Positions 1 to 64,000 of a DNA stretch of 64,000 nucleotides are shown here, in pieces. The notes under the pieces were generated by a model. That model was not told where the DNA came from. It worked only from the letters and a program-made list of their open reading frames with translations, and ran no database searches. Each line of letters begins with the position of its first letter. Position 1 is the first letter of the stretch. A program made the translations under genes and the position numbers. This DNA comes from an uncultured delta proteobacterium (GTDB taxonomy: Bacteria > Myxococcota_A > Polyangia > Polyangiales > Polyangiaceae): the NCBI GenBank assembly GCA_963782055.1, contig CAWAIF010000003.1, positions 6,112,001 to 6,176,000 of the forward strand, read 5' to 3'.

Positions 1-2
1 AG

Positions 3-1085
3 GGGCCACCGCCGATTGTCCCGGGCGCCACCATCGACCTCACGACGTCGCGCATCGTGGTGGACGCGCGCCTGGGCGAGGGGGGCATGGGCGTCGTGTG
101 GCGCGCGTGGCGCTTCTACCCGCCGGGCGATCCTCGGTCGCAGTCGGGCCCGGAGCCGCTCGCGCTCAAGGTGCTTCGCCCGAGCGTGGGCGGCACCGAG
201 CAGCTCAGGCGCTACTTCACGCGCGAGGCGGAGCTGCTCGCGCGCGTCTCCCACCCCAACGTGGTGCGCGCCTACGAGATGTTCGACCACGGGGGCGCGG
301 CGGTGCTGGCGCTGGAGCTTGTCGACGGCGATCCGCTCGACGCCATCATCGCCCGGCACGTGGCGCGGGCGCGCCTCGCCGGGCCGGGCGCGCTGCCCGG
401 CATGCCCTTCCTTCGGTCGTGGGCGTACTTCGAGCAGCTCCTCGGGGCGCTGGCGACGATGCACGCGCTCGGCGTGGTGCACCGCGACGTGAAGCCGCAG
501 AACGTGCTGGTGCGGCGCGACGGGATCGTGAAGCTGGGCGATTTCGGGATCGCCAAGCACGTGCGCAATGACCCGAACGCGCCGCCGGACCTCGCCGGCA
601 CCGACGCGGGCGCGGCGCCGGGCACCGGGGCGTACATGTCGCCGGAGCAGGTCCTCTCGCGGCCGCTGGACGGGCGCAGCGACCTCTACTCCGCCGCCAT
701 CGTCCTGTACGAGATGCTCTCCGGGCGGACGCCCTTCACCACAGCGGGCAAGAGCGAGCTGCTGGTGCGGCAGGAGCAGGTGACGGGCGCGCCGCCGCCG
801 CTCCGCGCCTTCGTCCCGCAGGCGCCGCCCGCGCTCGACGCCCTGTTCACTCGCGCCCTCGCGAAGGACGCGGCGCAGCGCTTCCAGGACGCCATCGCGA
901 TGGGCAACGCCTTCCGCGGCGCCTTCGGCCTGGCCGAGACGGCCGAGTGGCGCGCGCAGATCGAGATGGCGCAGCGGGCCGCGGCGCCGGCGGCGGCGGA
1001 CACGGCGAAGCGGATGGGCACGCTGCGTGACTTCCTCGTCGAGCGCTACCAGACGGCGCCGATGCCCGCGCGCCCCGCGCGGTAG
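3..1085 (+). CDS. Ser/Thr protein kinase (5' end probably outside window)
   Basis: LGEGGMGVV, ALKVL, HRDVKPQN, DFG and YMSPE motifs; the frame is open back to the window edge. Confidence 0.93.
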   Translation, partial: GPPPIVPGATIDLTTSRIVVDARLGEGGMGVVWRAWRFYPPGDPRSQSGPEPLALKVLRPSVGGTEQLRRYFTREAELLARVSHPNVVRAYEMFDHGGAAVLALELVDGDPLDAIIARHVARARLAGPGALPGMPFLRSWAYFEQLLGALATMHALGVVHRDVKPQNVLVRRDGIVKLGDFGIAKHVRNDPNAPPDLAGTDAGAAPGTGAYMSPEQVLSRPLDGRSDLYSAAIVLYEMLSGRTPFTTAGKSELLVRQEQVTGAPPPLRAFVPQAPPALDALFTRALAKDAAQRFQDAIAMGNAFRGAFGLAETAEWRAQIEMAQRAAAPAAADTAKRMGTLRDFLVERYQTAPMPARPAR

Positions 1086-1095
1086 CGAGGCGGTC

Positions 1096-4000
1096 TCACG
1101 AGGGCGGCGGCACCGACTTCGCGCGCATCCGCATCGGTCCCTTCGCCTGCCCGGGCACGACGAGCTGCCGCGTCACCAGCGCCACGAAGACGAGTGTCTC
1201 GGCCGTGTCCAGCCCCACCCCGCTGCGCACGATGATCTCGGCGAGGGTGCCCGGGCGCGCGCGGATGGCGTCGAGCACGGCGTGCTCTTCGGGCGTGAGC
1301 CCGGCGAGGTCCAGCATCGACTCGGGGTGGAGGGTGAGCGGCAGCGACGCGGCGCGCTCCAGCGTCTTGCCGACGCGCGCGCGATCGCTCCAGGCGCGCA
1401 CCGCGACGAGCACCGCGGCGAGCGGGTCGGCGTCGGGCGTGTCGTCGGGGCCGGACGCGAGATCGACGTCCTCGTAGAAGGCGTACCGCGCGCCGGCGCC
1501 CAGGTTCACCACGTCCTGTAGCCGCGCCGGCTGCCCGTTCGAACGCACGCGCACCGGGGCCCCGCGCACCAGGTGCAGCAGGTGCCGCGCGCCGTCCGCC
1601 TCCACCAGCTCCAGCGTGCCGCTCAGGCCGTGGTCCAGCGCGTAGACGAGCACGTGCACGAGGGGCGTGGCGGCGAGATCGCCGCGCGCCGTCGCCTCCG
1701 GACCCGCGGGCCCGGGGGCTGGCGAGCGCAGCCGCTGCTCGCTGCCGGCGTCGCCGGGGTGCGAGTCGTCCCGCGCGAAGGAGCCGGTGGCCGGCGGCGG
1801 GCGCGAGGCGGTCGCCATGGGGCCCATCATCGAGCCGCTCGGGCTCGGCGCGGTCATGGGCGGGGGCGCGCTGCGCTCGGTCGCGGCCGGCGGTCCCTTG
1901 CGCCAGTTGTCGATGCTGACGACCTTGTCGATGCGCAGACCGTCGTCGCCGGTGAGGGCGAGCTCCACCTCGAAGGGCTCGGAGTACTCCTCGCCGGTCT
2001 CGTCGAGCACCAGCCGGGCGAGCGGCCCGTGCGAGGTGCCGCGGTTGGACGCGATGACCTCCGCCACCTCGCCGCTGGTGAGCTTGGCGACGGTCCCGGC
2101 CGGCACGAAGCCGAGCGTCGCGACCAGCAGGCGGAGGGCGGTGCGCTCGGGCGTCGTCTCCGCGCGGTCGGCCATCGCCGCGACGACCGTCTCCGGGTTG
2201 GGGAGCAGGGGGCCGCTGCGCTCGCACATCGCGTCGCAGTAGGCGCGGGCGGTGGTCACGAGGCGGGCGTGGAGCGTCGGCTTGCGCGTGCCGCGGTAGA
2301 CGGGGCCGGCGCCCTGCCCCATCCACGTCGCCTCGAAGCAGATGACCGAGCGCGCCAGCATGGAGGTGCTCCCGCGGCCCTGCGCGGCGAGCACCGCCGC
2401 GGCCGCCGAGACGAGCGCGAACTTCTCGGCGTCGCTGGCGCGCGCCTTCGCCGCGCCCTCGGCCATGGCGGCCAGGGCGATACGTGCAATCTGCACGCGA
2501 CTGTCGGTGAGGGAGCCGGCCATCGACGCGGCGAGGAAGGCGGCGCTCGCCGCGCGCGCCGCGTCGTCCCCGTCGGGGGAGCAGTCCACGGCGCTGGAGA
2601 CGAGCCACGCCGGGGTGCTCGCCAGCTCCGCCATCGCCTGCGCCACGCGCACGAGCACGTTGGGCGTGCGGTAGCGGCGCGAGCCGACGGCCGCGAAGTG
2701 GCGCCGGATGGCGACGACAGCCGCGGCGTAGGTGCGGATGACGCGCGGCTCGATCGGCAGGCGCTCGACCTCCAGCCCGCGGACGCGCAACAGATCGTGC
2801 GACGCGCGGAGCCGCACGCGCTGCGACGCGCAGGAGAAGCCCGAGCTCGCCTTGCGCAGCGCGGCGCGGGCGGCGCTCACGAGCGCCGCCGCGTCCTCGG
2901 CGTCGAGCGCGCCGTCCAGCGTCACGGCGACCGCGCCGAGCTGCGCGAGCACGTGGCCGATCGCCGCGGCGGCCTCGTAGACGGCGGCGCCCCCCCACAC
3001 GAGTCGGCCGGCGACCAGCGCGGCGCGGCGGGCCACGAAGATCTCCAGCGCGCCCCCGCCGGCGGCGCCGGGGTGGGCGCGCACGGCCTGGACGAGATCG
3101 TTGGCGGCGGCGATCTCGGCGGCGTCGGGCTTGCCCTCGGCGAGGCGCAGGGCGGCGGCGAGCGTCACGACGACGCGCGCGCCGGCCTCGTCCCGGGCGT
3201 CGCCTCGCGGCAGATCGATCGGCGTGCGCGGCGCCGCCAGCGGCACGTTGGCGGCCGCGGCCCGCGCCACGTCGTCGCCGCCCAGGCGCGCGAGCAGCGG
3301 CTCCAGCGCCACCTTGACCGGGTCGGGCATGGGCCGGCGGAAGGCGGCCAGGAGGGCGGGCACCTCCGCCTTGGCGACGCGCGCGAGCAGTGGCGCGACC
3401 TCCGCTGCGACGGCGGGGCGCTCCGGCAGGGCGCGCAGCAGCGCGGCGAACGCCTCCTTGCCGAACATGGCGCTGGTGACCGCGGCCTCCAGCTTCGGCG
3501 CGTCCTTCGCGCCCACGAGCCGCGCGAGCCGCTCCGACGCCGCCTGGCGCAGACGCACCGCCTCGGCCACGCGGCCGGCCTCGTAGAGCTCGACGGCGGT
3601 ACGCCGCAGCGCGCCGAGCACCGTGGCCACCTCCCCGGTCTTGGCGGCGTCCACCAGGCCCTCGGCGAGGACCTCGGCGTAGCGCTCGATCCACGCGTCG
3701 GTGTCGAGCTGCGTCGCGTACACCGCGCGGATCACCTCGTCCGGCGCGAGGGGCGACGCCTCCTCCTCCCGCGCCGAGCCGGCGGCGCGCGCCCCGTGGC
3801 ATCGCCGCGCCGCCTCGCCCTCGATGCGCAGCGACTCGGCGAAGAAGGCCTCGCGCGCGTCGACGTCGCCTTCGACCGCGACCAGACACGCCTCCACGCG
3901 CACGTGCGGCAGCGGCGCCTCCCAGAGGGCGATCCCCGGATCGCGCCCGGCGGAGACCTCTCCCGTCCACGCGGAGAGCAAGGTGCGCAGCTCCTCGGTC

Positions 4001-5259
4001 GTGATGCCGGGCGTGAAGCGAAGCCAGCGCACGCCGCACTCGAAGAGGCGGTGCACCAGCGGCTCCAGCGCGGCCTCCGGCGTCCACACCACGTGCTCGA
4101 AGGTGGCGAAGCCGAAGGGCCGCACCTCCAGCACCACCGCGGCGTGGCGGCGGCGGTGGATGTCGGCGAGGGCGTCGGTCGCGCGGTGCAGCGCCTGCTC
4201 GACCTCGGGGTCGGTCCACGAGCCGCCGAGGCCCTGCCGCAGCGCCTCTTCCAGGAGGGCGAGCCAGGCGGCGATCTCGCGCACGCGCGCGTCTCCCGCC
4301 TCGATGACCTCCTGCACCGGCGTGAGGTCGGCGACCTCGGCGTCGACGATGGAATCCTGCGGGGGTCGCTCGGAGAGGCGCGTCGCGGAGGACATGGCGG
4401 CGATGACGGCGCTCTGCATCTCGCGCGCGTCGCGGTAGCGGTCACGCGGCTCCCACGCCAGCGCGCGGTCGATGAGGCGCACCAGCTCCTGCGGCATGTC
4501 CGGGGCGATGTTCGCGATGGAAGGCACCGGCTCGTTGGCGGCGAGGTGCAGTGACTCCTTCTCCGTCTTGCCGCGGTGGATACGCCGCCCGGTGATGAGG
4601 GCGTGCAGGAGCGCCCCCACCGAGAAGACGTCGGAGCGACCGTCGATGCGGTTGACCTGGCCGCGCGCCTGCTCCGGCGACATGTACGCCGGCGTGCCCA
4701 GGGCGAGCCCGTGCGCGGGGCGCTCACCGCCCTGCTCGCGCGCCACGCCGAAGTCGAGCAGCTTCACCTCCCCGGCCCGCGTGAGGAAGAGGTTGGCCGG
4801 CTTGAGGTCGCGGTGCACCACGCCCTGCGCGTGGCACGCGGCGAGGCAGTCGAGCACGCGCTCGGCGATGTGCAGAGCCTGGGCGACGGGCACGGTGCGG
4901 CCGGTGCGACGCCACCAGTCGCGCACCGTCTCCCCCTCCAGCAGCTCCATGATGAGGAAGGGCTCGTCCGCCTCGGTGACGTCGTCGTCGAGGACCTTCA
5001 CGCACGCGGGGTGGCCGATCTTGTTGGCCAGGTACGCCTCGCGCAGGAAGCGATCCACCACCCCGCGGTCGCGCGCGAGGTCGATGTGCATGATCTTGAG
5101 CGCGGCGCGCTGCCCGTTGCGGTGGGTGGCCGCGTACACCGCCGCCATGCCGCCCAGTCCGAGCATGGCGTCCAGGTGCCATTTGTTCTTGACGAGACCG
5201 CCCACACGCCGCGACGCGGCGTCCTCTTCGCGTGAGCGCAAGACGTTGGGATCGGCCAT
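1096..5259 (-). CDS. Large Ser/Thr kinase with degenerate HD-GYP-like region and C-terminal DUF4388-like domain
   Basis: N-terminal GLGGMAAVY/HRDLKPAN/DFG/SPE; internal HARLVTTARAYCDAM...LGFVPAGTVAKLTSGEVAEV; C-terminal RGDLAATPLVHVLVYALDHGLSGTL. Confidence 0.88.
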   Translation of the reverse strand: MADPNVLRSREEDAASRRVGGLVKNKWHLDAMLGLGGMAAVYAATHRNGQRAALKIMHIDLARDRGVVDRFLREAYLANKIGHPACVKVLDDDVTEADEPFLIMELLEGETVRDWWRRTGRTVPVAQALHIAERVLDCLAACHAQGVVHRDLKPANLFLTRAGEVKLLDFGVAREQGGERPAHGLALGTPAYMSPEQARGQVNRIDGRSDVFSVGALLHALITGRRIHRGKTEKESLHLAANEPVPSIANIAPDMPQELVRLIDRALAWEPRDRYRDAREMQSAVIAAMSSATRLSERPPQDSIVDAEVADLTPVQEVIEAGDARVREIAAWLALLEEALRQGLGGSWTDPEVEQALHRATDALADIHRRRHAAVVLEVRPFGFATFEHVVWTPEAALEPLVHRLFECGVRWLRFTPGITTEELRTLLSAWTGEVSAGRDPGIALWEAPLPHVRVEACLVAVEGDVDAREAFFAESLRIEGEAARRCHGARAAGSAREEEASPLAPDEVIRAVYATQLDTDAWIERYAEVLAEGLVDAAKTGEVATVLGALRRTAVELYEAGRVAEAVRLRQAASERLARLVGAKDAPKLEAAVTSAMFGKEAFAALLRALPERPAVAAEVAPLLARVAKAEVPALLAAFRRPMPDPVKVALEPLLARLGGDDVARAAAANVPLAAPRTPIDLPRGDARDEAGARVVVTLAAALRLAEGKPDAAEIAAANDLVQAVRAHPGAAGGGALEIFVARRAALVAGRLVWGGAAVYEAAAAIGHVLAQLGAVAVTLDGALDAEDAAALVSAARAALRKASSGFSCASQRVRLRASHDLLRVRGLEVERLPIEPRVIRTYAAAVVAIRRHFAAVGSRRYRTPNVLVRVAQAMAELASTPAWLVSSAVDCSPDGDDAARAASAAFLAASMAGSLTDSRVQIARIALAAMAEGAAKARASDAEKFALVSAAAAVLAAQGRGSTSMLARSVICFEATWMGQGAGPVYRGTRKPTLHARLVTTARAYCDAMCERSGPLLPNPETVVAAMADRAETTPERTALRLLVATLGFVPAGTVAKLTSGEVAEVIASNRGTSHGPLARLVLDETGEEYSEPFEVELALTGDDGLRIDKVVSIDNWRKGPPAATERSAPPPMTAPSPSGSMMGPMATASRPPPATGSFARDDSHPGDAGSEQRLRSPAPGPAGPEATARGDLAATPLVHVLVYALDHGLSGTLELVEADGARHLLHLVRGAPVRVRSNGQPARLQDVVNLGAGARYAFYEDVDLASGPDDTPDADPLAAVLVAVRAWSDRARVGKTLERAASLPLTLHPESMLDLAGLTPEEHAVLDAIRARPGTLAEIIVRSGVGLDTAETLVFVALVTRQLVVPGQAKGPMRMRAKSVPPPS

Positions 5260-5316
5260 GGGAGCGGGGAAATCAGCATACCGGCGCCACGCGGCCTTGA
5301 CGAGCCCCGCGTCCGG

Positions 5317-7623
5317 TCACTCCCCGCGCGAGTAAGTCACCGCAGCCAGCGCGCCGATGAGCCCGGCCACCGGGGCCGCGACCACCGGAAACAGGCCGAA
5401 GGCCACCGCGAGCGTGAAGAGGAGGCCCGGCGCCAGGCCCATCATCATCGCGCGCAGGGCGCGCTCCCGCGCGGCGCGCGGCAGGGTGAGCGCCGAGACC
5501 GCGTCGCGCAGGTCGTCGCCGGCGAGCGACGCGGACCACTCCCCCGGCGAGCCGCCCGCGGAGGCGAGGGCGACCGAGACGTCAGCGGCGCCGAGGGCCG
5601 CGTCGTCAACGGCCGGGTGGCCGAGCACCGCCACGACGTCCCCGCCCTCGCCCAGGGCGCGCACCTCCGCGCCGCGCTCCGCCACCGCCACCTCGGGCCG
5701 GAGGTGCTCGACGTCCAGCGCGCGGCCGATGGTCTCGCACGTCTCGCGCGCCTCGCCGGAGAGGAGCACCGGCTCGATGCGTGCATCATGCAACCTCTGG
5801 ATCGCCGGGCGGGCGCCCGCGCGCACGGCGTCCTGGAGCGCGAGCAGGCCGACCAGCTTGCCGCCCCGCGCGAGGAGCAGCACGCTTCGCCCTTGCGCCT
5901 CGTGCTCGCGCACCGTCGCGTCGGCGACGGCGACGCTCACCTTCTCCGAGAGGAGGAAGGAGCGGCGCCCCAGCGCCGCGCGCTCGCCCGACGCGTCGGT
6001 GGCGGAGACGCCCGAGCCGTAGTGCACGGCGGCGCGGACCGACTCCAGCGTGACCGACCGGGCGCGCGCGGTGTGGAGCACCGCCGCGAGGAACGGGTGC
6101 GTACCGCCCATGGCCAGCGCCCCGGCGAGGGCGAGGACGTCGTTGCTGTCCTGCGCGAGGCTGCCGGAGGGCGGCGCGGCCGCGTCACCCGTCTCCGCCG
6201 GGCCGCCCGCGAAGCTCTCCACCGCGACGACCTCCGGCTCACCGGCGAGCACCGTCCCGCGCGTGCACACGACGGCGATCTGCGCGCGACCGGCCCGGTC
6301 GAAGGCGGCGGGGTCGCGGTAGAAGATGCCGGCGTGGAGCGCGCGCAGGTGGCCGCGCCCGTGCGTCAGGGCGACGGCGCCCAGCACGCCCGGCGCGCCG
6401 AAGGCGGAGATGGCCGCCGCCGCCGTGGCGACCGAGGCGAACCAGGAGCCGCCGTTGACGAAGGCCGCAGCGCCCGCGAGCACACCCACCAGCGGCACGA
6501 CGCGCTCGGCCGCGATGCGCGCGAGGTGCACGACCGGCGCGGCCACGTCGACGCGGGAGGCGGGCGAGACGAGCAGCTTCACCGCGGCGCGATCGCCGCC
6601 GGTCCACGTCACCGCCACGCGGAGGTGCCCTGAGAGCACGCGCGCCCCGGCCACGACCGGGTCGCCCTCTCGCCGGGGGACGTCGAGGGTGGCGTCGACC
6701 CACGGGCTGACGGTCGCCTCACCCGCGACGACCACCCCGTCGACGGGCATGACCTCGTCGGTCTCGACCACCACCTGCTCGCCGGCGCGCACCTCGTCGG
6801 CCGCGCGCACCCGGCCCTGCCCGTCGCGCGCGGGCACGTCGATGGCGCGGAGCAGCCGCCCGCGCAGCGCGGCCGTCGTCTCCCGCGCCCGGGCGAGCAC
6901 CGCGTCGACGGCCAGCACCGAGGCCGCCGTGAGGCCGGCGATGGACGCGACCTGCGGCGTGCCCTTCGCGTGGACCGCGAGCGCCCACACCACCGGCACG
7001 CCGGCGAGCACGACCGGAGCAACGGGCGCCCACGCGCGCGCCTCCGACGCGTCCCGCCGCCGCAGCAGGGTGACGACGAGCTGGCAGGCGCACGCGAAGA
7101 GGGCGAGCGGCGCGCGGAGGGTCGCGGCCGGAGCGCCCACGAGCGCCACACCGAGCGCGAGCGCGCCGGCGGCGATGCCGGCGTAGGTGACCGCGTCGAC
7201 GCCGGCGCCACCACGCGCCTCCCCGGACGGGGGCGCCCCCTCCGCGGGCACGGACTCCACGCGCGGACGCATCGAGGGGGGCTCCGCCGTGTCCGCCACC
7301 GACACCGCCCAGGTGCGCACCGGGCCCGATCGCGGGCCCAGGTCTTCCTGCGGCGACTCTGCCTCGACCTCCGCCGGCGGCGAGGCGTCGGAGTCCGCCG
7401 GCACGAGGAGGCGATCGGACGATGTCGCCGGCGCCACGGGCGGCGGCTCGGCGGTGGCCACGTCGTCGCGCGCCACCGAGTCGGCGACGCCCTGCATGTA
7501 CTTCGCCTTGCAGTCGCGATCGCAGAAGTAGAGGAACCGCCCGCCCAGGATGGCGACCTGCCCGGCGCGGAGCGCGTCGACCTCACGACCGCACGCCGGG
7601 CACGCCTGCGGGGCGTCCGGCAT
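5317..7623 (-). CDS. P1B-type ATPase-like protein with N-terminal TRASH/YHS-like motif; catalytic motifs degenerate
   Basis: CPAC..YFCDRDC at the N-terminus; actuator-like VRAGEQVVV..MPVDGVVVAG; HP motif; LLALQDAVR; DKTGT replaced by CTRGT. Confidence 0.85.
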   Translation of the reverse strand: MPDAPQACPACGREVDALRAGQVAILGGRFLYFCDRDCKAKYMQGVADSVARDDVATAEPPPVAPATSSDRLLVPADSDASPPAEVEAESPQEDLGPRSGPVRTWAVSVADTAEPPSMRPRVESVPAEGAPPSGEARGGAGVDAVTYAGIAAGALALGVALVGAPAATLRAPLALFACACQLVVTLLRRRDASEARAWAPVAPVVLAGVPVVWALAVHAKGTPQVASIAGLTAASVLAVDAVLARARETTAALRGRLLRAIDVPARDGQGRVRAADEVRAGEQVVVETDEVMPVDGVVVAGEATVSPWVDATLDVPRREGDPVVAGARVLSGHLRVAVTWTGGDRAAVKLLVSPASRVDVAAPVVHLARIAAERVVPLVGVLAGAAAFVNGGSWFASVATAAAAISAFGAPGVLGAVALTHGRGHLRALHAGIFYRDPAAFDRAGRAQIAVVCTRGTVLAGEPEVVAVESFAGGPAETGDAAAPPSGSLAQDSNDVLALAGALAMGGTHPFLAAVLHTARARSVTLESVRAAVHYGSGVSATDASGERAALGRRSFLLSEKVSVAVADATVREHEAQGRSVLLLARGGKLVGLLALQDAVRAGARPAIQRLHDARIEPVLLSGEARETCETIGRALDVEHLRPEVAVAERGAEVRALGEGGDVVAVLGHPAVDDAALGAADVSVALASAGGSPGEWSASLAGDDLRDAVSALTLPRAARERALRAMMMGLAPGLLFTLAVAFGLFPVVAAPVAGLIGALAAVTYSRGE

Positions 7624-7624
7624 G

Positions 7625-8860
7625 TCAGGCGCTCGCCGAGCGCGGCGCGCCGGCGGTGGCCGGCACCTCCAGCAGGAGCTTGCGCACCACGGCGACGCCC
7701 TCCTCGAGCTGGGCGACCGACACCACCAGCGGGGGGCAGAAGCGCAGCACGCGCTCGCCCGCGGCGGTGAGGAGCACGCCGAGCTGCTGCGCGCGCGCGA
7801 CGAGCTCCCGCGCGACGAGGCCCTGGCGAAGCACCAACCCCTGGAGCAGTCCCTCGCCCCGGGCGCCCTCGCACGCGTGCGGCAGCTCCGCGACGAGCGC
7901 CTCCAGCATCCGGTGGAGCGCCGCGCCCTTCTCCCGCGCGCCCTCCACCAGCTTCTCCTCGTCCATGACGCGCAGCACCGCGAGCGACGCGGCGCACGTG
8001 AGCGGGTTGCCGCCGAAGGTGGATCCGTGGGTGCCGGGAGGCAGCGCGCCGGCCAGCGCCTCCGTCGTCAGCATGGCGCCGATGGGCACGCCCCCGCCGA
8101 GCCCCTTGGCCAGCGCCACCGCGTCCGCGCGCGCGCCGCAGCCGTCGTGCCCCAGAAAGCGCCCGAGCCGACCGACGCCGGCCTGCACCTCGTCGACGAG
8201 GAGCAGCGCGCCGGCGGCGTCGCAGATCTTCCGCAGCCCCGCGATGAACCCGGGCGGCGCCACGAAGACGCCGCCCTCTCCCTGCACCGGCTCGACGTTG
8301 ACCGCCGCCACGTCGGGGCCCATCGCCGCCTCCACCGCGGCGAGATCGCCGTAGGGCACGTGCGTGACCGCCCCGAGCTCGCCGAAGCCCTCGCGGTACT
8401 TGGGGGTGCCGGTCATCGAGAGGGCGCCGAGGGTGCGCCCGTGGAACGCCTTGTGGAAGGCGATGACGCGCACGCGTTCTTTCTCGCCGCGCCCGAAGAA
8501 GTGGTGGCGCGCCAGCTTGAGCAGCGCCTCGTTCGCCTCCGTGCCGGAGTTGCAGAAGAAGGCGCGGTCGTAGCCCGTGCGCTTGCAGAGCTCCGTCGCG
8601 AGCCGGATGTTCGGCTCGTTGTAGTAATAGTTGGAGACGTGAATCACCTTCGCCGCCTGATCGGCGATGGCCTTCACCAGCTCGGGGTGCGCGTGCCCCA
8701 GCGCCGAAACTGCGACCCCCGCGCCGAGGTCCAGGCAGCGCTTGCCGTCGACGTCGAAGAGCTCGCAGCCGCTGCCGCGCTCCACGACGAAGGGCGCCGG
8801 CCGGTAGTTCTGGTACAGGTGCGACCTGGCGGCATCGAGAAGCTCGGCGCTCTTGGACAT
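7625..8860 (-). CDS. argD: Acetylornithine/succinylornithine aminotransferase
   Basis: CNSGTEANEA, FHGRT, EPVQGEGG, DEVQ, AKGLGGG, HGSTFGGNPL motifs. Confidence 0.93.
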   Translation of the reverse strand: MSKSAELLDAARSHLYQNYRPAPFVVERGSGCELFDVDGKRCLDLGAGVAVSALGHAHPELVKAIADQAAKVIHVSNYYYNEPNIRLATELCKRTGYDRAFFCNSGTEANEALLKLARHHFFGRGEKERVRVIAFHKAFHGRTLGALSMTGTPKYREGFGELGAVTHVPYGDLAAVEAAMGPDVAAVNVEPVQGEGGVFVAPPGFIAGLRKICDAAGALLLVDEVQAGVGRLGRFLGHDGCGARADAVALAKGLGGGVPIGAMLTTEALAGALPPGTHGSTFGGNPLTCAASLAVLRVMDEEKLVEGAREKGAALHRMLEALVAELPHACEGARGEGLLQGLVLRQGLVARELVARAQQLGVLLTAAGERVLRFCPPLVVSVAQLEEGVAVVRKLLLEVPATAGAPRSASA

Positions 8861-8891
8861 GCCCGTCTCTTAGCGCCGCGCGCGCCGGGCA

Positions 8892-9692
8892 TCAACGTGC
8901 CGCGTCGCCGCGCAGGGCGAGCACGCGGGCGGCGATCTCGACGAAGCCGGTGCCCATCTCCCCCCGCGCCACCCAGCGCGGAGGCAGGGCCAGCCGCGGC
9001 ATCGAGGCGGCGACGTTGGCCACGCCGAAGGTGACGTCGAAGGCGTCGAAGCACGCGCGGTCGTTGCCGCTGTCGCCGGCGAAGGCCCAGCGCGCCCGCG
9101 CCGCCGAGGCGTCCTCCCCGAAGCGCTCGCACAGCAGGGCGATCGCGCCGCTCGCCTTGTCGTCGCCCGCGAAGGTGGCGTGCAGGTGCACGCTGGAGCG
9201 GGAGCTGCGGGCGCCGGCCTCGTGGATGACGCGCTCCATCGCGCGCGCGCGGTCCTCCGGCATCTTGACGCGCTCGCCCACGTCCCACGTCACGTCGGAG
9301 CGGCGCATGTCGACGTCGTCGGTCGTGCGCGCCTCCGGGACGACCTCGCGCATGCGCTCGACGATCCCGGCGAGCCGCGCGCGGCGCGACCGCCGCTCGG
9401 CCGCGTCGCAGCGGTCCAGCACCGACACGCCGCGCGCCTCCCGCAGGATCCAGATCGCGCCGTTCTCGGTGATCGCGGCGTCGACGGGCCACTGGCGCGC
9501 GAGCACCTCGCCCCAGCCGGAGGGGCGGCCGGTCACCATCACCAGCTTCAGCCCAGCGTCGTGGAGGTCCCAGAGCGCGCCGTACGCCTCGCGGGTGAGG
9601 GTCCCGTGGGAGAGCACCGTGTCGTCCAGGTCGAAGAGCAGGCCGACGAGGCGGCGCGCCGTCGTGGCGTCCAGGGCCTCGAGCGGGCGCAC
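8892..9692 (-). CDS. HAD-IIB family hydrolase
   Basis: DLDDT motif I, VTGR motif II, DKA and GDSGND motifs. Confidence 0.88.
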   Translation of the reverse strand: MRPLEALDATTARRLVGLLFDLDDTVLSHGTLTREAYGALWDLHDAGLKLVMVTGRPSGWGEVLARQWPVDAAITENGAIWILREARGVSVLDRCDAAERRSRRARLAGIVERMREVVPEARTTDDVDMRRSDVTWDVGERVKMPEDRARAMERVIHEAGARSSRSSVHLHATFAGDDKASGAIALLCERFGEDASAARARWAFAGDSGNDRACFDAFDVTFGVANVAASMPRLALPPRWVARGEMGTGFVEIAARVLALRGDAAR

Positions 9693-9693
9693 G

Positions 9694-10884
9694 TCAGGCC
9701 CTCTTCTCGACGCGCGCGATGAGCGCCTTGAGGTACAGCCCCTCGGTGTGGGCGGCCGCCACGGGGTGGTCGACGCCCTGGAAGTGGCGCTCCACGACGA
9801 TGGGGAGGCGGCCGCAGCGCATGCCGCCGGTCGCGAGCGCGCGGGTCAACGCGGCGAGGTCCACCGCGGCAGAGCACGACGAGAGCACGACGAAGCCGCC
9901 GGGACGCGTCGCGCGGCACGCGAGCTCGGCCAGCTTGGCGTAGGCCATCAGCGCGCCGTCGCGCGCGCGCCGGGAGGGCGCGAGCCGGGGCGGGTCCACC
10001 AGCACCATGTCGTAGCCGCCCTCCGCGCCCGCCTCGGCCAGCACGTGGCGCGCGTCGGCGCGCACGAAGCGGATGCGCGCGTCCAGGCCGTTCAGCGCCG
10101 CGCAAGCGGCCCCCACCTCCAGCGCGGGCGCGCTCTCGTCGACGGCGACCACCTCCGTCGCCCCGCCGCGCGCCGCCGCCAGCGCGAACGGCCCGACGAA
10201 GCTGTAGGCGTCCAGCACGCGCTTGCCCTTCGCCAGCGACTCGACCCGCGCGCGCAGCGCCCGCTGGTCGAAGTAAAAGCCCGTCTTCTGCCCGAGCTCG
10301 GTGGGGATGGCGTAGCGAAGCCGCCGCTCCAGGAAGGAGAGCTCGGTCACCTCGTCGCCCAGGATGACGCCCGACCCCGCGTCGAACGCCTCCGCCTTGG
10401 CGATGCTCGGCGAGGTCCGGTCCAGGATGGTCTTCGGCCGCAGGATGTCGACGAGCGCCTGGAGCACCAGGCTCTCGCGCAGCTTCATGCCGAAGGTGGA
10501 AAACTGCACGGCGAGCACGTCCCCGTAGCGGTCCACGATGAGGCCCGGCAGCTCGTCGCCCTCGGCGTGCACCAGCCGGTAGCCGCTGGTGTCGGGGCCG
10601 GGCAGGCCGCACTGTCGCCGCCACGCATCGGCGCGCCCGATGCGGTCGTGGAAGAAGCGCCCGTCGATGCGCGTGCGCTCGTCGCGGACGATCAGGCGCA
10701 CCGGGATCGCCGATCCCGGGGAGTAGAAGCCGCGCCCGAGGAAGTTGCCGCGGGGGTCGACGACCGAGACCTCGTCGCCGCCGGTGGCCCCGCCCTCGAC
10801 CCGCTCGACGGCCTGGGCGTAGACCCACGGGTGGCCCGCCCAGATGGGCTGGATGTGGCCGGGCTTCAGGCGGACGGTGGGCAT
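9694..10884 (-). CDS. rlmI: RlmI/RlmK-like SAM-dependent rRNA methyltransferase
   Basis: GHPWVY PUA domain, GQKTGFYFDQR, VDPP, YLK motifs. Confidence 0.88.
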   Translation of the reverse strand: MPTVRLKPGHIQPIWAGHPWVYAQAVERVEGGATGGDEVSVVDPRGNFLGRGFYSPGSAIPVRLIVRDERTRIDGRFFHDRIGRADAWRRQCGLPGPDTSGYRLVHAEGDELPGLIVDRYGDVLAVQFSTFGMKLRESLVLQALVDILRPKTILDRTSPSIAKAEAFDAGSGVILGDEVTELSFLERRLRYAIPTELGQKTGFYFDQRALRARVESLAKGKRVLDAYSFVGPFALAAARGGATEVVAVDESAPALEVGAACAALNGLDARIRFVRADARHVLAEAGAEGGYDMVLVDPPRLAPSRRARDGALMAYAKLAELACRATRPGGFVVLSSCSAAVDLAALTRALATGGMRCGRLPIVVERHFQGVDHPVAAAHTEGLYLKALIARVEKRA

Positions 10885-11100
10885 CGGGGAGCCGCCAGGT
10901 ATACCAGCCTCCCCTTCCCCACGATCGCCAGCGTGCTAACGATCCGACGGGGGCCCCGTCCATCCATCCGTTCAAGGTGCCCCGTGAACCGGCGGTCACT
11001 GTGCCCCGCGTGGGGTGCCGATTCCTGGCCGTTTCGAGAGGTTTCCCGCTGGCACTGCCATTGCTTAGGATCCAGAGTGCGTGCTTGGAGGCACGAGCCC

Positions 11101-12009
11101 ATGACGAAGATGGTTGCGCCCCCGAAGAAGATCCTGTCCCTGAGCGTGTTCGCCATCACCTTCGGGGTGGCCGCGGTCGCGTCGGCGCAGCAGCCCACCC
11201 CGAACTGTCCGCCGGGTAGCTGGTTCTGCGCGGATGCTCAGGTGCAGGGCAGCGCGTCGGTCAACGTGGGTGGTGGGCAGCAGCTCCAGCCGCTGCCTCC
11301 TCCTCCGCCGGCTCCCCCCGCGCAGCCCCCGGTCGTCATCACCGACGCGCCCCCGGCCCAGCCCCCGCCCGTCGTGGTCTACCAGCCGGCGCCCCCGCCC
11401 GTCGTCTACGTGCACCCCCGCACCGAGTACACCGGCCGGATCGTGCGCCGCCGCACCGTGCTGCCGTACGCCCCGCACGAGTGGGGCTTCAACCTCCGGC
11501 TGGACGGCGCGCTCTTCGGCGGCGGCTACAACAACAACGCCGGCATGGGCGGCATCGGCGGCGGCCTCCGCTACAAGTTCACCCCGTACATCGGCGTGGA
11601 GGGCGGCGTCGATTTCGTCATCGGCCGCGACTACAACGACTACGCCCGCAACGAGAGCGCCTTCACCGTCAACGCGCTGCTCTTCTTGAACCCGAAGAAC
11701 CGCGCGCAGGTCTATCTGCTCGGCGGCATCGGCTGGTCGCTCGCCCACGTGACGAACGACACCTACTACGACGAGGCGAACTACAACCAGACGCAGGACT
11801 ACGCCTACTTCGGCGGGCAGTTCGGCGTCGGGCTGGAGTACCGCGCCTCGCGCGCCTTCGCGGTCAACTTCGACCTGCGCGGCTTCGTGCGTGGCCGGAC
11901 GGACCCGGGCTCGGGCAACAACCCCGAGTTCACCGACCCGTCCACCGGCCAGACGACGAACACCTCAGGCGGCGCCCTGGCCACCGTCGGCATGACGTTC
12001 TACTTCTGA
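11101..12009 (+). CDS. Outer-membrane beta-barrel protein with Pro-rich linker
   Basis: Signal peptide (..AAVASA), Pro-rich stretch, amphipathic beta strands, C-terminal TFYF. Start taken at ATG 11101 within the long 8950 ORF. Confidence 0.8.
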   Translation: MTKMVAPPKKILSLSVFAITFGVAAVASAQQPTPNCPPGSWFCADAQVQGSASVNVGGGQQLQPLPPPPPAPPAQPPVVITDAPPAQPPPVVVYQPAPPPVVYVHPRTEYTGRIVRRRTVLPYAPHEWGFNLRLDGALFGGGYNNNAGMGGIGGGLRYKFTPYIGVEGGVDFVIGRDYNDYARNESAFTVNALLFLNPKNRAQVYLLGGIGWSLAHVTNDTYYDEANYNQTQDYAYFGGQFGVGLEYRASRAFAVNFDLRGFVRGRTDPGSGNNPEFTDPSTGQTTNTSGGALATVGMTFYF

Positions 12010-12037
12010 TCCGATCTTCGGCTACGCTCCGCGTGGT

Positions 12038-13648
12038 TTGAGCTCGAAGAAGAAGTCGAAGAAGAAGAAGACGGAAGAGGTCCGCGACCCGGCGGCGCTC
12101 AAGCGGACGGCCGCCGTGCTCGCCATCTGCCTGGCGAGCGGCGCCATGATGGCGCTCTCCACGCCGCCCTGGGACCTGGTCCCCTTCCCCTTTCTGGGCA
12201 TGGTCGTGCTCGCCTACCTGCTGGGCGAGCCGGTCCGCGCGAAGCGAGGCTTCCGGTTCTGGACGGCGGGCGGCCTGCGCGGCCTGCTCTTCGGCACCGG
12301 CACCAACCTCATCGCGCTGCGCTTCGTCGTCGCGGTCATCACCCGCTTCACCCCCCTGCCCTGGGCGGCGGGCGCGCTCGCGCTCGTGCTGCTCTCGCTG
12401 GAGCAGGGCTTCCGCTTCTGCGCGGCGGCCATCGTCGCCATCCACCTCACGCGCAGGGGCGTCCCGCGCTGGCTGTCCTTCGGGCTGGGGGTGTACCTGA
12501 GCAGCTTCCTCTGGGCGCTCTTTCCCTGGACGGTCGCCACCGGCCTCGTGCCCTACCCACCCCTGCTGCAGCTCTGCGAGGTCATCGGCGAGCGCGGCGT
12601 CTCGCTGCTGATGGCGCTCTCCTCCGGGCTGGCCGCGGAGGCCATCCGCTTCTATCGCGCGGGCCCCGAGCAGCGCCGGCGGGCCGCGCTGACCGGCGGG
12701 GCCGCGGTCGCCATCCCGGTGCTCATGCTGGTCCACGGTCTGCTGGCGACGCACCGCGTGGAGGCGGTGCGCGCCGCCGCGCCGAAGGCCCGCGTCACGC
12801 TCATCCAGCCCTCCATCGAGGCCACCGAGCGCTGGGACCGCAAGCAGGCCGAGGGGATCCTCAACCGGCTCGCCTCCCTCACGCGCACCGCCGAGCGCCG
12901 GCAGCCACCGCCCGATCTCACCATCTGGACGGAGGCGTCGTACCCGTACTCGGTGAGCGCCAGCGCCCGCTACGACCGCATGGGCGGCTGGGCCATCATG
13001 CAGCCGGGCATCCACGGTCCGCTCCTGGTCGGCCTGATGATGCGCACCAGCAAGGGCTCCTACAACTCGGCGGTGATCGTCAACGGCGGCCGCTTCAGCG
13101 AGCCGTACTACAAGATGCACCTTCTCGCGTTCGGCGAGCACGTGCCGCTGTCCGACACCTTCCCGTGGCTCCGCGAGATGTTCTTCCGCGGCACCGGGCT
13201 GCTCGCCGGCACCAAGCAGGTGCGCCTCGACTCCGGCAAGATCCACCTGGCCGTCCTCAACTGCTACGAGGACACCCTGCCGGAGGCCGCCCGCGAGGCG
13301 ATGGCGGTGCGGCCCAACCTCCTCGTCAACATCACCAACGACGCCTGGTTCTCCGGCACCACCGAGAGCGAGCTGCACCTGCGGCTGGCCGTGCTGCGCG
13401 CCATCGAGATGCGCCGCGACATGGTGCGCGCGGTCAACTACGGGCCGACGACGTGGGTCGACGCGACCGGCCGCACGCGCGCGCGCTACGACAGCCCGCT
13501 GCCCGGCACCCTGCCCACCGAGCCGGCGCTGCTGGAGGGCGAGACCCTGTACGCGCGCGCGGGCGACGCGCCGCTCCTGTTGCTGACGGTGATCCTGGTC
13601 GGGTACTTCTTCGTGCAGCAGAAACGCAAAGGGCGCCCGGCCTCGTGA
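12038..13648 (+). CDS. lnt: Apolipoprotein N-acyltransferase
   Basis: TM N-terminus; IWTEA, KMHLLAFGEHVP, NCYE, NITNDAWF, RAIE motifs. Confidence 0.93.
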   Translation: MSSKKKSKKKKTEEVRDPAALKRTAAVLAICLASGAMMALSTPPWDLVPFPFLGMVVLAYLLGEPVRAKRGFRFWTAGGLRGLLFGTGTNLIALRFVVAVITRFTPLPWAAGALALVLLSLEQGFRFCAAAIVAIHLTRRGVPRWLSFGLGVYLSSFLWALFPWTVATGLVPYPPLLQLCEVIGERGVSLLMALSSGLAAEAIRFYRAGPEQRRRAALTGGAAVAIPVLMLVHGLLATHRVEAVRAAAPKARVTLIQPSIEATERWDRKQAEGILNRLASLTRTAERRQPPPDLTIWTEASYPYSVSASARYDRMGGWAIMQPGIHGPLLVGLMMRTSKGSYNSAVIVNGGRFSEPYYKMHLLAFGEHVPLSDTFPWLREMFFRGTGLLAGTKQVRLDSGKIHLAVLNCYEDTLPEAAREAMAVRPNLLVNITNDAWFSGTTESELHLRLAVLRAIEMRRDMVRAVNYGPTTWVDATGRTRARYDSPLPGTLPTEPALLEGETLYARAGDAPLLLLTVILVGYFFVQQKRKGRPAS

Positions 13649-13660
13649 GACCGGACGCCC
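13621..13660 (-). terminator. Intrinsic terminator for the HU gene
   Basis: Minus strand GGGCGUCCGGUCUC-AC-GAGGCCGGGCGCCC then UUUGCGUUUC. The two stem mismatches are G-U pairs only on this strand. Confidence 0.7.
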
Positions 13661-13684
13661 TCGGCGCTTCCTCTCGAGGAGGAC

Positions 13685-13996
13685 TTACTGGATGAGGTCC
13701 TTCAGGGCCTTGAGCGCCGACGCGCGGATCTTCTTCTGCGCGGGCTTGGCCGGACGGTTCTCCATCGACTTGGTGAAGGGGTTGTAGCGCGGGCCGGCCG
13801 GGATCGGCTTGGTCTTCCGCACCTTGAGCTTGAGCAGACCCGGGATCACGAACTCCCCGGGGCCACGGCTGCCCAGCTGCTTCTTGATCACCTCCGTGAG
13901 GCTATCAAACACGCGATTCACGCTCTTCTTGTCGAGCTCAGCCTGCTCGGCAATTTCGGCAATCACCTGCGCCTTGGTCAAACGCTTTCCAGACAT
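13685..13996 (-). CDS. HU/IHF-family DNA-binding protein
   Basis: MSGKRLTKAQVIAEIA..FVIPGLLKL..YNPFT..PAKPA; GGAGG RBS before ATG 13996. Confidence 0.9.
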   Translation of the reverse strand: MSGKRLTKAQVIAEIAEQAELDKKSVNRVFDSLTEVIKKQLGSRGPGEFVIPGLLKLKVRKTKPIPAGPRYNPFTKSMENRPAKPAQKKIRASALKALKDLIQ

Positions 13997-14287
13997 GTGC
14001 GCTTCCTCCTGACGAACGAATCGTTCTTGTGGTCCGCCACTCTTACGCCCAATCACCGAGCGTTCGCAGAACGCGCGGTGCCGGGTAGCAACAGCGCCCC
14101 CCGTTGCGGGCCCTGTATAAATCGATGCGTATCCCCGCCCGTGGCCTTTCGCAAGGAAAAAGAGGGGCCTTTGCGCGGCTCAGCGTCTCGGGGGCCCGAA
14201 AAAGTGGGCCGTACGTGAGGCGTCGTCTCTCAAAAGCCCCGCAGTTACGAACTGTTTTCAGCCATTCTGAAGGCTCCGTATCCGGCA

Positions 14288-14776
14288 TTACCCCCGGCCA
14301 CGCTCAGCGCGTTGATTGCGCTTCCCGCCCTTCCTCCCGGGAGGGGTCGACGCGGCGCACAGGCGGTCGGTCTCGGCGCGCATGGCGCGGTCCCGGCTGG
14401 GCGTGTCGTGGTCCCAGCCGAGGAGGTGGAGCAGCCCGTGGGCGAGGAGCATGGTGGCCTCTTCCAGGAAGGGCTTGCCCGCCGCCTTCGCCTGCCGCCG
14501 GGCCGTCGGTACGCTGATCACCACGTCCCCCAGAAGGCCCGTTTCCATGTCCCCGAACTCCCCCTCGGCCATGGCGAAGGCGAGCACGTCGGTGGGGCGG
14601 TTCTTCTTGCGGTAGACGCGATTCAACTTCTGGATTTGATCATCGTCGGTAAGAACGATTGATAATTCCGCGTTTCGCCGTTGAACGGCGGACAGCATCG
14701 AGCGCGCGCGGCGGGACAGCTCGCGCGCGTCCACCGCCCCCAGCGCCCTCTCTTGCACAACGAGTCGAACCGGCAT
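14288..14776 (-). CDS. ybeY: rRNA maturation endoribonuclease YbeY
   Basis: LNRVYRKKNRPTDVLAF, LGDVVIS, HGLLHLLGWDH motifs. Confidence 0.93.
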   Translation of the reverse strand: MPVRLVVQERALGAVDARELSRRARSMLSAVQRRNAELSIVLTDDDQIQKLNRVYRKKNRPTDVLAFAMAEGEFGDMETGLLGDVVISVPTARRQAKAAGKPFLEEATMLLAHGLLHLLGWDHDTPSRDRAMRAETDRLCAASTPPGRKGGKRNQRAERGRG

Positions 14777-14833
14777 CGCCCGTGCCCCTGTGCTAGACGT
14801 GCAGCCACGCGCGGTCAACGCGCGAGAAGAGCC

Positions 14834-15619
14834 ATGCGCGCGTGCATCGTCATCCCGGCCTTCCAGGCCGAAGCCACGCTGGAAGCCGTGCTCGGCTCCC
14901 TGCGCGCGGGCCTCGGCGACCTCCTGGGGGACGCGCCCGTCCTGGTGGTGGACGACGGCTCGCACGACCGCACCGCGGAGGTCGCGCGCCGGGCGGGGGC
15001 GCGCGTCTTCGTCCACGCCACCAACCGGGGCAAGGGCGCCGCCCTGCGCACCGGCCTCGCCGCCGCGCGCGACGCCGGCTGCGAGGCGGCGCTCACCGTC
15101 GACGCCGACGGCCAGCACCCCGCGGACGCCGCCCGCGCCGTGCTCCTCGCCGGGGACGACCCCGGCGCCCTGGTGCTCGGCGTGCGCGACCTGGCGGGCG
15201 CGGGGGCGCCGCGCGCCAACCAGACGTCCAACCGCATCTCCAACTTCTTCCTCTCGCGCTTCTCCGGGCGGCCCCTCGCCGACACGCAGTGCGGCCTGCG
15301 CCGCTACCCGGTGGAGACGACGCTCGCCCTCGGCGCCCGCGCCCCCGGCTACGCCTTCGAGGCGGAGATTCTGCTGCGGGCGGTGGCGGCGGGCGTCCCC
15401 ATCGTCGAGCAGCCGGTGCGCGTGCTCTACCCGCCGGAGGGCGAGCGGGTGACCCACTTCCACAGCGTCAAGGACCCGGCGCGCATCGTCGGGGCGGTGG
15501 TCCGCACGCTGGCGGAGATCCACGTGCGTGGACGCGGGCGCTCGTCCGTCCAACGCGGGGTGTCGCCTGACTCCAGGGTGCCCGGGGACGAGCCGAAGCG
15601 CCCCATCGCCGCCGAGTGA
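14834..15619 (+). CDS. Glycosyltransferase family 2 (DPM1-like)
   Basis: VIPAF, VVDDGSHD, NRGKGAAL, DADGQH, DTQCG motifs. Confidence 0.92.
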   Translation: MRACIVIPAFQAEATLEAVLGSLRAGLGDLLGDAPVLVVDDGSHDRTAEVARRAGARVFVHATNRGKGAALRTGLAAARDAGCEAALTVDADGQHPADAARAVLLAGDDPGALVLGVRDLAGAGAPRANQTSNRISNFFLSRFSGRPLADTQCGLRRYPVETTLALGARAPGYAFEAEILLRAVAAGVPIVEQPVRVLYPPEGERVTHFHSVKDPARIVGAVVRTLAEIHVRGRGRSSVQRGVSPDSRVPGDEPKRPIAAE

Positions 15620-15622
15620 CCC

Positions 15623-17077
15623 ATGGGGATCCTCGCCCGGCACCGGAAGAAGCTCATCGCGCTCGCCGTCCTCCTCGGGGGCCCGGTGATCGCCCACTAC
15701 GTGGTGCGCGCGACGACCGGCTTCGCGCCGCCCGCGGTCAGCGTCCCCGACGAGACCATGACCGACGACGGGACCATCCGCCGCGTGGGGCCGGCGTACA
15801 CGCGGCTCTCCGGCGGCGTGCGCGAGGTGTACCTGGAGGGCACGCCGGAGCAGCTCGGGGAGCGCCACGTGCGCCTGCTGCGCGATCACATGGCCGCCGA
15901 CGAGCACGCGCTCTGGGGGGAGTTCGCGCACTTCGTGCCGCTCTCGCCGGCGCGCACGCTGATCATGGACATCAGCCGCGTGCAGTACCGGCACCTGGAC
16001 CAGGGCATCCCGGAGGCGCGCCGCCGGGAGATGGCGGCGGGCGCGGCCACCTTCCAGCCCGACCCGATGGCGGCGAGCACGATGCCCACCTACCAGCGCG
16101 TCGTCTTCCTCCACTCCGTCTACGACATCGCCCTGTCCTTCGAGCACTCGCCGCTCATCGGCTGCTCGGCGTTCGGCCTGGGCGCGAGCACCACCAAGGA
16201 CGGCCACGTGCTGGTCGGGCGCGCCTTCGACATGGAGATCGGCGACGTGTTCGACAAGGACAAGGTCGTCTTCTTCGTGCGTGAGGACGGCAAGATCCCC
16301 TACGCGAGCGTCGCGTGGCCGGGGCTGATGGGCGTGCTCACCGGGATGAACCTGGACGGCGTGATGGTGCTGGTCAACGGCGGCCGCGCGCGCGCGCCGA
16401 GGACGAGCGGCCTGCCCGTCGTCTTCAGCCTGCGCGAGGCCCTGCAGAACGCGCACGACACCGACGAGGCCACGGCGATCCTGGCGAAGCAGGACGTGAT
16501 GGTCTCGCACATCGTCTTCGTGGCGGACGCCGCCGGCCACTTCGCGGTGGTGGAGCGCGCGCCCGGCGCTCCGGCGACCATCCGGCGCGACTTCAAGGAC
16601 CCCGACCGCGTGGCGGTGACCAACCACTTCGAGGGTCCGCTCGCGAGCGACCCGCGCAACGTCGCGGTCGAGCAGCACACCACCACCCTCGCGCGGCGCG
16701 CGCGGCTGGACGAGATGCTCGCCGCCGTCGCCCCCGGCTCCGCCGACGCCACCAGCGCCGTGGGCATGCTTCGCGATCACCAGTGCGCGCACGGCGAGAA
16801 GTGCCCGCTCGGGGACCGGCGCACCATCGACGCCTTCATCGCGACACACGGCGTGGTGGCGGACACGACAGGACGCGTGCTGTGGGTCAGCAAGGGCCCG
16901 CACCTCTCGGGCCAGTTCGTGCGCTTCGACTTGAAGGCGATCTTCGCGCCCGGACACGATCCGGCGGCCGACGGCGCCCCGGAGACGATCGCCGCGGACC
17001 CGGCGCTCTTCGACGGGCGCTACCAGCAGGGCGTCGCCCACGCGGGCGGCCCCCGGATCGGCGGGGACGCCAGGTGA
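15623..17077 (+). CDS. C45-family Ntn-hydrolase/acyltransferase
   Basis: G|CSAF autoproteolysis site, GRAFD, TGMN, TNHF; N-terminal membrane anchor. Confidence 0.85.
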   Translation: MGILARHRKKLIALAVLLGGPVIAHYVVRATTGFAPPAVSVPDETMTDDGTIRRVGPAYTRLSGGVREVYLEGTPEQLGERHVRLLRDHMAADEHALWGEFAHFVPLSPARTLIMDISRVQYRHLDQGIPEARRREMAAGAATFQPDPMAASTMPTYQRVVFLHSVYDIALSFEHSPLIGCSAFGLGASTTKDGHVLVGRAFDMEIGDVFDKDKVVFFVREDGKIPYASVAWPGLMGVLTGMNLDGVMVLVNGGRARAPRTSGLPVVFSLREALQNAHDTDEATAILAKQDVMVSHIVFVADAAGHFAVVERAPGAPATIRRDFKDPDRVAVTNHFEGPLASDPRNVAVEQHTTTLARRARLDEMLAAVAPGSADATSAVGMLRDHQCAHGEKCPLGDRRTIDAFIATHGVVADTTGRVLWVSKGPHLSGQFVRFDLKAIFAPGHDPAADGAPETIAADPALFDGRYQQGVAHAGGPRIGGDAR

Positions 17078-17706
17078 GCCTCTCACGACGCGACCTGCTC
17101 GTGGGCGCCCTCGGCGGCGCCGCCGTCCTCGCGCTCGGACGCCGCGCGCTGGCCGACGCGCTGGGGGACCGGCTCGCCGCGGTGAAGCGGGCGCGCGCCG
17201 GGCTCCACACCCTCGTCGGGCCCTTCACGCAGGAGCGGACGATCGGCCTGCTCGCCACGAAGGTGCGCTCGACAGGCACGCTCTACCTCCAGCTCCCCGG
17301 CCGGCTGCGCTGGGAGCTCGCCCCGCCGGACTCCATCGTCTACTGGGTGACGCCGGAGGGCCTGGCGTACAGGGGAAAGAACGGTCACGGCCGGCTGCCC
17401 ATGACCGAGCGCATGGCCCCCGCGCTCCAGGATCTGCGAGCGATGCTGGGGGGAGACATCGGCGCCTTGCGCGGGCGCTACGACATGAAGGAGGTGCCGG
17501 TCGATGGCGACGGGGTGGGCTTCGAAGCGGTGCCGAAGCCGGGGCAGCCGTCACGCTTCCTGAAGCTCACCTTCACCTTGGCGCCGGACCTCGTCCGCCC
17601 ACGCAAGGTGGTGCTGGTGGAGGGCCCGCGCGATCGCACCGAGATCGACTTCGGCGACCTGAAGAAGAACGCCCCGATCGACTCCACCCTGCTCCGTCTC
17701 CCATGA
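17074..17706 (+). CDS. LolA-like carrier protein with Tat-type signal
   Basis: GTG overlaps the upstream TGA; SRRDLL Tat motif; FTQER..STGTLYLQLPGRLRWE. Confidence 0.8.
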   Translation: MSLSRRDLLVGALGGAAVLALGRRALADALGDRLAAVKRARAGLHTLVGPFTQERTIGLLATKVRSTGTLYLQLPGRLRWELAPPDSIVYWVTPEGLAYRGKNGHGRLPMTERMAPALQDLRAMLGGDIGALRGRYDMKEVPVDGDGVGFEAVPKPGQPSRFLKLTFTLAPDLVRPRKVVLVEGPRDRTEIDFGDLKKNAPIDSTLLRLP

Positions 17707-17709
17707 CTC

Positions 17710-17760
17710 ACTCTTCTCCCCCTCCTCTCTCTCTCTACGGAGAGAGAGGCTGGGGTGAGG
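17710..17760. repeat. REP-like palindromic extragenic element
   Basis: CCTCTCTCTC..GAGAGAGAGG hairpin plus GGGGTGAGG; inverse orientation of the element at 42029-42070. Confidence 0.5.
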
Positions 17761-18034
17761 CGGCACTCGGACGCGGGCGAGTCCTTCGGCGCCGGCGCGA
17801 AGCGCGCCGGACGCGACTACCCGGCGAAGGTCACGAGACCGTCGTAAGGCACTCCCTACCTCGTGACGAAGCGGCACGCCCCCCAGCGGCTCTTCTTCTC
17901 CCCCTGTCCCCCCTGTCCCCCCTCCCCGTCCCCGGACACCCAGCGCCAAAGTGCAAGGGTCCTGTCACTCGGACGTTTCTGCCGGGATCCGTGGGGAGGG
18001 GGGGGGTGGCATGGGGGGTGCTCTGGGGGTGGGG

Positions 18035-18643
18035 ATGATGGCGGGACTGGATCCTGTGTTCTTCACGATCAAGCGGGCGTACTACGCGACGCTCAGGCTC
18101 ACTCGGCGGGCGCTTCGGGCGATGGGGCTCACCGCGGCGCGGTTCGATGTGCTCGACGCGCTCTACCGGCTGGGGACGGGGTGCGCGCACTTCCAGAGCG
18201 ATCTGCGGCGCGGGCTCGGCGTGGCGCGGGCGACGATCAGCGAGATGATGCGGTCGCTGCAGAAGGTCGGGCTGGTCAGCCGGCGGCGCGTCGGGCGCGA
18301 GGTGATCGTCGCGCTCACGCCTGAGGGGCGTCGGCGTGTTCGGCGGGCGTACTACGGGCTCGTGCTCGTGGGGCACGTGGGGTTCGCGCTGGACGGCGCG
18401 CTTGCGCCGGGTGAGCGGCGCTGGCCCGATGCGCGGCGGTGCGCCAGTGCGCGCAGACACCTCGAGGCCCTCTGCATGCGCATCCGGCTCGGCTTCGGCG
18501 ACGGCGCCGAGCTGGACAGGCTGACCGAGTGCGGGGCCTGGGTGCTACGGGACCGCGACCGCACCCGCCGCGCCCAGGCGCGACAAACGCAGCGCCAGCG
18601 CGACCTCGATCGCGCACTCGCGGGCGTCGCGCCGAACGCGTGA
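18035..18643 (+). CDS. MarR-family transcriptional regulator
   Basis: GLTAARFDVL..QSDLRRGLGVARATISEMMRSLQKVGLVSR..LTPEG winged HTH. Confidence 0.82.
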   Translation: MMAGLDPVFFTIKRAYYATLRLTRRALRAMGLTAARFDVLDALYRLGTGCAHFQSDLRRGLGVARATISEMMRSLQKVGLVSRRRVGREVIVALTPEGRRRVRRAYYGLVLVGHVGFALDGALAPGERRWPDARRCASARRHLEALCMRIRLGFGDGAELDRLTECGAWVLRDRDRTRRAQARQTQRQRDLDRALAGVAPNA

Positions 18644-18734
18644 CCAGATCCGCCCCGGACCCGCCGGACCCGCCAGCGAGCACGACGGGGGATCCGTGCC
18701 GCTGTGCGAATCGACGCGCAGCCTCCGCGACCGC

Positions 18735-19313
18735 TCACGGACGCGGGTCGGTCGACAGCATGCCGAACACCGCGTGGTCCAGCCAGCGGCCGTGGCAGCG
18801 CTCCGCCTGGCGGGCGATGCCCTCGAAGCGGAAGCCGAGGCGGCCGATGACGGCCAGGCTCGGGTGGTTGTCGGTCGCGGCGGCGACGCGCACGCGGTGG
18901 GCGTGGAGGGTGTGGAAGGCCCAGGTGATCACCGCGCGCGAGGCCTCGGTCATGAAGCCGTGGCCTGTCGAGTCGGTGCGCAGCCAGTAGCCGAGCTCCA
19001 CGCTCTGGTGCAGGTGCGCGAACGCCTCCAGCCCCACCACCCCCAGCAGCCGGCGCGACTTGCGATCGCGGATGGTGAAGCGGCACGCGCGCGCGTTGTC
19101 CCAGTCCTGCGCGCTCGCCTCCGCGTAGCGATGGCTCGCGTCCTGATCGGTGTTGAAGGGCACCCACGGCAGCCACGGCTCGAGCTGCGAGCGCGAGCTG
19201 TCGACCGCCTGCCACAGGTCCGGCGCGTCGGAGGTGTCGATGGCGAGGAGATTCAGTCGCGGAGACTCGACGGGCCGCCGTTGCAGCTCGATCCGCGGCG
19301 GGACGCTCAGCAT
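18735..19313 (-). CDS. GNAT N-acetyltransferase (RimJ/RimL family)
   Basis: ELGYWL..GHGFMTEA..NHPSLAVIGRLGFRFEG. Confidence 0.9.
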   Translation of the reverse strand: MLSVPPRIELQRRPVESPRLNLLAIDTSDAPDLWQAVDSSRSQLEPWLPWVPFNTDQDASHRYAEASAQDWDNARACRFTIRDRKSRRLLGVVGLEAFAHLHQSVELGYWLRTDSTGHGFMTEASRAVITWAFHTLHAHRVRVAAATDNHPSLAVIGRLGFRFEGIARQAERCHGRWLDHAVFGMLSTDPRP

Positions 19314-19328
19314 GAAGCGTAAGATACG

Positions 19329-19685
19329 CTACTTCCGGGCCGTCTCGAGCGCAGAGGGATAGGCCTGGACCAGGTCCTTGGCAGGCCGCTCGACCGACTC
19401 CAGGGGGCTGGTGACCAGATCCCGGCCCTCCGTGGCGAAGTAGAGCGCCTCCCCCATGCGCGGCTCCCCCGGGTTGGGGACGATCGCCCCGTTCAGGTAG
19501 AACCTGATTCCCCCGTGGACCCGGCGGCGCAGGGCCAGGTGCCCGTGCAGGAAGTCCCCGGTGCGGCGGTCGCGTACGGCGACGCAGAAACCGTCGCGGA
19601 AGTGGTACTCGGTGTTCTTGGTGACGTAGACGCGGTGCCGCCGCCAATCGGGGCCCGCGAACTTGGCGGCGCTGTCCTGGCTCAT
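19329..19685 (-). CDS. Hypothetical protein
   Basis: 119-codon ORF with normal protein composition (RHRVYVTKNTEYHFRDG), co-oriented with neighbours. Confidence 0.7.
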   Translation of the reverse strand: MSQDSAAKFAGPDWRRHRVYVTKNTEYHFRDGFCVAVRDRRTGDFLHGHLALRRRVHGGIRFYLNGAIVPNPGEPRMGEALYFATEGRDLVTSPLESVERPAKDLVQAYPSALETARK

Positions 19686-19725
19686 GGCCGGAGGGTGCCT
19701 TCGGCCCCCGCGCCGGGCCAACTTT

Positions 19726-20634
19726 TCACCCCGAACCGCGCGCCATCGCCTCCCGCACCACCCCCCTCACCCGCGCGATCCCCTCCACGCTCCGCGCCCC
19801 GTACCAGCACAGGTCCTTGCCGCTCATCCGGACCACCGCGCCGCGCGCCGCCGCCGGCGTCGGCTGGGCGAGGAACACCTTCGCGTCCTCCTCGCTGAAG
19901 GGGTGCGGCTCGTCGGGGAGCAGGATCAGCGCGGGCGCGCGCGCGTTCACCTCCGCCATGGTCACGCGCGGGTAGCGGGTGTCGCGGCCGGCCACCCTCT
20001 CCGCGGGCAGGGGCGGGGCCTTGCCCAGGTCGGCGGCGAGCGGGTAGCGACGCTCGCGGTCGGCGAAGACGTTCTGCGCGCCGGCGAGGTCCAGCATGTC
20101 GCTGATGAAGGTCTGGCCGTGGATGGTCATCAGCGGGTCCATCCAGATGGGGCAGAAGGTGCGGACGGGCGTCGTCTGCGCGCGCGCCGCCTCCGCCTCG
20201 CGGTGGGCCTCGTAGCCGCGCCTGACGAGATCCTTCACCGCCGCGTCCGACGCGACGCCGAAGACCTGCGCCAGCCGCGCCAGGTGCGCGAGGCCTTCGG
20301 CGACGCGCTTGGGGAAGGCGACGAGCACCTTCACCCCGCGGGCGGCGAGCGCCTCCAGATCGCCGCGCGTGTTCTCCTCCTGGTTGGCGAGCACCAGGTC
20401 GGGCGACAGGTCGCAGATGGCGTCCACGCGCGGGTTCTTCGTGCCGCCCACGCTGGGCAGGCGGGCGACCACGTCTTCGGGCAGCTCGCAGTAATCGGTG
20501 CGGCCCACCAGGGCGCTGGCGCAGCCCAGCGCGGCGACGCTCAGCGTGTCGCTGGGCACGAGCGACACGACGCGCCGCGGCGGCCCGCCGAGGTACACGA
20601 CGCGGTTCATGTCGTCGCGCACGCGGAGGCTCAC
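19726..20634 (-). CDS. Helical-backbone metal/cobalamin-binding protein (BtuF-like)
   Basis: RVVSLVPSDT, VGRTDYC, VGGTKNP, PDLVLANQEEN motifs. Confidence 0.85.
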   Translation of the reverse strand: MSLRVRDDMNRVVYLGGPPRRVVSLVPSDTLSVAALGCASALVGRTDYCELPEDVVARLPSVGGTKNPRVDAICDLSPDLVLANQEENTRGDLEALAARGVKVLVAFPKRVAEGLAHLARLAQVFGVASDAAVKDLVRRGYEAHREAEAARAQTTPVRTFCPIWMDPLMTIHGQTFISDMLDLAGAQNVFADRERRYPLAADLGKAPPLPAERVAGRDTRYPRVTMAEVNARAPALILLPDEPHPFSEEDAKVFLAQPTPAAARGAVVRMSGKDLCWYGARSVEGIARVRGVVREAMARGSG

Positions 20635-20635
20635 G

Positions 20636-20995
20636 TCAGTCCTGATAGGGCTGTGCGGGCGGCGGAGAAGGGGGGCCGCCGTCGGCGTGCACGCCGATGG
20701 AGGCGGCGCAGTCCGCCCACGCGCGATCGTCGCAGACCTTCTTGCCCGGCGTGGCGGGCCCTGGGCTCGTCCCCTTCGCGATGCAGGCGATGACGTCGTC
20801 CTGCTCGTGCTCGGCCAGGCGGTCCAGGATGAAGGCGCACCCGCGGCTGCACTCGTCCGCGGTGCACTGCGTCCCCGCGCGCTTGTCGCACGCCCGGGCG
20901 CACGCGACGTCCGGACGATCGCTGGGCTCCCAGCACGCGCCGAGCAGCACGACGGACGCGGCGACCACTCCGGCCCACACCAGCGCGCCCCTCAC
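20636..20995 (-). CDS. Small Cys-rich lipoprotein
   Basis: GTG overlaps the VKOR stop; VVLLGAC lipobox; several Cys in the mature region. Confidence 0.7.
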   Translation of the reverse strand: MRGALVWAGVVAASVVLLGACWEPSDRPDVACARACDKRAGTQCTADECSRGCAFILDRLAEHEQDDVIACIAKGTSPGPATPGKKVCDDRAWADCAASIGVHADGGPPSPPPAQPYQD

Positions 20996-22077
20996 CCGCC
21001 GGCCTCCTGCACGGCCTTGGCCATGGCGGCGCCGAGCACCTCGGGGCCCTGCGCGCCCTCGATCTTGTACCGGCCGATCCAGATCGTCGGCAGCCCGTGC
21101 CCCTGCGTGGCGTGGAAGGCGGCCTTGTCGGCGTCGATGGACTTCTGCGTGGCGGGGTCCGCCATGCACGCGCGAAACTTCTGGGCGTCCAGGCCGAGGC
21201 CGCCGGCCATCTTGACGCAGCCGTCGTCGGTGAGGTCGTCGACGGGCGCGGCGAAGAGCTCGTCGGCCATCGCGTCGCCCTTGCCCATCGCCTCCGCGCA
21301 GCACTCCGCGCGCGCCGCCGAGAGCGCGTGCGGATGGATCTGGGAGAGGGGGACTTGCTTGCGCACGAGCCGGTACTTGCCGCGATACTGCGCGAGCGTC
21401 GGCGCGAAGTCGAGGTTGGTCTGCCGGCAGAAGGGGCACTCGAAGTCGACGAAGTCCACCACGGTGACCTGCCCGGGCGGCGTCTTCGCCATCTCCTGCG
21501 CGATGAGGGCGGGGAGCTTCGGCTTGACGGCGGCGTTGGCGGCGAAGGGCGCGACCACCGCGACGCCGAAGGCGGCGGCGACCCCGAGCTTCGCCGGGAG
21601 GTTGCGCGGGAAGTCCACCTCGATGCGCTGGCGCCAGAGGGTCAGCCCGAAGAGCACCAGCGTGGAGACGTCCACCGTCAGGCACCACTTGCAGTAGGTG
21701 TGCAGCACGAACTGGACGTAGATGAGGTACGTCGCCGCGCACGCCCCGAAGCTGATGGCGAGCAGGTGGAGGAACCGCACGACCGAGCCGCGCAGGAGCG
21801 CGAGCACGCCGAGGATCAGGAAACCGATGACGCCGTAGAGGGGCGTCGGCAGGCCGCCGATCGACGCGAACGCCGTCTGCCGCAGGACGTTGCACCCCCC
21901 GGTCTCCGAGCAGAAGAGCGGCGCGGGGCGGAGGTAGTCCACGAGCAACGCGGTGCTCGCGCCCAGGCCGAGGAAGGTGAAGAGCGACAGCGCGGCGAAG
22001 AGCCACGGCTTCGCGGGCTCCGCCGGTTCGGGGGGCGAGGGCGTCTCGACCAGAGGCGTCAGGTTGGCGCTGTTCAT
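20992..22077 (-). CDS. VKOR-DsbA/thioredoxin fusion
   Basis: TM VKOR domain with C..GGC and CKWC; DFECPFC thioredoxin motif; LPT cis-Pro loop. Confidence 0.88.
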   Translation of the reverse strand: MNSANLTPLVETPSPPEPAEPAKPWLFAALSLFTFLGLGASTALLVDYLRPAPLFCSETGGCNVLRQTAFASIGGLPTPLYGVIGFLILGVLALLRGSVVRFLHLLAISFGACAATYLIYVQFVLHTYCKWCLTVDVSTLVLFGLTLWRQRIEVDFPRNLPAKLGVAAAFGVAVVAPFAANAAVKPKLPALIAQEMAKTPPGQVTVVDFVDFECPFCRQTNLDFAPTLAQYRGKYRLVRKQVPLSQIHPHALSAARAECCAEAMGKGDAMADELFAAPVDDLTDDGCVKMAGGLGLDAQKFRACMADPATQKSIDADKAAFHATQGHGLPTIWIGRYKIEGAQGPEVLGAAMAKAVQEAGG

Positions 22078-22190
22078 GCGTCCTTGGTGGAACCGCTTTG
22101 TTAGCGCACGCGGCGGGGGATTTCTTCCCCTTCTTCCGCTCCCCTTCGATTCCTTCAACATCCCCACCGAAAGTGACGTACACGCAGCTT

Positions 22191-24536
22191 ATGGCTTCGG
22201 CCCTTCCCTCGAAACAACGCATCCTTCAACTCCTGGCGGAGGGCGATCGCGCCCGCCACGCGCACGAGATCGCCGACGAGCTCGGCGTCTCCGCGGCACG
22301 CTATCCCGGTCTGGTCCGGCTGCTGGACGACCTGGTCTACGAGGGCCAGCTCTCCGTCCGGCCCGGCCACCGCTACAAGCTCGGCGGCGACACCAAGAAG
22401 GTCCGCGGGCTGGAGACGGACGGCTTCCTCTCCATGACCCCGCGCGGCGCGGGCTTCGTCGCCACCGGCGGCACCGCCGGCGACGTCTTCGTCCCGCCGG
22501 AGGCCATCGGCGGGGCCATGCACGGCGACAAGGTCCGCGTGGCCATCGTGGCGCGCGGCGCCCGCGGCCCGGAGGGCGAGATCGCCGAGGTGCTCGAGCG
22601 CACGAGCAAGCGCGTCGCCGGCGTGCTGCGCCGCCGCGGCAAGAGCGCGTGGCTGGAGCCGGACGACTCGCGCATCCGCGGGCCGATCGCCCTGCCCGCG
22701 GACGTGGACGTGCGCGGGGCGGAGGGCAACAGCGGCAAGGACGGCGACGCGGCGGTCGTCACCATCACCCGCTACCCCGCGCTCCTCGGCGAGAACCCGG
22801 TCGGCAAGCTGGACGCGGTGCTCGGCACGCCCGGCGAGCTCAACGTGGAGGTCGCCAAGGTGCTCGTGCGCGAGCGGGTGGACGAGCTTCACACCGAGCA
22901 GGCGGTGCGCGAGGCGGAGAGCTTCGGCGAGGCGGTCCCGCACGAGATGCTCGCGGGCCGCGACGACCTGACGCACCTGCCGCTGCCGACGATCGACCCG
23001 GAGGACGCGCGCGATCACGACGACGCCGTGTGGGTGGAGCGCACCCCCTCCGGCGGCTACCGCGCGTGGATCGCCATCGCCGACGTGAGCTCGTACGTGC
23101 GGCCGGAGACGCTCCTGGACGCCGAGGCTCGCGGCCGCGGCTGCAGCGTCTACCTCCCCGATCGCGCCATCCCCATGCTCCCGCGCGCGCTCTCCAGCAA
23201 CCTGTGCTCGCTGCTGCCCGACGTGCTGCGCCTCTGCCTGTGCGCGGAGGTGGAGCTCGACGCCGGCGGCAACGTCAAGTCGGAGAAGCTGCACCGCGGC
23301 TTCATGAAGAGCCAGGCGAAGCTCACCTACGGCGGCGTGGCCCGTGCCCTCGGCTTCACCATGGCCGAGCCGCCGGACCCCAAGGCGGAGGCGATGGTGG
23401 AGGGGCTGCGCGTCGCCAACGAGCTCGCCCGCGCGCTGCGCGGCAAGCGCATGCAGCGGGGCGCCCTGGACTTCGAGCTGCCGGAGGCGAAGATCGTCCT
23501 GCACGAGACGACGGGCCAGCCGGTGGACGTGCAGCGCCGCGCGCAGGATGCCGGCGTCAAGAAGGCCTACCAGCTCATCGAGGAGCTGATGCTCCTCGCC
23601 AACGAGGTGGTCGCGCGGTGGCTCATCGGGCGACAGCGGCCCGCCATCTTCCGCGTGCACCCCCCGCCGGACGAGGAGAAGCTCGTGCGCTTCGTGACCA
23701 TGTGCGAGGAGCTGGGCATCGCGGTGGACATCGCGATGACGCAGGATCCGAAGAAGCTCAGCGACCTGCTCAAGTCGCTGGCGACGCACCCCAACGCGGC
23801 GGTGCTCAACATGCTCTTGCTGCGCTCGATGAAGCAGGCGAGCTACGACGTGGTGAACATCGGCCACTTCGGCCTGGCGTCGAAGGCGTACGTCCACTTC
23901 ACCTCGCCCATCCGCCGCTACCCCGACCTGCTCGTGCACCGCCAGGTGCACGACGCCATCCTCGGCCACAAGGTGGACCGCTCGCCGGAGGCGGAGAGCG
24001 GGCGCGCCGAGGCGGCGCTGCTCTCGTCGCGCAACGAGCGGCGGGCGATGGAGGTGGAGCGCGAGGTGGCGGACCTCTACCGCGTGACCTTCATGCGCGA
24101 CAAGGTGGGCAGCCGCTTCGAGGGTCGCGTGACCGGCCTGGTCGGCTCGGGCGTCTACGTGGCGCTCGACGCGCCCTTCGTCGACGTGCTGGTCCGCTAC
24201 GAGGATCTCGGCCCCGAGCGCTACGAGCTCGACGACTCCGGCCTGCGCGCGATCGCGACGCGCTCCGGCGCTGTGGTCAAGCTGGGCGACCGCATGCTCG
24301 TCGAGGTGATCGACGTCGCCCTGCTCCGCCGCACCGTCTACGCGCGGCGCATCGGCGGCCAGGACGGCGCGCCGCTCGAGCGTCGCGGCCCCCAGCGCGG
24401 CAGGCGGGGGGCGGAGGTTCGCTCTCCGGGCAAGACGCAGCGGACGAAGGATCAGCGCGCCGCGCGCGGTGGCTCAGGCGGCCGCCGCGCCACCAAGGGC
24501 GGCGCGACGAAACGAGGCGGCGGCAAGCGACGCTGA
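22191..24536 (+). CDS. rnr: Ribonuclease R
   Basis: Cold-shock domains, TIDPEDARDHDDA, HFTSPIRRYPDL, S1 domain, basic tail. Confidence 0.93.
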   Translation: MASALPSKQRILQLLAEGDRARHAHEIADELGVSAARYPGLVRLLDDLVYEGQLSVRPGHRYKLGGDTKKVRGLETDGFLSMTPRGAGFVATGGTAGDVFVPPEAIGGAMHGDKVRVAIVARGARGPEGEIAEVLERTSKRVAGVLRRRGKSAWLEPDDSRIRGPIALPADVDVRGAEGNSGKDGDAAVVTITRYPALLGENPVGKLDAVLGTPGELNVEVAKVLVRERVDELHTEQAVREAESFGEAVPHEMLAGRDDLTHLPLPTIDPEDARDHDDAVWVERTPSGGYRAWIAIADVSSYVRPETLLDAEARGRGCSVYLPDRAIPMLPRALSSNLCSLLPDVLRLCLCAEVELDAGGNVKSEKLHRGFMKSQAKLTYGGVARALGFTMAEPPDPKAEAMVEGLRVANELARALRGKRMQRGALDFELPEAKIVLHETTGQPVDVQRRAQDAGVKKAYQLIEELMLLANEVVARWLIGRQRPAIFRVHPPPDEEKLVRFVTMCEELGIAVDIAMTQDPKKLSDLLKSLATHPNAAVLNMLLLRSMKQASYDVVNIGHFGLASKAYVHFTSPIRRYPDLLVHRQVHDAILGHKVDRSPEAESGRAEAALLSSRNERRAMEVEREVADLYRVTFMRDKVGSRFEGRVTGLVGSGVYVALDAPFVDVLVRYEDLGPERYELDDSGLRAIATRSGAVVKLGDRMLVEVIDVALLRRTVYARRIGGQDGAPLERRGPQRGRRGAEVRSPGKTQRTKDQRAARGGSGGRRATKGGATKRGGGKRR

Positions 24537-24540
24537 CGTG

Positions 24541-24651
24541 GGGACGGGCGCCTGTGCCCGTGTCCGTGCCCTGATGCGGGCCGCAGCCCTTAGCCCTCCT
24601 TACTGGCGATCGGGGGCTCGGGACACGGACACGGGCAGAGACGCCCGTCCC
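24541..24651. repeat. ~31-bp imperfect inverted repeat between convergent genes
   Basis: GGGACGGGCGCCTGTGCCCGTGTCCGTGCCC (24541-24571) pairs with GGGACACGGACACGGGCAGAGACGCCCGTCCC (24620-24651). Confidence 0.8.
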
Positions 24652-24662
24652 TGGTGGAACCG

Positions 24663-25064
24663 TCACGCGCCGTCAGGCGGCATGAACGGTCCCTCCGCGA
24701 ACGCGGCGTCCTCCACGACGGTGCCGCCGCCGGCGGCCGCGCTGGAGAACGCGCCGATGCGCGCGGGGGGCGCCTTCGGGTCGGCGGCCCCCATCACTCC
24801 ATCGATGACGCCGATCTCCTCGTCGAGCACCTCATCGTGCACGAACTGGCGATGCGTCTCCTGTTCCATCACCACACCGGCCATCGCGCCGATGGCGGCG
24901 CCCACGGCGCCTCCTGCGACGACTCCGACCGGTCCGGCGATGGCCCCTGTAGTCGCTCCCGCGATGGCGCCAGCAAGGGAGGTGGCGTCAACGAGGCTTG
25001 GCGGGGTGGACTCGAGACCTGTGAGGTGTTTGCGGTCCCTCCTGCGTCTGAACAACTTGCCCAT
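24663..25064 (-). CDS. Small glycine-zipper protein
   Basis: AGAIAGATTGAIAGPVGVVAGGAVGAAIGA; start codon uncertain. Confidence 0.6.
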   Translation of the reverse strand: MGKLFRRRRDRKHLTGLESTPPSLVDATSLAGAIAGATTGAIAGPVGVVAGGAVGAAIGAMAGVVMEQETHRQFVHDEVLDEEIGVIDGVMGAADPKAPPARIGAFSSAAAGGGTVVEDAAFAEGPFMPPDGA

Positions 25065-25215
25065 GATGTGGGGGACTGTTGCATCAGGTGGGCCAGGGTG
25101 CGAGGAGCCCTCCAGGCCAGCAATTTCGCGGAGTTTGGGGCGGGCAGCGCCGCAAGTTTGGCAGCGCGACGCAGAAGATCGCGCCAGCGAGTCGGGGAGA
25201 GCCCACGCGCCGCGA

Positions 25216-26331
25216 TCACATCGCGACCTTGACCGGCGATCGACGCGGCTCCGTCGTGCCGTCGCCGATCTGACCGCTGCGGTTCGCGCCCCAGCAGTAG
25301 ACGTCACCGCTCGTGGTGAGCGCGCAGCCGTGGTCGGCGCCCATCGCCACGCCGGTGACGCCGGTGACGCCGGGCAGCGGCGCGGGCAGCTCACCGGTCG
25401 TCTGCGTGCCGCGGCCGAGCTCGCCCTCGGTGTTGGAGCCCCAGCAGGTGAGCGTGCCGTCCTCCATCAGGGCGCAGGTGTGCGACTCGGCGGAGGAGAG
25501 CGACGTGACGCCGTGCAGGTGAGCGACGTCGAGCGCCTTGGTGTGATCGTCGGAGTCCGCCTGCACGCCGAGCTCGTTCTGATCGTTGCGGCCCCAGCAC
25601 TTCACCCCGCCGCCGAGCACGGCGCAGGCGAAGGTGTCGCCCGTGGAGATGGCGGTCACGCCGGAGAGGTGCGGGTCGGCGAAGGACGTTCCCTTCGGCG
25701 CGCTCCACACGCCCTCGCCCCAGCAGCGGGCGCCGCCGTCCCGGGTACGCGCGCAGGCGTGCGCGCCGGCCACTGCCAGCTCGGCGGCGACGGCGTCGCC
25801 CGTCTTGGCGGGCGCGTCCAGACCCCAGCACTTGACCGCGCCGTCCCCCGTGCGCGCGCAGATGACGTAGCCGCCCGCCTCGAGCTCCACCGCGCCGGAG
25901 ACGCCGGGGACCTTCGTCGGGGGGATGCGCTCCACCAGCTTGCCGTTGCCCAGCATGCGGCCGGTGCCCCAGCACTCCACGCCCCCGTCCGTCATGCGGG
26001 CGCAGGAGAAGTCCGCGCCGAGGGCGATCTCCTCCACGCCGGAGAGGCCGGCGACGGGCGTGGGGCGGGTGCGATCGGTGTCGGTGCCGTCGCCCACCTC
26101 GCCGCCCTTGTTGCGGCCCCAGCAGCGGACGGTCTTGTCGGACATGCGGGCGCAGGAGTGGAAGTCGCCGCAGGCGACCTGCACCACCTTCGCGCGCGGC
26201 GCGGAGGACACCCCCGCGTCGGGTCCGGAGGAGGTGGTGGTGTCACCGCCGGAGGGGGGCGGCTTCGGCGGCGGCCCGCCGCAGGCACCGAGCAGCGCCG
26301 CGAGGGCGACGGGGAGCACGCGAGGCGTCAC
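25216..26331 (-). CDS. RCC1-repeat lipoprotein
   Basis: LLGAC lipobox; repeated HxCA..G.V.CWG.N..G.LG units. Confidence 0.9.
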   Translation of the reverse strand: MTPRVLPVALAALLGACGGPPPKPPPSGGDTTTSSGPDAGVSSAPRAKVVQVACGDFHSCARMSDKTVRCWGRNKGGEVGDGTDTDRTRPTPVAGLSGVEEIALGADFSCARMTDGGVECWGTGRMLGNGKLVERIPPTKVPGVSGAVELEAGGYVICARTGDGAVKCWGLDAPAKTGDAVAAELAVAGAHACARTRDGGARCWGEGVWSAPKGTSFADPHLSGVTAISTGDTFACAVLGGGVKCWGRNDQNELGVQADSDDHTKALDVAHLHGVTSLSSAESHTCALMEDGTLTCWGSNTEGELGRGTQTTGELPAPLPGVTGVTGVAMGADHGCALTTSGDVYCWGANRSGQIGDGTTEPRRSPVKVAM

Positions 26332-26358
26332 GGCGCGTGAGCGTACCAGCTTCTCCCA

Positions 26359-27321
26359 TCAAAGCGAGATGCCGCGCCTCGGGTCTTCCTTCTGGTGCTC
26401 GGCGATCTTCTCGAAGAGGGAGGAGAGGTCGGCGCCGTTGCCCTTCGGGATCTGCACCTGGAAGTGGACGTACAGGTCGCCGGGGGCGCGGCCCTTGCGG
26501 GCGACGCCCTTGCCCTTCAGCCGCATGACGGTGCCGCCCTGCGTGCGCTCGGGCACCTTGAGGCTGACCGAGCCGTCCAGGGTGGGGACGCGGACCTTCG
26601 CGCCGAAGTAGGCCTCGTGCAGGGTGATGGGGAGGTCGAGGTGGAGGTCGTCCTCCTCGCGGCGGAAGTGGGGGTGCGGCTTGACGTGGATGGTGAGCAG
26701 CAGATCGCCGCGCGGGCCGCCGCTCGGCGAGGGAGCGCCCTGGCCTGCGATGCGGACGCGGCTGCCCTCCGCCGCGCCCGGCGGGATGCGCACCGTGACG
26801 GGCGGGCTGCCGCCGCCCTGGGGCCGCAGCTCGAGGGAGGTCCCGCGGATGGCGGAGGCGAGGTCGACTGTGATCTCGCTCTCCAGGTCCGCGCCGCGCA
26901 TGGGGCCGCGCCGGCGGGCGCGGCCGAAGAGATCGCCGAAGACGTCCCCGTAGCCCTCCACGCGCTGACCGCCGCCACCGCCGAAGAGGTCCTCGATGTC
27001 GATGCCGCCGGGGATGCCGCCGCCGCCGCCACCGCCGCGGGCACCGCCCTGCGCGGCCCAGCGCTTGTAGGCGCGCACGCGCTCGGCGTCGAAGCCCTCG
27101 CGCAGGCCCTCTTCCCCGAACTCGTCGTAGAGGGCGCGGCGCTTGGCGTCGCTGAGGACCTCGTAGGCGTGGTTGATGGCCTTGAACCTGGTCTCCGCCT
27201 GCTTGTTTCCCGGGTTCTTGTCCGGGTGAAGATCCTTGGCCAGCTTGCGGTACGCCTTCTTGAGGGCGGCCGCGTCCGCCGTCTTCGAGACGCCGAGGAG
27301 GCCGTAGAGGTCATCCGCCAT
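26359..27321 (-). CDS. DnaJ-class chaperone without zinc finger (CbpA-like)
   Basis: J domain with HPD, G/F-rich linker, C-terminal DnaJ domain. Confidence 0.92.
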
Positions 27322-27623
27322 GCCTGGCGAAGGTAAGTCGGTCCGCCGCGATCGGCAACGCCCCCCGTCCCGTGCCCGTGCCCCCGTGCCCGTGCCCGTG
27401 AGAAGAAGGGAGAGGGAAAGGAAGACGGGAAAGATGAGCGGAGGAGGGGAGCGGGAAGCGGGAACAGACAGCGCCGTCCCCCCGTGATTCGGCCTGGAGC
27501 GTCAGCCAGCGCCGGGGGCGCCGGCGCCACCGTCGAGCCGAGCATCGGCAGTCGTCCGTCGCCGCCACCGTCGACGAGGCCTCCGCCGCAGCCGCGGGAC
27601 CAGCCTCGACCATCGGCCCGCCT

Positions 27624-27968
27624 TCACCGCTGGCACTGCTCTGGGTCAGGAAATTCTTGGCCACAGGCCGCCAGGCACGGGCTCGCGCTACACGTGTAGC
27701 AGTCTCCGCCGGAGCCTGGACAGCACGCGCTACCCAGTCGCGACAGATGGCATTGCCACGCGGGTGGACAATACCGAGCCCCGACGTCCGAGCTGGATGA
27801 CGAGCAGAGAATCCCCTCCGCCCCGCCCTCTGTCGCCCCGGCGTCGACAGAGGGAGCAACGAGGGATGTGCGCGCTCCGCACCCGGCCACCCACGGCACG
27901 ATGCTGCAGCTCGCTCCTGCGAAGAACAGAAAACTGGTCCGGCGTGCGGGCCCAGCTAGAAGAGCCAT
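27624..27968 (-). CDS. Small Cys-rich lipoprotein (CGARTSL family)
   Basis: VAGC-GARTSL lipobox; Cys-rich body; start overlaps the end of the upstream remnant ORF. Confidence 0.55.
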   Translation of the reverse strand: MALLAGPARRTSFLFFAGASCSIVPWVAGCGARTSLVAPSVDAGATEGGAEGILCSSSSSDVGARYCPPAWQCHLSRLGSACCPGSGGDCYTCSASPCLAACGQEFPDPEQCQR

Positions 27969-28250
27969 GAAGCCATGATCTCGCTGTGCCCACCATTCGT
28001 GGCGTAGTTCCGCGTGTCGCCAGCCCACACCGCCAGAAAGGTTGCATCCGAGTAGTAGGCGCCAAGGTGCTGATAGTCCCACGTTGTGGTGGGCCCGGTC
28101 GTATCAGCATTCAGCCAGTGAGGATCTCCGAACGGCAAGCTTGCCGTCCAGGGAACCGCCTCGGCCGGATTGCGCTGCATGCCGACTGTGACAGGCACGT
28201 CGGGGATGGTGCGCTGCGTCGGGGATGCGATCGCGTGGGCGAGGGCTCCC
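27956..28250 (-). pseudogene. 3' remnant of a secreted protein related to 57157-59358
   Basis: VPWTAS..WDYQHL..AVWAGDTR..SEIMASWLF resembles IPWST..WGDYEGM..PAWGDTR..SSIYATLW; no plausible 5' part. Confidence 0.55.
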
Positions 28251-28260
28251 CCACGACTCC

Positions 28261-29859
28261 TCAGTCGTGCACGATCACCCGCGTCCCCGGGTTGTTCTCC
28301 GTCGCGTCGACGCCGTGCCAGCCGTCGGGGAGGCGCGGGCCGGTCCAGAAGAAGAGGTTCTTGGCGTCGATGGGCTCCAGGTTCACGCAGCCGTGGCTGC
28401 GCTCGTGACCGAAGCGGGAGTGCCAGAAGGCGCCGTGCAGGGCGTAGCTGCCCTTGAAGTACTGGATCCACGGGACGTCCTGGATGGAGTACGGGCCGTC
28501 CGCCACCGTGTCGCTGTCCATCGTCGCGGCGATGTGCTTCTCGATGATGCGGAAGGAGCCGGTCACCGTGCGGTGGTCCTGCTTGGGGTCCTTGTCGTTG
28601 TGGCGTCCGCTGGAGATGAGGGTCGCGTAGAAGGGCTTGTCGCCCTCGAAGGCCACCAGCGTCTGGGTGCGGATGTTGACGTCGATCCACTTCTCGCCGG
28701 GGGCGAGGTCGGAGGGGGGCGGGCCGGGGTCGGTGCGCGTCGACTCGATGTCGCGCATCCACCAGCCCTCCTTCGTCTCGTAGTAGTTGCGGTTGTCGAT
28801 CACCACCTTCTTGCCGGTGAGCTCGACGGCGGTGAAGCGGTCGACGTGATCGTGGCGCTTGGCCTTCTTGGCGGCCTCGTCGATGTCGTACTTCCAGCCG
28901 TGGGGGTTGAGCATCCACCCGATGGGGAGCTTGCGGGTCTCGCCGGGCTTGCTGAAGTCGATGCCCTGGAAGTCGATCTTCGACTTGTGGACGACGATGT
29001 GCTCGACAGGGGCGAAGGCCTGCGAGGTGGTCTTCCAGAAGAGGCCGGAGTGGCTCGTCGCCTTGCGATCGATGGAGATGTAGAAGCCCTTGACCATCCG
29101 CAGCAGGACCAGCGCGCGCTGGCCCTTGATGTCGTCCAGGCTCACCTGCGGGCGCTCGCCGTTGTGGTCCTGCAGGTACCAGGGAACGCTGCCGTCGTCG
29201 GCGCGCGCCGCGGCCTGGGCGCGGGCGAGGTCACCGGGGCGGCTCTTGCCGACCAGCAGGCCCTTCTCCACCTCCTTGCGCTCCCGGCGGGTGGGGACGC
29301 GGCGGTAGAGGGGGGTGCCGTTGGTGATGTTGAGGCCGTACTGGTAGGGCAGCGGTCCGTCCATCAGCGGCGGGTGGAGGCGCTTGCCGTCGGCGAGCTC
29401 GGGGTTGTTGGGGTCGGTGGTGACGAACTGGCCGCAGATGAAGCCGCCCTCCAGCAGCTCGTACCAGCCCTCCGGGCAGTTGCTCTTCTTGATGACGCCC
29501 GGTTTCACCGCGACGGTCTCCCCGTTGCGCATGTAGCCGAGGCGGATGACGCCCTTGCGCTCGTCCTGGGCCTTGTCGGGGTCCTTCGGCGGCCACTCGG
29601 TGGCGCTGAAGATGGGGGTCGGCGACGCGATGGCGATGACCTTGGGGGTGTCCGGCGGCGGGGCGGCGCTCTTGGCGGCGGCCGGGCCCTTCACCAGGAC
29701 CACGGGGGGCGCGGCGGACGCCGAGGCGGCGCTGGCCGCGCCGTGGGCAGGGTCGCCTCCCTTTCCATGGCACGCGGCGGCGAGGGCCACCGACGCGAGC
29801 GCAAGCATGCTCGCGATGGGCGCGCGGGCGACCGGGGTGATGCGGGAGACGGGTCGCAT
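28261..29859 (-). CDS. L,D-transpeptidase (YkuD domain) lipoprotein
   Basis: LAAAC lipobox; ALHGAFWHSRFGHERSHGCVNL. Confidence 0.92.
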   Translation of the reverse strand: MRPVSRITPVARAPIASMLALASVALAAACHGKGGDPAHGAASAASASAAPPVVLVKGPAAAKSAAPPPDTPKVIAIASPTPIFSATEWPPKDPDKAQDERKGVIRLGYMRNGETVAVKPGVIKKSNCPEGWYELLEGGFICGQFVTTDPNNPELADGKRLHPPLMDGPLPYQYGLNITNGTPLYRRVPTRRERKEVEKGLLVGKSRPGDLARAQAAARADDGSVPWYLQDHNGERPQVSLDDIKGQRALVLLRMVKGFYISIDRKATSHSGLFWKTTSQAFAPVEHIVVHKSKIDFQGIDFSKPGETRKLPIGWMLNPHGWKYDIDEAAKKAKRHDHVDRFTAVELTGKKVVIDNRNYYETKEGWWMRDIESTRTDPGPPPSDLAPGEKWIDVNIRTQTLVAFEGDKPFYATLISSGRHNDKDPKQDHRTVTGSFRIIEKHIAATMDSDTVADGPYSIQDVPWIQYFKGSYALHGAFWHSRFGHERSHGCVNLEPIDAKNLFFWTGPRLPDGWHGVDATENNPGTRVIVHD

Positions 29860-29926
29860 GGGTGCGAGTTAGGACAGCTCGGCGGGCAGCGCAAGATTGT
29901 GATACTTACGGCGTACGGTTGACACG

Positions 29927-30994
29927 ATGAGCGCACCTCCCACCTTCCGCAACCTGCTCGACCTGGCCCGCCTCCCCTACTTCGAGGTGAAGGACGGCGG
30001 GCTGGTCCTGGCCGATCCCTCGCTCGGGCCGACGGTGGACGTCCACACCCACCTCGCCCTCTCCTACGTGCGCAAGCCGACGGTCGACCTGGGCCGGGAG
30101 ACGCCCAGCGCGGAGCTGTACCTGCGGGCGGACAAGCCGATCGACTTCGGCGTGTACATGAACCGCAACTTCGCGCCGTACGACCTGGCCGCCATCGAGC
30201 ACGACATGACGCGCGAGGTGCTCGGGCCGAACGGGATGCGGGCGACGCACACCCTGCCCAACCTGCTGCGCGACATGCGCAACCTGGGCGTGAGCCAGTG
30301 CGTGCTGCTGCCCATCGACTTCCCCTTCCTCTCCGAGAACTCGGAGACCTGGCTGAACCTGACGCGCGGCAACGAGCACGTGGTGTGCTTCGGATCGGTG
30401 CACCCCTACCGGCGCGACGTGCGCGGGCAGGTGCACAAGCTCGCCTCGATGGGCGCGCGCGGGCTCAAGTTCCACCCGGCGGTGCAGCTCGTCGCCGCGG
30501 ACGACCGGCGCGCGATGAAGCTGTACAAGCTGTGTGCAGACTACAAGCTTCCCATCCTCTACCACTGCGGCCCGGTGGACATCGAGACGCGCCTCGGGCG
30601 GCGGCTCTCGCAGGTGCGCCGCTACGAGCGCGCCATCGCCGAGAACCCGGGCTGCACCTTCGTGCTGGGGCACTCGGGGGCGCTGCAGATGGACGAGGCC
30701 ATCGCCTTCTCGCGCAAGTACGACAACGTCTACTACGAGATCGCCAGCCAGAGCCTGCCGGCGGTGGAGAGGCTCGTCGCCGAGCTGCCGCCCGGGCGCC
30801 TGATGACCGGCTCCGACTGGCCCTTCTACCACCCGGCCGTGCCCATCGCGAAGGTGCTGCTCGCGACCGAGGGCGACGAGGCCGCGCGCCGCGCGGTCCT
30901 CTACGACAACGCCGCCCGCCTCTTCGGGCTGCGACCACCCGAGAACCTCGACGTTCGAACGCCAGCCGCGCGCGCAGACACCAAGGTCAACTGA
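29927..30994 (+). CDS. Amidohydrolase family 2 protein
   Basis: DVHTH, KFHP, YHCG, LGHSG, GSDWP motifs. Confidence 0.88.
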   Translation: MSAPPTFRNLLDLARLPYFEVKDGGLVLADPSLGPTVDVHTHLALSYVRKPTVDLGRETPSAELYLRADKPIDFGVYMNRNFAPYDLAAIEHDMTREVLGPNGMRATHTLPNLLRDMRNLGVSQCVLLPIDFPFLSENSETWLNLTRGNEHVVCFGSVHPYRRDVRGQVHKLASMGARGLKFHPAVQLVAADDRRAMKLYKLCADYKLPILYHCGPVDIETRLGRRLSQVRRYERAIAENPGCTFVLGHSGALQMDEAIAFSRKYDNVYYEIASQSLPAVERLVAELPPGRLMTGSDWPFYHPAVPIAKVLLATEGDEAARRAVLYDNAARLFGLRPPENLDVRTPAARADTKVN

Positions 30995-31005
30995 TCCCCA
31001 AATCG

Positions 31006-31377
31006 TCACTCGGTCGCAGCATCGGATCCATACCCCGACTCGGGTGACGCGTCAGCACCACCGTCGCGCGGAACACAAATACTGGCGCCCTGTACATCCA
31101 CCTCGCAACCCCAGACATGATGCTGGCAGACGCAGAGCCACGCATCGACTGGGGGCGCGTCCGTACCTGGACACTCGCCGCGACCGATCAGGTAGTGGCA
31201 CGTCGTGTCTCCACCACACGCCCCCGAGGGTAGATCGGCCTTTGCGAGGTACGCGCCGACCATTGCATCACCCCGCGGGCCGCATGTGTCCGGCGCCTCC
31301 TGCCCGCCACAGGCAACCGTGAAGAAGGACACCGAAATCAGCACGGCGCCCAGGGCGAATCCATCCATTCCGCGCAT
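31006..31377 (-). CDS. Small Cys-rich lipoprotein
   Basis: FTVAC lipobox, multiple Cys; last gene of a three-gene minus-strand cassette. Confidence 0.65.
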   Translation of the reverse strand: MRGMDGFALGAVLISVSFFTVACGGQEAPDTCGPRGDAMVGAYLAKADLPSGACGGDTTCHYLIGRGECPGTDAPPVDAWLCVCQHHVWGCEVDVQGASICVPRDGGADASPESGYGSDAATE

Positions 31378-31383
31378 CTGGCC

Positions 31384-32280
31384 CTACCACTGTGGCGCCG
31401 ACTCCGCAGGCAGTGGCACGACCTCACTCGGAAGATGAAGCTCGGTCCCGTCCTGCGCAAAGTGGCGAAGGGAGGCCCCATCCATCACGTCATATGAGGC
31501 AAATACTACGAACGGGACATCGTGCCAACCAGAGTGACGAATCACCACCGCCCCCGGAAGAGCGCCCGTCGGGAGGAGTGCCTGGTACGCAACGAGCTGT
31601 ACCGGATCACTCACCATGGCCTGAAGAGCATGGGCGTCGTCGACGACGGAGTGCGGGAACGCAGGCCACCAAACCTGCTCGTAGCTCGTCATTGTACCGT
31701 CAGCGACCTCAATGGCACTTGCAATTGAGTCCGTAACGGGTACCCCCTCCACGCCGCGCTGCAGCACGGACGCAAAGGCTCGGGTCGTTCCCGGCACACC
31801 ATGCTGAGCCTGCACTTGCTCGATCCTCCCGTCAGTCAACAGTCCCACGCCTATCACCTGATCCGGCGGCAAGCCACGACCCAGGTAGTAATTCATGACC
31901 GCTTGATTGTGAGCAGCCCCAGACATCGTATAAGCCGGAGCGTTTTCGTAGGGAGACGTAGCATTGGAAACAGCCATCGTACCACCCGTCGCCAGGTACG
32001 TGGCAAAGACGCCCAGCGTACCGCGGACACGGTCGAAGCCTTGACCCTGAGTGTCGCTCATGAATGCCCCAAGAGCGAATGACGAGACCCTTTGCGTGAA
32101 GTAGAAACCGGGCACGTCGCCACTAGACGCTTGCGATTGATCGGCGGTGCCATCCGGCTCCCGGGGCGCAGTACTACATCCGTCTGCCACCACCATCATC
32201 AGGACCCATGCCAATACTTCCACGCCTCGCGCACTGAACTTCACCATGGCTTCTCTCCACGACAGCGCTGCTGAACTCAC
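31384..32280 (-). CDS. Hypothetical secreted/lipoprotein
   Basis: Hydrophobic leader ..VVADGC; GTG 32280 overlaps the upstream stop (alternative ATG 32247). Confidence 0.65.
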   Translation of the reverse strand: MSSAALSWREAMVKFSARGVEVLAWVLMMVVADGCSTAPREPDGTADQSQASSGDVPGFYFTQRVSSFALGAFMSDTQGQGFDRVRGTLGVFATYLATGGTMAVSNATSPYENAPAYTMSGAAHNQAVMNYYLGRGLPPDQVIGVGLLTDGRIEQVQAQHGVPGTTRAFASVLQRGVEGVPVTDSIASAIEVADGTMTSYEQVWWPAFPHSVVDDAHALQAMVSDPVQLVAYQALLPTGALPGAVVIRHSGWHDVPFVVFASYDVMDGASLRHFAQDGTELHLPSEVVPLPAESAPQW

Positions 32281-32876
32281 GGCCTCTCAAACGGTATTCC
32301 TACGACATCCCAATTACAGAAGTAGTCAAACACGAGGTCCTGCTTACCCTGCGCATCCCGACCGTCATCCTGCACGGAATACCAATCCTCGGAGTCCATG
32401 TGCGCTTCTGCCAGCACAAAACTTGTGTCGGCAGACAGCGCCACCTGACAACCGCATCCATTCATGCCGAATCCGCCGCCCCACGAGAAGTCGTCGGGAT
32501 GTGAAGAGTCGCAGTTGAACCCCTCTTTCTGAGGCTCCTTCACCATGGTGCGCAGCCATGCGTGCTCGACGGACACCAAAGGATTCACGACATACTCGTC
32601 GGCAAGATCCTCGCCACGCGTTGCTATCGCTCCGGTGTCACCCGTGACCGGCATATCTGTCCCCAGCCAGTGGAGGCCGCCCAACGCGGGCCAAAGCCAT
32701 TCCTGGTACATGTCTGGCTTCACGCCGTGACTCTCATCAAGAATGGCAACGTTCAGTCCGCCGTTGACTCCCGCGTTGTCCCATGGCCCACTCGTCGGTG
32801 ACTCTCCCCACGCGACCAGCCCTCCCCCAATGTCGACTTGGTTGCCATAGGTCGCCACACCGGGTTGACCGTTCAA

Positions 32877-34531
32877 CCTAGATTTCGCTCCATTCCGGCG
32901 ACGGTTGCATGATGCACGCTCCTGAAAATCGACGCGCGCCCTGGAATTTAGCGCTCGGCGCGCCGGTTGATGGAGTTGATGAAGACAACAGCAAGCGACA
33001 CGCCGAGCACCCAGAAGGTGCGACGAGAGCAGCTCGGAAGCAAGCGTCCCGAGGGGTGGGAGTGGCAGCGGGCGAATCGCCGGGTGCGGCGAGCACGCGC
33101 GAGCGGGCTGGAGGTGGGGCGGCCGGACCCGAGGTTGTCGGGACTCGGGGGCCTCGCGTCCTTCAACGCGTTCGTGCAGGGGATTGGACTCGGGCGTCGG
33201 CTTCGGCGGGACTTCGGGCACCTCAAGACCGGAGCGCAGGTGGTCTATCCGATGGCGGCGCAGATTCAGCTTCTGCTCGACGCGTCGGTGGCGGGAGCGC
33301 GGCGCATCTTCGACTTCGAGGTGCTCGCGACGGACCCGGTGTTCCGGCACCTCGCCGGCGGCATCGTGCCGAGCATCGACGTGCTCTACGACGATCTGCG
33401 GCGCTTCACGGGCCGCGAGCTCGAGAGGCTGGAAGAGCTGATGGCCGAGCAGGGGCTCGAGCCGCTCACCAAGCTCCGCGCCAAGGAGCTGACCATCGAC
33501 GTGGACACGACGGTGACGCCGCTGTTCGGCGAGCAAGAGGGAGCGCACGTCGGCTACAACCCGCGCTACCACGGCCGCGTGAGCTATCACCCGATCCTGG
33601 CGCGCATCGCCGAGACCGATACGATGCTCGGAGCGCGGCTGCGGCCGGGCGACACGGGCATCGGCGAGGACGACGTCGAGGACATCGCGCAGTGGATCGG
33701 ACGGCTGCATCGCGCCGCGCCGAAAGCCGTGGTGACGATGCGGATCGACTCCGGCGGAGAGTCTGCAGCGCTGCTTTCTGCGGTCGAGCGCGGCGGGGCG
33801 TACTTCGTGGCGAAGATGCGGCAGACCGCCAACCTGATGAGCGCCGTCGCGCGCACGACGCGCTGGCGCACGACCGATCGCGATGCCTTCGGCGAGCCGA
33901 CGCGACAGGTCGCCGTGGTGGACTTCCGCCGCGACGACTGGCCTCCCGGCTGGCGCGTGGTGGCGGTGCGGACCAGCGAGCGCGACACCGGCAAGCAGGT
34001 CCACCTCTGGGAGGACCTCGACTACTCGGCGCAGGTCTACCTGACCAACGATCACGACCGCGACGCCGACGACGTGGCGCGCTTCTACGACGGCCGGGCG
34101 GGGATCGAGCCGCTCTTCGCCGAGCTCAAGAACGCCTTCGGCATCGGCTACGCCCCGACGAACACCTTCGACGCCAACGAGGCCGCGTTGCTGCTCAAGC
34201 TGCTGGCCTACAACCTGATGCGTCGCTGGGTGCTGTCGCTGTGCCCGGGGACCGCCGTGGCACACTGGCGCGCGACCTGGATGCGTCGCGCCTGCGTCCT
34301 GGTGCCCGCTCGCCTGCTGCGCGTCGGGGGTCGCTGGCAGCTGCGACTCGCTCCTCGCCCGATGCTGAATTGACCGGCACACAACTTGGTTTGCGAGGCG
34401 GGGGAAAGGGGGACGTGTGCTCACGCTACGCGCTTATCGTGCGCGGCAGCCGTGCCGGGCACCGATCCGGGACGCGCCGACCCGTGCGACGCCCGCGCCC
34501 GCTCCGAGGACCGGTGCGAGCGAAATCCAGG
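32877..34531 (+). mobile_element. IS1380-family insertion sequence
   Basis: Terminal IRs CCTAGATTTCGCTC / GAGCGAAATCCAGG; 5-bp target duplication TTCAA (32872-76, 34532-36). Confidence 0.92.
32967..34373 (+). CDS. IS1380-family DDE transposase
   Basis: TIDVDTT..GEQEG..YHP, RIDSGG, YDGRAGIE..ELK motifs. Confidence 0.92.
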   Translation: MMELMKTTASDTPSTQKVRREQLGSKRPEGWEWQRANRRVRRARASGLEVGRPDPRLSGLGGLASFNAFVQGIGLGRRLRRDFGHLKTGAQVVYPMAAQIQLLLDASVAGARRIFDFEVLATDPVFRHLAGGIVPSIDVLYDDLRRFTGRELERLEELMAEQGLEPLTKLRAKELTIDVDTTVTPLFGEQEGAHVGYNPRYHGRVSYHPILARIAETDTMLGARLRPGDTGIGEDDVEDIAQWIGRLHRAAPKAVVTMRIDSGGESAALLSAVERGGAYFVAKMRQTANLMSAVARTTRWRTTDRDAFGEPTRQVAVVDFRRDDWPPGWRVVAVRTSERDTGKQVHLWEDLDYSAQVYLTNDHDRDADDVARFYDGRAGIEPLFAELKNAFGIGYAPTNTFDANEAALLLKLLAYNLMRRWVLSLCPGTAVAHWRATWMRRACVLVPARLLRVGGRWQLRLAPRPMLN

Positions 34532-35162
34532 TTCAACTCAGTGTAGTGCGGCTGTGTATATAGACAGTATCGCTTGAACGGCGCCTGAAGACACACTCCC
34601 GGCAGCGTCGTGCCAAGGAGAGGGGCATTACAATCGGATGCGCTCTGGCAGTAGCTGTCGTCTTTGATGAGGTTGGATCCGTGACCAGAATAATAGGCTA
34701 TCGCTGCATTCGGACTATCCCAGAGATCCCCAAATCCCAGCGCACCTAGGTCCGGATCACAGAACGCCCAGTCAATCACGTTGCTGTCGCGATAAACCCA
34801 CAGATTCTCGTAAGGGGACGCGGGATTCCAGGCCGCGTTCCCGAGCGCCATTCCCGTGAGGAATCCTGCGGTGTTCTCGTTGGAATAGCGGAGGTTGTTC
34901 CCGCCATCGCCACCGTAGTCGTTCACGCTCCAGCCGATCAGATAGGGACCCGCCATTGCGCTATTGCAGAGCAACGCGCATCCCAGCCCCAAGAACCAAC
35001 CAACCACTCCCCTCGCTCGATGCCTACCCCCCCCCAGCTTTCCCCACATCGCCATAGCCGCCTCCCTGTCGTGCGATCTAGTCACAACGACACAGCTAGG
35101 TACATTCTACGTTTGCCACCTCATCCGTGCAAGCAAAAGTGTACTCCGCAGGCATCTACATC

Positions 35163-36897
35163 TGGTGCAGATCTTCTCCGGCGGCGTGAAGCGGCGTGAT
35201 TCCGTCGGGTTGCGGGAACTTCCCGGGGCGGCGTGATGGTTGTTCCGGCGAAGGCCTGGAGCCTTGGACAGGAGCCGCTGATGAGCGCCGCACGAACAGA
35301 TCTGGTCGGGACGGCGGAGACGCCGTTCGCCCGAGCGAGGGCCCACGCCGCGAGGGTCGAGGGTATGCTGACGAGCGACGAGATGACCCGCAAGTCGCAC
35401 TCCGAGCTCGAAGAGATGCTGGAAGGGCAGGGCCGCGAGTGGGCGCGGCTCATGCTGGAGGCGAACCTTCGGCTCCGCGCGCAGCTCGAGAGGCGCACCG
35501 AGGTGGTCGGCGACGATGGCGTGGAGCGCGACCATGCCCGCGACAGCGAGCGCCATCTCGAGACCGTGCTCGGTCGCGTGCCGGTGCAGCGGTGCAGCGG
35601 TGCAGCGGCTCGCGTACCAGGCGCCGGGCAGCAGCGACCTTCACCCGATGGACGCGGCGCTGAACCTGCCGCGCGAGATGTTCTCGCACGGCGTTCGTCG
35701 GTACGTCGCGCGAAAGGCCGCGAGCATGTCGTTCGACGAGGTGGTCGACGATCTGCGGGAGACCGGCGCGTCGATCGCGAAGCGGCAGGTCGAAGACCTG
35801 ACGATCCGCGCGGCACAGGACTTCGACGCGTTCTACGAGCAGCGCGCCGCCGCCCGCGATCCGAAGGACGACCTGCTGGTCAACAGCACGGACGGCAAGG
35901 GGATCGTGATGCGTCACGAGGACCCTCGGGAGGGCACCCGCCGCGCGGCGGAGAAGCGCGGCCGCAAGCTCGAGACGCGGCTGACGCCGGGTGAGAAGAG
36001 CAACAGGAAGCGCATGGCGCAGGTCGCGACGGTGTACCTGGTCGCGCCGTTCCCGCGCGGGCCGGCGGACATCATCCATTCGCTGCGCAAGCCCGACGAG
36101 GTCGACGCGAAGCGGCCACGGCCGACGGACAAGCGCGTGTGGGCCAGCGTCGAGACGGCTCCCCGCGAGGTCATTCGGGAAGCGTTTGCCGAGGCGCTGC
36201 GGCGCGACCCCAAGAACGAGCGGCGATGGGTCGTGCTCGTCGACGGCGAGCCGAAGCAGCCGCGCGCGGTGAAGGCCGAGGCGCGGCGCGCGGGCGTGAA
36301 GGTGACGATCCTCGCCGACGTCGTGCACGTGCTCGAGTACATCTGGGCGGCGGCGCGCGCGCTCTTCGGAGGGAGCAACGCGAAGGCGGAGAGCTGGGTC
36401 GGCGACCGGCTGCTCGCGCTGCTCACCGGCCGCACCGGTGGCGAGCTCGCCAAGACGATCCGATGGTGGGCGGCGAGGGCGAAGAAGCTCGATGACGCCG
36501 CGCTCGCCGCCATCGACAAGACCTGCGCGTACCTCGCCGACCGCACGCGCACGCGGCTGCTCGGGTACAAGGACGCGTTGCGCGACGGGTTGCCCATCGC
36601 GACCGGCGTCATCGAGGGCGCCTGCCGCTACGTCGTCAAGGACCGGATGGACCGCACGCGGGCGCGATGGTCGCTCACCGGCGCGGAGGCCGTGCTGCGC
36701 CTGCGCGCCCTCCGAGCGTCCAAGGACTTCGACGCCTACTGGGCCTTCCACCTCGAGCAAGAGAGCGAGCGGAACCATGCGTCACGCTACGCGGACGCCA
36801 AGATCCCTGACCCGCTGCCGCCGCCGGAGCCGAGGCTCAAGAGGGTCAAGTGATCGATCTTGCTGTGATTGGACCCCGCCGGAGAGGAGCCGCACCC
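35163..36897 (+). mobile_element. ISKra4-family insertion sequence
   Basis: IRs TGGTGCAGATCTTCTCCGGCGG / CCGCCGGAGAGGAGCCGCACCC; direct repeat ATCTACATC (35154-62, 36898-906). Confidence 0.85.
35281..36853 (+). pseudogene. ISKra4 transposase, frameshifted
   Basis: STDGKGIVM, DVVHVLEY, PIATGVIEGACR..KDRMD motifs; frame broken by CGGTGCAG x3 at ~35582-35605. Confidence 0.85.
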
Positions 36898-36988
36898 ATC
36901 TACATCTCCGGGGAAGGTGCGGGGACGGGGGGACGGGGTAGGAGGTCATGTGCCCACCACGTGGCACGCATGCATCCTCCGGCACCTG

Positions 36989-38686
<1,698 letters not shown>

Positions 38687-38758
38687 GGTCCTCCAGGTGG
38701 CAAGACGGCAGGATCCATGGATATCGCAGCGTGCGCCCGCGTCAAGCGAGCCCGGGGC

Positions 38759-40789
38759 TCACTGGATGATGTGGGAGCGGATGCGCTGGAAGAGGACGTC
38801 GAAGAAGGGGTTCTCCGTCGACGGCTCGCCGGGGCGGGGGCAGATGGAGGCGACGACGCCCTGGTCGCCCAGGCCCTCGGCGAGGCGGAGCTGGCGGATC
38901 GTCGGGTAGGCCTTGCCGCGGATCTGGATCTTGCGGTTGTTCGGGTCGCAGAGGGGCGGGCCGTCGGCGCTGGTCGCGGAGCCGACGCAGTCGCAGGACG
39001 GGGCGAACTGCGGGTCGGTGCAGTCCTTCGGCGTCGTGAGCGGGAAGGTGCACGCATACTGCAGGTCGAGGCCGACGGGGCTCTTGTGGGTGTTCCACTC
39101 CCGGCCGTGGATGGGATCGGTGTCGTCGGCGGCGGAGGGGGGCGGCAGACCGGCGCGCGGGTCGATGGACTCCAGCATGTGTGGGTCGATGCCCTCGGTC
39201 TGGTAGGTCGCCGGATCCTTGCCGACGATGCGCTGCCAGTCGCCGGCGGTCAGCGTCGACTTGAGCGGGGCGGTGGTGTTGAAGGGATCCTGCGCGAGGA
39301 GCTGCCAGGGCACGCCGCCGATGATGAGGTAGTAGACGAGGCCGGTGCCGCGCGGGCCGTCGTCCAGGTGGCAGAGATCGCCGTTGGGGTCCGTCGGCAG
39401 CGAGGCGGCGAAGAGGGGGTTCTGGCAGTCCTTGGTGCCGACGTAGCTCCCGTTGCCGTTCGGGTGCTCGCCGTCACGATCGGGGACGGTGCGGGAGGTG
39501 AGGCCGTCCACGTAGCGCGAGACGGGGAACTGCGGGTCGTAGCCGTAGCGGCGCTTCATGTCGTTGGTGTAGCGGACGTTGATGCCGTCCTGCTGCAGCG
39601 TGTAGAAGCCCTGGCAGTTGTTCCCGCAGGCGATCTGGCAGCTCGGGTCCTGCGAGATGGGCGTCCCCGACTTCGCCTTGTTGCCCACGAAGCCGCAGGA
39701 GGTGCAGTCGGGGTCGTTGGGGCCGGTGTGCATCGGGTCGTTGGGGTTGACCGGCTCGTCGCACTCGTGGGTGGCACGCGGGGCCGCCTGGCCGAAGGGG
39801 GAGCCGGGGTACGCGAGCGTGCGCGACACCCAGCCGCGACCGCCGAGGGCGAGAGGATCGCTCCACGAGTCCTCCTCGTCGGTGAGCTGGATGATCATCA
39901 CCAGCGAGTCGGGGCGCAGGAAGTCGTGGCGCTGCTTGAGGATGTTGGCGTCGATGCCAACGAGCTGCGCCTTGGCCGGGTTGCCGGAGTTGGGGTCCAG
40001 CGAGATCGCGTTCCACGGGTCGGGCTGGACGAGGAAGCGGTACCAGCTCTCCAGCTGGGCCTCCAGGCCGCAGCCGAACTCCTGCACACCGCCGACCAGG
40101 TCCTGGAAGTCGGTGGCGAAGGTCTGCTGGTCGGTCTCCTTCGGGACGTTGGGGCTCGGCTTGTTGGCGTTGGCCTGCACCGGCGGGAGCCAGGCGAGGA
40201 AGTCGCCGCCGGTGCCGTCCACCGGCTGCGCGTTGGCCACGGTGGCCTCCACGCCGGAGGGCGGCGGGTTGGCGAGGTCCGGCCGCTTGCGGTTGATGAG
40301 CTCGCCCTTGTCGTTGTTGTGGCGGCTGAGCTTGGCGAGCTGGGCGATGGGGTTCTTCGCGTCGTCCTGGCAGATGTCGGGGGCCCCGCCGCCGCCGAGG
40401 GACGAGGTGACGATGCCCACGTGGATGTCGACGAAGGGGGCGAACTCCCGCTGGGTGCCGGCGGGGCAGCTGCCGTTCTGCGCGGCGACGGGCGGCGCGT
40501 CCGGCTGCCCGGGGTTGATGCAGAAGGGGTTGACCAGGCGGTCGATGAAGTAGGGGATCGAGGCGTTGAGGAGCTCCTGCTTGTCGCCCATGGACGCGGA
40601 GTTGTCGATCGCGAACAGGACGTCCGCCTTGTTGGACTTGCTCAGCTTGGGCGGGCCCGCGTCGCCCGCGTCGCTCACCGTGCCCGCGTCGTGGTGTCCG
40701 TGGCCGAGGGAGGTGCGGCCTCCGCACGCCCCGACCACCGCCAGCACCGCCAGCACCAGAGGCGGCGCCATCCACTTCCCACGCTTCAT
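38759..40789 (-). CDS. Cys-rich lipoprotein with vWA/MIDAS-like motif
   Basis: VVGAC-GGRTSL lipobox; DVLFAIDNSASM (DxSxS), GCGLE, LTDEED. Confidence 0.8.
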   Translation of the reverse strand: MKRGKWMAPPLVLAVLAVVGACGGRTSLGHGHHDAGTVSDAGDAGPPKLSKSNKADVLFAIDNSASMGDKQELLNASIPYFIDRLVNPFCINPGQPDAPPVAAQNGSCPAGTQREFAPFVDIHVGIVTSSLGGGGAPDICQDDAKNPIAQLAKLSRHNNDKGELINRKRPDLANPPPSGVEATVANAQPVDGTGGDFLAWLPPVQANANKPSPNVPKETDQQTFATDFQDLVGGVQEFGCGLEAQLESWYRFLVQPDPWNAISLDPNSGNPAKAQLVGIDANILKQRHDFLRPDSLVMIIQLTDEEDSWSDPLALGGRGWVSRTLAYPGSPFGQAAPRATHECDEPVNPNDPMHTGPNDPDCTSCGFVGNKAKSGTPISQDPSCQIACGNNCQGFYTLQQDGINVRYTNDMKRRYGYDPQFPVSRYVDGLTSRTVPDRDGEHPNGNGSYVGTKDCQNPLFAASLPTDPNGDLCHLDDGPRGTGLVYYLIIGGVPWQLLAQDPFNTTAPLKSTLTAGDWQRIVGKDPATYQTEGIDPHMLESIDPRAGLPPPSAADDTDPIHGREWNTHKSPVGLDLQYACTFPLTTPKDCTDPQFAPSCDCVGSATSADGPPLCDPNNRKIQIRGKAYPTIRQLRLAEGLGDQGVVASICPRPGEPSTENPFFDVLFQRIRSHIIQ

Positions 40790-40854
40790 CGACCTTGCCT
40801 CATGACCGACAACCTTATCAGCTCGGCCGTGGCTTCTTTGGTAAGAAACGGGCG

Positions 40855-42027
40855 GTGGGGCTGTTCGACCGCTGGCTCGGCAAGGGACGGGAGGTGCGCG
40901 CGGCGCGCCGGGCGGAGCTGCGCGGCGAGCTCGCCCGCGCGGCGGAGCTCTACGGCCTCGCGGGCGCGCCGGAGGACGCGGCGCGCGTGATGATGCTGCG
41001 CGGCGACGCCGAGACCGACCTCCGCATTCGCATGCGCCACTACACGCAGGCGGTCGCCACCGCGCCGGAGAAGCACGCGGTGCGCGCGGAGGCGCGCCGC
41101 AAGCGCGCCAACCTGGTGATTGCGCAGCTCTCGGCGGGCGCGGCCTCGGCGGCGGGGCGACGGGAGCTGGCGGAGGCGGCCGGCGAGCTGCTGGCGGTGG
41201 GCGACGCGCTGAAGGCGGCCGAGGCGTTCCGGCTCGCGGGGGACGGCGAGGGCGAGGCGAAGGCGCTGGCGCAGGCAGGCGACGTGGAGCGGCTGGAGTT
41301 CCTGCTCACCGAGCAGCAGACGACCGACCGCGAGGCGCGCAAGAGATCGGAGCTCCACGCCGAGGTGGAGATGCTGGTGCAGTCCGGCCGCCGGCGCGAG
41401 GCGCTCGCCGCCGTCGAGACGTGGCTCGCGGCGCACGGCGATGACTCGGTGATGCGCGAGCGCGCCTCGGGGCTGCGGGGCAAGCGGGCGCTCGGGCCCA
41501 TCGCGCAGGTGTGGCTGGACGGCAAGCCCGCGCCCATCGTGCTCGGAGACGAGGTGGTGATCGGCCGCACCGAGGGCACGCTGCAGGTGCCCAGCCAGGC
41601 GGTGAGCCGCGCGCACGTGCGCATCGCGCGGGAGAAGGGCGAGGTGGTGGTGCGCGATCTGGGCAGCCGCAACGGCACGCAGCTCCGCGGGATGAACATC
41701 GCGGGCGCGCTGCCCGTCGGCGAGGGGGTGGAGCTCACGCTGGGCAAGGAGGTGCGCCTGCGAGTGGCGCCCTCGTCGGCGGTGGAGGGCGCGGCGCAGA
41801 TCGAGATCGGCGGCGCGACGTACGTGGCGCCGCTCGGCCCGGCGCGCATCCCCGGCACCGGCTGGGAGCTGCGGCAGGGGCCGGAGGCGTGGATCGAGCT
41901 CGTGGCGAACGATGCGCCGCCGCTGCTGGGCGACGTGAGCCTCGCCCCGCGGACGACCCTCCTGATCGGCGACGTGCTCACGAGCACGCGCGGCGGCAAG
42001 GAGATCCTCCGCGTCGTCGGCGAGTGA
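40855..42027 (+). CDS. FHA-domain protein with helical N-terminus
   Basis: IGR..VSRAH..DLGSRNGT FHA signature; GTG start inferred. Confidence 0.85.
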   Translation: MGLFDRWLGKGREVRAARRAELRGELARAAELYGLAGAPEDAARVMMLRGDAETDLRIRMRHYTQAVATAPEKHAVRAEARRKRANLVIAQLSAGAASAAGRRELAEAAGELLAVGDALKAAEAFRLAGDGEGEAKALAQAGDVERLEFLLTEQQTTDREARKRSELHAEVEMLVQSGRRREALAAVETWLAAHGDDSVMRERASGLRGKRALGPIAQVWLDGKPAPIVLGDEVVIGRTEGTLQVPSQAVSRAHVRIAREKGEVVVRDLGSRNGTQLRGMNIAGALPVGEGVELTLGKEVRLRVAPSSAVEGAAQIEIGGATYVAPLGPARIPGTGWELRQGPEAWIELVANDAPPLLGDVSLAPRTTLLIGDVLTSTRGGKEILRVVGE

Positions 42028-42028
42028 G

Positions 42029-42070
42029 CCTCACCCCCCGGCCCCCTCTCCCTGCGCGGGAGAGGGGGAG
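42029..42070. repeat. REP-like palindromic element between convergent genes
   Basis: CCTCACCCCCCGGCCCCCTCTCCC-TGCGC-GGGAGAGGGGG hairpin. Confidence 0.6.
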
Positions 42071-42083
42071 AAGAAGAGGGATT

Positions 42084-42833
42084 TCACAAGACGACCACGT
42101 TGTCGAAGTCGACCGCCCTGCCGAGGGCCAGCGTCACGTCGTCAACGATGCCGATGGCGAGCTCGGAGCCCGAGGTGACGCCGACGCCGATGGGGCCCAC
42201 CATGTTGTTGTCGTACTTGATGCCAATCAATCCCGGGCTGCAGAGGACGGTGATGGTGTGCCACATGGCGTCCGTCGCGCTGGCCAGGCCCACCACCCCT
42301 CCCTTGTCGTCCTTGACGTGGACGCCCTGGCCATCCACGGAGAACGTCAGCGTCCCGGTGGGGTCGGTGATGCGCATGAAGTCGGCGGCGACGCTGCCGG
42401 AGACGAAGCGCGCGTTCACGGTGATGGTCTTGGGGCTGGTCGTGATCTTCTCCGTCACCGCCGCGTGCTGACCCACCCCCGAGACCTTCGCCTCCATGGC
42501 GTTCGGATCAGAGAGCGGGTTGGTCTGCACCACCGCCAGGGTCCCCCCGTTGACGTCCTGCGCGTCCCACTTCATCGCGGGGTTGCTGCCCTCGTCCCAG
42601 TCGGCGCAGAAGATGGCCTGCGGGTGCGACGCGCAGTACCCCAGGTCGGGCGCGTCGGGCTGACCGCCGCCGTCGTCCGCGTCGACGGCGTCCGCGCCCG
42701 CGTCGTCCGGCGCGGCCTGGTCCGGCTCCTCCGCGGCGTCGGAGCCCCCGGCGTCGCCGCTGCTCCCGAAGGAGTCGGGCCCGCACGCGGCGGTGAGCAA
42801 GAGCACGAGCACGACGGACGAAGGAAGGCGCAT
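42084..42833 (-). CDS. Hypothetical lipoprotein (beta-rich)
   Basis: LTAAC lipobox, Asp/Ala/Gly linker, IFCADWD motif. Confidence 0.7.
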   Translation of the reverse strand: MRLPSSVVLVLLLTAACGPDSFGSSGDAGGSDAAEEPDQAAPDDAGADAVDADDGGGQPDAPDLGYCASHPQAIFCADWDEGSNPAMKWDAQDVNGGTLAVVQTNPLSDPNAMEAKVSGVGQHAAVTEKITTSPKTITVNARFVSGSVAADFMRITDPTGTLTFSVDGQGVHVKDDKGGVVGLASATDAMWHTITVLCSPGLIGIKYDNNMVGPIGVGVTSGSELAIGIVDDVTLALGRAVDFDNVVVL

Positions 42834-42868
42834 ACCGACGAGTATAGCGCCACGGGGGCGCGCGGGCC

Positions 42869-43102
42869 TCAGTGCATGGCGAGCCCGAGGAAGTAGGGCC
42901 ACACGATCAGCGCCAGGAGCGCCTTCCACCACACCAGCTTGAGCAAGCCGAGGGTGAACAGCCAGCCGCCGAACCAGAGCGTGCCCGCGAGGGGCGGCCC
43001 CGGCCGGAGGCGCGCGGACCGCTCCGCGCGTGCCCTGGTCTTGCGCTCGGTGGGCTCGACGTGGACGTCGATGTGAGGGAGAGCGGGAGTCTGGGTGGTC
43101 AT
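42869..43102 (-). CDS. Small membrane protein
   Basis: 77 aa ending GTLWFGGWLFTLGLLKLVWWKALLALIVWPYFLG. Confidence 0.65.
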   Translation of the reverse strand: MTTQTPALPHIDVHVEPTERKTRARAERSARLRPGPPLAGTLWFGGWLFTLGLLKLVWWKALLALIVWPYFLGLAMH

Positions 43103-43321
43103 GGTGCGCCGAGTTGCAACGGGTGGACCAGCGCGCAGCCGGCCAAGCGCCGGATGCGCGGGGCGGCGGGCGTGCTGCGGCAGAAGAGGTTGCGCGCGCG
43201 TGCAGGGCTTGCGATGCGCGCGCGGCGGCGGGAGGGAGGGCTGGCGATCATGCATGCGGTTGCGCCGTCTCGTCTCGTCGAAGCGAATCCCATGCCACGC
43301 GCCGTGGGCTACAGTCCTCGC

Positions 43322-44581
43322 GTGGGCTTCTTCTCCAAGCTCTTCGGCAGGCCGGCCCCTCCTCGCGCGCCGCAACCCACGGCGCCGGCAACGGCTGCAC
43401 ATGCGCCGCCACCGGCGGCGGAGCCTGACCGGAGGGAGGAGCCGGAGTCGGACCTGGACCGGCTGGGCAAGAGCGGGGCGCCGGGAGGCCCGGCGGTGGA
43501 GGAGGCGGTCGCCATCTTCCGCCGGCTGCGCACCACACCGGACGAGGGGCACGCGATCGAGCGGATCCAGCAGGCGACGCTGGAGCGGGTCGTGCCGGAG
43601 CCGCTGCTGGTGGCGGCGGCGGCGGCGCTCGTCGACCGCGGCGAGCCGGCGAACGCGCTCACCCTGCTCGACCACGCGGGCAGCGCGCCGGGCCTGCTGC
43701 TGCGCGCCGACCTGGAGGCGGAGCGCGGGGACGTGCCGCGCGCCCTGGCGCTGGTGGAGCGGGTGCTGCTGCGCGAGCTGGATCACCCCGGCGCGCGCGA
43801 GCGGCACCGCCGCTGGCGGGAGGAGCTCGGCCTGGTGGAGGGCCGGCGGCCCGACGCAGCGACGAGCACCGTCGTCTCGGCGGAGCCCGACGCCCCCTAC
43901 CAGCTCCTGCGCGAGGTCGCGCGCGGCGGCGCCGGCGCCGTCTACGAGGCGGACGATCGCGAGCTCGGCCGGCGCGTCGCGCTGAAGGTCTACCACGAGC
44001 CCACGCGCGACCGGGACCAGCTCGTCCACGAGGCGCGCGTCGCGGTGAGCCTCAGCGGGCCCGGGGTGGTGCGCGTCTTCGACCTGGACCCCGATCACGG
44101 CTGGATCGCCCTGGAGTGGGCGCCGCTGGGGGCGGTGCGCGAGCGCCTGCGCGCCGGCGATCTCGCGTCGCTGCTGCCGGTGGAGCGCTGGGCGCTGCCG
44201 CTGGCCCAGGCGCTCGCCCGCGTGCACGACGCCGGCTGGGTGCACCTGGACGTGAAGCCCGCCAACGTGCTGGTGCTCGCGCCGGACCGGCCGGCGCTCA
44301 CCGACTTCGGCATCGCCCGCCGCGCGGGGGCGCAGAGCCCGCGAGGGAGCATGGGCTACGTCAGCCCGGAGCGGATGAAGGGAAAGCGTGCAGACTACAA
44401 GGATGACGTCTACGGCTTCGGGCGCATCCTGGAGGACGTGCTGGACGCCGCGGACGACCCGGCGGCGTCGGCGCGGTGGCGGGCGCTGGCGCGGGCGTGC
44501 ACCGGTCCGGAGGAGGCGCGCCCGGCCCACGCGCGGGATCTGGTCCTGCGCGTCCGGGCCGCCGTCGCTTCGGCATCGTGA
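43322..44581 (+). CDS. Ser/Thr kinase with helical/TPR-like N-terminus
   Basis: ARGGAGAVY, VALK, HLDVKPAN, DFG, SPE; GTG start inferred. Confidence 0.85.
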   Translation: MGFFSKLFGRPAPPRAPQPTAPATAAHAPPPAAEPDRREEPESDLDRLGKSGAPGGPAVEEAVAIFRRLRTTPDEGHAIERIQQATLERVVPEPLLVAAAAALVDRGEPANALTLLDHAGSAPGLLLRADLEAERGDVPRALALVERVLLRELDHPGARERHRRWREELGLVEGRRPDAATSTVVSAEPDAPYQLLREVARGGAGAVYEADDRELGRRVALKVYHEPTRDRDQLVHEARVAVSLSGPGVVRVFDLDPDHGWIALEWAPLGAVRERLRAGDLASLLPVERWALPLAQALARVHDAGWVHLDVKPANVLVLAPDRPALTDFGIARRAGAQSPRGSMGYVSPERMKGKRADYKDDVYGFGRILEDVLDAADDPAASARWRALARACTGPEEARPAHARDLVLRVRAAVASAS

Positions 44582-44632
44582 ACGGCCGTCCCGCTTGACG
44601 AAGGCCGCTTGCGGTACCAGATTGTCCGGACC

Positions 44633-45829
44633 ATGCCTCCGAAGACCTACAGCGACCTGCTGGCCGACACCAAGAAGCGCATCCAGGAGGTCTCCCTCGA
44701 CGAGCTCAGGCGCCGGCTGGACGCCGGCGAGCCGGTGGTGCTCGTCGACGTGCGGGAGAAGGAGGAGTACCGCGCCGGCTTCATCCCGGGCGCCATCTCG
44801 GTGCCGCGCGGCTTTTTGGAGCAGCAGATTGAGCAGAAGGTCCCGGACAAGACGGCGCGCGTGGTCGCCTACTGCGCCGGCGGCGTGCGCAGCGCCTTCG
44901 CGGCGGAGACGCTCGCGCAGCTCGGCTACGTCAACGTGGAGAGCGCCAACCCCGGCTTCGTCCGGTGGAAGGACCTCGGCCACCCCATCGACCATCCCCC
45001 CCAGCTCACCGAGTCGCAGCGCGACCGCTACTCCCGCCACATCCTCTTGCCGGAGGTGGGGGAGGCCGGGCAGGTCAAGCTGCTCAAGTCGAAGGTGCTG
45101 CTCCTCGGCGCCGGCGGCCTGGGCTCGCCCGCGGCGCTCTACCTGGCGGCGGCGGGCGTCGGCACCCTCGGGATCGTCGACGCCGACGTGGTGGACGCCT
45201 CCAACCTGCAGCGGCAGATCCTCCACGCCACCAGCCGCGTCGGCATGCCCAAGGTGGAGAGCGCGGCGAAGGCCATCGCCGACCTCAACCCCGACGTGAA
45301 GGTGATCCAGCACAGGGAGCGGATGACCAGCGAGAACGTGGAGCGCCTCTTCGCCGGCTACGATCTGGTCGTCGACGGGACGGACAATTTCCCGACACGC
45401 TACCTGGTCAACGACGCGAGCGTGTTCCTCGGCAAGCCTGTCGTGCACGGGTCCATCTTCCGCTTCGACGGCCAGGTGACGACCTTCGTGCCGAAGAAGG
45501 CGGCGCTCAAGTTCGGGGTGCCGGAGAGCCCGTGCTACCGGTGCCTGTACCCCGAGCCGCCGCCGCCGCACCTGGCGCCGAGCTGCCAGGAGGCGGGGGT
45601 GCTCGGGATCCTCTGCGGCATCATCGGCACCCTGCAGGCGACGGAGGCCATCAAGCTGATCCTCGGCAAGGGCGACGTCCTCGGCGGGCGCCTGCTCACC
45701 TACGACAGCCTGAAGATGCGCTTCCGCGAGCTGCGCCTGCGCAAGGACGCGGCATGCCCGGTGTGCGGCCCGAAGCCGAGTATCACCAGGTACGTGGACT
45801 ACGAGGGGTTCTGCGCGCTGGGGGCGTGA
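44633..45829 (+). CDS. moeB: Rhodanese-ThiF fusion adenylyltransferase (MoeB/MoeZ-like)
   Basis: N-terminal rhodanese CAGGVRS; RYSRH, GAGGLG, SNLQRQ, DNFPTRY, CYRC, CPVC motifs. Confidence 0.93.
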   Translation: MPPKTYSDLLADTKKRIQEVSLDELRRRLDAGEPVVLVDVREKEEYRAGFIPGAISVPRGFLEQQIEQKVPDKTARVVAYCAGGVRSAFAAETLAQLGYVNVESANPGFVRWKDLGHPIDHPPQLTESQRDRYSRHILLPEVGEAGQVKLLKSKVLLLGAGGLGSPAALYLAAAGVGTLGIVDADVVDASNLQRQILHATSRVGMPKVESAAKAIADLNPDVKVIQHRERMTSENVERLFAGYDLVVDGTDNFPTRYLVNDASVFLGKPVVHGSIFRFDGQVTTFVPKKAALKFGVPESPCYRCLYPEPPPPHLAPSCQEAGVLGILCGIIGTLQATEAIKLILGKGDVLGGRLLTYDSLKMRFRELRLRKDAACPVCGPKPSITRYVDYEGFCALGA

Positions 45830-45840
45830 TCCCGTAGTCC

Positions 45841-46641
45841 CTACTTCTGGCAGGCGCCCGTCACGCACTGCATCCCGAAGAACACGCAGTTGGTGCAGCC
45901 CTGTCCGCCCGAGCCGCAGGCGAAGGGCTGCGTGCCGACCGCGCAGACGCCGTCGGTCGTGCAGCAGCCGGCGCAGGTCTCGGGACCGCACGGCGGCCCC
46001 GCGTCGGAGCACACGCCGCCTCCACCGTCGAGGAGCTCGCAGTGGCCGGAAGCTTGGGCCGGGTTGCACCGCAGGCACGGCTCGCCCCCATGCCCGCAAG
46101 CGTTGTCGTGGCGCCCGGAAGCGCAGTACTCATCGCTGTCGCCGAAGCAACAGCCGTCGCAGTTCGCCGAGTTGCACGGCCCGCCCGTGGGGTAATAGCA
46201 GGTTGCGCCCTTGCAGATGTCCTCCTTTGGGCACACCTCGCATGGCTCGCCGTAGCCTCCGCACACCCAACCGGCATCGACGTCTGCGGGCCCCTGATAG
46301 CAACCGCCATCAGGGACACAGCAAGACTTCGGGCACGTGGCGAAGCCGCACCCGGCCGGGGTGACGTCCGGCTCGGCATCGACGCCCCCCTCACCGTCGA
46401 CGCCGGCGTGTGCCTCCTGCGAGCCGTCCGCAGCCGTGCCATCGAGGATGGTTCCATCCTCCGAAGCGTCATTGATCTCGTGGAGATACAGGCCCGTTCG
46501 GCTTCCGCACCCCTGCCAGCAGAGCGCCATGAAGCACGCCCCCGCGATCGCGAGGAAGCCCCATCGGCGCGGCGTCCCCATCAGCCCCATCAGAGGAGCG
46601 CCGCGCCAACCGGTCTGCATAGGCCAACGCGGAGCGTTCAA
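45841..46641 (-). CDS. Cassette 1 gene A: Cys-rich lipoprotein
   Basis: QGC-GSRTGL lipobox; CDGCC/CAGCC repeats; in-frame TTG overlaps the B1 stop (later ATGs possible). Confidence 0.8.
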   Translation of the reverse strand: MNAPRWPMQTGWRGAPLMGLMGTPRRWGFLAIAGACFMALCWQGCGSRTGLYLHEINDASEDGTILDGTAADGSQEAHAGVDGEGGVDAEPDVTPAGCGFATCPKSCCVPDGGCYQGPADVDAGWVCGGYGEPCEVCPKEDICKGATCYYPTGGPCNSANCDGCCFGDSDEYCASGRHDNACGHGGEPCLRCNPAQASGHCELLDGGGGVCSDAGPPCGPETCAGCCTTDGVCAVGTQPFACGSGGQGCTNCVFFGMQCVTGACQK

Positions 46642-47279
46642 TTCGTAAGGGTGACGCTGTCGCACGGGGAGCCACCGCAGAGATTCGTATTCGCGCAGAG
46701 ATCTCCGCCACTGAAGGACACCTTCGTCCCCCAGGCGCTATTCTCGAAGTAGCCATCCTCCCCGCCCGGCAGCGAGCCAGGGTAGTACGAGTACACGTTG
46801 TTGGACCAGTAGACCCAGAAGCAGGTGGGGGACCCGAGACAGAACTGATCACTATCAAGATTCTCTGTACCCTGCCCGGCGAGACAAAGCCGCGCGAAGC
46901 TGCCCGAAGTAGGGCAGTTACTCACATCGTAGACCCAGAGGTCGCTGTACGCACAATTGGGGTCCCCCGAGATCGCCGCCGACTGCTGGGCCACTGCTTC
47001 CCCACCGCCGGTCACGCTCGTGCCTGGATCGGGCTGAGGCGCAGGTTGGTGGTTGAGGAACGCCTTCTTCGCGGCCAGCTCCCTCGCGTATTGTTCGGGT
47101 GACGCGACGTAGTGGTACGTGTGCAGCTTCCCGTCGGGCCCGACGCGGATCACCGTCGTGTCCACGCCGTCGGTGGGCGGCGTCGCCCCACCCGAGGAAC
47201 ACCCGGCTCCGACGAGAACACCCACCGCGACCATCGCGAGCACACCGATCCAGCGTCCAGAAATCTTGTTCTTGACCAT
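46638..47279 (-). CDS. Cassette 1 gene B: lipoprotein with Cys-containing beta-rich C-terminal domain
   Basis: MVKNKISGRW..VGAGC lipobox; GAGG RBS; QQSAAI junction then DLWVYD..RLCLAGQG..W.NNVYSY. Confidence 0.8.
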   Translation of the reverse strand: MVKNKISGRWIGVLAMVAVGVLVGAGCSSGGATPPTDGVDTTVIRVGPDGKLHTYHYVASPEQYARELAAKKAFLNHQPAPQPDPGTSVTGGGEAVAQQSAAISGDPNCAYSDLWVYDVSNCPTSGSFARLCLAGQGTENLDSDQFCLGSPTCFWVYWSNNVYSYYPGSLPGGEDGYFENSAWGTKVSFSGGDLCANTNLCGGSPCDSVTLTN

Positions 47280-47298
47280 CTTGCACCTCACAGGATTG

Positions 47299-48798
47299 GT
47301 CTCTGCTTAGCGGCCGGAAGACGGCCCGCGGCCCGGGCGTGACGTCGACCGTCGGAGGACTCGCCGGCTAGTGGGCAAAGACAGACGGAGGCGGCTTGCC
47401 GTGGAGGTGACTTTCGTACAGCCCGATGACGAAGCCCCGAAGCGGGAGCCGGCACTTGCGCCGCGTCTGCGTGATGCTCATCCAGTGCGCCAGGGTGGCG
47501 CTGCCGGCGGCCGAGCGCGTTCCGCCGGTCATCGCGCGGTGCCGCCCGTGGGCGCGGATGTCGCGTTCGGTCGCGTTGTTCGTGGCCGGGACGTCGGGGC
47601 GGTCGATGAAGAGCGTCACCCCCACCTTGTGCTCGTCGAGGCGCTCCTGCAGCCGGACGATGTCCGGGAACTCCACGAAGTTGGTGCTGCTGATGAGATG
47701 GCCGAGGCGGATGCGCGCGCCTCGGCGCTGCTCGGGATCGCCGCTCGCCGCGGCGTGCTTGCCCGCGACGTAGAAGCCGATGAGTCGGTCGCGGCGCACG
47801 GGGTGAGCTCGGCGATCTTCTTGGCCTCGCGGATGGTGTGCGCACCGCAGTAGGCGTGGGTCCAGCCGTCGTGACTCGTGTACACGCCGTAGAAGTCGGT
47901 GCACAGGACTCCTTTGAAGCTCGCGCCGAGCATCGACTCGGCGACCCACGCGCCGCGCGACAGCTCGGCGCGGAAGACCGAGACGCGGTCGGTGCGCATC
48001 AGCCACATCCAACCCGGCACGCCGTCCTGTCGATGGCCGCTCTCGTCGAGGCCCGCCACGGGCGATGCGCGCACCGCGTCGACCAGCTCGTCGTAGCTCG
48101 GCGCCGAGCGGCGTCGCAATCGGTCGAACATCTGCGCCAGGCCGCCGGTCGTGATCGAGATGCCGAGCCACTGTCCGAGGAACGCACTGATCTTGCCCAG
48201 CGGCATGTCGCGCTCGAAGCGCAGGTCCAGCGCCATCGCCTGCACGTTGGGGCCGAACGACACCGCGGCGACGCTCTTGCCCGCCGCCGGCGCGCCCGGC
48301 AGCTTCGCGACCACGCGCTTGTGGCACACCTCGCAGCTGCCGACGTGCGCCACGTGATGCGTCTGCCGCGGCTGCACCACTGGGATGTCGGTGACGACTG
48401 TGCTGTCCGTCTCGCCCGTCGCCACGACTGCCCCGCCACAGCTGCACGTCGCCGGCATCTCGTGCACGACTTCGTCGTCGACGTGGGCCGGTGCGGCGGG
48501 CCGCGATCCGACATGGCCCACCTTGCGGCCGCGCGGCTTGCCCGAGGGCGCCCGCCGACCCTCGGAGCGCGACGTCCGCCGCTTCCCGCGCTCCCGGAAC
48601 CCGCGCTTCCACTCCTCGATCTCCTTGCGCAGCTTCGCCAGCTCTTCGCGAAGCGCGGCGTTCTCCTGCTCCAGCTCCTGGATCCGCTGCTCGGGCGTCA
48701 CGTGATCCGGGATGCTCCCGATCAGGCCCCATGGAAAGAACTTCTCGCATCAGGAACGAAGAATGGACCCACAGTGTGCGACACCGCTAAGCAGACAC
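47299..48798 (-). mobile_element. IS66-family element (single ORF), copy 1, frameshifted
   Basis: IRs GTCTCTGCTTAGCGG / CCGCTAAGCAGACAC; 8-bp duplication CAGGATTG; DESG, TDFY, CGAH, TNNATER motifs; 16-bp deletion near 47787 relative to copy 2. Confidence 0.9.
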
Positions 48799-49007
48799 CA
48801 GGATTGTGCCCCCCCCCCGCGTCGCCGCGGGATGAGTGCACCGCGATGACAGCACCGCCGGCTGAGCCGTGCAAGGGGAAAAGGACGCAGGCGAGACCAC
48901 TACCAGCTAGCGGGTAGATCGTTTGCCCCGCTCGCCTGGCCCATGCGGTCGAGGCCGGTCCACCTCGCTGATGGCCCCCTGCGTCAGAGCTGCCAGGAGG
49001 GGGGTCG

Positions 49008-49111
49008 GCGAGCTGCGCCTGCGCAAGGACGCGGCGTGCCCGGTGTGCGGCCCGAGGCCGAGCATCACCAAGTACGTGGACTACGAGGGCTTCTGCGCGC
49101 TGGGGGCGTGA
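49008..49111 (+). repeat. moeB 3'-end copy 2
   Basis: Encodes ELRLRKDAACPVCGPRPSITKYVDYEGFCALGA*, near-identical to 45726-45829. Confidence 0.95.
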
Positions 49112-49122
49112 CCGCGTAGTCC

Positions 49123-49902
49123 CTACTTCCGGCAGGCGCCCGTCACGCACTGCATCCCGAAGAACACGCAGTTGGTGCAGCCCTGTCCGCCCGAGCCGCA
49201 GGCGAAGGGCTGGGTGCCCACCGCGCAGACGCCGTCGGTCGTGCAGCAGCCGGCGCAGGTCTGGGGGCTGCACGGGGGGCCCGCGTCGGAGCACACGCCA
49301 CCGCCGCCGTCGAGCAGCTCGCAGTGGGCGGAGCCCAGCTTCGGCTTGCACAGCGAGCACGGCAGACCGCCGTGCCCACACGCGTTGTCGTGTCGTCCGG
49401 AGGAGCAGTAGTCGTTTCCGTAGCAGCACCCGTCGCAGTTGGAGGGGTTACACGGACCATCCGTATTGATCAAACAGGATTGGCTCTTGCAGAAATAGCC
49501 CTTTGGGCACGTCTCACACGGCTCGCCGAAGCCCCCACACACCTGATGGTCCGGATCTTGGGGCCCCTGGAAGCAACCGCCGTCCGGGAGACAGCAAGTC
49601 GAACAAGTATCGAAGCCGCAACCGGTGGGGATGACGTCCGGCTCGGCGTCGACGCCTCCCTCCGCATCGAGGGCGGCGTCGGTCTCCTGCGATGCGTCCC
49701 GCGCCGCGCCATCGAGGATGGTTCCATCGTCCGATGCATCGCTGACGTCGTTGAGATACAGGCCCGTTCGACTTCCGCAGCCCCACCACGAGACGGACAC
49801 GACGCACGCCCCGGCGATCATGAGGAATGCCCATCGGCGCGGCGCCTCCGTCGGGGGAGCGCCGCGCCGACCATTCCGCGGAAGCCGCCGGGCAGCGCTC
49901 AA
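49123..49902 (-). CDS. Cassette 2 gene A: Cys-rich lipoprotein
   Basis: WGC-GSRTGL; C-terminus near-identical to A1; start uncertain. Confidence 0.8.
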   Translation of the reverse strand: MSAARRLPRNGRRGAPPTEAPRRWAFLMIAGACVVSVSWWGCGSRTGLYLNDVSDASDDGTILDGAARDASQETDAALDAEGGVDAEPDVIPTGCGFDTCSTCCLPDGGCFQGPQDPDHQVCGGFGEPCETCPKGYFCKSQSCLINTDGPCNPSNCDGCCYGNDYCSSGRHDNACGHGGLPCSLCKPKLGSAHCELLDGGGGVCSDAGPPCSPQTCAGCCTTDGVCAVGTQPFACGSGGQGCTNCVFFGMQCVTGACRK

Positions 49903-50189
49903 TTCGTGAGGGTGAGGGTGTCGCACGGGGACCCACCGCACAGGTTCGTGTTCGTGCAGTTATCTCCACCACTGAAGTACACCTTCGTCCCCCACGCCGT
50001 ATTCTCGAAGTATCCGTCCTCCCCGCCAGGGATACTACCCGGCCAGTACGAGTACACGTTGTTGGACCAGTACACGGTGAAGCAGGTTCCACCGCTGCAG
50101 AGCAAGAACGTGTCGTTGTCGAGGTTCTCCGTACCCTGACCCGCAAAGCAGACCCGCATCCAGCGTCCAGAAATCTTGTTCTTGACCAT
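49899..50189 (-). pseudogene. Cassette 2 gene B with in-frame internal deletion
   Basis: MVKNKISGRW joined directly to MRVCFAGQG; about 350 bp shorter than B1, lacks the signal peptide. Confidence 0.8.
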
Positions 50190-50405
50190 CTTGCACCTCA
50201 GAGGATTGTGCCCCCCCGCGTCGCCGCGGGATCAGTGCACCGCGATGACAGCACCGCCGGCTGAGCCGTGCAAGGGGGAAATGACGCAGGCGAGACCACT
50301 ACCAGCTAGCGGGTAGATCGTTTGCCCCGCTCGCCCGGCCTACGCGGTCGAGGCCGACCCACCTCGCTGACGTCCCCCTGCGTCAGAGCTGGCGGGAGGT
50401 GGGTG

Positions 50406-50513
50406 TTCCGCGAGCTGCGCCTGCGCAAGGACACGGCATGCCCGGTGTGCGGCCAGAAGCCGAGCATCACCAGGTACGTGGACTACGAGGGGTTCTGCAC
50501 GCCGGGGGCGTGA
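50406..50513 (+). repeat. moeB 3'-end copy 3
   Basis: Encodes FRELRLRKDTACPVCGQKPSITRYVDYEGFCTPGA*. Confidence 0.95.
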
Positions 50514-50526
50514 TCGCTCTGACTTA

Positions 50527-51225
50527 CTACTTGCTGCACACCTGTTCGACGCAATGCGTCCCGTGAAAGACGCAATCGTCGCAGGCGACACCGCCCTTGC
50601 CGCAGGCGAACGGCTGCGTCCCGATGGCGCAGGTGCCGTCTGCCGTGCAGCACCCGGGGCAGTTGTCCGGGGAGCATGGGGGCGCGGCGTCGAGGCACTC
50701 GCCTCCGCCCGCTTCCAGAGGCGTGCACGGGTCGCACGCGTCGCAGTGCCCCCCCCCGTGACCACACGCCCGCGCGTGGATGCCGCTCGCGCACCAGTCG
50801 GTTCCTTGGAAGCAGCAGCCCTCGCAGTTGGACGCGTTGCACGGGCCGTCCGTGAAGTGGAAGCACGTGCCCTGCTTGCAGTACCCGGCCTCGGGACACG
50901 TCTCACAGGCCTCTCCGTGGTCGCCGCACTGCGACTGGTTTGGTTGGGGCTCGATGCACGTCCCGTCCGGCGTGCAGCACCCCTTCTCGCAGGTCGCCAG
51001 GCCGCACCCGCCCTCCGCGCCGCCGTCGACATCCATGTTGGAGTCGGCGTCGGCTTCGGCTTCGGGTGCGTCGCCGAACCCATCTTCCGCAACTGTACCG
51101 TCCACGGCGCCATCCTGAACGAGGCCCCCCCCGAGCCCCGTTCGACTACCGCATCCACCGATGCCGAGGTCGACGGGCAGCGCGGACGCCAGCGCAACGA
51201 TGAGCAGACGATGCCAGCGCACCAC
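50527..51225 (-). CDS. Cassette 3 gene A: Cys-rich lipoprotein (second subtype)
   Basis: GGC-GSRTGL; similar Cys scaffold; C-terminus DNCPGCC..CVFHGTHC. Confidence 0.8.
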   Translation of the reverse strand: MVRWHRLLIVALASALPVDLGIGGCGSRTGLGGGLVQDGAVDGTVAEDGFGDAPEAEADADSNMDVDGGAEGGCGLATCEKGCCTPDGTCIEPQPNQSQCGDHGEACETCPEAGYCKQGTCFHFTDGPCNASNCEGCCFQGTDWCASGIHARACGHGGGHCDACDPCTPLEAGGGECLDAAPPCSPDNCPGCCTADGTCAIGTQPFACGKGGVACDDCVFHGTHCVEQVCSK

Positions 51226-51244
51226 GATCGCCTTGTCGGACCGA

Positions 51245-51871
51245 TCAGTCGGTCAGCACCAGCGTGTCGCAGTCACCACCAGGGTTGCAGAGGTTGGTGT
51301 TGGTGCATCCCTGATTGGCACTGAAGCTCACCTGGGTTCCCCAAGCATTGTTCTCGAAATACCCAACCTCCGATCCGGGGGAGAACGAGTACACGTTGGC
51401 GTCCCAGTACACATAGAAGCAGCTTCCACCGCAGATGTAGAAGCCCTGGTTGTCGAGATTCGCCGTTCCCGAGCCGTTGAAGCAGATGCGGGCGGAGCCA
51501 CTGCCGGGGCATCCGCTCTGATCGTAGACCCAGAGATCACCGCCCGCGCAGGTCACCACCGAGATCGCCGCCGACTGCTGGGAGACGTCTTCCCCGCTCC
51601 CCGTGACGCTCGTGCCCGGATCGGGTTGCGGCGCAGTCTCGTGGTTGAGGAACGCCTTCTTGGCTGCCAGCTCCCTCGCGTACTGCTCGGGGGACGCGAC
51701 GTAGTGGTACGTGTGCAGCTTCCCGTCGGGCCCGACGCGGATCACCGTCGTGTCCACGCCGTCGGTGGGCGGCGTCGCCCCACCCGAGGAACACCCGCCT
51801 CCGACGAGGACGCCCACCGCCACCATCGCGAGCACACCAATCCAGCGCCCAGAAATCTTGTTCTTGACCAT
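51245..51871 (-). CDS. Cassette 3 gene B lipoprotein
   Basis: N-terminal half near-identical to B1; C-terminal domain divergent. Confidence 0.82.
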   Translation of the reverse strand: MVKNKISGRWIGVLAMVAVGVLVGGGCSSGGATPPTDGVDTTVIRVGPDGKLHTYHYVASPEQYARELAAKKAFLNHETAPQPDPGTSVTGSGEDVSQQSAAISVVTCAGGDLWVYDQSGCPGSGSARICFNGSGTANLDNQGFYICGGSCFYVYWDANVYSFSPGSEVGYFENNAWGTQVSFSANQGCTNTNLCNPGGDCDTLVLTD

Positions 51872-52119
51872 CTTGCACCTCACAGGATTGTGCCCCCCGC
51901 CCCCCCGCGTCGCCGCGGGGGGGGTGCAGTCCCGATGACAGCACCGCCGGCTGAGCCGTGCAAGGGGAAAGGACGGGAAAGGACGCCGACGGGACCACTA
52001 CCAGCTAGTGGGTGGATCGTTTGCCCCGCTCGCCTGGCCTACGCGGTCGAGGCCGGTCCACCTCGCTGACGTCCCCCCGCGTCAGAGCCGCGAGGAGGCG
52101 GGGATCCCCGAGCCACGCG

Positions 52120-52215
52120 TGCGCAAGGACGCGGCGTGCCCGGTGTGCGACCCGAACGAAGCCGAGCATCACCAGGTACGTGGACTACGAGGGGTTCTGC
52201 GCGCTGGGGGCGTGA
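52120..52215 (+). repeat. moeB 3'-end copy 4 (degenerate)
   Basis: GCGCAAGGACGCGGCGTGCCCGGTGTGCG..GGGGCGTGA with a small insertion (CCCGAACGAAGCCG). Confidence 0.92.
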
Positions 52216-52226
52216 TCCCGTAGTCC

Positions 52227-52985
52227 CTACTTCTGGCAGGCGCCCGTCACGCACTGCATCCCGAAGAACACGCAGTTGGTGCAGTCCTGCCCGCCCGAGC
52301 CGCAGGCGAAGGGCTGCGTGCCCACCGCGCAGACGCCGTCGGTCGTGCAGCAGCCGGCGCACGTTTCCGGGTCGCAAGGCGGGCCCGCGTCGGAGCACAC
52401 GCCACCGCCGCCGTCGAGCAGCTCGCAGTGACCGGAACCTTCGGCCGGGTTGCAGCGCAGGCACGGCTCGCCCCCATGCCCGCAGGAGTTATCGTGTCGG
52501 CCTGTGGAGCAGTAGTCGTTGCCGTAGCAGCAGCCGTCGCAATTCGAGGGGCTGCACGGCCCGTCGGTAGCGCGCAAGCAGCTGCCCTTGCAGAAGAACC
52601 CTGCGTCCACATCACACTTCTCACACGGCTCGCCGTAGCCGCCACATGCCTGGTTCCAGTCCTTCTGCGGCAGGACACACTGACCATCGGACGCACAGCA
52701 ACCGTCTGGACAGGTCTGGAAGCCGCAACCTGTCGGGATGACGTCCGGCGCCGCGTCGACGCCGCCCTCCGCATCAAGGTTGGCGTCTGCTTCCTCTGAG
52801 CCGTCGGCGGCACCATCGGGGACCGTGCCATCGGCCGAGGCGTCGCCGATCTCGTTCAGATACAAACCAGTACGGCTTCCACACGCTTCTACACCGAGGA
52901 CCCAGATAGCGACACAGGTACACACGGACAGGAGCGTCAGAGCGGTAGGGGACCTCGGCAGCATGCGTTTCGGCACCACGCCCAC
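52227..52985 (-). CDS. Cassette 4 gene A: Cys-rich lipoprotein
   Basis: VEAC-GSRTGL; C-terminus near-identical to A1/A2; different signal peptide. Confidence 0.8.
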   Translation of the reverse strand: MGVVPKRMLPRSPTALTLLSVCTCVAIWVLGVEACGSRTGLYLNEIGDASADGTVPDGAADGSEEADANLDAEGGVDAAPDVIPTGCGFQTCPDGCCASDGQCVLPQKDWNQACGGYGEPCEKCDVDAGFFCKGSCLRATDGPCSPSNCDGCCYGNDYCSTGRHDNSCGHGGEPCLRCNPAEGSGHCELLDGGGGVCSDAGPPCDPETCAGCCTTDGVCAVGTQPFACGSGGQDCTNCVFFGMQCVTGACQK

Positions 52986-52990
52986 CTCAA

Positions 52991-53625
52991 CTAGTTGGTG
53001 AGCGTCAAGTAGTCGCAGTCTCCGCCCGGGTTACAGAGGTTCGTGTTGGCACAGCTGGTGTTGCTGCCTCCACTGAATGACACCTGGGTGCCCCACGCAC
53101 CATTCTCGAAATATCCGTCCTCGGTCCCCGGCCAGTACGAGTACACGTTGTGGGACCAGTACACGCTGAAGCAGGTGCCACCGCTGCAGAGCAAGAACGT
53201 GTCGTTGTCGAGGACCTCCGTACCTTGCCCGTAGAAACACACTCGCGCGAAGGTGCCCGAAAGAGGGCAGCTGCTCACGTCGTAGACCCAGATGTCGTTC
53301 GGGTCGCAGCCACTATCCTTGGTGATGGCGGAGGCCTGTTGCCCCACGGCTTCCCCCCCAGCCGTACCTTGCGGCAAATCGGCGGCCCGCGCACGCGGGT
53401 CGAGCACGTGCTTCTTCGCCGCCACCTCCCGCGCGTACTGCTCGGGGGAGGCGACGTAGTGGTACGTGTGCAGCTTCCCGTCGGGCCCGACGCGGATCAC
53501 CGTCGTGTCCACGCCGTCGGTGGGCGGCGTCGCCCCACCCGAGGAACACCCGCCTCCGACGAGACGCCCACCGCCACCATCGCGAGCACACCGATCCAGC
53601 GCCCAGAAATCTTGTTCTTGACCAT
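52991..53625 (-). pseudogene. Cassette 4 gene B, 1-bp deletion in the signal region
   Basis: 635 nt ATG-to-stop; GACGAGACG at ~53558 versus GACGAGGACG in B3. Could be a sequencing error. Confidence 0.75.
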
Positions 53626-53791
53626 CTTGCACCTCACAGGATTGTGCCCCCCCCCGCGCGTCGCCACGGGATGGGTGCACCCCGATGACAGCACCGCCGG
53701 CTGAGCCGCGCAAGGAGAAAGTGCTCACTACACCCTAGTGGGTAGACCATCTGTCCCACCCGCTCGGTCGACCCTGACCAGCTAGTTTGCT

Positions 53792-53952
53792 AGGGCGACG
53801 TGCTGGGCGGGCGCCTGGTCACCTACGACAGCCTGAAGATGCGCTTCCGCGAGCTGCGCCTGCGCAAGGACGCGGCGTGCCCGGTGTGCGGGCCGAAGCC
53901 GAGCATCACCAAGTACGTGGACTACGAGGGGTTCTGCGCGCTGGGGGCGTGA
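53792..53952 (+). repeat. moeB 3'-end copy 5 (longest, 161 bp)
   Basis: Aligns without gaps to 45669-45829 with 7 substitutions. Confidence 0.96.
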
Positions 53953-53979
53953 TCGGGGCGTGATCGCCGCGACTCCCTG

Positions 53980-54610
53980 CTATTTGGTGCACACCTGGTT
54001 GATGCACTGGGTGCCGTGGAAGACACAGTCGTCGCAGACGATACCTCCTTTTCCGCACGCGAACGGCTGGGTTCCGACGGCGCATGTACCATCTGTCGTG
54101 CAGCATCCGGGGCAGTTGTCCGGAGAGCACGGCGGGGCGGCATCGGCGCACTCGCCGCCGCCCGCCTCGAGAGGCGTGCACGGGTCGCACGCGTCGCTGC
54201 CGGATGCGGCAGTCGGACGGGCCTCGGATCGGGGTACCTCCGGGACGGCGGCATGGATGGCACCGTGGCGGACGATGGAATCGGCGACGCACCCGCCGAC
54301 GCCGCCGGCGAGTCAGATTCGGAGATCGACGGTGGCGCGGACGGCGCGTGTGGCCCGCAGACATGCGCCGACGGGACATGCGTCGATTCGCACCACTACA
54401 GCAACGCGGCATGCGGCGACCACGGAGAGGCATGCGAGACATGTCCCGACTCCGACGCCGGCTACTACAGCGCGCAGGGTACGTGTCTCCACTTCACGGA
54501 CGGGCCGTGCAACCCATCCAACTGCGACGGCTGCTGCTTCCAGCAGACAGACTGGTGCGCGAGCGGCATCCACGCGCGGGCGTGTGGTCACGGAGGGGGC
54601 CACTGCGACG
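53980..54610. pseudogene. Cassette 5 gene A, broken by an internal inversion
   Basis: C-terminal half on the minus strand (53980-54197, DACDPC..NQVCTK*); N-terminal half GCGSRTGL..GGGHCD on the plus strand (~54198-54610), abutting IS66. Confidence 0.85.
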
Positions 54611-56128
54611 GTCTCTGCTTAGCGGCCGGAAGACGGCCCGCGGCCCGGGCGTGACGTCGACCGTCGGAGGACTCGCCGGCTAGTGGGCAAAGGCAGACGG
54701 AGGCGGCTTGCCGTGGAGGTGACTTTCGTACAGCCCGATGACGAAGCCCCGAAGCGGGAGCCGGCACTTGCGCCGCGTCTGCGTGATGCTCATCCAGTGC
54801 GCCAGGGTGGCGCTGCCGGCGGCCGAGCGCGTTCCGCCGGTCATCGCGCGGTGCCGCCCGTGGGCGCGCGGATGTCGCGTTCGGTCGCGTTGTTCGTGGC
54901 CGGGACGTCGGGGCGGTCGATGAAGAGCGTCACCCCCACCTTGTGCTCGTCGAGGCGCTCCTGCAGCCGGACGATGTCCGGGAACTCCACGAAGTTGGTG
55001 CTGCTGATGAGATGGCCGAGGCGGATGCGCGCGCCTCGGCGCTGCTCGGGATCGCCGCTCGCCGCGGCCTGCTTGCCCGCGACGTAGAAGCCGATGAGTC
55101 GGTCGCGGAACTCCTCGGTCGCGGCGCACGGGGTGAGCTCGGCGATCTTCTTGGCCTCGCGGATGGTGTGCGCACCGCAGTAGGCGTGGGTCCAGCCGTC
55201 GTGACTCGTGTACACGCCGTAGAAGTCGGTGCACAGGACTCCTTTGAAGCCCGCGCCGAGCACCGACTCGGCGACCCACGCGCCGCGCGACAGCTCGGCG
55301 CGGAAGACCGAGACGCGGTCGGTGCGCATCAGCCACATCCAACCCGGCACGCCGTCCTGTCGATGGCCGCTCTCGTCGAGGCCCGCCACGGGCGATGCGC
55401 GCACCGCGTCGACCAGCTCGTCGTAGCTCGGCGCCGAGCGGCGCCGCAATCGGTCGAACATCTGCGCCAGGCCGCCGGTCGTGATCGAGATGCCGAGCCA
55501 CTGTCCGAGGAACGCACTGATCTTGCCCAGCGGCATGTCGCGCTCGAAGCGCAGGTCCAGCGCCATCGCCTGCACGTTGGGGCCGAACGACACCGCGGCG
55601 ACGCTCTTGCCCGCGGCCGGCGCGCCCGGCAGCTTCGCGACCACGCGCTTGTGGCACACCTCGCAGCTGCCGACGTGCGCCACGTGATGCGTCTGCCGCG
55701 GCTGCACCACTGGGATGTCGACGACGACCGTGCTGTCCGTCTCGCCCGTCGCCACGACTGCCCCGCCGCAGCTGCACGTTGCAGGCATCTCGTGGAAGAC
55801 TTCGCCGTCGACCTGGGCCGGTGCGGCGGGCCGCGATCCGACATGGCCCACCTTGCGGCCGCGCGGCTTGCCCGAGGGCGCCCACCGACCCTCGGAGCGC
55901 GACGTCCGCCGCTTCCCGCGCTCCCGGAACCCGCGCTTCCACTCCTCGATCTCCTTGCGCAGCTTCGCCAGCTCTTCGCGAAGCGCGGCGTTCTCCTGCT
56001 CCAGCTCCTGGATCCGCTGCTCGGGCGTCACGTGATCCGGGATGCTCCCGATCAGGTCCCATGGAAAGAACTTCTCGCATCAGGAACGAAGAATGGACCC
56101 ACAGTGTGCGACACCGCTAAGCAGACAC
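54611..56128 (-). mobile_element. IS66-family element, copy 2
   Basis: Same IRs as copy 1; transposase from 56031; extra GC near 54866 shifts the C-terminus; flanks CTGCGACG / CCGCCAAC do not match. Confidence 0.9.
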
Positions 56129-56321
56129 CCGCCAACTTCCCCATAGGGCTCCGAGGCCACCGCCTCGCCGCTGCCGCGCACCGGCTTCGTCCAACCGTCG
56201 ATTTCGCGACCGCGCACCCGCGCCACGCGACCGCCGCCGCGACCCGGCGCGCTCACGCAATCGACTCTTACTTATGCGAAGTGGGGCCGTCCGGTGTCAC
56301 TGGAAGGACGGACCAGGGTGG

Positions 56322-56548
56322 CCCCGAAGCTCGTCGATGACCGCCGGCGTGAAGGTCCGCTGCAGCGCTGCAGCTGCTCCTCCACCGCGCTCGCCTCTTC
56401 GCTCGGCTCTGGCCGGCTGCTCGTGGCTCGGGTAGCTCTCGTCGTCATCGGGCGTCCTCTCCTTGTTGGTGTCGCAACCGAACAACGAGAATGGCGCCCG
56501 AGTTATTTCCATCATTCCGCCACGTTATGTCCAAAGGATCTGGCCATG
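56322..56548 (-). mobile_element. Truncated left end of the IS4 element found at 62295
   Basis: Near-exact reverse complement of ~62295-62513, including the terminal CATGGCCAGATCC. Confidence 0.88.
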
Positions 56549-56686
56549 GGGCGAGGGGAGCTGGCGCGGCGGCAAGTTCCCCGACGTGCGCGGCCGAAAG
56601 AGAAGGTCACCGCAAAGGACCGCAAGGTGGCCGAGCTGGAGCGACAGGTCCGGCACGGAAGCGGTCACCTAGCAACGCGGCGGCGA

Positions 56687-57172
56687 TCAAGGCATGCACA
56701 CGCCCTGAGCGCACTGCCAGCCCCCCTTGCAAGAATGACCGCACGCGCCGCAGCTCGTCGGGTCGTTCAGGAAGTTGGTGCACCCCCCCTGGCAGGCGTC
56801 GGGGCAGCCCGCGTCGTCGAGGGTGCAGAGATTGCAGAGGGTGTTCGCCTCACAGGGCTTGATGCAGTGGGGGTGTGGCGTGCGATCGGATGCTCCACAG
56901 TAGAAGCCGCCATTCCCGCCGTTGGGTGCGGAGGTGCAGATCGTGTCGCCCTGGCAGAGTTCCACCTGGGAGTAGTAGTTCAGCCCGGCATCGGGATGGA
57001 TCACGCCGTGTTGCTTGTCGCAGTAGATGCCTGGGCGCAGTGAGCCATCCGGGGCCGCGTCCAAGCCTACATCATCGCCGAAGACGAGCCCCCCGCACGA
57101 CGCCACGATGAGACCGACGATGGCGACCACGGCCAGGGCAATGACACGTGTGCACGTCACTGGGGCTTCCAC
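56687..57172 (-). CDS. Small Cys-rich lipoprotein
   Basis: IVASC lipobox; C-terminal NDPTSCGACGHSC..CAQGVC; overlaps the upstream gene end. Confidence 0.75.
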   Translation of the reverse strand: MEAPVTCTRVIALAVVAIVGLIVASCGGLVFGDDVGLDAAPDGSLRPGIYCDKQHGVIHPDAGLNYYSQVELCQGDTICTSAPNGGNGGFYCGASDRTPHPHCIKPCEANTLCNLCTLDDAGCPDACQGGCTNFLNDPTSCGACGHSCKGGWQCAQGVCMP

Positions 57173-59358
57173 AGCGTGGCGTAGATGCTACTGTTGGATT
57201 GCTCGTCGCGGGTGTCGCCCCATGCCGGGAAGCAACCCACGCTGGGCGCGCACGTCATCCCCTCGTAGTCGCCCCACGGCGTGTTGCCCGTGCCGCTTCC
57301 CTCCGTGGGATCGATCGTACTCCAGGGGATGAGATCCCCATCCGCAATCTGCGCTGCCAGCTCCTCGATGCCGTTCCAGCTACCGTTCACGATGGCGCGG
57401 CCGAAGATGCTCTGCAGCGCCGGCGGGCCGGGGCTGCGGCGCGTGTCGTGCCACGCCACCGTCACCGTGGGCTGGGTAGGCTGCCACATCCAGGCGGCCG
57501 ACGCCGCGAACTGGTTGCTGACGCACTCCGTCCCGTTCGAAAAGCACGGCTGCGGCTGCCCCCAGAGCGTGATGGTCGGTGCCACCTCGAAGACCGGCGC
57601 GAAGCCGGTGCTGATGCTGACGTCCGACGTCGTGTAGAAGACGCGCTGGCCTCGCGACGTCTGCTGATGGGTATCGGGGTCCGTCTGGAACAACGTCCGG
57701 TTCCAGAAGACGTGCCACGACGAGGTCTCGGCGTCGTAGACCACCGCGGGCCGCGCGCGGTTGTTCCCGTGGTGGCCGTTCGCGTCGGGATCGACGCAGC
57801 TCGGCCAGGCGGAGTCGGTGTCCAGGATCACCGAGCCATCGTCACCGCCGACGGACTTGCGCCAGTGCTCCCCCCAGTCCGACGAGACCGCCGCGCGTAG
57901 CTCCAGGTCGAAGGTGGGGTTGGTGGGGCAGTCGTCCAATTGATCGGATTCCAGATCCGTGCTGTCGGCGTTGGCACGCGGGAAGGTGACGAGCAGCCGC
58001 TCGCTGCTGCCGTTGCCGCAGTCGTCGATCTGCGCAGCCATGGGATCGGTGCACGCCGCGGCGATGTTGGCGTCGGAGAAGGCGACGCAGGACAGGTTGC
58101 AGTCGATGCGGATCTCCCGCGGAGGGGGGCTGCCGGAGCTGTCGATGGTCCCGTCGCTCTCAAAGTGCAGACGCCGGATCCAGTTGCGCGACAGCCCCTG
58201 GGACAGCGAGCTGTTCCGGTTGCGCCAGTTCACCCACACCACGTGCGGCTGGTTCGGGCCGGCCGGCTGCACCCCGTCCCACTCCAGGGACGCCGTGGGC
58301 TGGTCGGCGAAGCCCGGCTGCGCACCCGCCGCGCCATCGGAGTTGCTATCCGAGACCATGGCGAAGCACTGCGGCCCGCACAGGCCACCACCAGGAAGGT
58401 TGCCGTTGGGCCCGAAGGTCTGGCCCCCATCCCTGGAGAGGAACATCACGATGTCGCTCGTGGTTGCGCTGTTCTGCGATGCCGTGCTCACGGCGGGCTC
58501 GAAGTACGCCAGCTGGTTGGGCCAGCCGGTGGGCACGAGCGCAGGGTCCCCGGCGGTCCCCACGTACTGCGTGCCGTCGGTCAGGGTGGGAGGTGTGCCG
58601 GTGAAGAAGGGGTTGCTCGTCTCGTCGCGCGTGGTGAAGGCTACGCCGTCGGTCGAGAACGTCCATGCGGCGTACTTGTTGTTGTGCGACGCCGTGTTGA
58701 AGGCGATGACGGTGGACGCGGGGCTGGAGAGGCTGACGTCGTCGAAGAGGGTGTCATCCCCGTCGCCCGGCCAGTTGTCGTCGTGGTTGACCAGCTTGAG
58801 GACGTACTCGTGGCCGGAGACGAGCGGCGCGTCGACCTGGGTCCAGCTGTTCGTCGTGCAGGTGCGCGGCAGGATCGTGGTGACGGTGCCGCCGGCGGTG
58901 TTGTCCTTCAGCGTGGCGGTGGCGAAGTCGCAGTTCGTACCGCACACGTCGTTGCAGAACATCTTCCACCAGAAGTGCAGGTCCACCGGGGAGACCGCGG
59001 GCGCGGTGAACGTCTGGCTGATCGTGCTGTCCCCGTTCGTCGGCTGCGTCGACCCGAGCATCGCGGCGAAGCTGCCGGAGTGATGGTCGGAAGAAACGAC
59101 GGTCTCGGACGCGCCGGAGGCGACCCATCCCATGAGGTCGCCGGTCTCGAAGCCGTCGTTGAAGCCCCCCGTCGGAAGCACGGCCACGCTGGTCTCGTTC
59201 CCCCTCTGATCGGCCGCGTCGATGTTCCCGAACGTCAGGGGCTGGCTGGCCGTCGCCACCGGACCGTCGTCGACCGATGCGCATCCCACCATGGACCCAG
59301 AGCCCACCACCAACGCCGTGAGCGCACCGAGGGCCATCGCTTGCAGGTCCATCTTCAT
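57157..59358 (-). CDS. Large lipoprotein with CBM-like domain and Asp-box (BNR/sialidase-like) region
   Basis: MVGC lipobox, SQPL motif, GFETGDLMGW, Asp boxes SRDGGQTF and SSDWGEHW; GGAGG RBS. Confidence 0.75.
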   Translation of the reverse strand: MKMDLQAMALGALTALVVGSGSMVGCASVDDGPVATASQPLTFGNIDAADQRGNETSVAVLPTGGFNDGFETGDLMGWVASGASETVVSSDHHSGSFAAMLGSTQPTNGDSTISQTFTAPAVSPVDLHFWWKMFCNDVCGTNCDFATATLKDNTAGGTVTTILPRTCTTNSWTQVDAPLVSGHEYVLKLVNHDDNWPGDGDDTLFDDVSLSSPASTVIAFNTASHNNKYAAWTFSTDGVAFTTRDETSNPFFTGTPPTLTDGTQYVGTAGDPALVPTGWPNQLAYFEPAVSTASQNSATTSDIVMFLSRDGGQTFGPNGNLPGGGLCGPQCFAMVSDSNSDGAAGAQPGFADQPTASLEWDGVQPAGPNQPHVVWVNWRNRNSSLSQGLSRNWIRRLHFESDGTIDSSGSPPPREIRIDCNLSCVAFSDANIAAACTDPMAAQIDDCGNGSSERLLVTFPRANADSTDLESDQLDDCPTNPTFDLELRAAVSSDWGEHWRKSVGGDDGSVILDTDSAWPSCVDPDANGHHGNNRARPAVVYDAETSSWHVFWNRTLFQTDPDTHQQTSRGQRVFYTTSDVSISTGFAPVFEVAPTITLWGQPQPCFSNGTECVSNQFAASAAWMWQPTQPTVTVAWHDTRRSPGPPALQSIFGRAIVNGSWNGIEELAAQIADGDLIPWSTIDPTEGSGTGNTPWGDYEGMTCAPSVGCFPAWGDTRDEQSNSSIYATLWKPQ

Positions 59359-59584
59359 CGCCCCACCTCCGACATGAATGACCGCGCGTGTGCGCAGATG
59401 GCTGAAACGAGATACGAGGCTACGGAGGGGTGGTGTGTAGCGCAACGGACAAAGCAGGACTCTCGCCTCAATTCACGCGCATGTCACGGACTACTACTAC
59501 CTGGGGTAGTAGAGACCCCGTGCCCCGCCTGATGGCTCATATCGACTATGAGCCCGGGAGCTGGAAGCCGTCTGGGACGAGGGC

Positions 59585-61208
59585 ATGACGGACCAGACGA
59601 CCGCTTCTTCTTCCGGGCTGTACTACCTCTTCGACCCGAGCTACTCGTACGTCACGATGTTCGGCTACGACGGCTCGGACCTGTCCATCGCGTCCACCCA
59701 GACCGGCCTCGCCGAGCTGGAGGACATCGCCAATACCGCGGCGGCGATCTTTACGGCGACCGGTAGGTACTGGTCGGCGGCAGGAGGGTGGGCGAACGTC
59801 AACGTCCAGGCGCCGCCTACCGGGACGTTTTCCACCCTGCAGACGTACTGGGCCACCGGCCTGCGCGAGCAGGACGTCCTCGCGCAGGATGTTTACGATG
59901 GGATCCCCGTCGAGCAGACGGTCCCCGCGTCTGGCCCGAACACGTACAGGCTCTGCGCCCACTGGCACGTGCAATACGAGGACGCGAAGTCATACTATAC
60001 GAACGCGATGCCCACGCAGGGACTCCAGAACGGCACGGCGGCGTACTCGCGGTACTGGATCCAGTACAAAGTCGGGAGCACGTACCACTACGTCGCGAAG
60101 GGCTTCCTCGACGCCGACGGCTGCACCATGCCCGTGGCCCTCGACCCGCTCACCGCCTACTCGCTGTGGCAGGAGTCGATCCTGCAGAGCGCGGAGACCC
60201 CCGCGGGTGGACGTCTACTACGGGGGCTGGAACCCGCGGTTCGCGTACTTCACACACAACCCCTGGGGTGGCGCATGCACGTTCAATTGCGTGCAGATGG
60301 GCGACCTCGAAGCCACTGCCTTCACAGTGAGCGGCGTCCCGTCCACGACGACGATGACGACCACGACCACGCCGTTCGATCTGGCTGCCAACGGCGCATC
60401 GGCCGTCGGCTCGGCACTTCGGACTCCGGGACTGGTCACCCAGCTCTCGGGGTACGCGCCCGACATGAGGGTGTACGTGAATCTGCTGAGTGAGAGCGGC
60501 GGCGAGACGGGATATTACAATACGCAGCCGAGCAACCCCACCGACAACAACTACGGCGTATACCTGTCCCCGAGCGCCGAAGATGGTCATGACTCCAAGT
60601 GGCAAACCATTATCGATCACGAATTCGGCCACTACGTGACGGACCTTCGCTCTGGGACGTCCGACTGGGGTTTTGGATTGCCCAGTGCGAATCCCGCGTG
60701 CCGATGCAATCACATCCTCGACCAAGGACAGGCCAGCCATTGCCTTCAGTCTGCAAATGGAAATGGCTTCGCGACCAACGAGGGCTTCGCGCACTTCTTC
60801 GCAGCGCAGGCCCTCCAGCCGCTGAGCCATTCGAGCTGCAACTTCGGCTACTACAAGGAATTTCTCGAGGACGACTCCTCCGTCGACCTGCCGCCGGTGA
60901 CGAAGAGCTGCGCATCCCAGGTCAAGTGGGGGTGGTCTTATAGCTGCACCGACAGCAACTCTGCGGTGGAGTGGGACTGGCTGGGCGGACTGTGGAGCGT
61001 CCGCACCGACCCGACCGCGCCGTACTCGATGGATGACTTCTTTGCGGTGCGAGAGGCTGCCTGCGGTCATCCCGGGACGCGCCGCGTGTACCCGAACGAC
61101 GCAGAGTTGAGCCCCGCGCTCATACGGTCAGGGGCCGAGACATTGTATGGCTCCGGTAGCCCGAAGTCAGTGAGGCTCAACGTCGATTTCACCGCGAATG
61201 GGATCTAG
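59585..61208 (+). pseudogene. Frameshifted zinc-metallopeptidase-like protein
   Basis: Two overlapping ORFs that switch frame near 60200; HEFGH followed by NEGFA (gluzincin-type); no clear 5' signal peptide. Confidence 0.65.
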
Positions 61209-62233
61209 CCGCACATCCTTCCTACGCCTGCTCGCAGTGATCTCGCTGCCCGGATGTCACTCCTCGACGCCAGCTACGCTGCCTGGGGAGGCGGGATCGG
61301 ACGGCGGGAACGTGGTGTCGCAGCCGCACAAGACCCAGGCCTGCGTCGTCGATCCGACGGGCGTCACCGCTCCGGGGGCGTGGGTCGAGGTTTCCGCTGG
61401 TTCCTTCGTCATCGGCTCCCCCCCGACGGAGCCCGGTCGTGGGCTCCACGACGAGGAGCAGGCCCCGGTCACCCTGAGCCACGCGTTCTGGATGCAGCGG
61501 ACGGAGCTCACCCAGGCCGACTGGACCTCCATGTGCCTGGACAACCCGAGCACCCTCAGGCCGGACGGGACGGGGGACTGCAGCGCCTCCGATTGTCCGG
61601 TTGGCAACATGACGTGGTGGGAGACGCTCGAATTTGCGAACATGCTCTCCGCCGCCCACGACCCGCCGCTGCAGCCCTGCTACGTGCTGCAGGGCTGCAC
61701 GGGCGCGATGGGACACTACCGCGTCTGCACAGGCGTCACCAGCAGCGCGTCCACCGTCTACGAGTGCGTAGGGCTACCGGCTTCCGACGGAGGTGGAGTG
61801 GGAGTACGCGGCACGCGCCGGCACCACGACCGCCTTCTACGGCGGCGACATCGTCTCCTCGCAGAACGAGGCGTGCCCCGACGACGTCAACCTGGATCCC
61901 ATCGCCTGGTACTGCGCGAACGCCGGACCGATGACCCACCCCGTGGCCAAGAAGGCCCCGAACGCCTTCGGGCTCTACGACATGCTGGGCAACGCGTACG
62001 AGTGGACCGGCAGCGACTTCACGAGCTATGCGTGGGGCGACGGTTCCGACGCCACCCTGACGGACCCGGATGGCACGGTCGACGATGGGGAGGAGAAGGT
62101 CTTCCGCGGGGGCGCGTTCAACATTGACCCCACGGTCTGTCGCGCGGCAAACAGAAACATTGCCGCGGACGTGAAGAAGCCGATCGAGGCTGGACCGGAA
62201 ATTGGCTTCCGACTGGTCAGAAGCAAGCCGTGA
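61198..62233 (+). pseudogene. FGE-sulfatase (SUMF1) domain lipoprotein, frameshifted
   Basis: LPGC lipobox; TELTQ; GYRLPTEVEWEYAARAG out of frame at ~61771; PNAFGLYDMLGN, RGG, IGFRLVR. Confidence 0.85.
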
Positions 62234-62294
62234 CCTTCGCGGCGAGGTCTGGCGATGCGCCACTACCGGACGCTCCTCCTCGGAGCGTTCACCG

Positions 62295-63739
62295 CATGGC
62301 CAGATCCTTTGGACATAACGTGGCGGAATGATGGAAATAAATCGGGCGCCTTTCTCGTTGTTCGGTTGCGACACCAACAAGGAGAGGACGCCCGATGACG
62401 ACGAGAGCTACCCGAGCCACGAGCAGCCGTCCAGACCCGAGCGAAGAGGCGAGCGCGGTGGAGGAGCAGCTGCAGCGGACCTTCACGCCGGCGGTCATCG
62501 ACGAGCTTCGGGGCCGCACCGGCTACAACCCGCGGCAGCGGCGCGCCACCGCGTTCCGCCTGGTGCTCACGGTCGTCGAGGGGTTCCTCGCGGGCCAGAC
62601 GCTGTCGTTCGAGTCGCTGCGGGCGATCTTCGTGAGGCGCTTCGGCTTCATGCGCCCGTGCCCGTTCCAGAAGCGGTTCAAGCAGGAGTCGGCGGCGGCG
62701 TTCTTCCGCGCGGCGCTCGAGCACCTCGTGGCGTCGGTGACGAAGGCGGCGGGCCTGGAGCTGAGCGGGCCGCTCGCCCGCTTCGAGGACGTGCGGGTCT
62801 ACGACGGTACGGGGCAGCGCGTGCCACCGCGCGGGCGCGAGCTGCTGCCGGGATGCACCAAGGGCAAGGCCGGCACCAAGTGGGTGATGGGCTACAGCAT
62901 CAAGACCGGCCTGCTCGAGCACGGCGTCTCCGACGCGGAGACCGCGTCGGAGACGCCGCTGTGGCGGAAGCTGGTCCCGAGCTTCACGCGCGGGGTGCTC
63001 TACCTCTTCGACCTCGGCTTCTTCGAGCGCGCTCTGTTCACCCAGGCGAAGGCTGCCGGCGCGCACGTGCTGATGCGCCTCAAGACCACGGCGAAGGTAC
63101 GCGTGACCGCGCACATCTCGGAGAACGGCCACACCCCGCTCCACAACTGGTCGCTTGGCTACTACCTGCAGAGCGTGTCGCGCAAGCGCGGGACGATCTT
63201 CGACCTCGACGTGACGTGGGGCAAGGGCAAGGACACCGTCGCATTGCGGCTCGTGGGACTCGCGCACAAGTCGACCGTCATCCGCTGGTACCTGACCACC
63301 GTGCCGCGCAGCGTGCTCTCGCCACGGCAGATCATCCAGACCTACCGACTCCGCTGGCTGATCGAGCTGCTCTTTCGCGAGCTGAAGCAGACCGCCGACC
63401 TCGGCCGCTCCTTCACCGCCGATCCCCACGCGATCAAGGCGCTCACCTACGGCGCGATGCTCGCCCACGCGCTCGTGCGCTCGGTCAGGATCCAGGCTGC
63501 ACTCGCGCGCGACGTCCCTCTCGAGCAACTGCGCCCCCTGGCGACGTTGCACGTCGTGCGCGCCTACGCGCGGGACCTGGTCGACGCCCTCGTCTCCCTG
63601 AGCACCGCCGCGTGGACTGCCGTCGTGACCACCGTGGGCGCGGCACTCGTCGCTCTGGCACGCGAACGACAACCTTCACGCTCCAGGAAACGAATCGCCC
63701 GCAAACTTGGGGCGATCGGTGCTTAAGAGATCGGGCATG
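62295..63739 (+). mobile_element. IS4-family insertion sequence
   Basis: Ends CATGGCCAGATC / GATCGGGCATG; 10-bp duplication GCGTTCACCG (62285-94, 63740-49). Confidence 0.9.
62395..63726 (+). CDS. IS4-family DDE transposase
   Basis: YDGT, FDLGF, YRLRWLIELLFRELK (YREK motif). Confidence 0.92.
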   Translation: MTTRATRATSSRPDPSEEASAVEEQLQRTFTPAVIDELRGRTGYNPRQRRATAFRLVLTVVEGFLAGQTLSFESLRAIFVRRFGFMRPCPFQKRFKQESAAAFFRAALEHLVASVTKAAGLELSGPLARFEDVRVYDGTGQRVPPRGRELLPGCTKGKAGTKWVMGYSIKTGLLEHGVSDAETASETPLWRKLVPSFTRGVLYLFDLGFFERALFTQAKAAGAHVLMRLKTTAKVRVTAHISENGHTPLHNWSLGYYLQSVSRKRGTIFDLDVTWGKGKDTVALRLVGLAHKSTVIRWYLTTVPRSVLSPRQIIQTYRLRWLIELLFRELKQTADLGRSFTADPHAIKALTYGAMLAHALVRSVRIQAALARDVPLEQLRPLATLHVVRAYARDLVDALVSLSTAAWTAVVTTVGAALVALARERQPSRSRKRIARKLGAIGA

Positions 63740-63776
63740 GCGTTCACCGTGCCGTCCTTCTAGCTAGGTCCGCGTT

Positions 63777-63791
63777 GTCTCTGCTTAGCGG
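63777..63791. mobile_element. Terminal IR of another IS66-related element
   Basis: GTCTCTGCTTAGCGG is identical to the IS66 ends, but the following sequence differs. Confidence 0.6.
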
Positions 63792-64000
63792 TACCTGATG
63801 CCACCAGAGGACGCCCGACATGCGGAATTCCCCGGAAATTCGCGGCGGCGGCACGGCGGCAGGGGGCGCCTGCGGGCAAACGATGCGTCATCGGAAGACG
63901 TTCCGCGCATAGGAAATGCTAGCGCGGTCGGGCGCGAAAGTTTACGAAATCCATCTTGGACGAAGCCGCTGCGCGGCAGCGTGGCTCCGCATCAAGCTCG

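Follow-up and report, generated by a model that had tools for sequence, protein, structure and literature searches.

The S. aureus lpl cluster (Tsuru and Kobayashi 2008, PMC2568036) consists of tandem lipoprotein paralogs in an island, where conserved blocks are the sites of recombination and the travelling unit reaches from the 3' portion of one gene across the spacer into the 5' portion of its neighbor; shuffling between strains has been shown for lpl. In the esaG and tipC immunity-gene arrays, non-identical tandem paralogs expand, contract, and recombine via highly similar blocks (Garrett et al. 2022, PMC9484751).

Here we describe five head-to-tail, partly broken copies of a surface-lipoprotein gene pair in one locus of a soil myxobacterium, an uncultured member of the Polyangiaceae, within a window of 64,000 nucleotides (the whole stretch of DNA that was analyzed). 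We favor, with a probability of roughly 0.6, an old tandem duplication whose joint fell within moeB, followed by RecA-type reshuffling through two shared blocks, as in lpl and esaG arrays. The likeness to lpl covers tandem lipoprotein paralogs, conserved blocks as recombination sites, and the same kind of travelling unit, while the differences are that the present unit is a two-gene operon with its own leader, that there are two shared blocks, one being the 3' end of a housekeeping gene, that the proteins are unrelated, and that the array is known from one genome. The esaG/tipC arrays hold immunity genes with a known cognate toxin, whereas the moeB-tail array has no tied toxin gene or secretion system. 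The original prediction had not recognized the locus as a described system; this holds for the protein pair, as no description of the locus or of the B-A pair was found in a literature search that reached only a minority of subscription journals, but the architecture has known analogs in lpl and esaG.

moeB reaches its stop codon at 45829, and repeats of the gene's 3' tail end at 49111, 50513, 52215, and 53952 (Table 1), where the original prediction had placed them. Its spacings were also correct: successive moeB ends are 3282, 1402, 1702, and 1737 bp apart, the first value becoming 1774 once the IS66 copy (1500 bp) and its 8-bp target duplication are subtracted. Each interval holds a leader, gene B, and gene A, all on the minus strand and convergent to moeB as had been proposed, giving four leader-B-A units and a fifth A that is indeed broken, with its N-terminal half inverted against a second IS66. 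In all units the stop codons of A and moeB are separated by 11-28 nt, and the A transcript must therefore continue into the tail. From unit 1 to unit 5, the classes of A run alpha-alpha-beta-alpha-beta. The paralogs are thus head-to-tail and non-identical, as in lpl/esaG-type tandem arrays, and neither close copies of A and B nor the moeB tail recur elsewhere in the 7.58-Mb genome.

Table 1. Features of the array in order of position (coordinates are those of the window)
Feature	Coordinates	Strand	Remarks
moeB (rhodanese + ThiF domains, MoeZ/MoeB type)	44633..45829	+	NF006444 PRK08762, 584 bits against a cut-off of 449; Pfam ThiF, Rhodanese; its 3' end recurs as the tail
A1, Cys-rich lipoprotein, class alpha	45841..46590	-	open frame, start codon uncertain
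B1, lipoprotein, predicted beta/gamma-crystallin-fold domain	46638..47279	-	open frame; separated by IS66 from promoter-like site
IS66 copy in 5' untranslated part of leader 1	47299..48798	-	PF03050; 1500 bp, 8-bp target duplication; transposase shows damage when compared with other copies
Leader 1	48807..48937	-	28-nt promoter-like motif 48847-48874; CACTA-N5-TAGCG palindrome
Tail 2 (type 2)	48938..49111	+	5' part of moeB decayed, with an internal deletion; 94% identity to moeB over last 107 nt
A2, class alpha	49123..49941	-	open frame, start uncertain; overlaps B2 end
B2, 96 aa	49899..50189	-	in-frame deletion: signal peptide, N-terminal domain, and start of crystallin domain lost
Leader 2	50190..50331	-	promoter-like motif 50246-50273
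Tail 3 (type 2)	50332..50513	+	last 108 nt 94% identical to moeB
A3, class beta	50527..51225	-	intact
B3, 208 aa	51245..51871	-	intact; copy used for structure model
Leader 3	51872..52030	-	promoter-like motif 51936-51963
Tail 4 (type 2)	52031..52215	+	insertion of 4 nt; 90% identity to moeB over last 111 columns
A4, class alpha	52227..52985	-	open frame
B4	52991..53625	-	frameshift near start, in signal-peptide region
Leader 4, junction type 1	53626..53788	-	promoter-like motif 53686-53713
Tail 5 (type 1), 166 nt	53789..53952	+	in frame; about 95% identity to moeB, with 5 changes synonymous and 2 conservative
A5 C-terminal piece, class beta	53978..54201	-	part of the broken fifth A
A5 N-terminal/middle piece, inverted	54202..54610	+	abuts left end of second IS66; signal peptide and B5 missing
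Second IS66	54611..56128	-	left edge of 40-kb IS-rich stretch

Given the deletion in B2, the frameshift in B4, and the IS66 copy between B1 and its promoter-like site, unit 3 alone is whole. The flanks of the second IS66 are not a target duplication, so this copy marks a rearrangement. Mis-assembly, by which strain variants would have been strung together via a short repeat, is extremely unlikely as a source of this arrangement. The array sits inside a 7.0-Mb contig, and every tail and joint has changes of its own; unit-specific stretches of units 1-5 recur letter-for-letter or with one difference in public soil runs, possibly from the same site, where the B4 frameshift appears with the same letters in an Illumina contig (53345-53647, no differences) and a contig bridges the A5-IS66 junction. 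The point in its favor is that none of the contigs listed from four public runs bridges a tail junction.

B is a predicted lipoprotein that, judging from the model of B3 (pLDDT 81), carries a beta/gamma-crystallin-fold domain, residues ~107-208 forming a Greek-key beta-sandwich. In a structure search with this model, crystallin-superfamily members took up all of the top 24 rows; the same sandwich is found in Nitrollin (3ENT; Z 8.5), Myxococcus Protein S (1NPS), AFP1 (1GH5), and SKLP (1F53), over a range of Z 5.8-8.5, and B differs in having, besides the sandwich, a lipobox, a hairpin-helix domain at its N terminus, and several conserved cysteines. None of 51 family members of B matched Pfam Crystall or Inhibitor_I36, and Atlas clusters gave I36/Crystall at 0.75-0.80, a lead only. 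Streptomyces UmbB (PMC11062931), a small beta-sandwich preceded by an N-terminal extension and a helix, is a weak structural match to B (Z 5.2, Foldseek E 0.05); umbrella toxins differ from the array in that A is not a trypsin/lectin protein and B's neighbor is the Cys-rich A, with no UmbA-like match. The ALF-repeat UmbC scaffold, PF03752, had no match in the genome in a search whose controls gave no match either. From its sequence, A reads as a cysteine-rich lipoprotein outside known families; it matched nothing in Pfam, NCBIfam, PHROGs, or PDB and has no recognizable toxin domain, and its AlphaFold model (five-row alignment, pLDDT 39) was unusable and left out of the structure searches.

The proposal that the pairs are ligand/receptor, effector/immunity, or kin-recognition systems drew no support: both proteins have a lipobox, there is no third (immunity) gene, B is mostly found without A, and dN/dS lies well below 1, with no region-wide value reaching 1 in any mature region when positive selection was sought. 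The sitBAI lipoprotein toxin loci (PMC5562445) resemble the array as polymorphic lipoproteins in several copies in a myxobacterium, but array units hold B and A only, with no separate immunity gene and no recognizable toxin domain. With low confidence, we suggest that B would carry a variable binding domain of the beta/gamma-crystallin type, which it would either display or set free once a pro-region has been cleaved; that A, again tentatively, might be a disulfide-rich surface stalk or a partner of B; and that the two could make up a set of cell-surface binding or antimicrobial factors rather than a toxin-immunity pair, a suggestion held as loosely as the others. TraA has Cys-rich repeats and a C-terminal sorting tag, and TraB is an OmpA-type protein; A shares the Cys-rich repeats but has a lipobox instead of the sorting tag, and B is not OmpA-type.

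The 28-nt leader motif is invariant and is called promoter-like from its position and a 7-of-12 consensus match judged by eye; a sigma-70 scan found no promoter. An Rfam scan returned only one sub-threshold hit, inside IS66, and in congeners the leader palindrome had no tie to B-A. In a separate observation, RNA-library contigs from two runs contained parts of units 2-4 and none of unit 1. Silencing by IS66 would be consistent with this pattern, but contigs do not demonstrate expression, and a gap in their coverage is no evidence of its absence.

The tails are of two junction types. Tail 5 originates 166 nt from the moeB end, against at least 300 nt for tails 2-4, which join a well-kept last ~109 nt to a decayed stretch of moeB 45528-45600 across an internal deletion of ~120 nt, their identity to moeB being 63-65% over the 5' portion and 90-94% over the 3' portion. 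The 5' match was exceeded by only 1, 36, and 5 of 2000 random genome segments, the three tails not being independent. Whatever the class of A, the last ~110 bases of the tails are 90-96% identical to moeB, and identity changes sharply at the moeB stop codon.

The copies are mosaic, with divergent cores between near-uniform B start and tail ends. Synonymous divergence between copies is only 0.06-0.17 at the B N-terminus, against 0.85-1.76 in the B crystallin domain and 0.76-1.88 in the A middle; these cores (dS 0.8-1.9, dN/dS 0.2-0.3) compare like orthologs of different species, the moeB dS between this genome and six congeners being 0.52-0.95. The array is old, because its gene cores stand at between-species divergence and the 5' parts of its tails have decayed. 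Of the 43 informative sites at the 3' end of A, 37 place A3 and A5 together against A1, A2, and A4, but the tails do not track this grouping: moeB and tail 5 are 96.4% identical, while A1 and A5 are 65.8% identical. Neither the A classes nor the junction types are compatible with the tail splits, in a comparison of A classes with tail identity and tail sites that has only two informative tail sites. As in lpl/esaG-type arrays, highly similar blocks thus lie between divergent regions, and histories are incongruent across a block. The suggestion of repeated integration or unequal crossover through the tail accordingly stands in its recombination half, given the mismatch between the A sites and the tails, and finds no support as regards att-type integration.

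In the duplication-and-reshuffling account, a leader-B-A lipoprotein operon would first have settled beside moeB in convergent orientation, the pair being single and elsewhere in relatives. A tandem duplication would then have created a new joint inside moeB, as the anatomy suggests, so that a remnant of the moeB 3' end is present in every repeat. Unequal crossover and gene conversion, presumably of the RecA type (recA has two matches in the genome), would have acted via the leader with the B start and the moeB tail with the A end, and would keep these two shared blocks uniform while shuffling the unit of B crystallin domain and A middle that the mosaic displays. The array is now being eroded by IS66 insertions, a deletion, and a frameshift. 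The evidence for shuffling is a mosaic within one genome of the species. Against the account, two junction types require two origins or later remodelling, the changes in tail 5 show a synonymous bias, a fifth leader is 40 kb off with an inferred link, and the B copies form one clade with weak support (73/45).

An old tandem duplication without any shuffling, in which the final ~110 nt of each tail are conserved for a function, as the place where the A transcript ends or is terminated or as an upstream element of the next leader, appears quite improbable. It would suit the entry of the A transcript into the tail and the order of A classes, which fits block duplication, but a scan found no terminator-like site in the tails, synonymous sites of the B N-terminus are uniform too, which selection alone explains poorly, and the tail splits conflict with the A classes and junction types.

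Tail 5 looks as if it were the former end of a working moeB: relative to moeB, 5 of 7 changes are synonymous (p = 0.013), some having arisen in moeB itself, and of the changes not common to other tails 3 of 4 are synonymous (p = 0.05). This fits displacement by an incoming allele, and the in-frame tail with its synonymous bias, like the between-species core divergence inside within-species flanks, speaks for a slot beside moeB that is polymorphic in the species, with a separate B-A allele in each strain, and at which alleles from other strains were stacked by homologous recombination, the leader and the 3' end of the live moeB supplying the homology arms. Earlier cassettes, along with earlier moeB ends, would be pushed outward, and an integrase would be unnecessary. 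We regard this as rather unlikely, since no external donor allele was found, the array A copies cluster in a single clade (96/90) that excludes all 20 outside homologs in the tree, the decayed 5' parts of type-2 tails indicate long residence, and the last leader has no tail. Among the units, it is unit 3 that stands apart, in the tree of A as well as in that of B. It is likewise doubtful that recombinase-free gene capture lets a population swap and stack divergent B-A alleles into a strain-specific repertoire for recognition or antagonism.

Integrative elements accrete in tandem at the 3' ends of housekeeping genes, as SCC does at rlmH and as in CIMEs, and the array shares with them a housekeeping-gene 3' end repeated between blocks of accessory genes; it differs in having no closing tail, variable tail length, paralogous cargo only, and no dedicated integrase found in a search for PF00589 tyrosine recombinases. 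That small non-autonomous elements integrated one after another at a specific att site within the moeB 3' end, mobilized in trans by an integrase encoded elsewhere, is very improbable. Synteny does break at the moeB 3' end, which also borders an IS-rich island, and the genome has 23 PF00589 matches, two within the island; as had been noted, none lies in the window, and the two nearby recombinase genes belong to ten near-identical copies scattered over the chromosome. Integration of n cassettes predicts n+1 tails. Five tails and five leaders were counted, the final one, a probable leader beyond the window (C3:6207109-6207206, 40 kb away, its link to the array being inferred), having no moeB tail behind it and the native EAL-thrS block next, which argues against att-type integration if the distant leader is the array end. 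The unequal tail 5' boundaries and the cargo of a single paralogous pair also weigh against it.

A search with the moeB C-terminus found a match in 312 of 382 family genomes, once in 309, twice in three (G075, G182, and G205, the last with its matches in long frames on different contigs), and three or more times in none. In the comparison of moeB-downstream regions proposed in the original prediction, no other moeB-tail array was found among the 382 genomes, B-A occurring as a single pair at other sites and no B-A cassette following moeB in six congeners. An alignment of A searched against contig collections gave 13 loci in genome_contigs, 1 in metagenome_contigs, and 0 in viral_contigs, with no arrays of B-A units among the 13 genome and one metagenome loci.

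The weight of these findings is limited by a single genome, an array in decay, and a function that is putative. Within that compass, one locus appears to exhibit a duplication scar turned lasting recombination handle, part of which decays while the part adjacent to the stop codon stays matched to the live moeB. The locus also adds a new myxobacterial lipoprotein family with a predicted crystallin-type domain and a new gene pair, which may be relevant to predation or to surface recognition among uncultured Polyangiaceae.

Downstream of a moeB gene with rhodanese and ThiF domains and an NF006444 match exceeding the cut-off lie four further copies of the gene's 3' end (tails 2-5), spaced at 1774, 1402, 1702 and 1737 bp once an IS66 element and its 8-bp duplication are taken out of the first interval. 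Each interval holds a leader, gene B (a lipoprotein with a C-terminal crystallin-fold domain) and gene A (a Cys-rich lipoprotein), all on the minus strand and convergent to moeB, as the original prediction had it, and no further close A or B copies or moeB tails occur elsewhere in the 7.58-Mb genome (three contigs). The tails reach deeper into moeB than first described: tails 2-4 carry a stretch matching moeB 45528-45600 at 63-65%, a deletion of ~120 nt, and then 107-111 columns at 90-94%, so that within a single scar one half is old and the other young.

Features of the array, its surroundings and related loci (bare coordinates, window; C3, contig holding the window; L, fetched loci)
Feature	Position	Remark
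pilB-moeB block	27321-45829	
moeB 3' end (live gene)	45829	stop
moeB tail copies (ends)	49111, 50513, 52215, 53952	
IS66	47299-48798	8-bp target duplication
28-nt motif and palindrome	48847-48912, 50246-50311, 51936-52010, 53686-53740, C3:6207109-6207162	
Fifth leader	C3:6207109-6207206	
Island	54611-64000, on to C3:6207100	IS-dense
IS-end-like element	56125-56322	197 nt
Repeated piece	56320-56549	about 230 nt
Secreted protein and Cys-rich lipoprotein	56687-59445	
Probable reverse transcriptase	C3:6186984	read by eye
B duplicate in G401	L099:9652-11319	
B homologue in G134	L054:436-2175	

Only unit 3 is fully whole. The A1-A4 frames are all open, and the fifth A is broken as predicted: the N-terminal half lies in reverse orientation beside a second IS66, and the sequences flanking that element are not a target duplication. 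The B1 frame is open, with the first IS66 inserted between its ribosome-binding site and an invariant 28-nt promoter-like motif; B2 has lost its signal peptide and N-terminal domain through an in-frame deletion, and B4 has a frameshift close to the gene start. Public soil runs, which may stem from the same site as the assembly, contain unit-specific array pieces with 0 or 1 difference among the contigs listed. Among these pieces, record 8 shows the B4 frameshift, records 5, 7 and 20 cover the boundaries of B3 with A3 and of B4 with A4, and record 27 spans the joint of A5 with IS66; none of the listed contigs bridges a moeB tail. The array is real, decaying and found in a single lineage; that it arose by mis-assembly is scarcely credible. 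One contig of a single run (X5) joins 52425 and 52961 inside A4 with one letter between, and may represent another organism or a deletion variant.

Comparison of moeB-downstream regions, proposed with the original prediction, showed one moeB and no tail in each of six congeners, where the 3-5 kb or so downstream contain neither A nor B and instead hold a WXXGXW-repeat gene and a chemotaxis receptor; in the array genome, synteny breaks at the moeB 3' end. A close copy of the WXXGXW-repeat gene was not found in the array genome, in which the pilB-moeB block also has the opposite orientation to the dnaJ block when compared with the congeners. Among 382 family genomes, the B profile matched 31 and the A profile eight, and the moeB C-terminus matched 312 (309 once, three twice, none more often). 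The remainder are 'not found' rather than 'absent', since no more than 7-8 candidates per genome were scored with the A and B profiles and numerous genomes are incomplete; three of the genomes counted are flagged unpublished (G267, G307, G308), and no B or A match comes from them. Best B loci were retrieved from 29 other genomes; B is directly followed by A in two of these (G003 and G190), as a single pair distant from moeB without local repeats, and G002 has an A with no B match found. Elsewhere, a B homologue in G401 is duplicated in tandem and lacks an A, with Cys-rich lipoprotein genes, likewise in tandem, and short inverted repeats beside it, and in G134 a different Cys-rich lipoprotein follows B, so that other families may fill its partner slot. 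The literature searched (main texts, mostly outside subscription journals) yielded no description of the locus or the B-A pair. B-A is a new protein pair and the scar is instructive; the array is a variant of an already known kind.

Between copies, the A middle (dS 0.76-1.88, dN 0.20-0.47) and the B crystallin domain (dS 0.85-1.76, dN 0.17-0.38) are under purifying selection and have diverged as much as, or more than, moeB between the array genome and its congeners (dS 0.52-0.95), a rough comparison because codon bias differs (GC3 about 0.8 versus 0.97). The B N-terminus has a dS of 0.06-0.17 and a dN of 0. Two classes are distinguishable among the A 3' ends (A1/A2/A4 versus A3/A5; 37 of 43 informative sites), with about 65% identity between them; the adjoining tails are 90-96% identical irrespective of class, with the change at the moeB stop. 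The A copies form one clade (96/90) and the B copies group weakly (73/45), with unit 3 an outlier in both trees; the B domain and A middle therefore travel together.

We favor, at a probability of roughly 0.6, a history in which duplication of the leader-B-A operon placed the joint inside moeB. The copies would have diverged where they stood, with RecA-type recombination (crossover and conversion) via two shared blocks keeping those blocks uniform and reshuffling the cores. The genome has recA, and the same logic has been published for the S. aureus lpl cluster (PMC2568036) and esaG arrays (PMC9484751). The main rival, capture of alleles from other strains via the same homology, is considerably less probable. 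Tail 5 speaks for it, keeping frame with five synonymous and two conservative changes relative to moeB (p = 0.013, or about 0.05 once changes possibly arisen in moeB are set aside); that an outside donor was not found, and the old half of the scars, speak against it. Selection on the tail alone is unlikely.

At the right end of the array, a fifth leader, oriented as the others, lies 40 kb past A5; the last 10 nt of an IS66 end precede it, and its alignment with leader 4 runs nearly to the latter's joint. No moeB tail was found after it; what follows is an EAL gene together with thrS, which are also paired in G001 and G003. If the array ends with this leader, tails and leaders number five each, as tandem duplication would give, and not the n+1 tails of att-type integration. 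Of the two routes originally offered, unequal crossover through the tail is the more likely, and repeated integration of the site-specific kind is very improbable. The 28-nt motif recurs in all five leaders, as does a CACTA-N5-TAG(T/C)G palindrome that has only one other site in the genome; the two are probably a promoter and regulator site.

The 40 kb separating A5 from the fifth leader are dense in insertion sequences, and tyrosine recombinase genes there belong to a ten-copy near-identical set. This island also holds several transposase types, recombinase-transposase gene pairs, further secreted or Cys-rich lipoprotein genes and a probable group II intron reverse transcriptase. Its IS-end-like element has the last ~50 nt in common with a MITE-like repeat of ~100 nt; C3 holds 32 matches, with strong clustering at 4.41-4.47 Mb and 5.19-5.27 Mb. 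The neighboring piece, with some 12 genome repeats, matches the start of an IS4-type transposase at 62395. Another large-plus-Cys-rich gene pair consists of a 762-aa secreted protein that weakly matches NTTRR-F1 and, after it, a small Cys-rich lipoprotein whose match, also weak, is Stig1/MXAN_6577-like.

In B, a lipobox and a hairpin-helix domain are joined by a linker to the C-terminal domain; the protein has 62 relatives in a full search of cluster representatives; none of 51 aligned sequences has a meaningful Pfam match. An 'AI' motif conserved in their consensus just ahead of the C-terminal domain suggests pro-region cleavage. Structural matches of the B model (pLDDT 81) belong to the beta/gamma-crystallin superfamily (Nitrollin, Z 8.5; Protein S, Z 7.2; AFP1 and SKLP, Z 5.8; UmbB, Z 5.2), and Foldseek likewise pointed to this group, at E values not below 0.001. 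A comprises a lipobox, an acidic linker and repeats rich in Cys, in which 25 sequences share 37 invariant columns, mostly Cys or Gly; it had no match in Pfam, NCBIfam, PHROGs or PDB.

Known members of the crystallin fold include spore-coat and antifungal proteins. UmbB is reported to be an adaptor protein (PMC11062931). Toxin-immunity of the sitAI kind (PMC5562445) does not match the array, and the predicted effector/immunity role gains no support, because the units lack a third gene, both proteins carry a lipobox and B mostly occurs without A. Given the roles of the fold's known members, the favored reading is that the array would serve as a repertoire of surface-binding or antimicrobial lipoproteins, in which A and B are putative partners.
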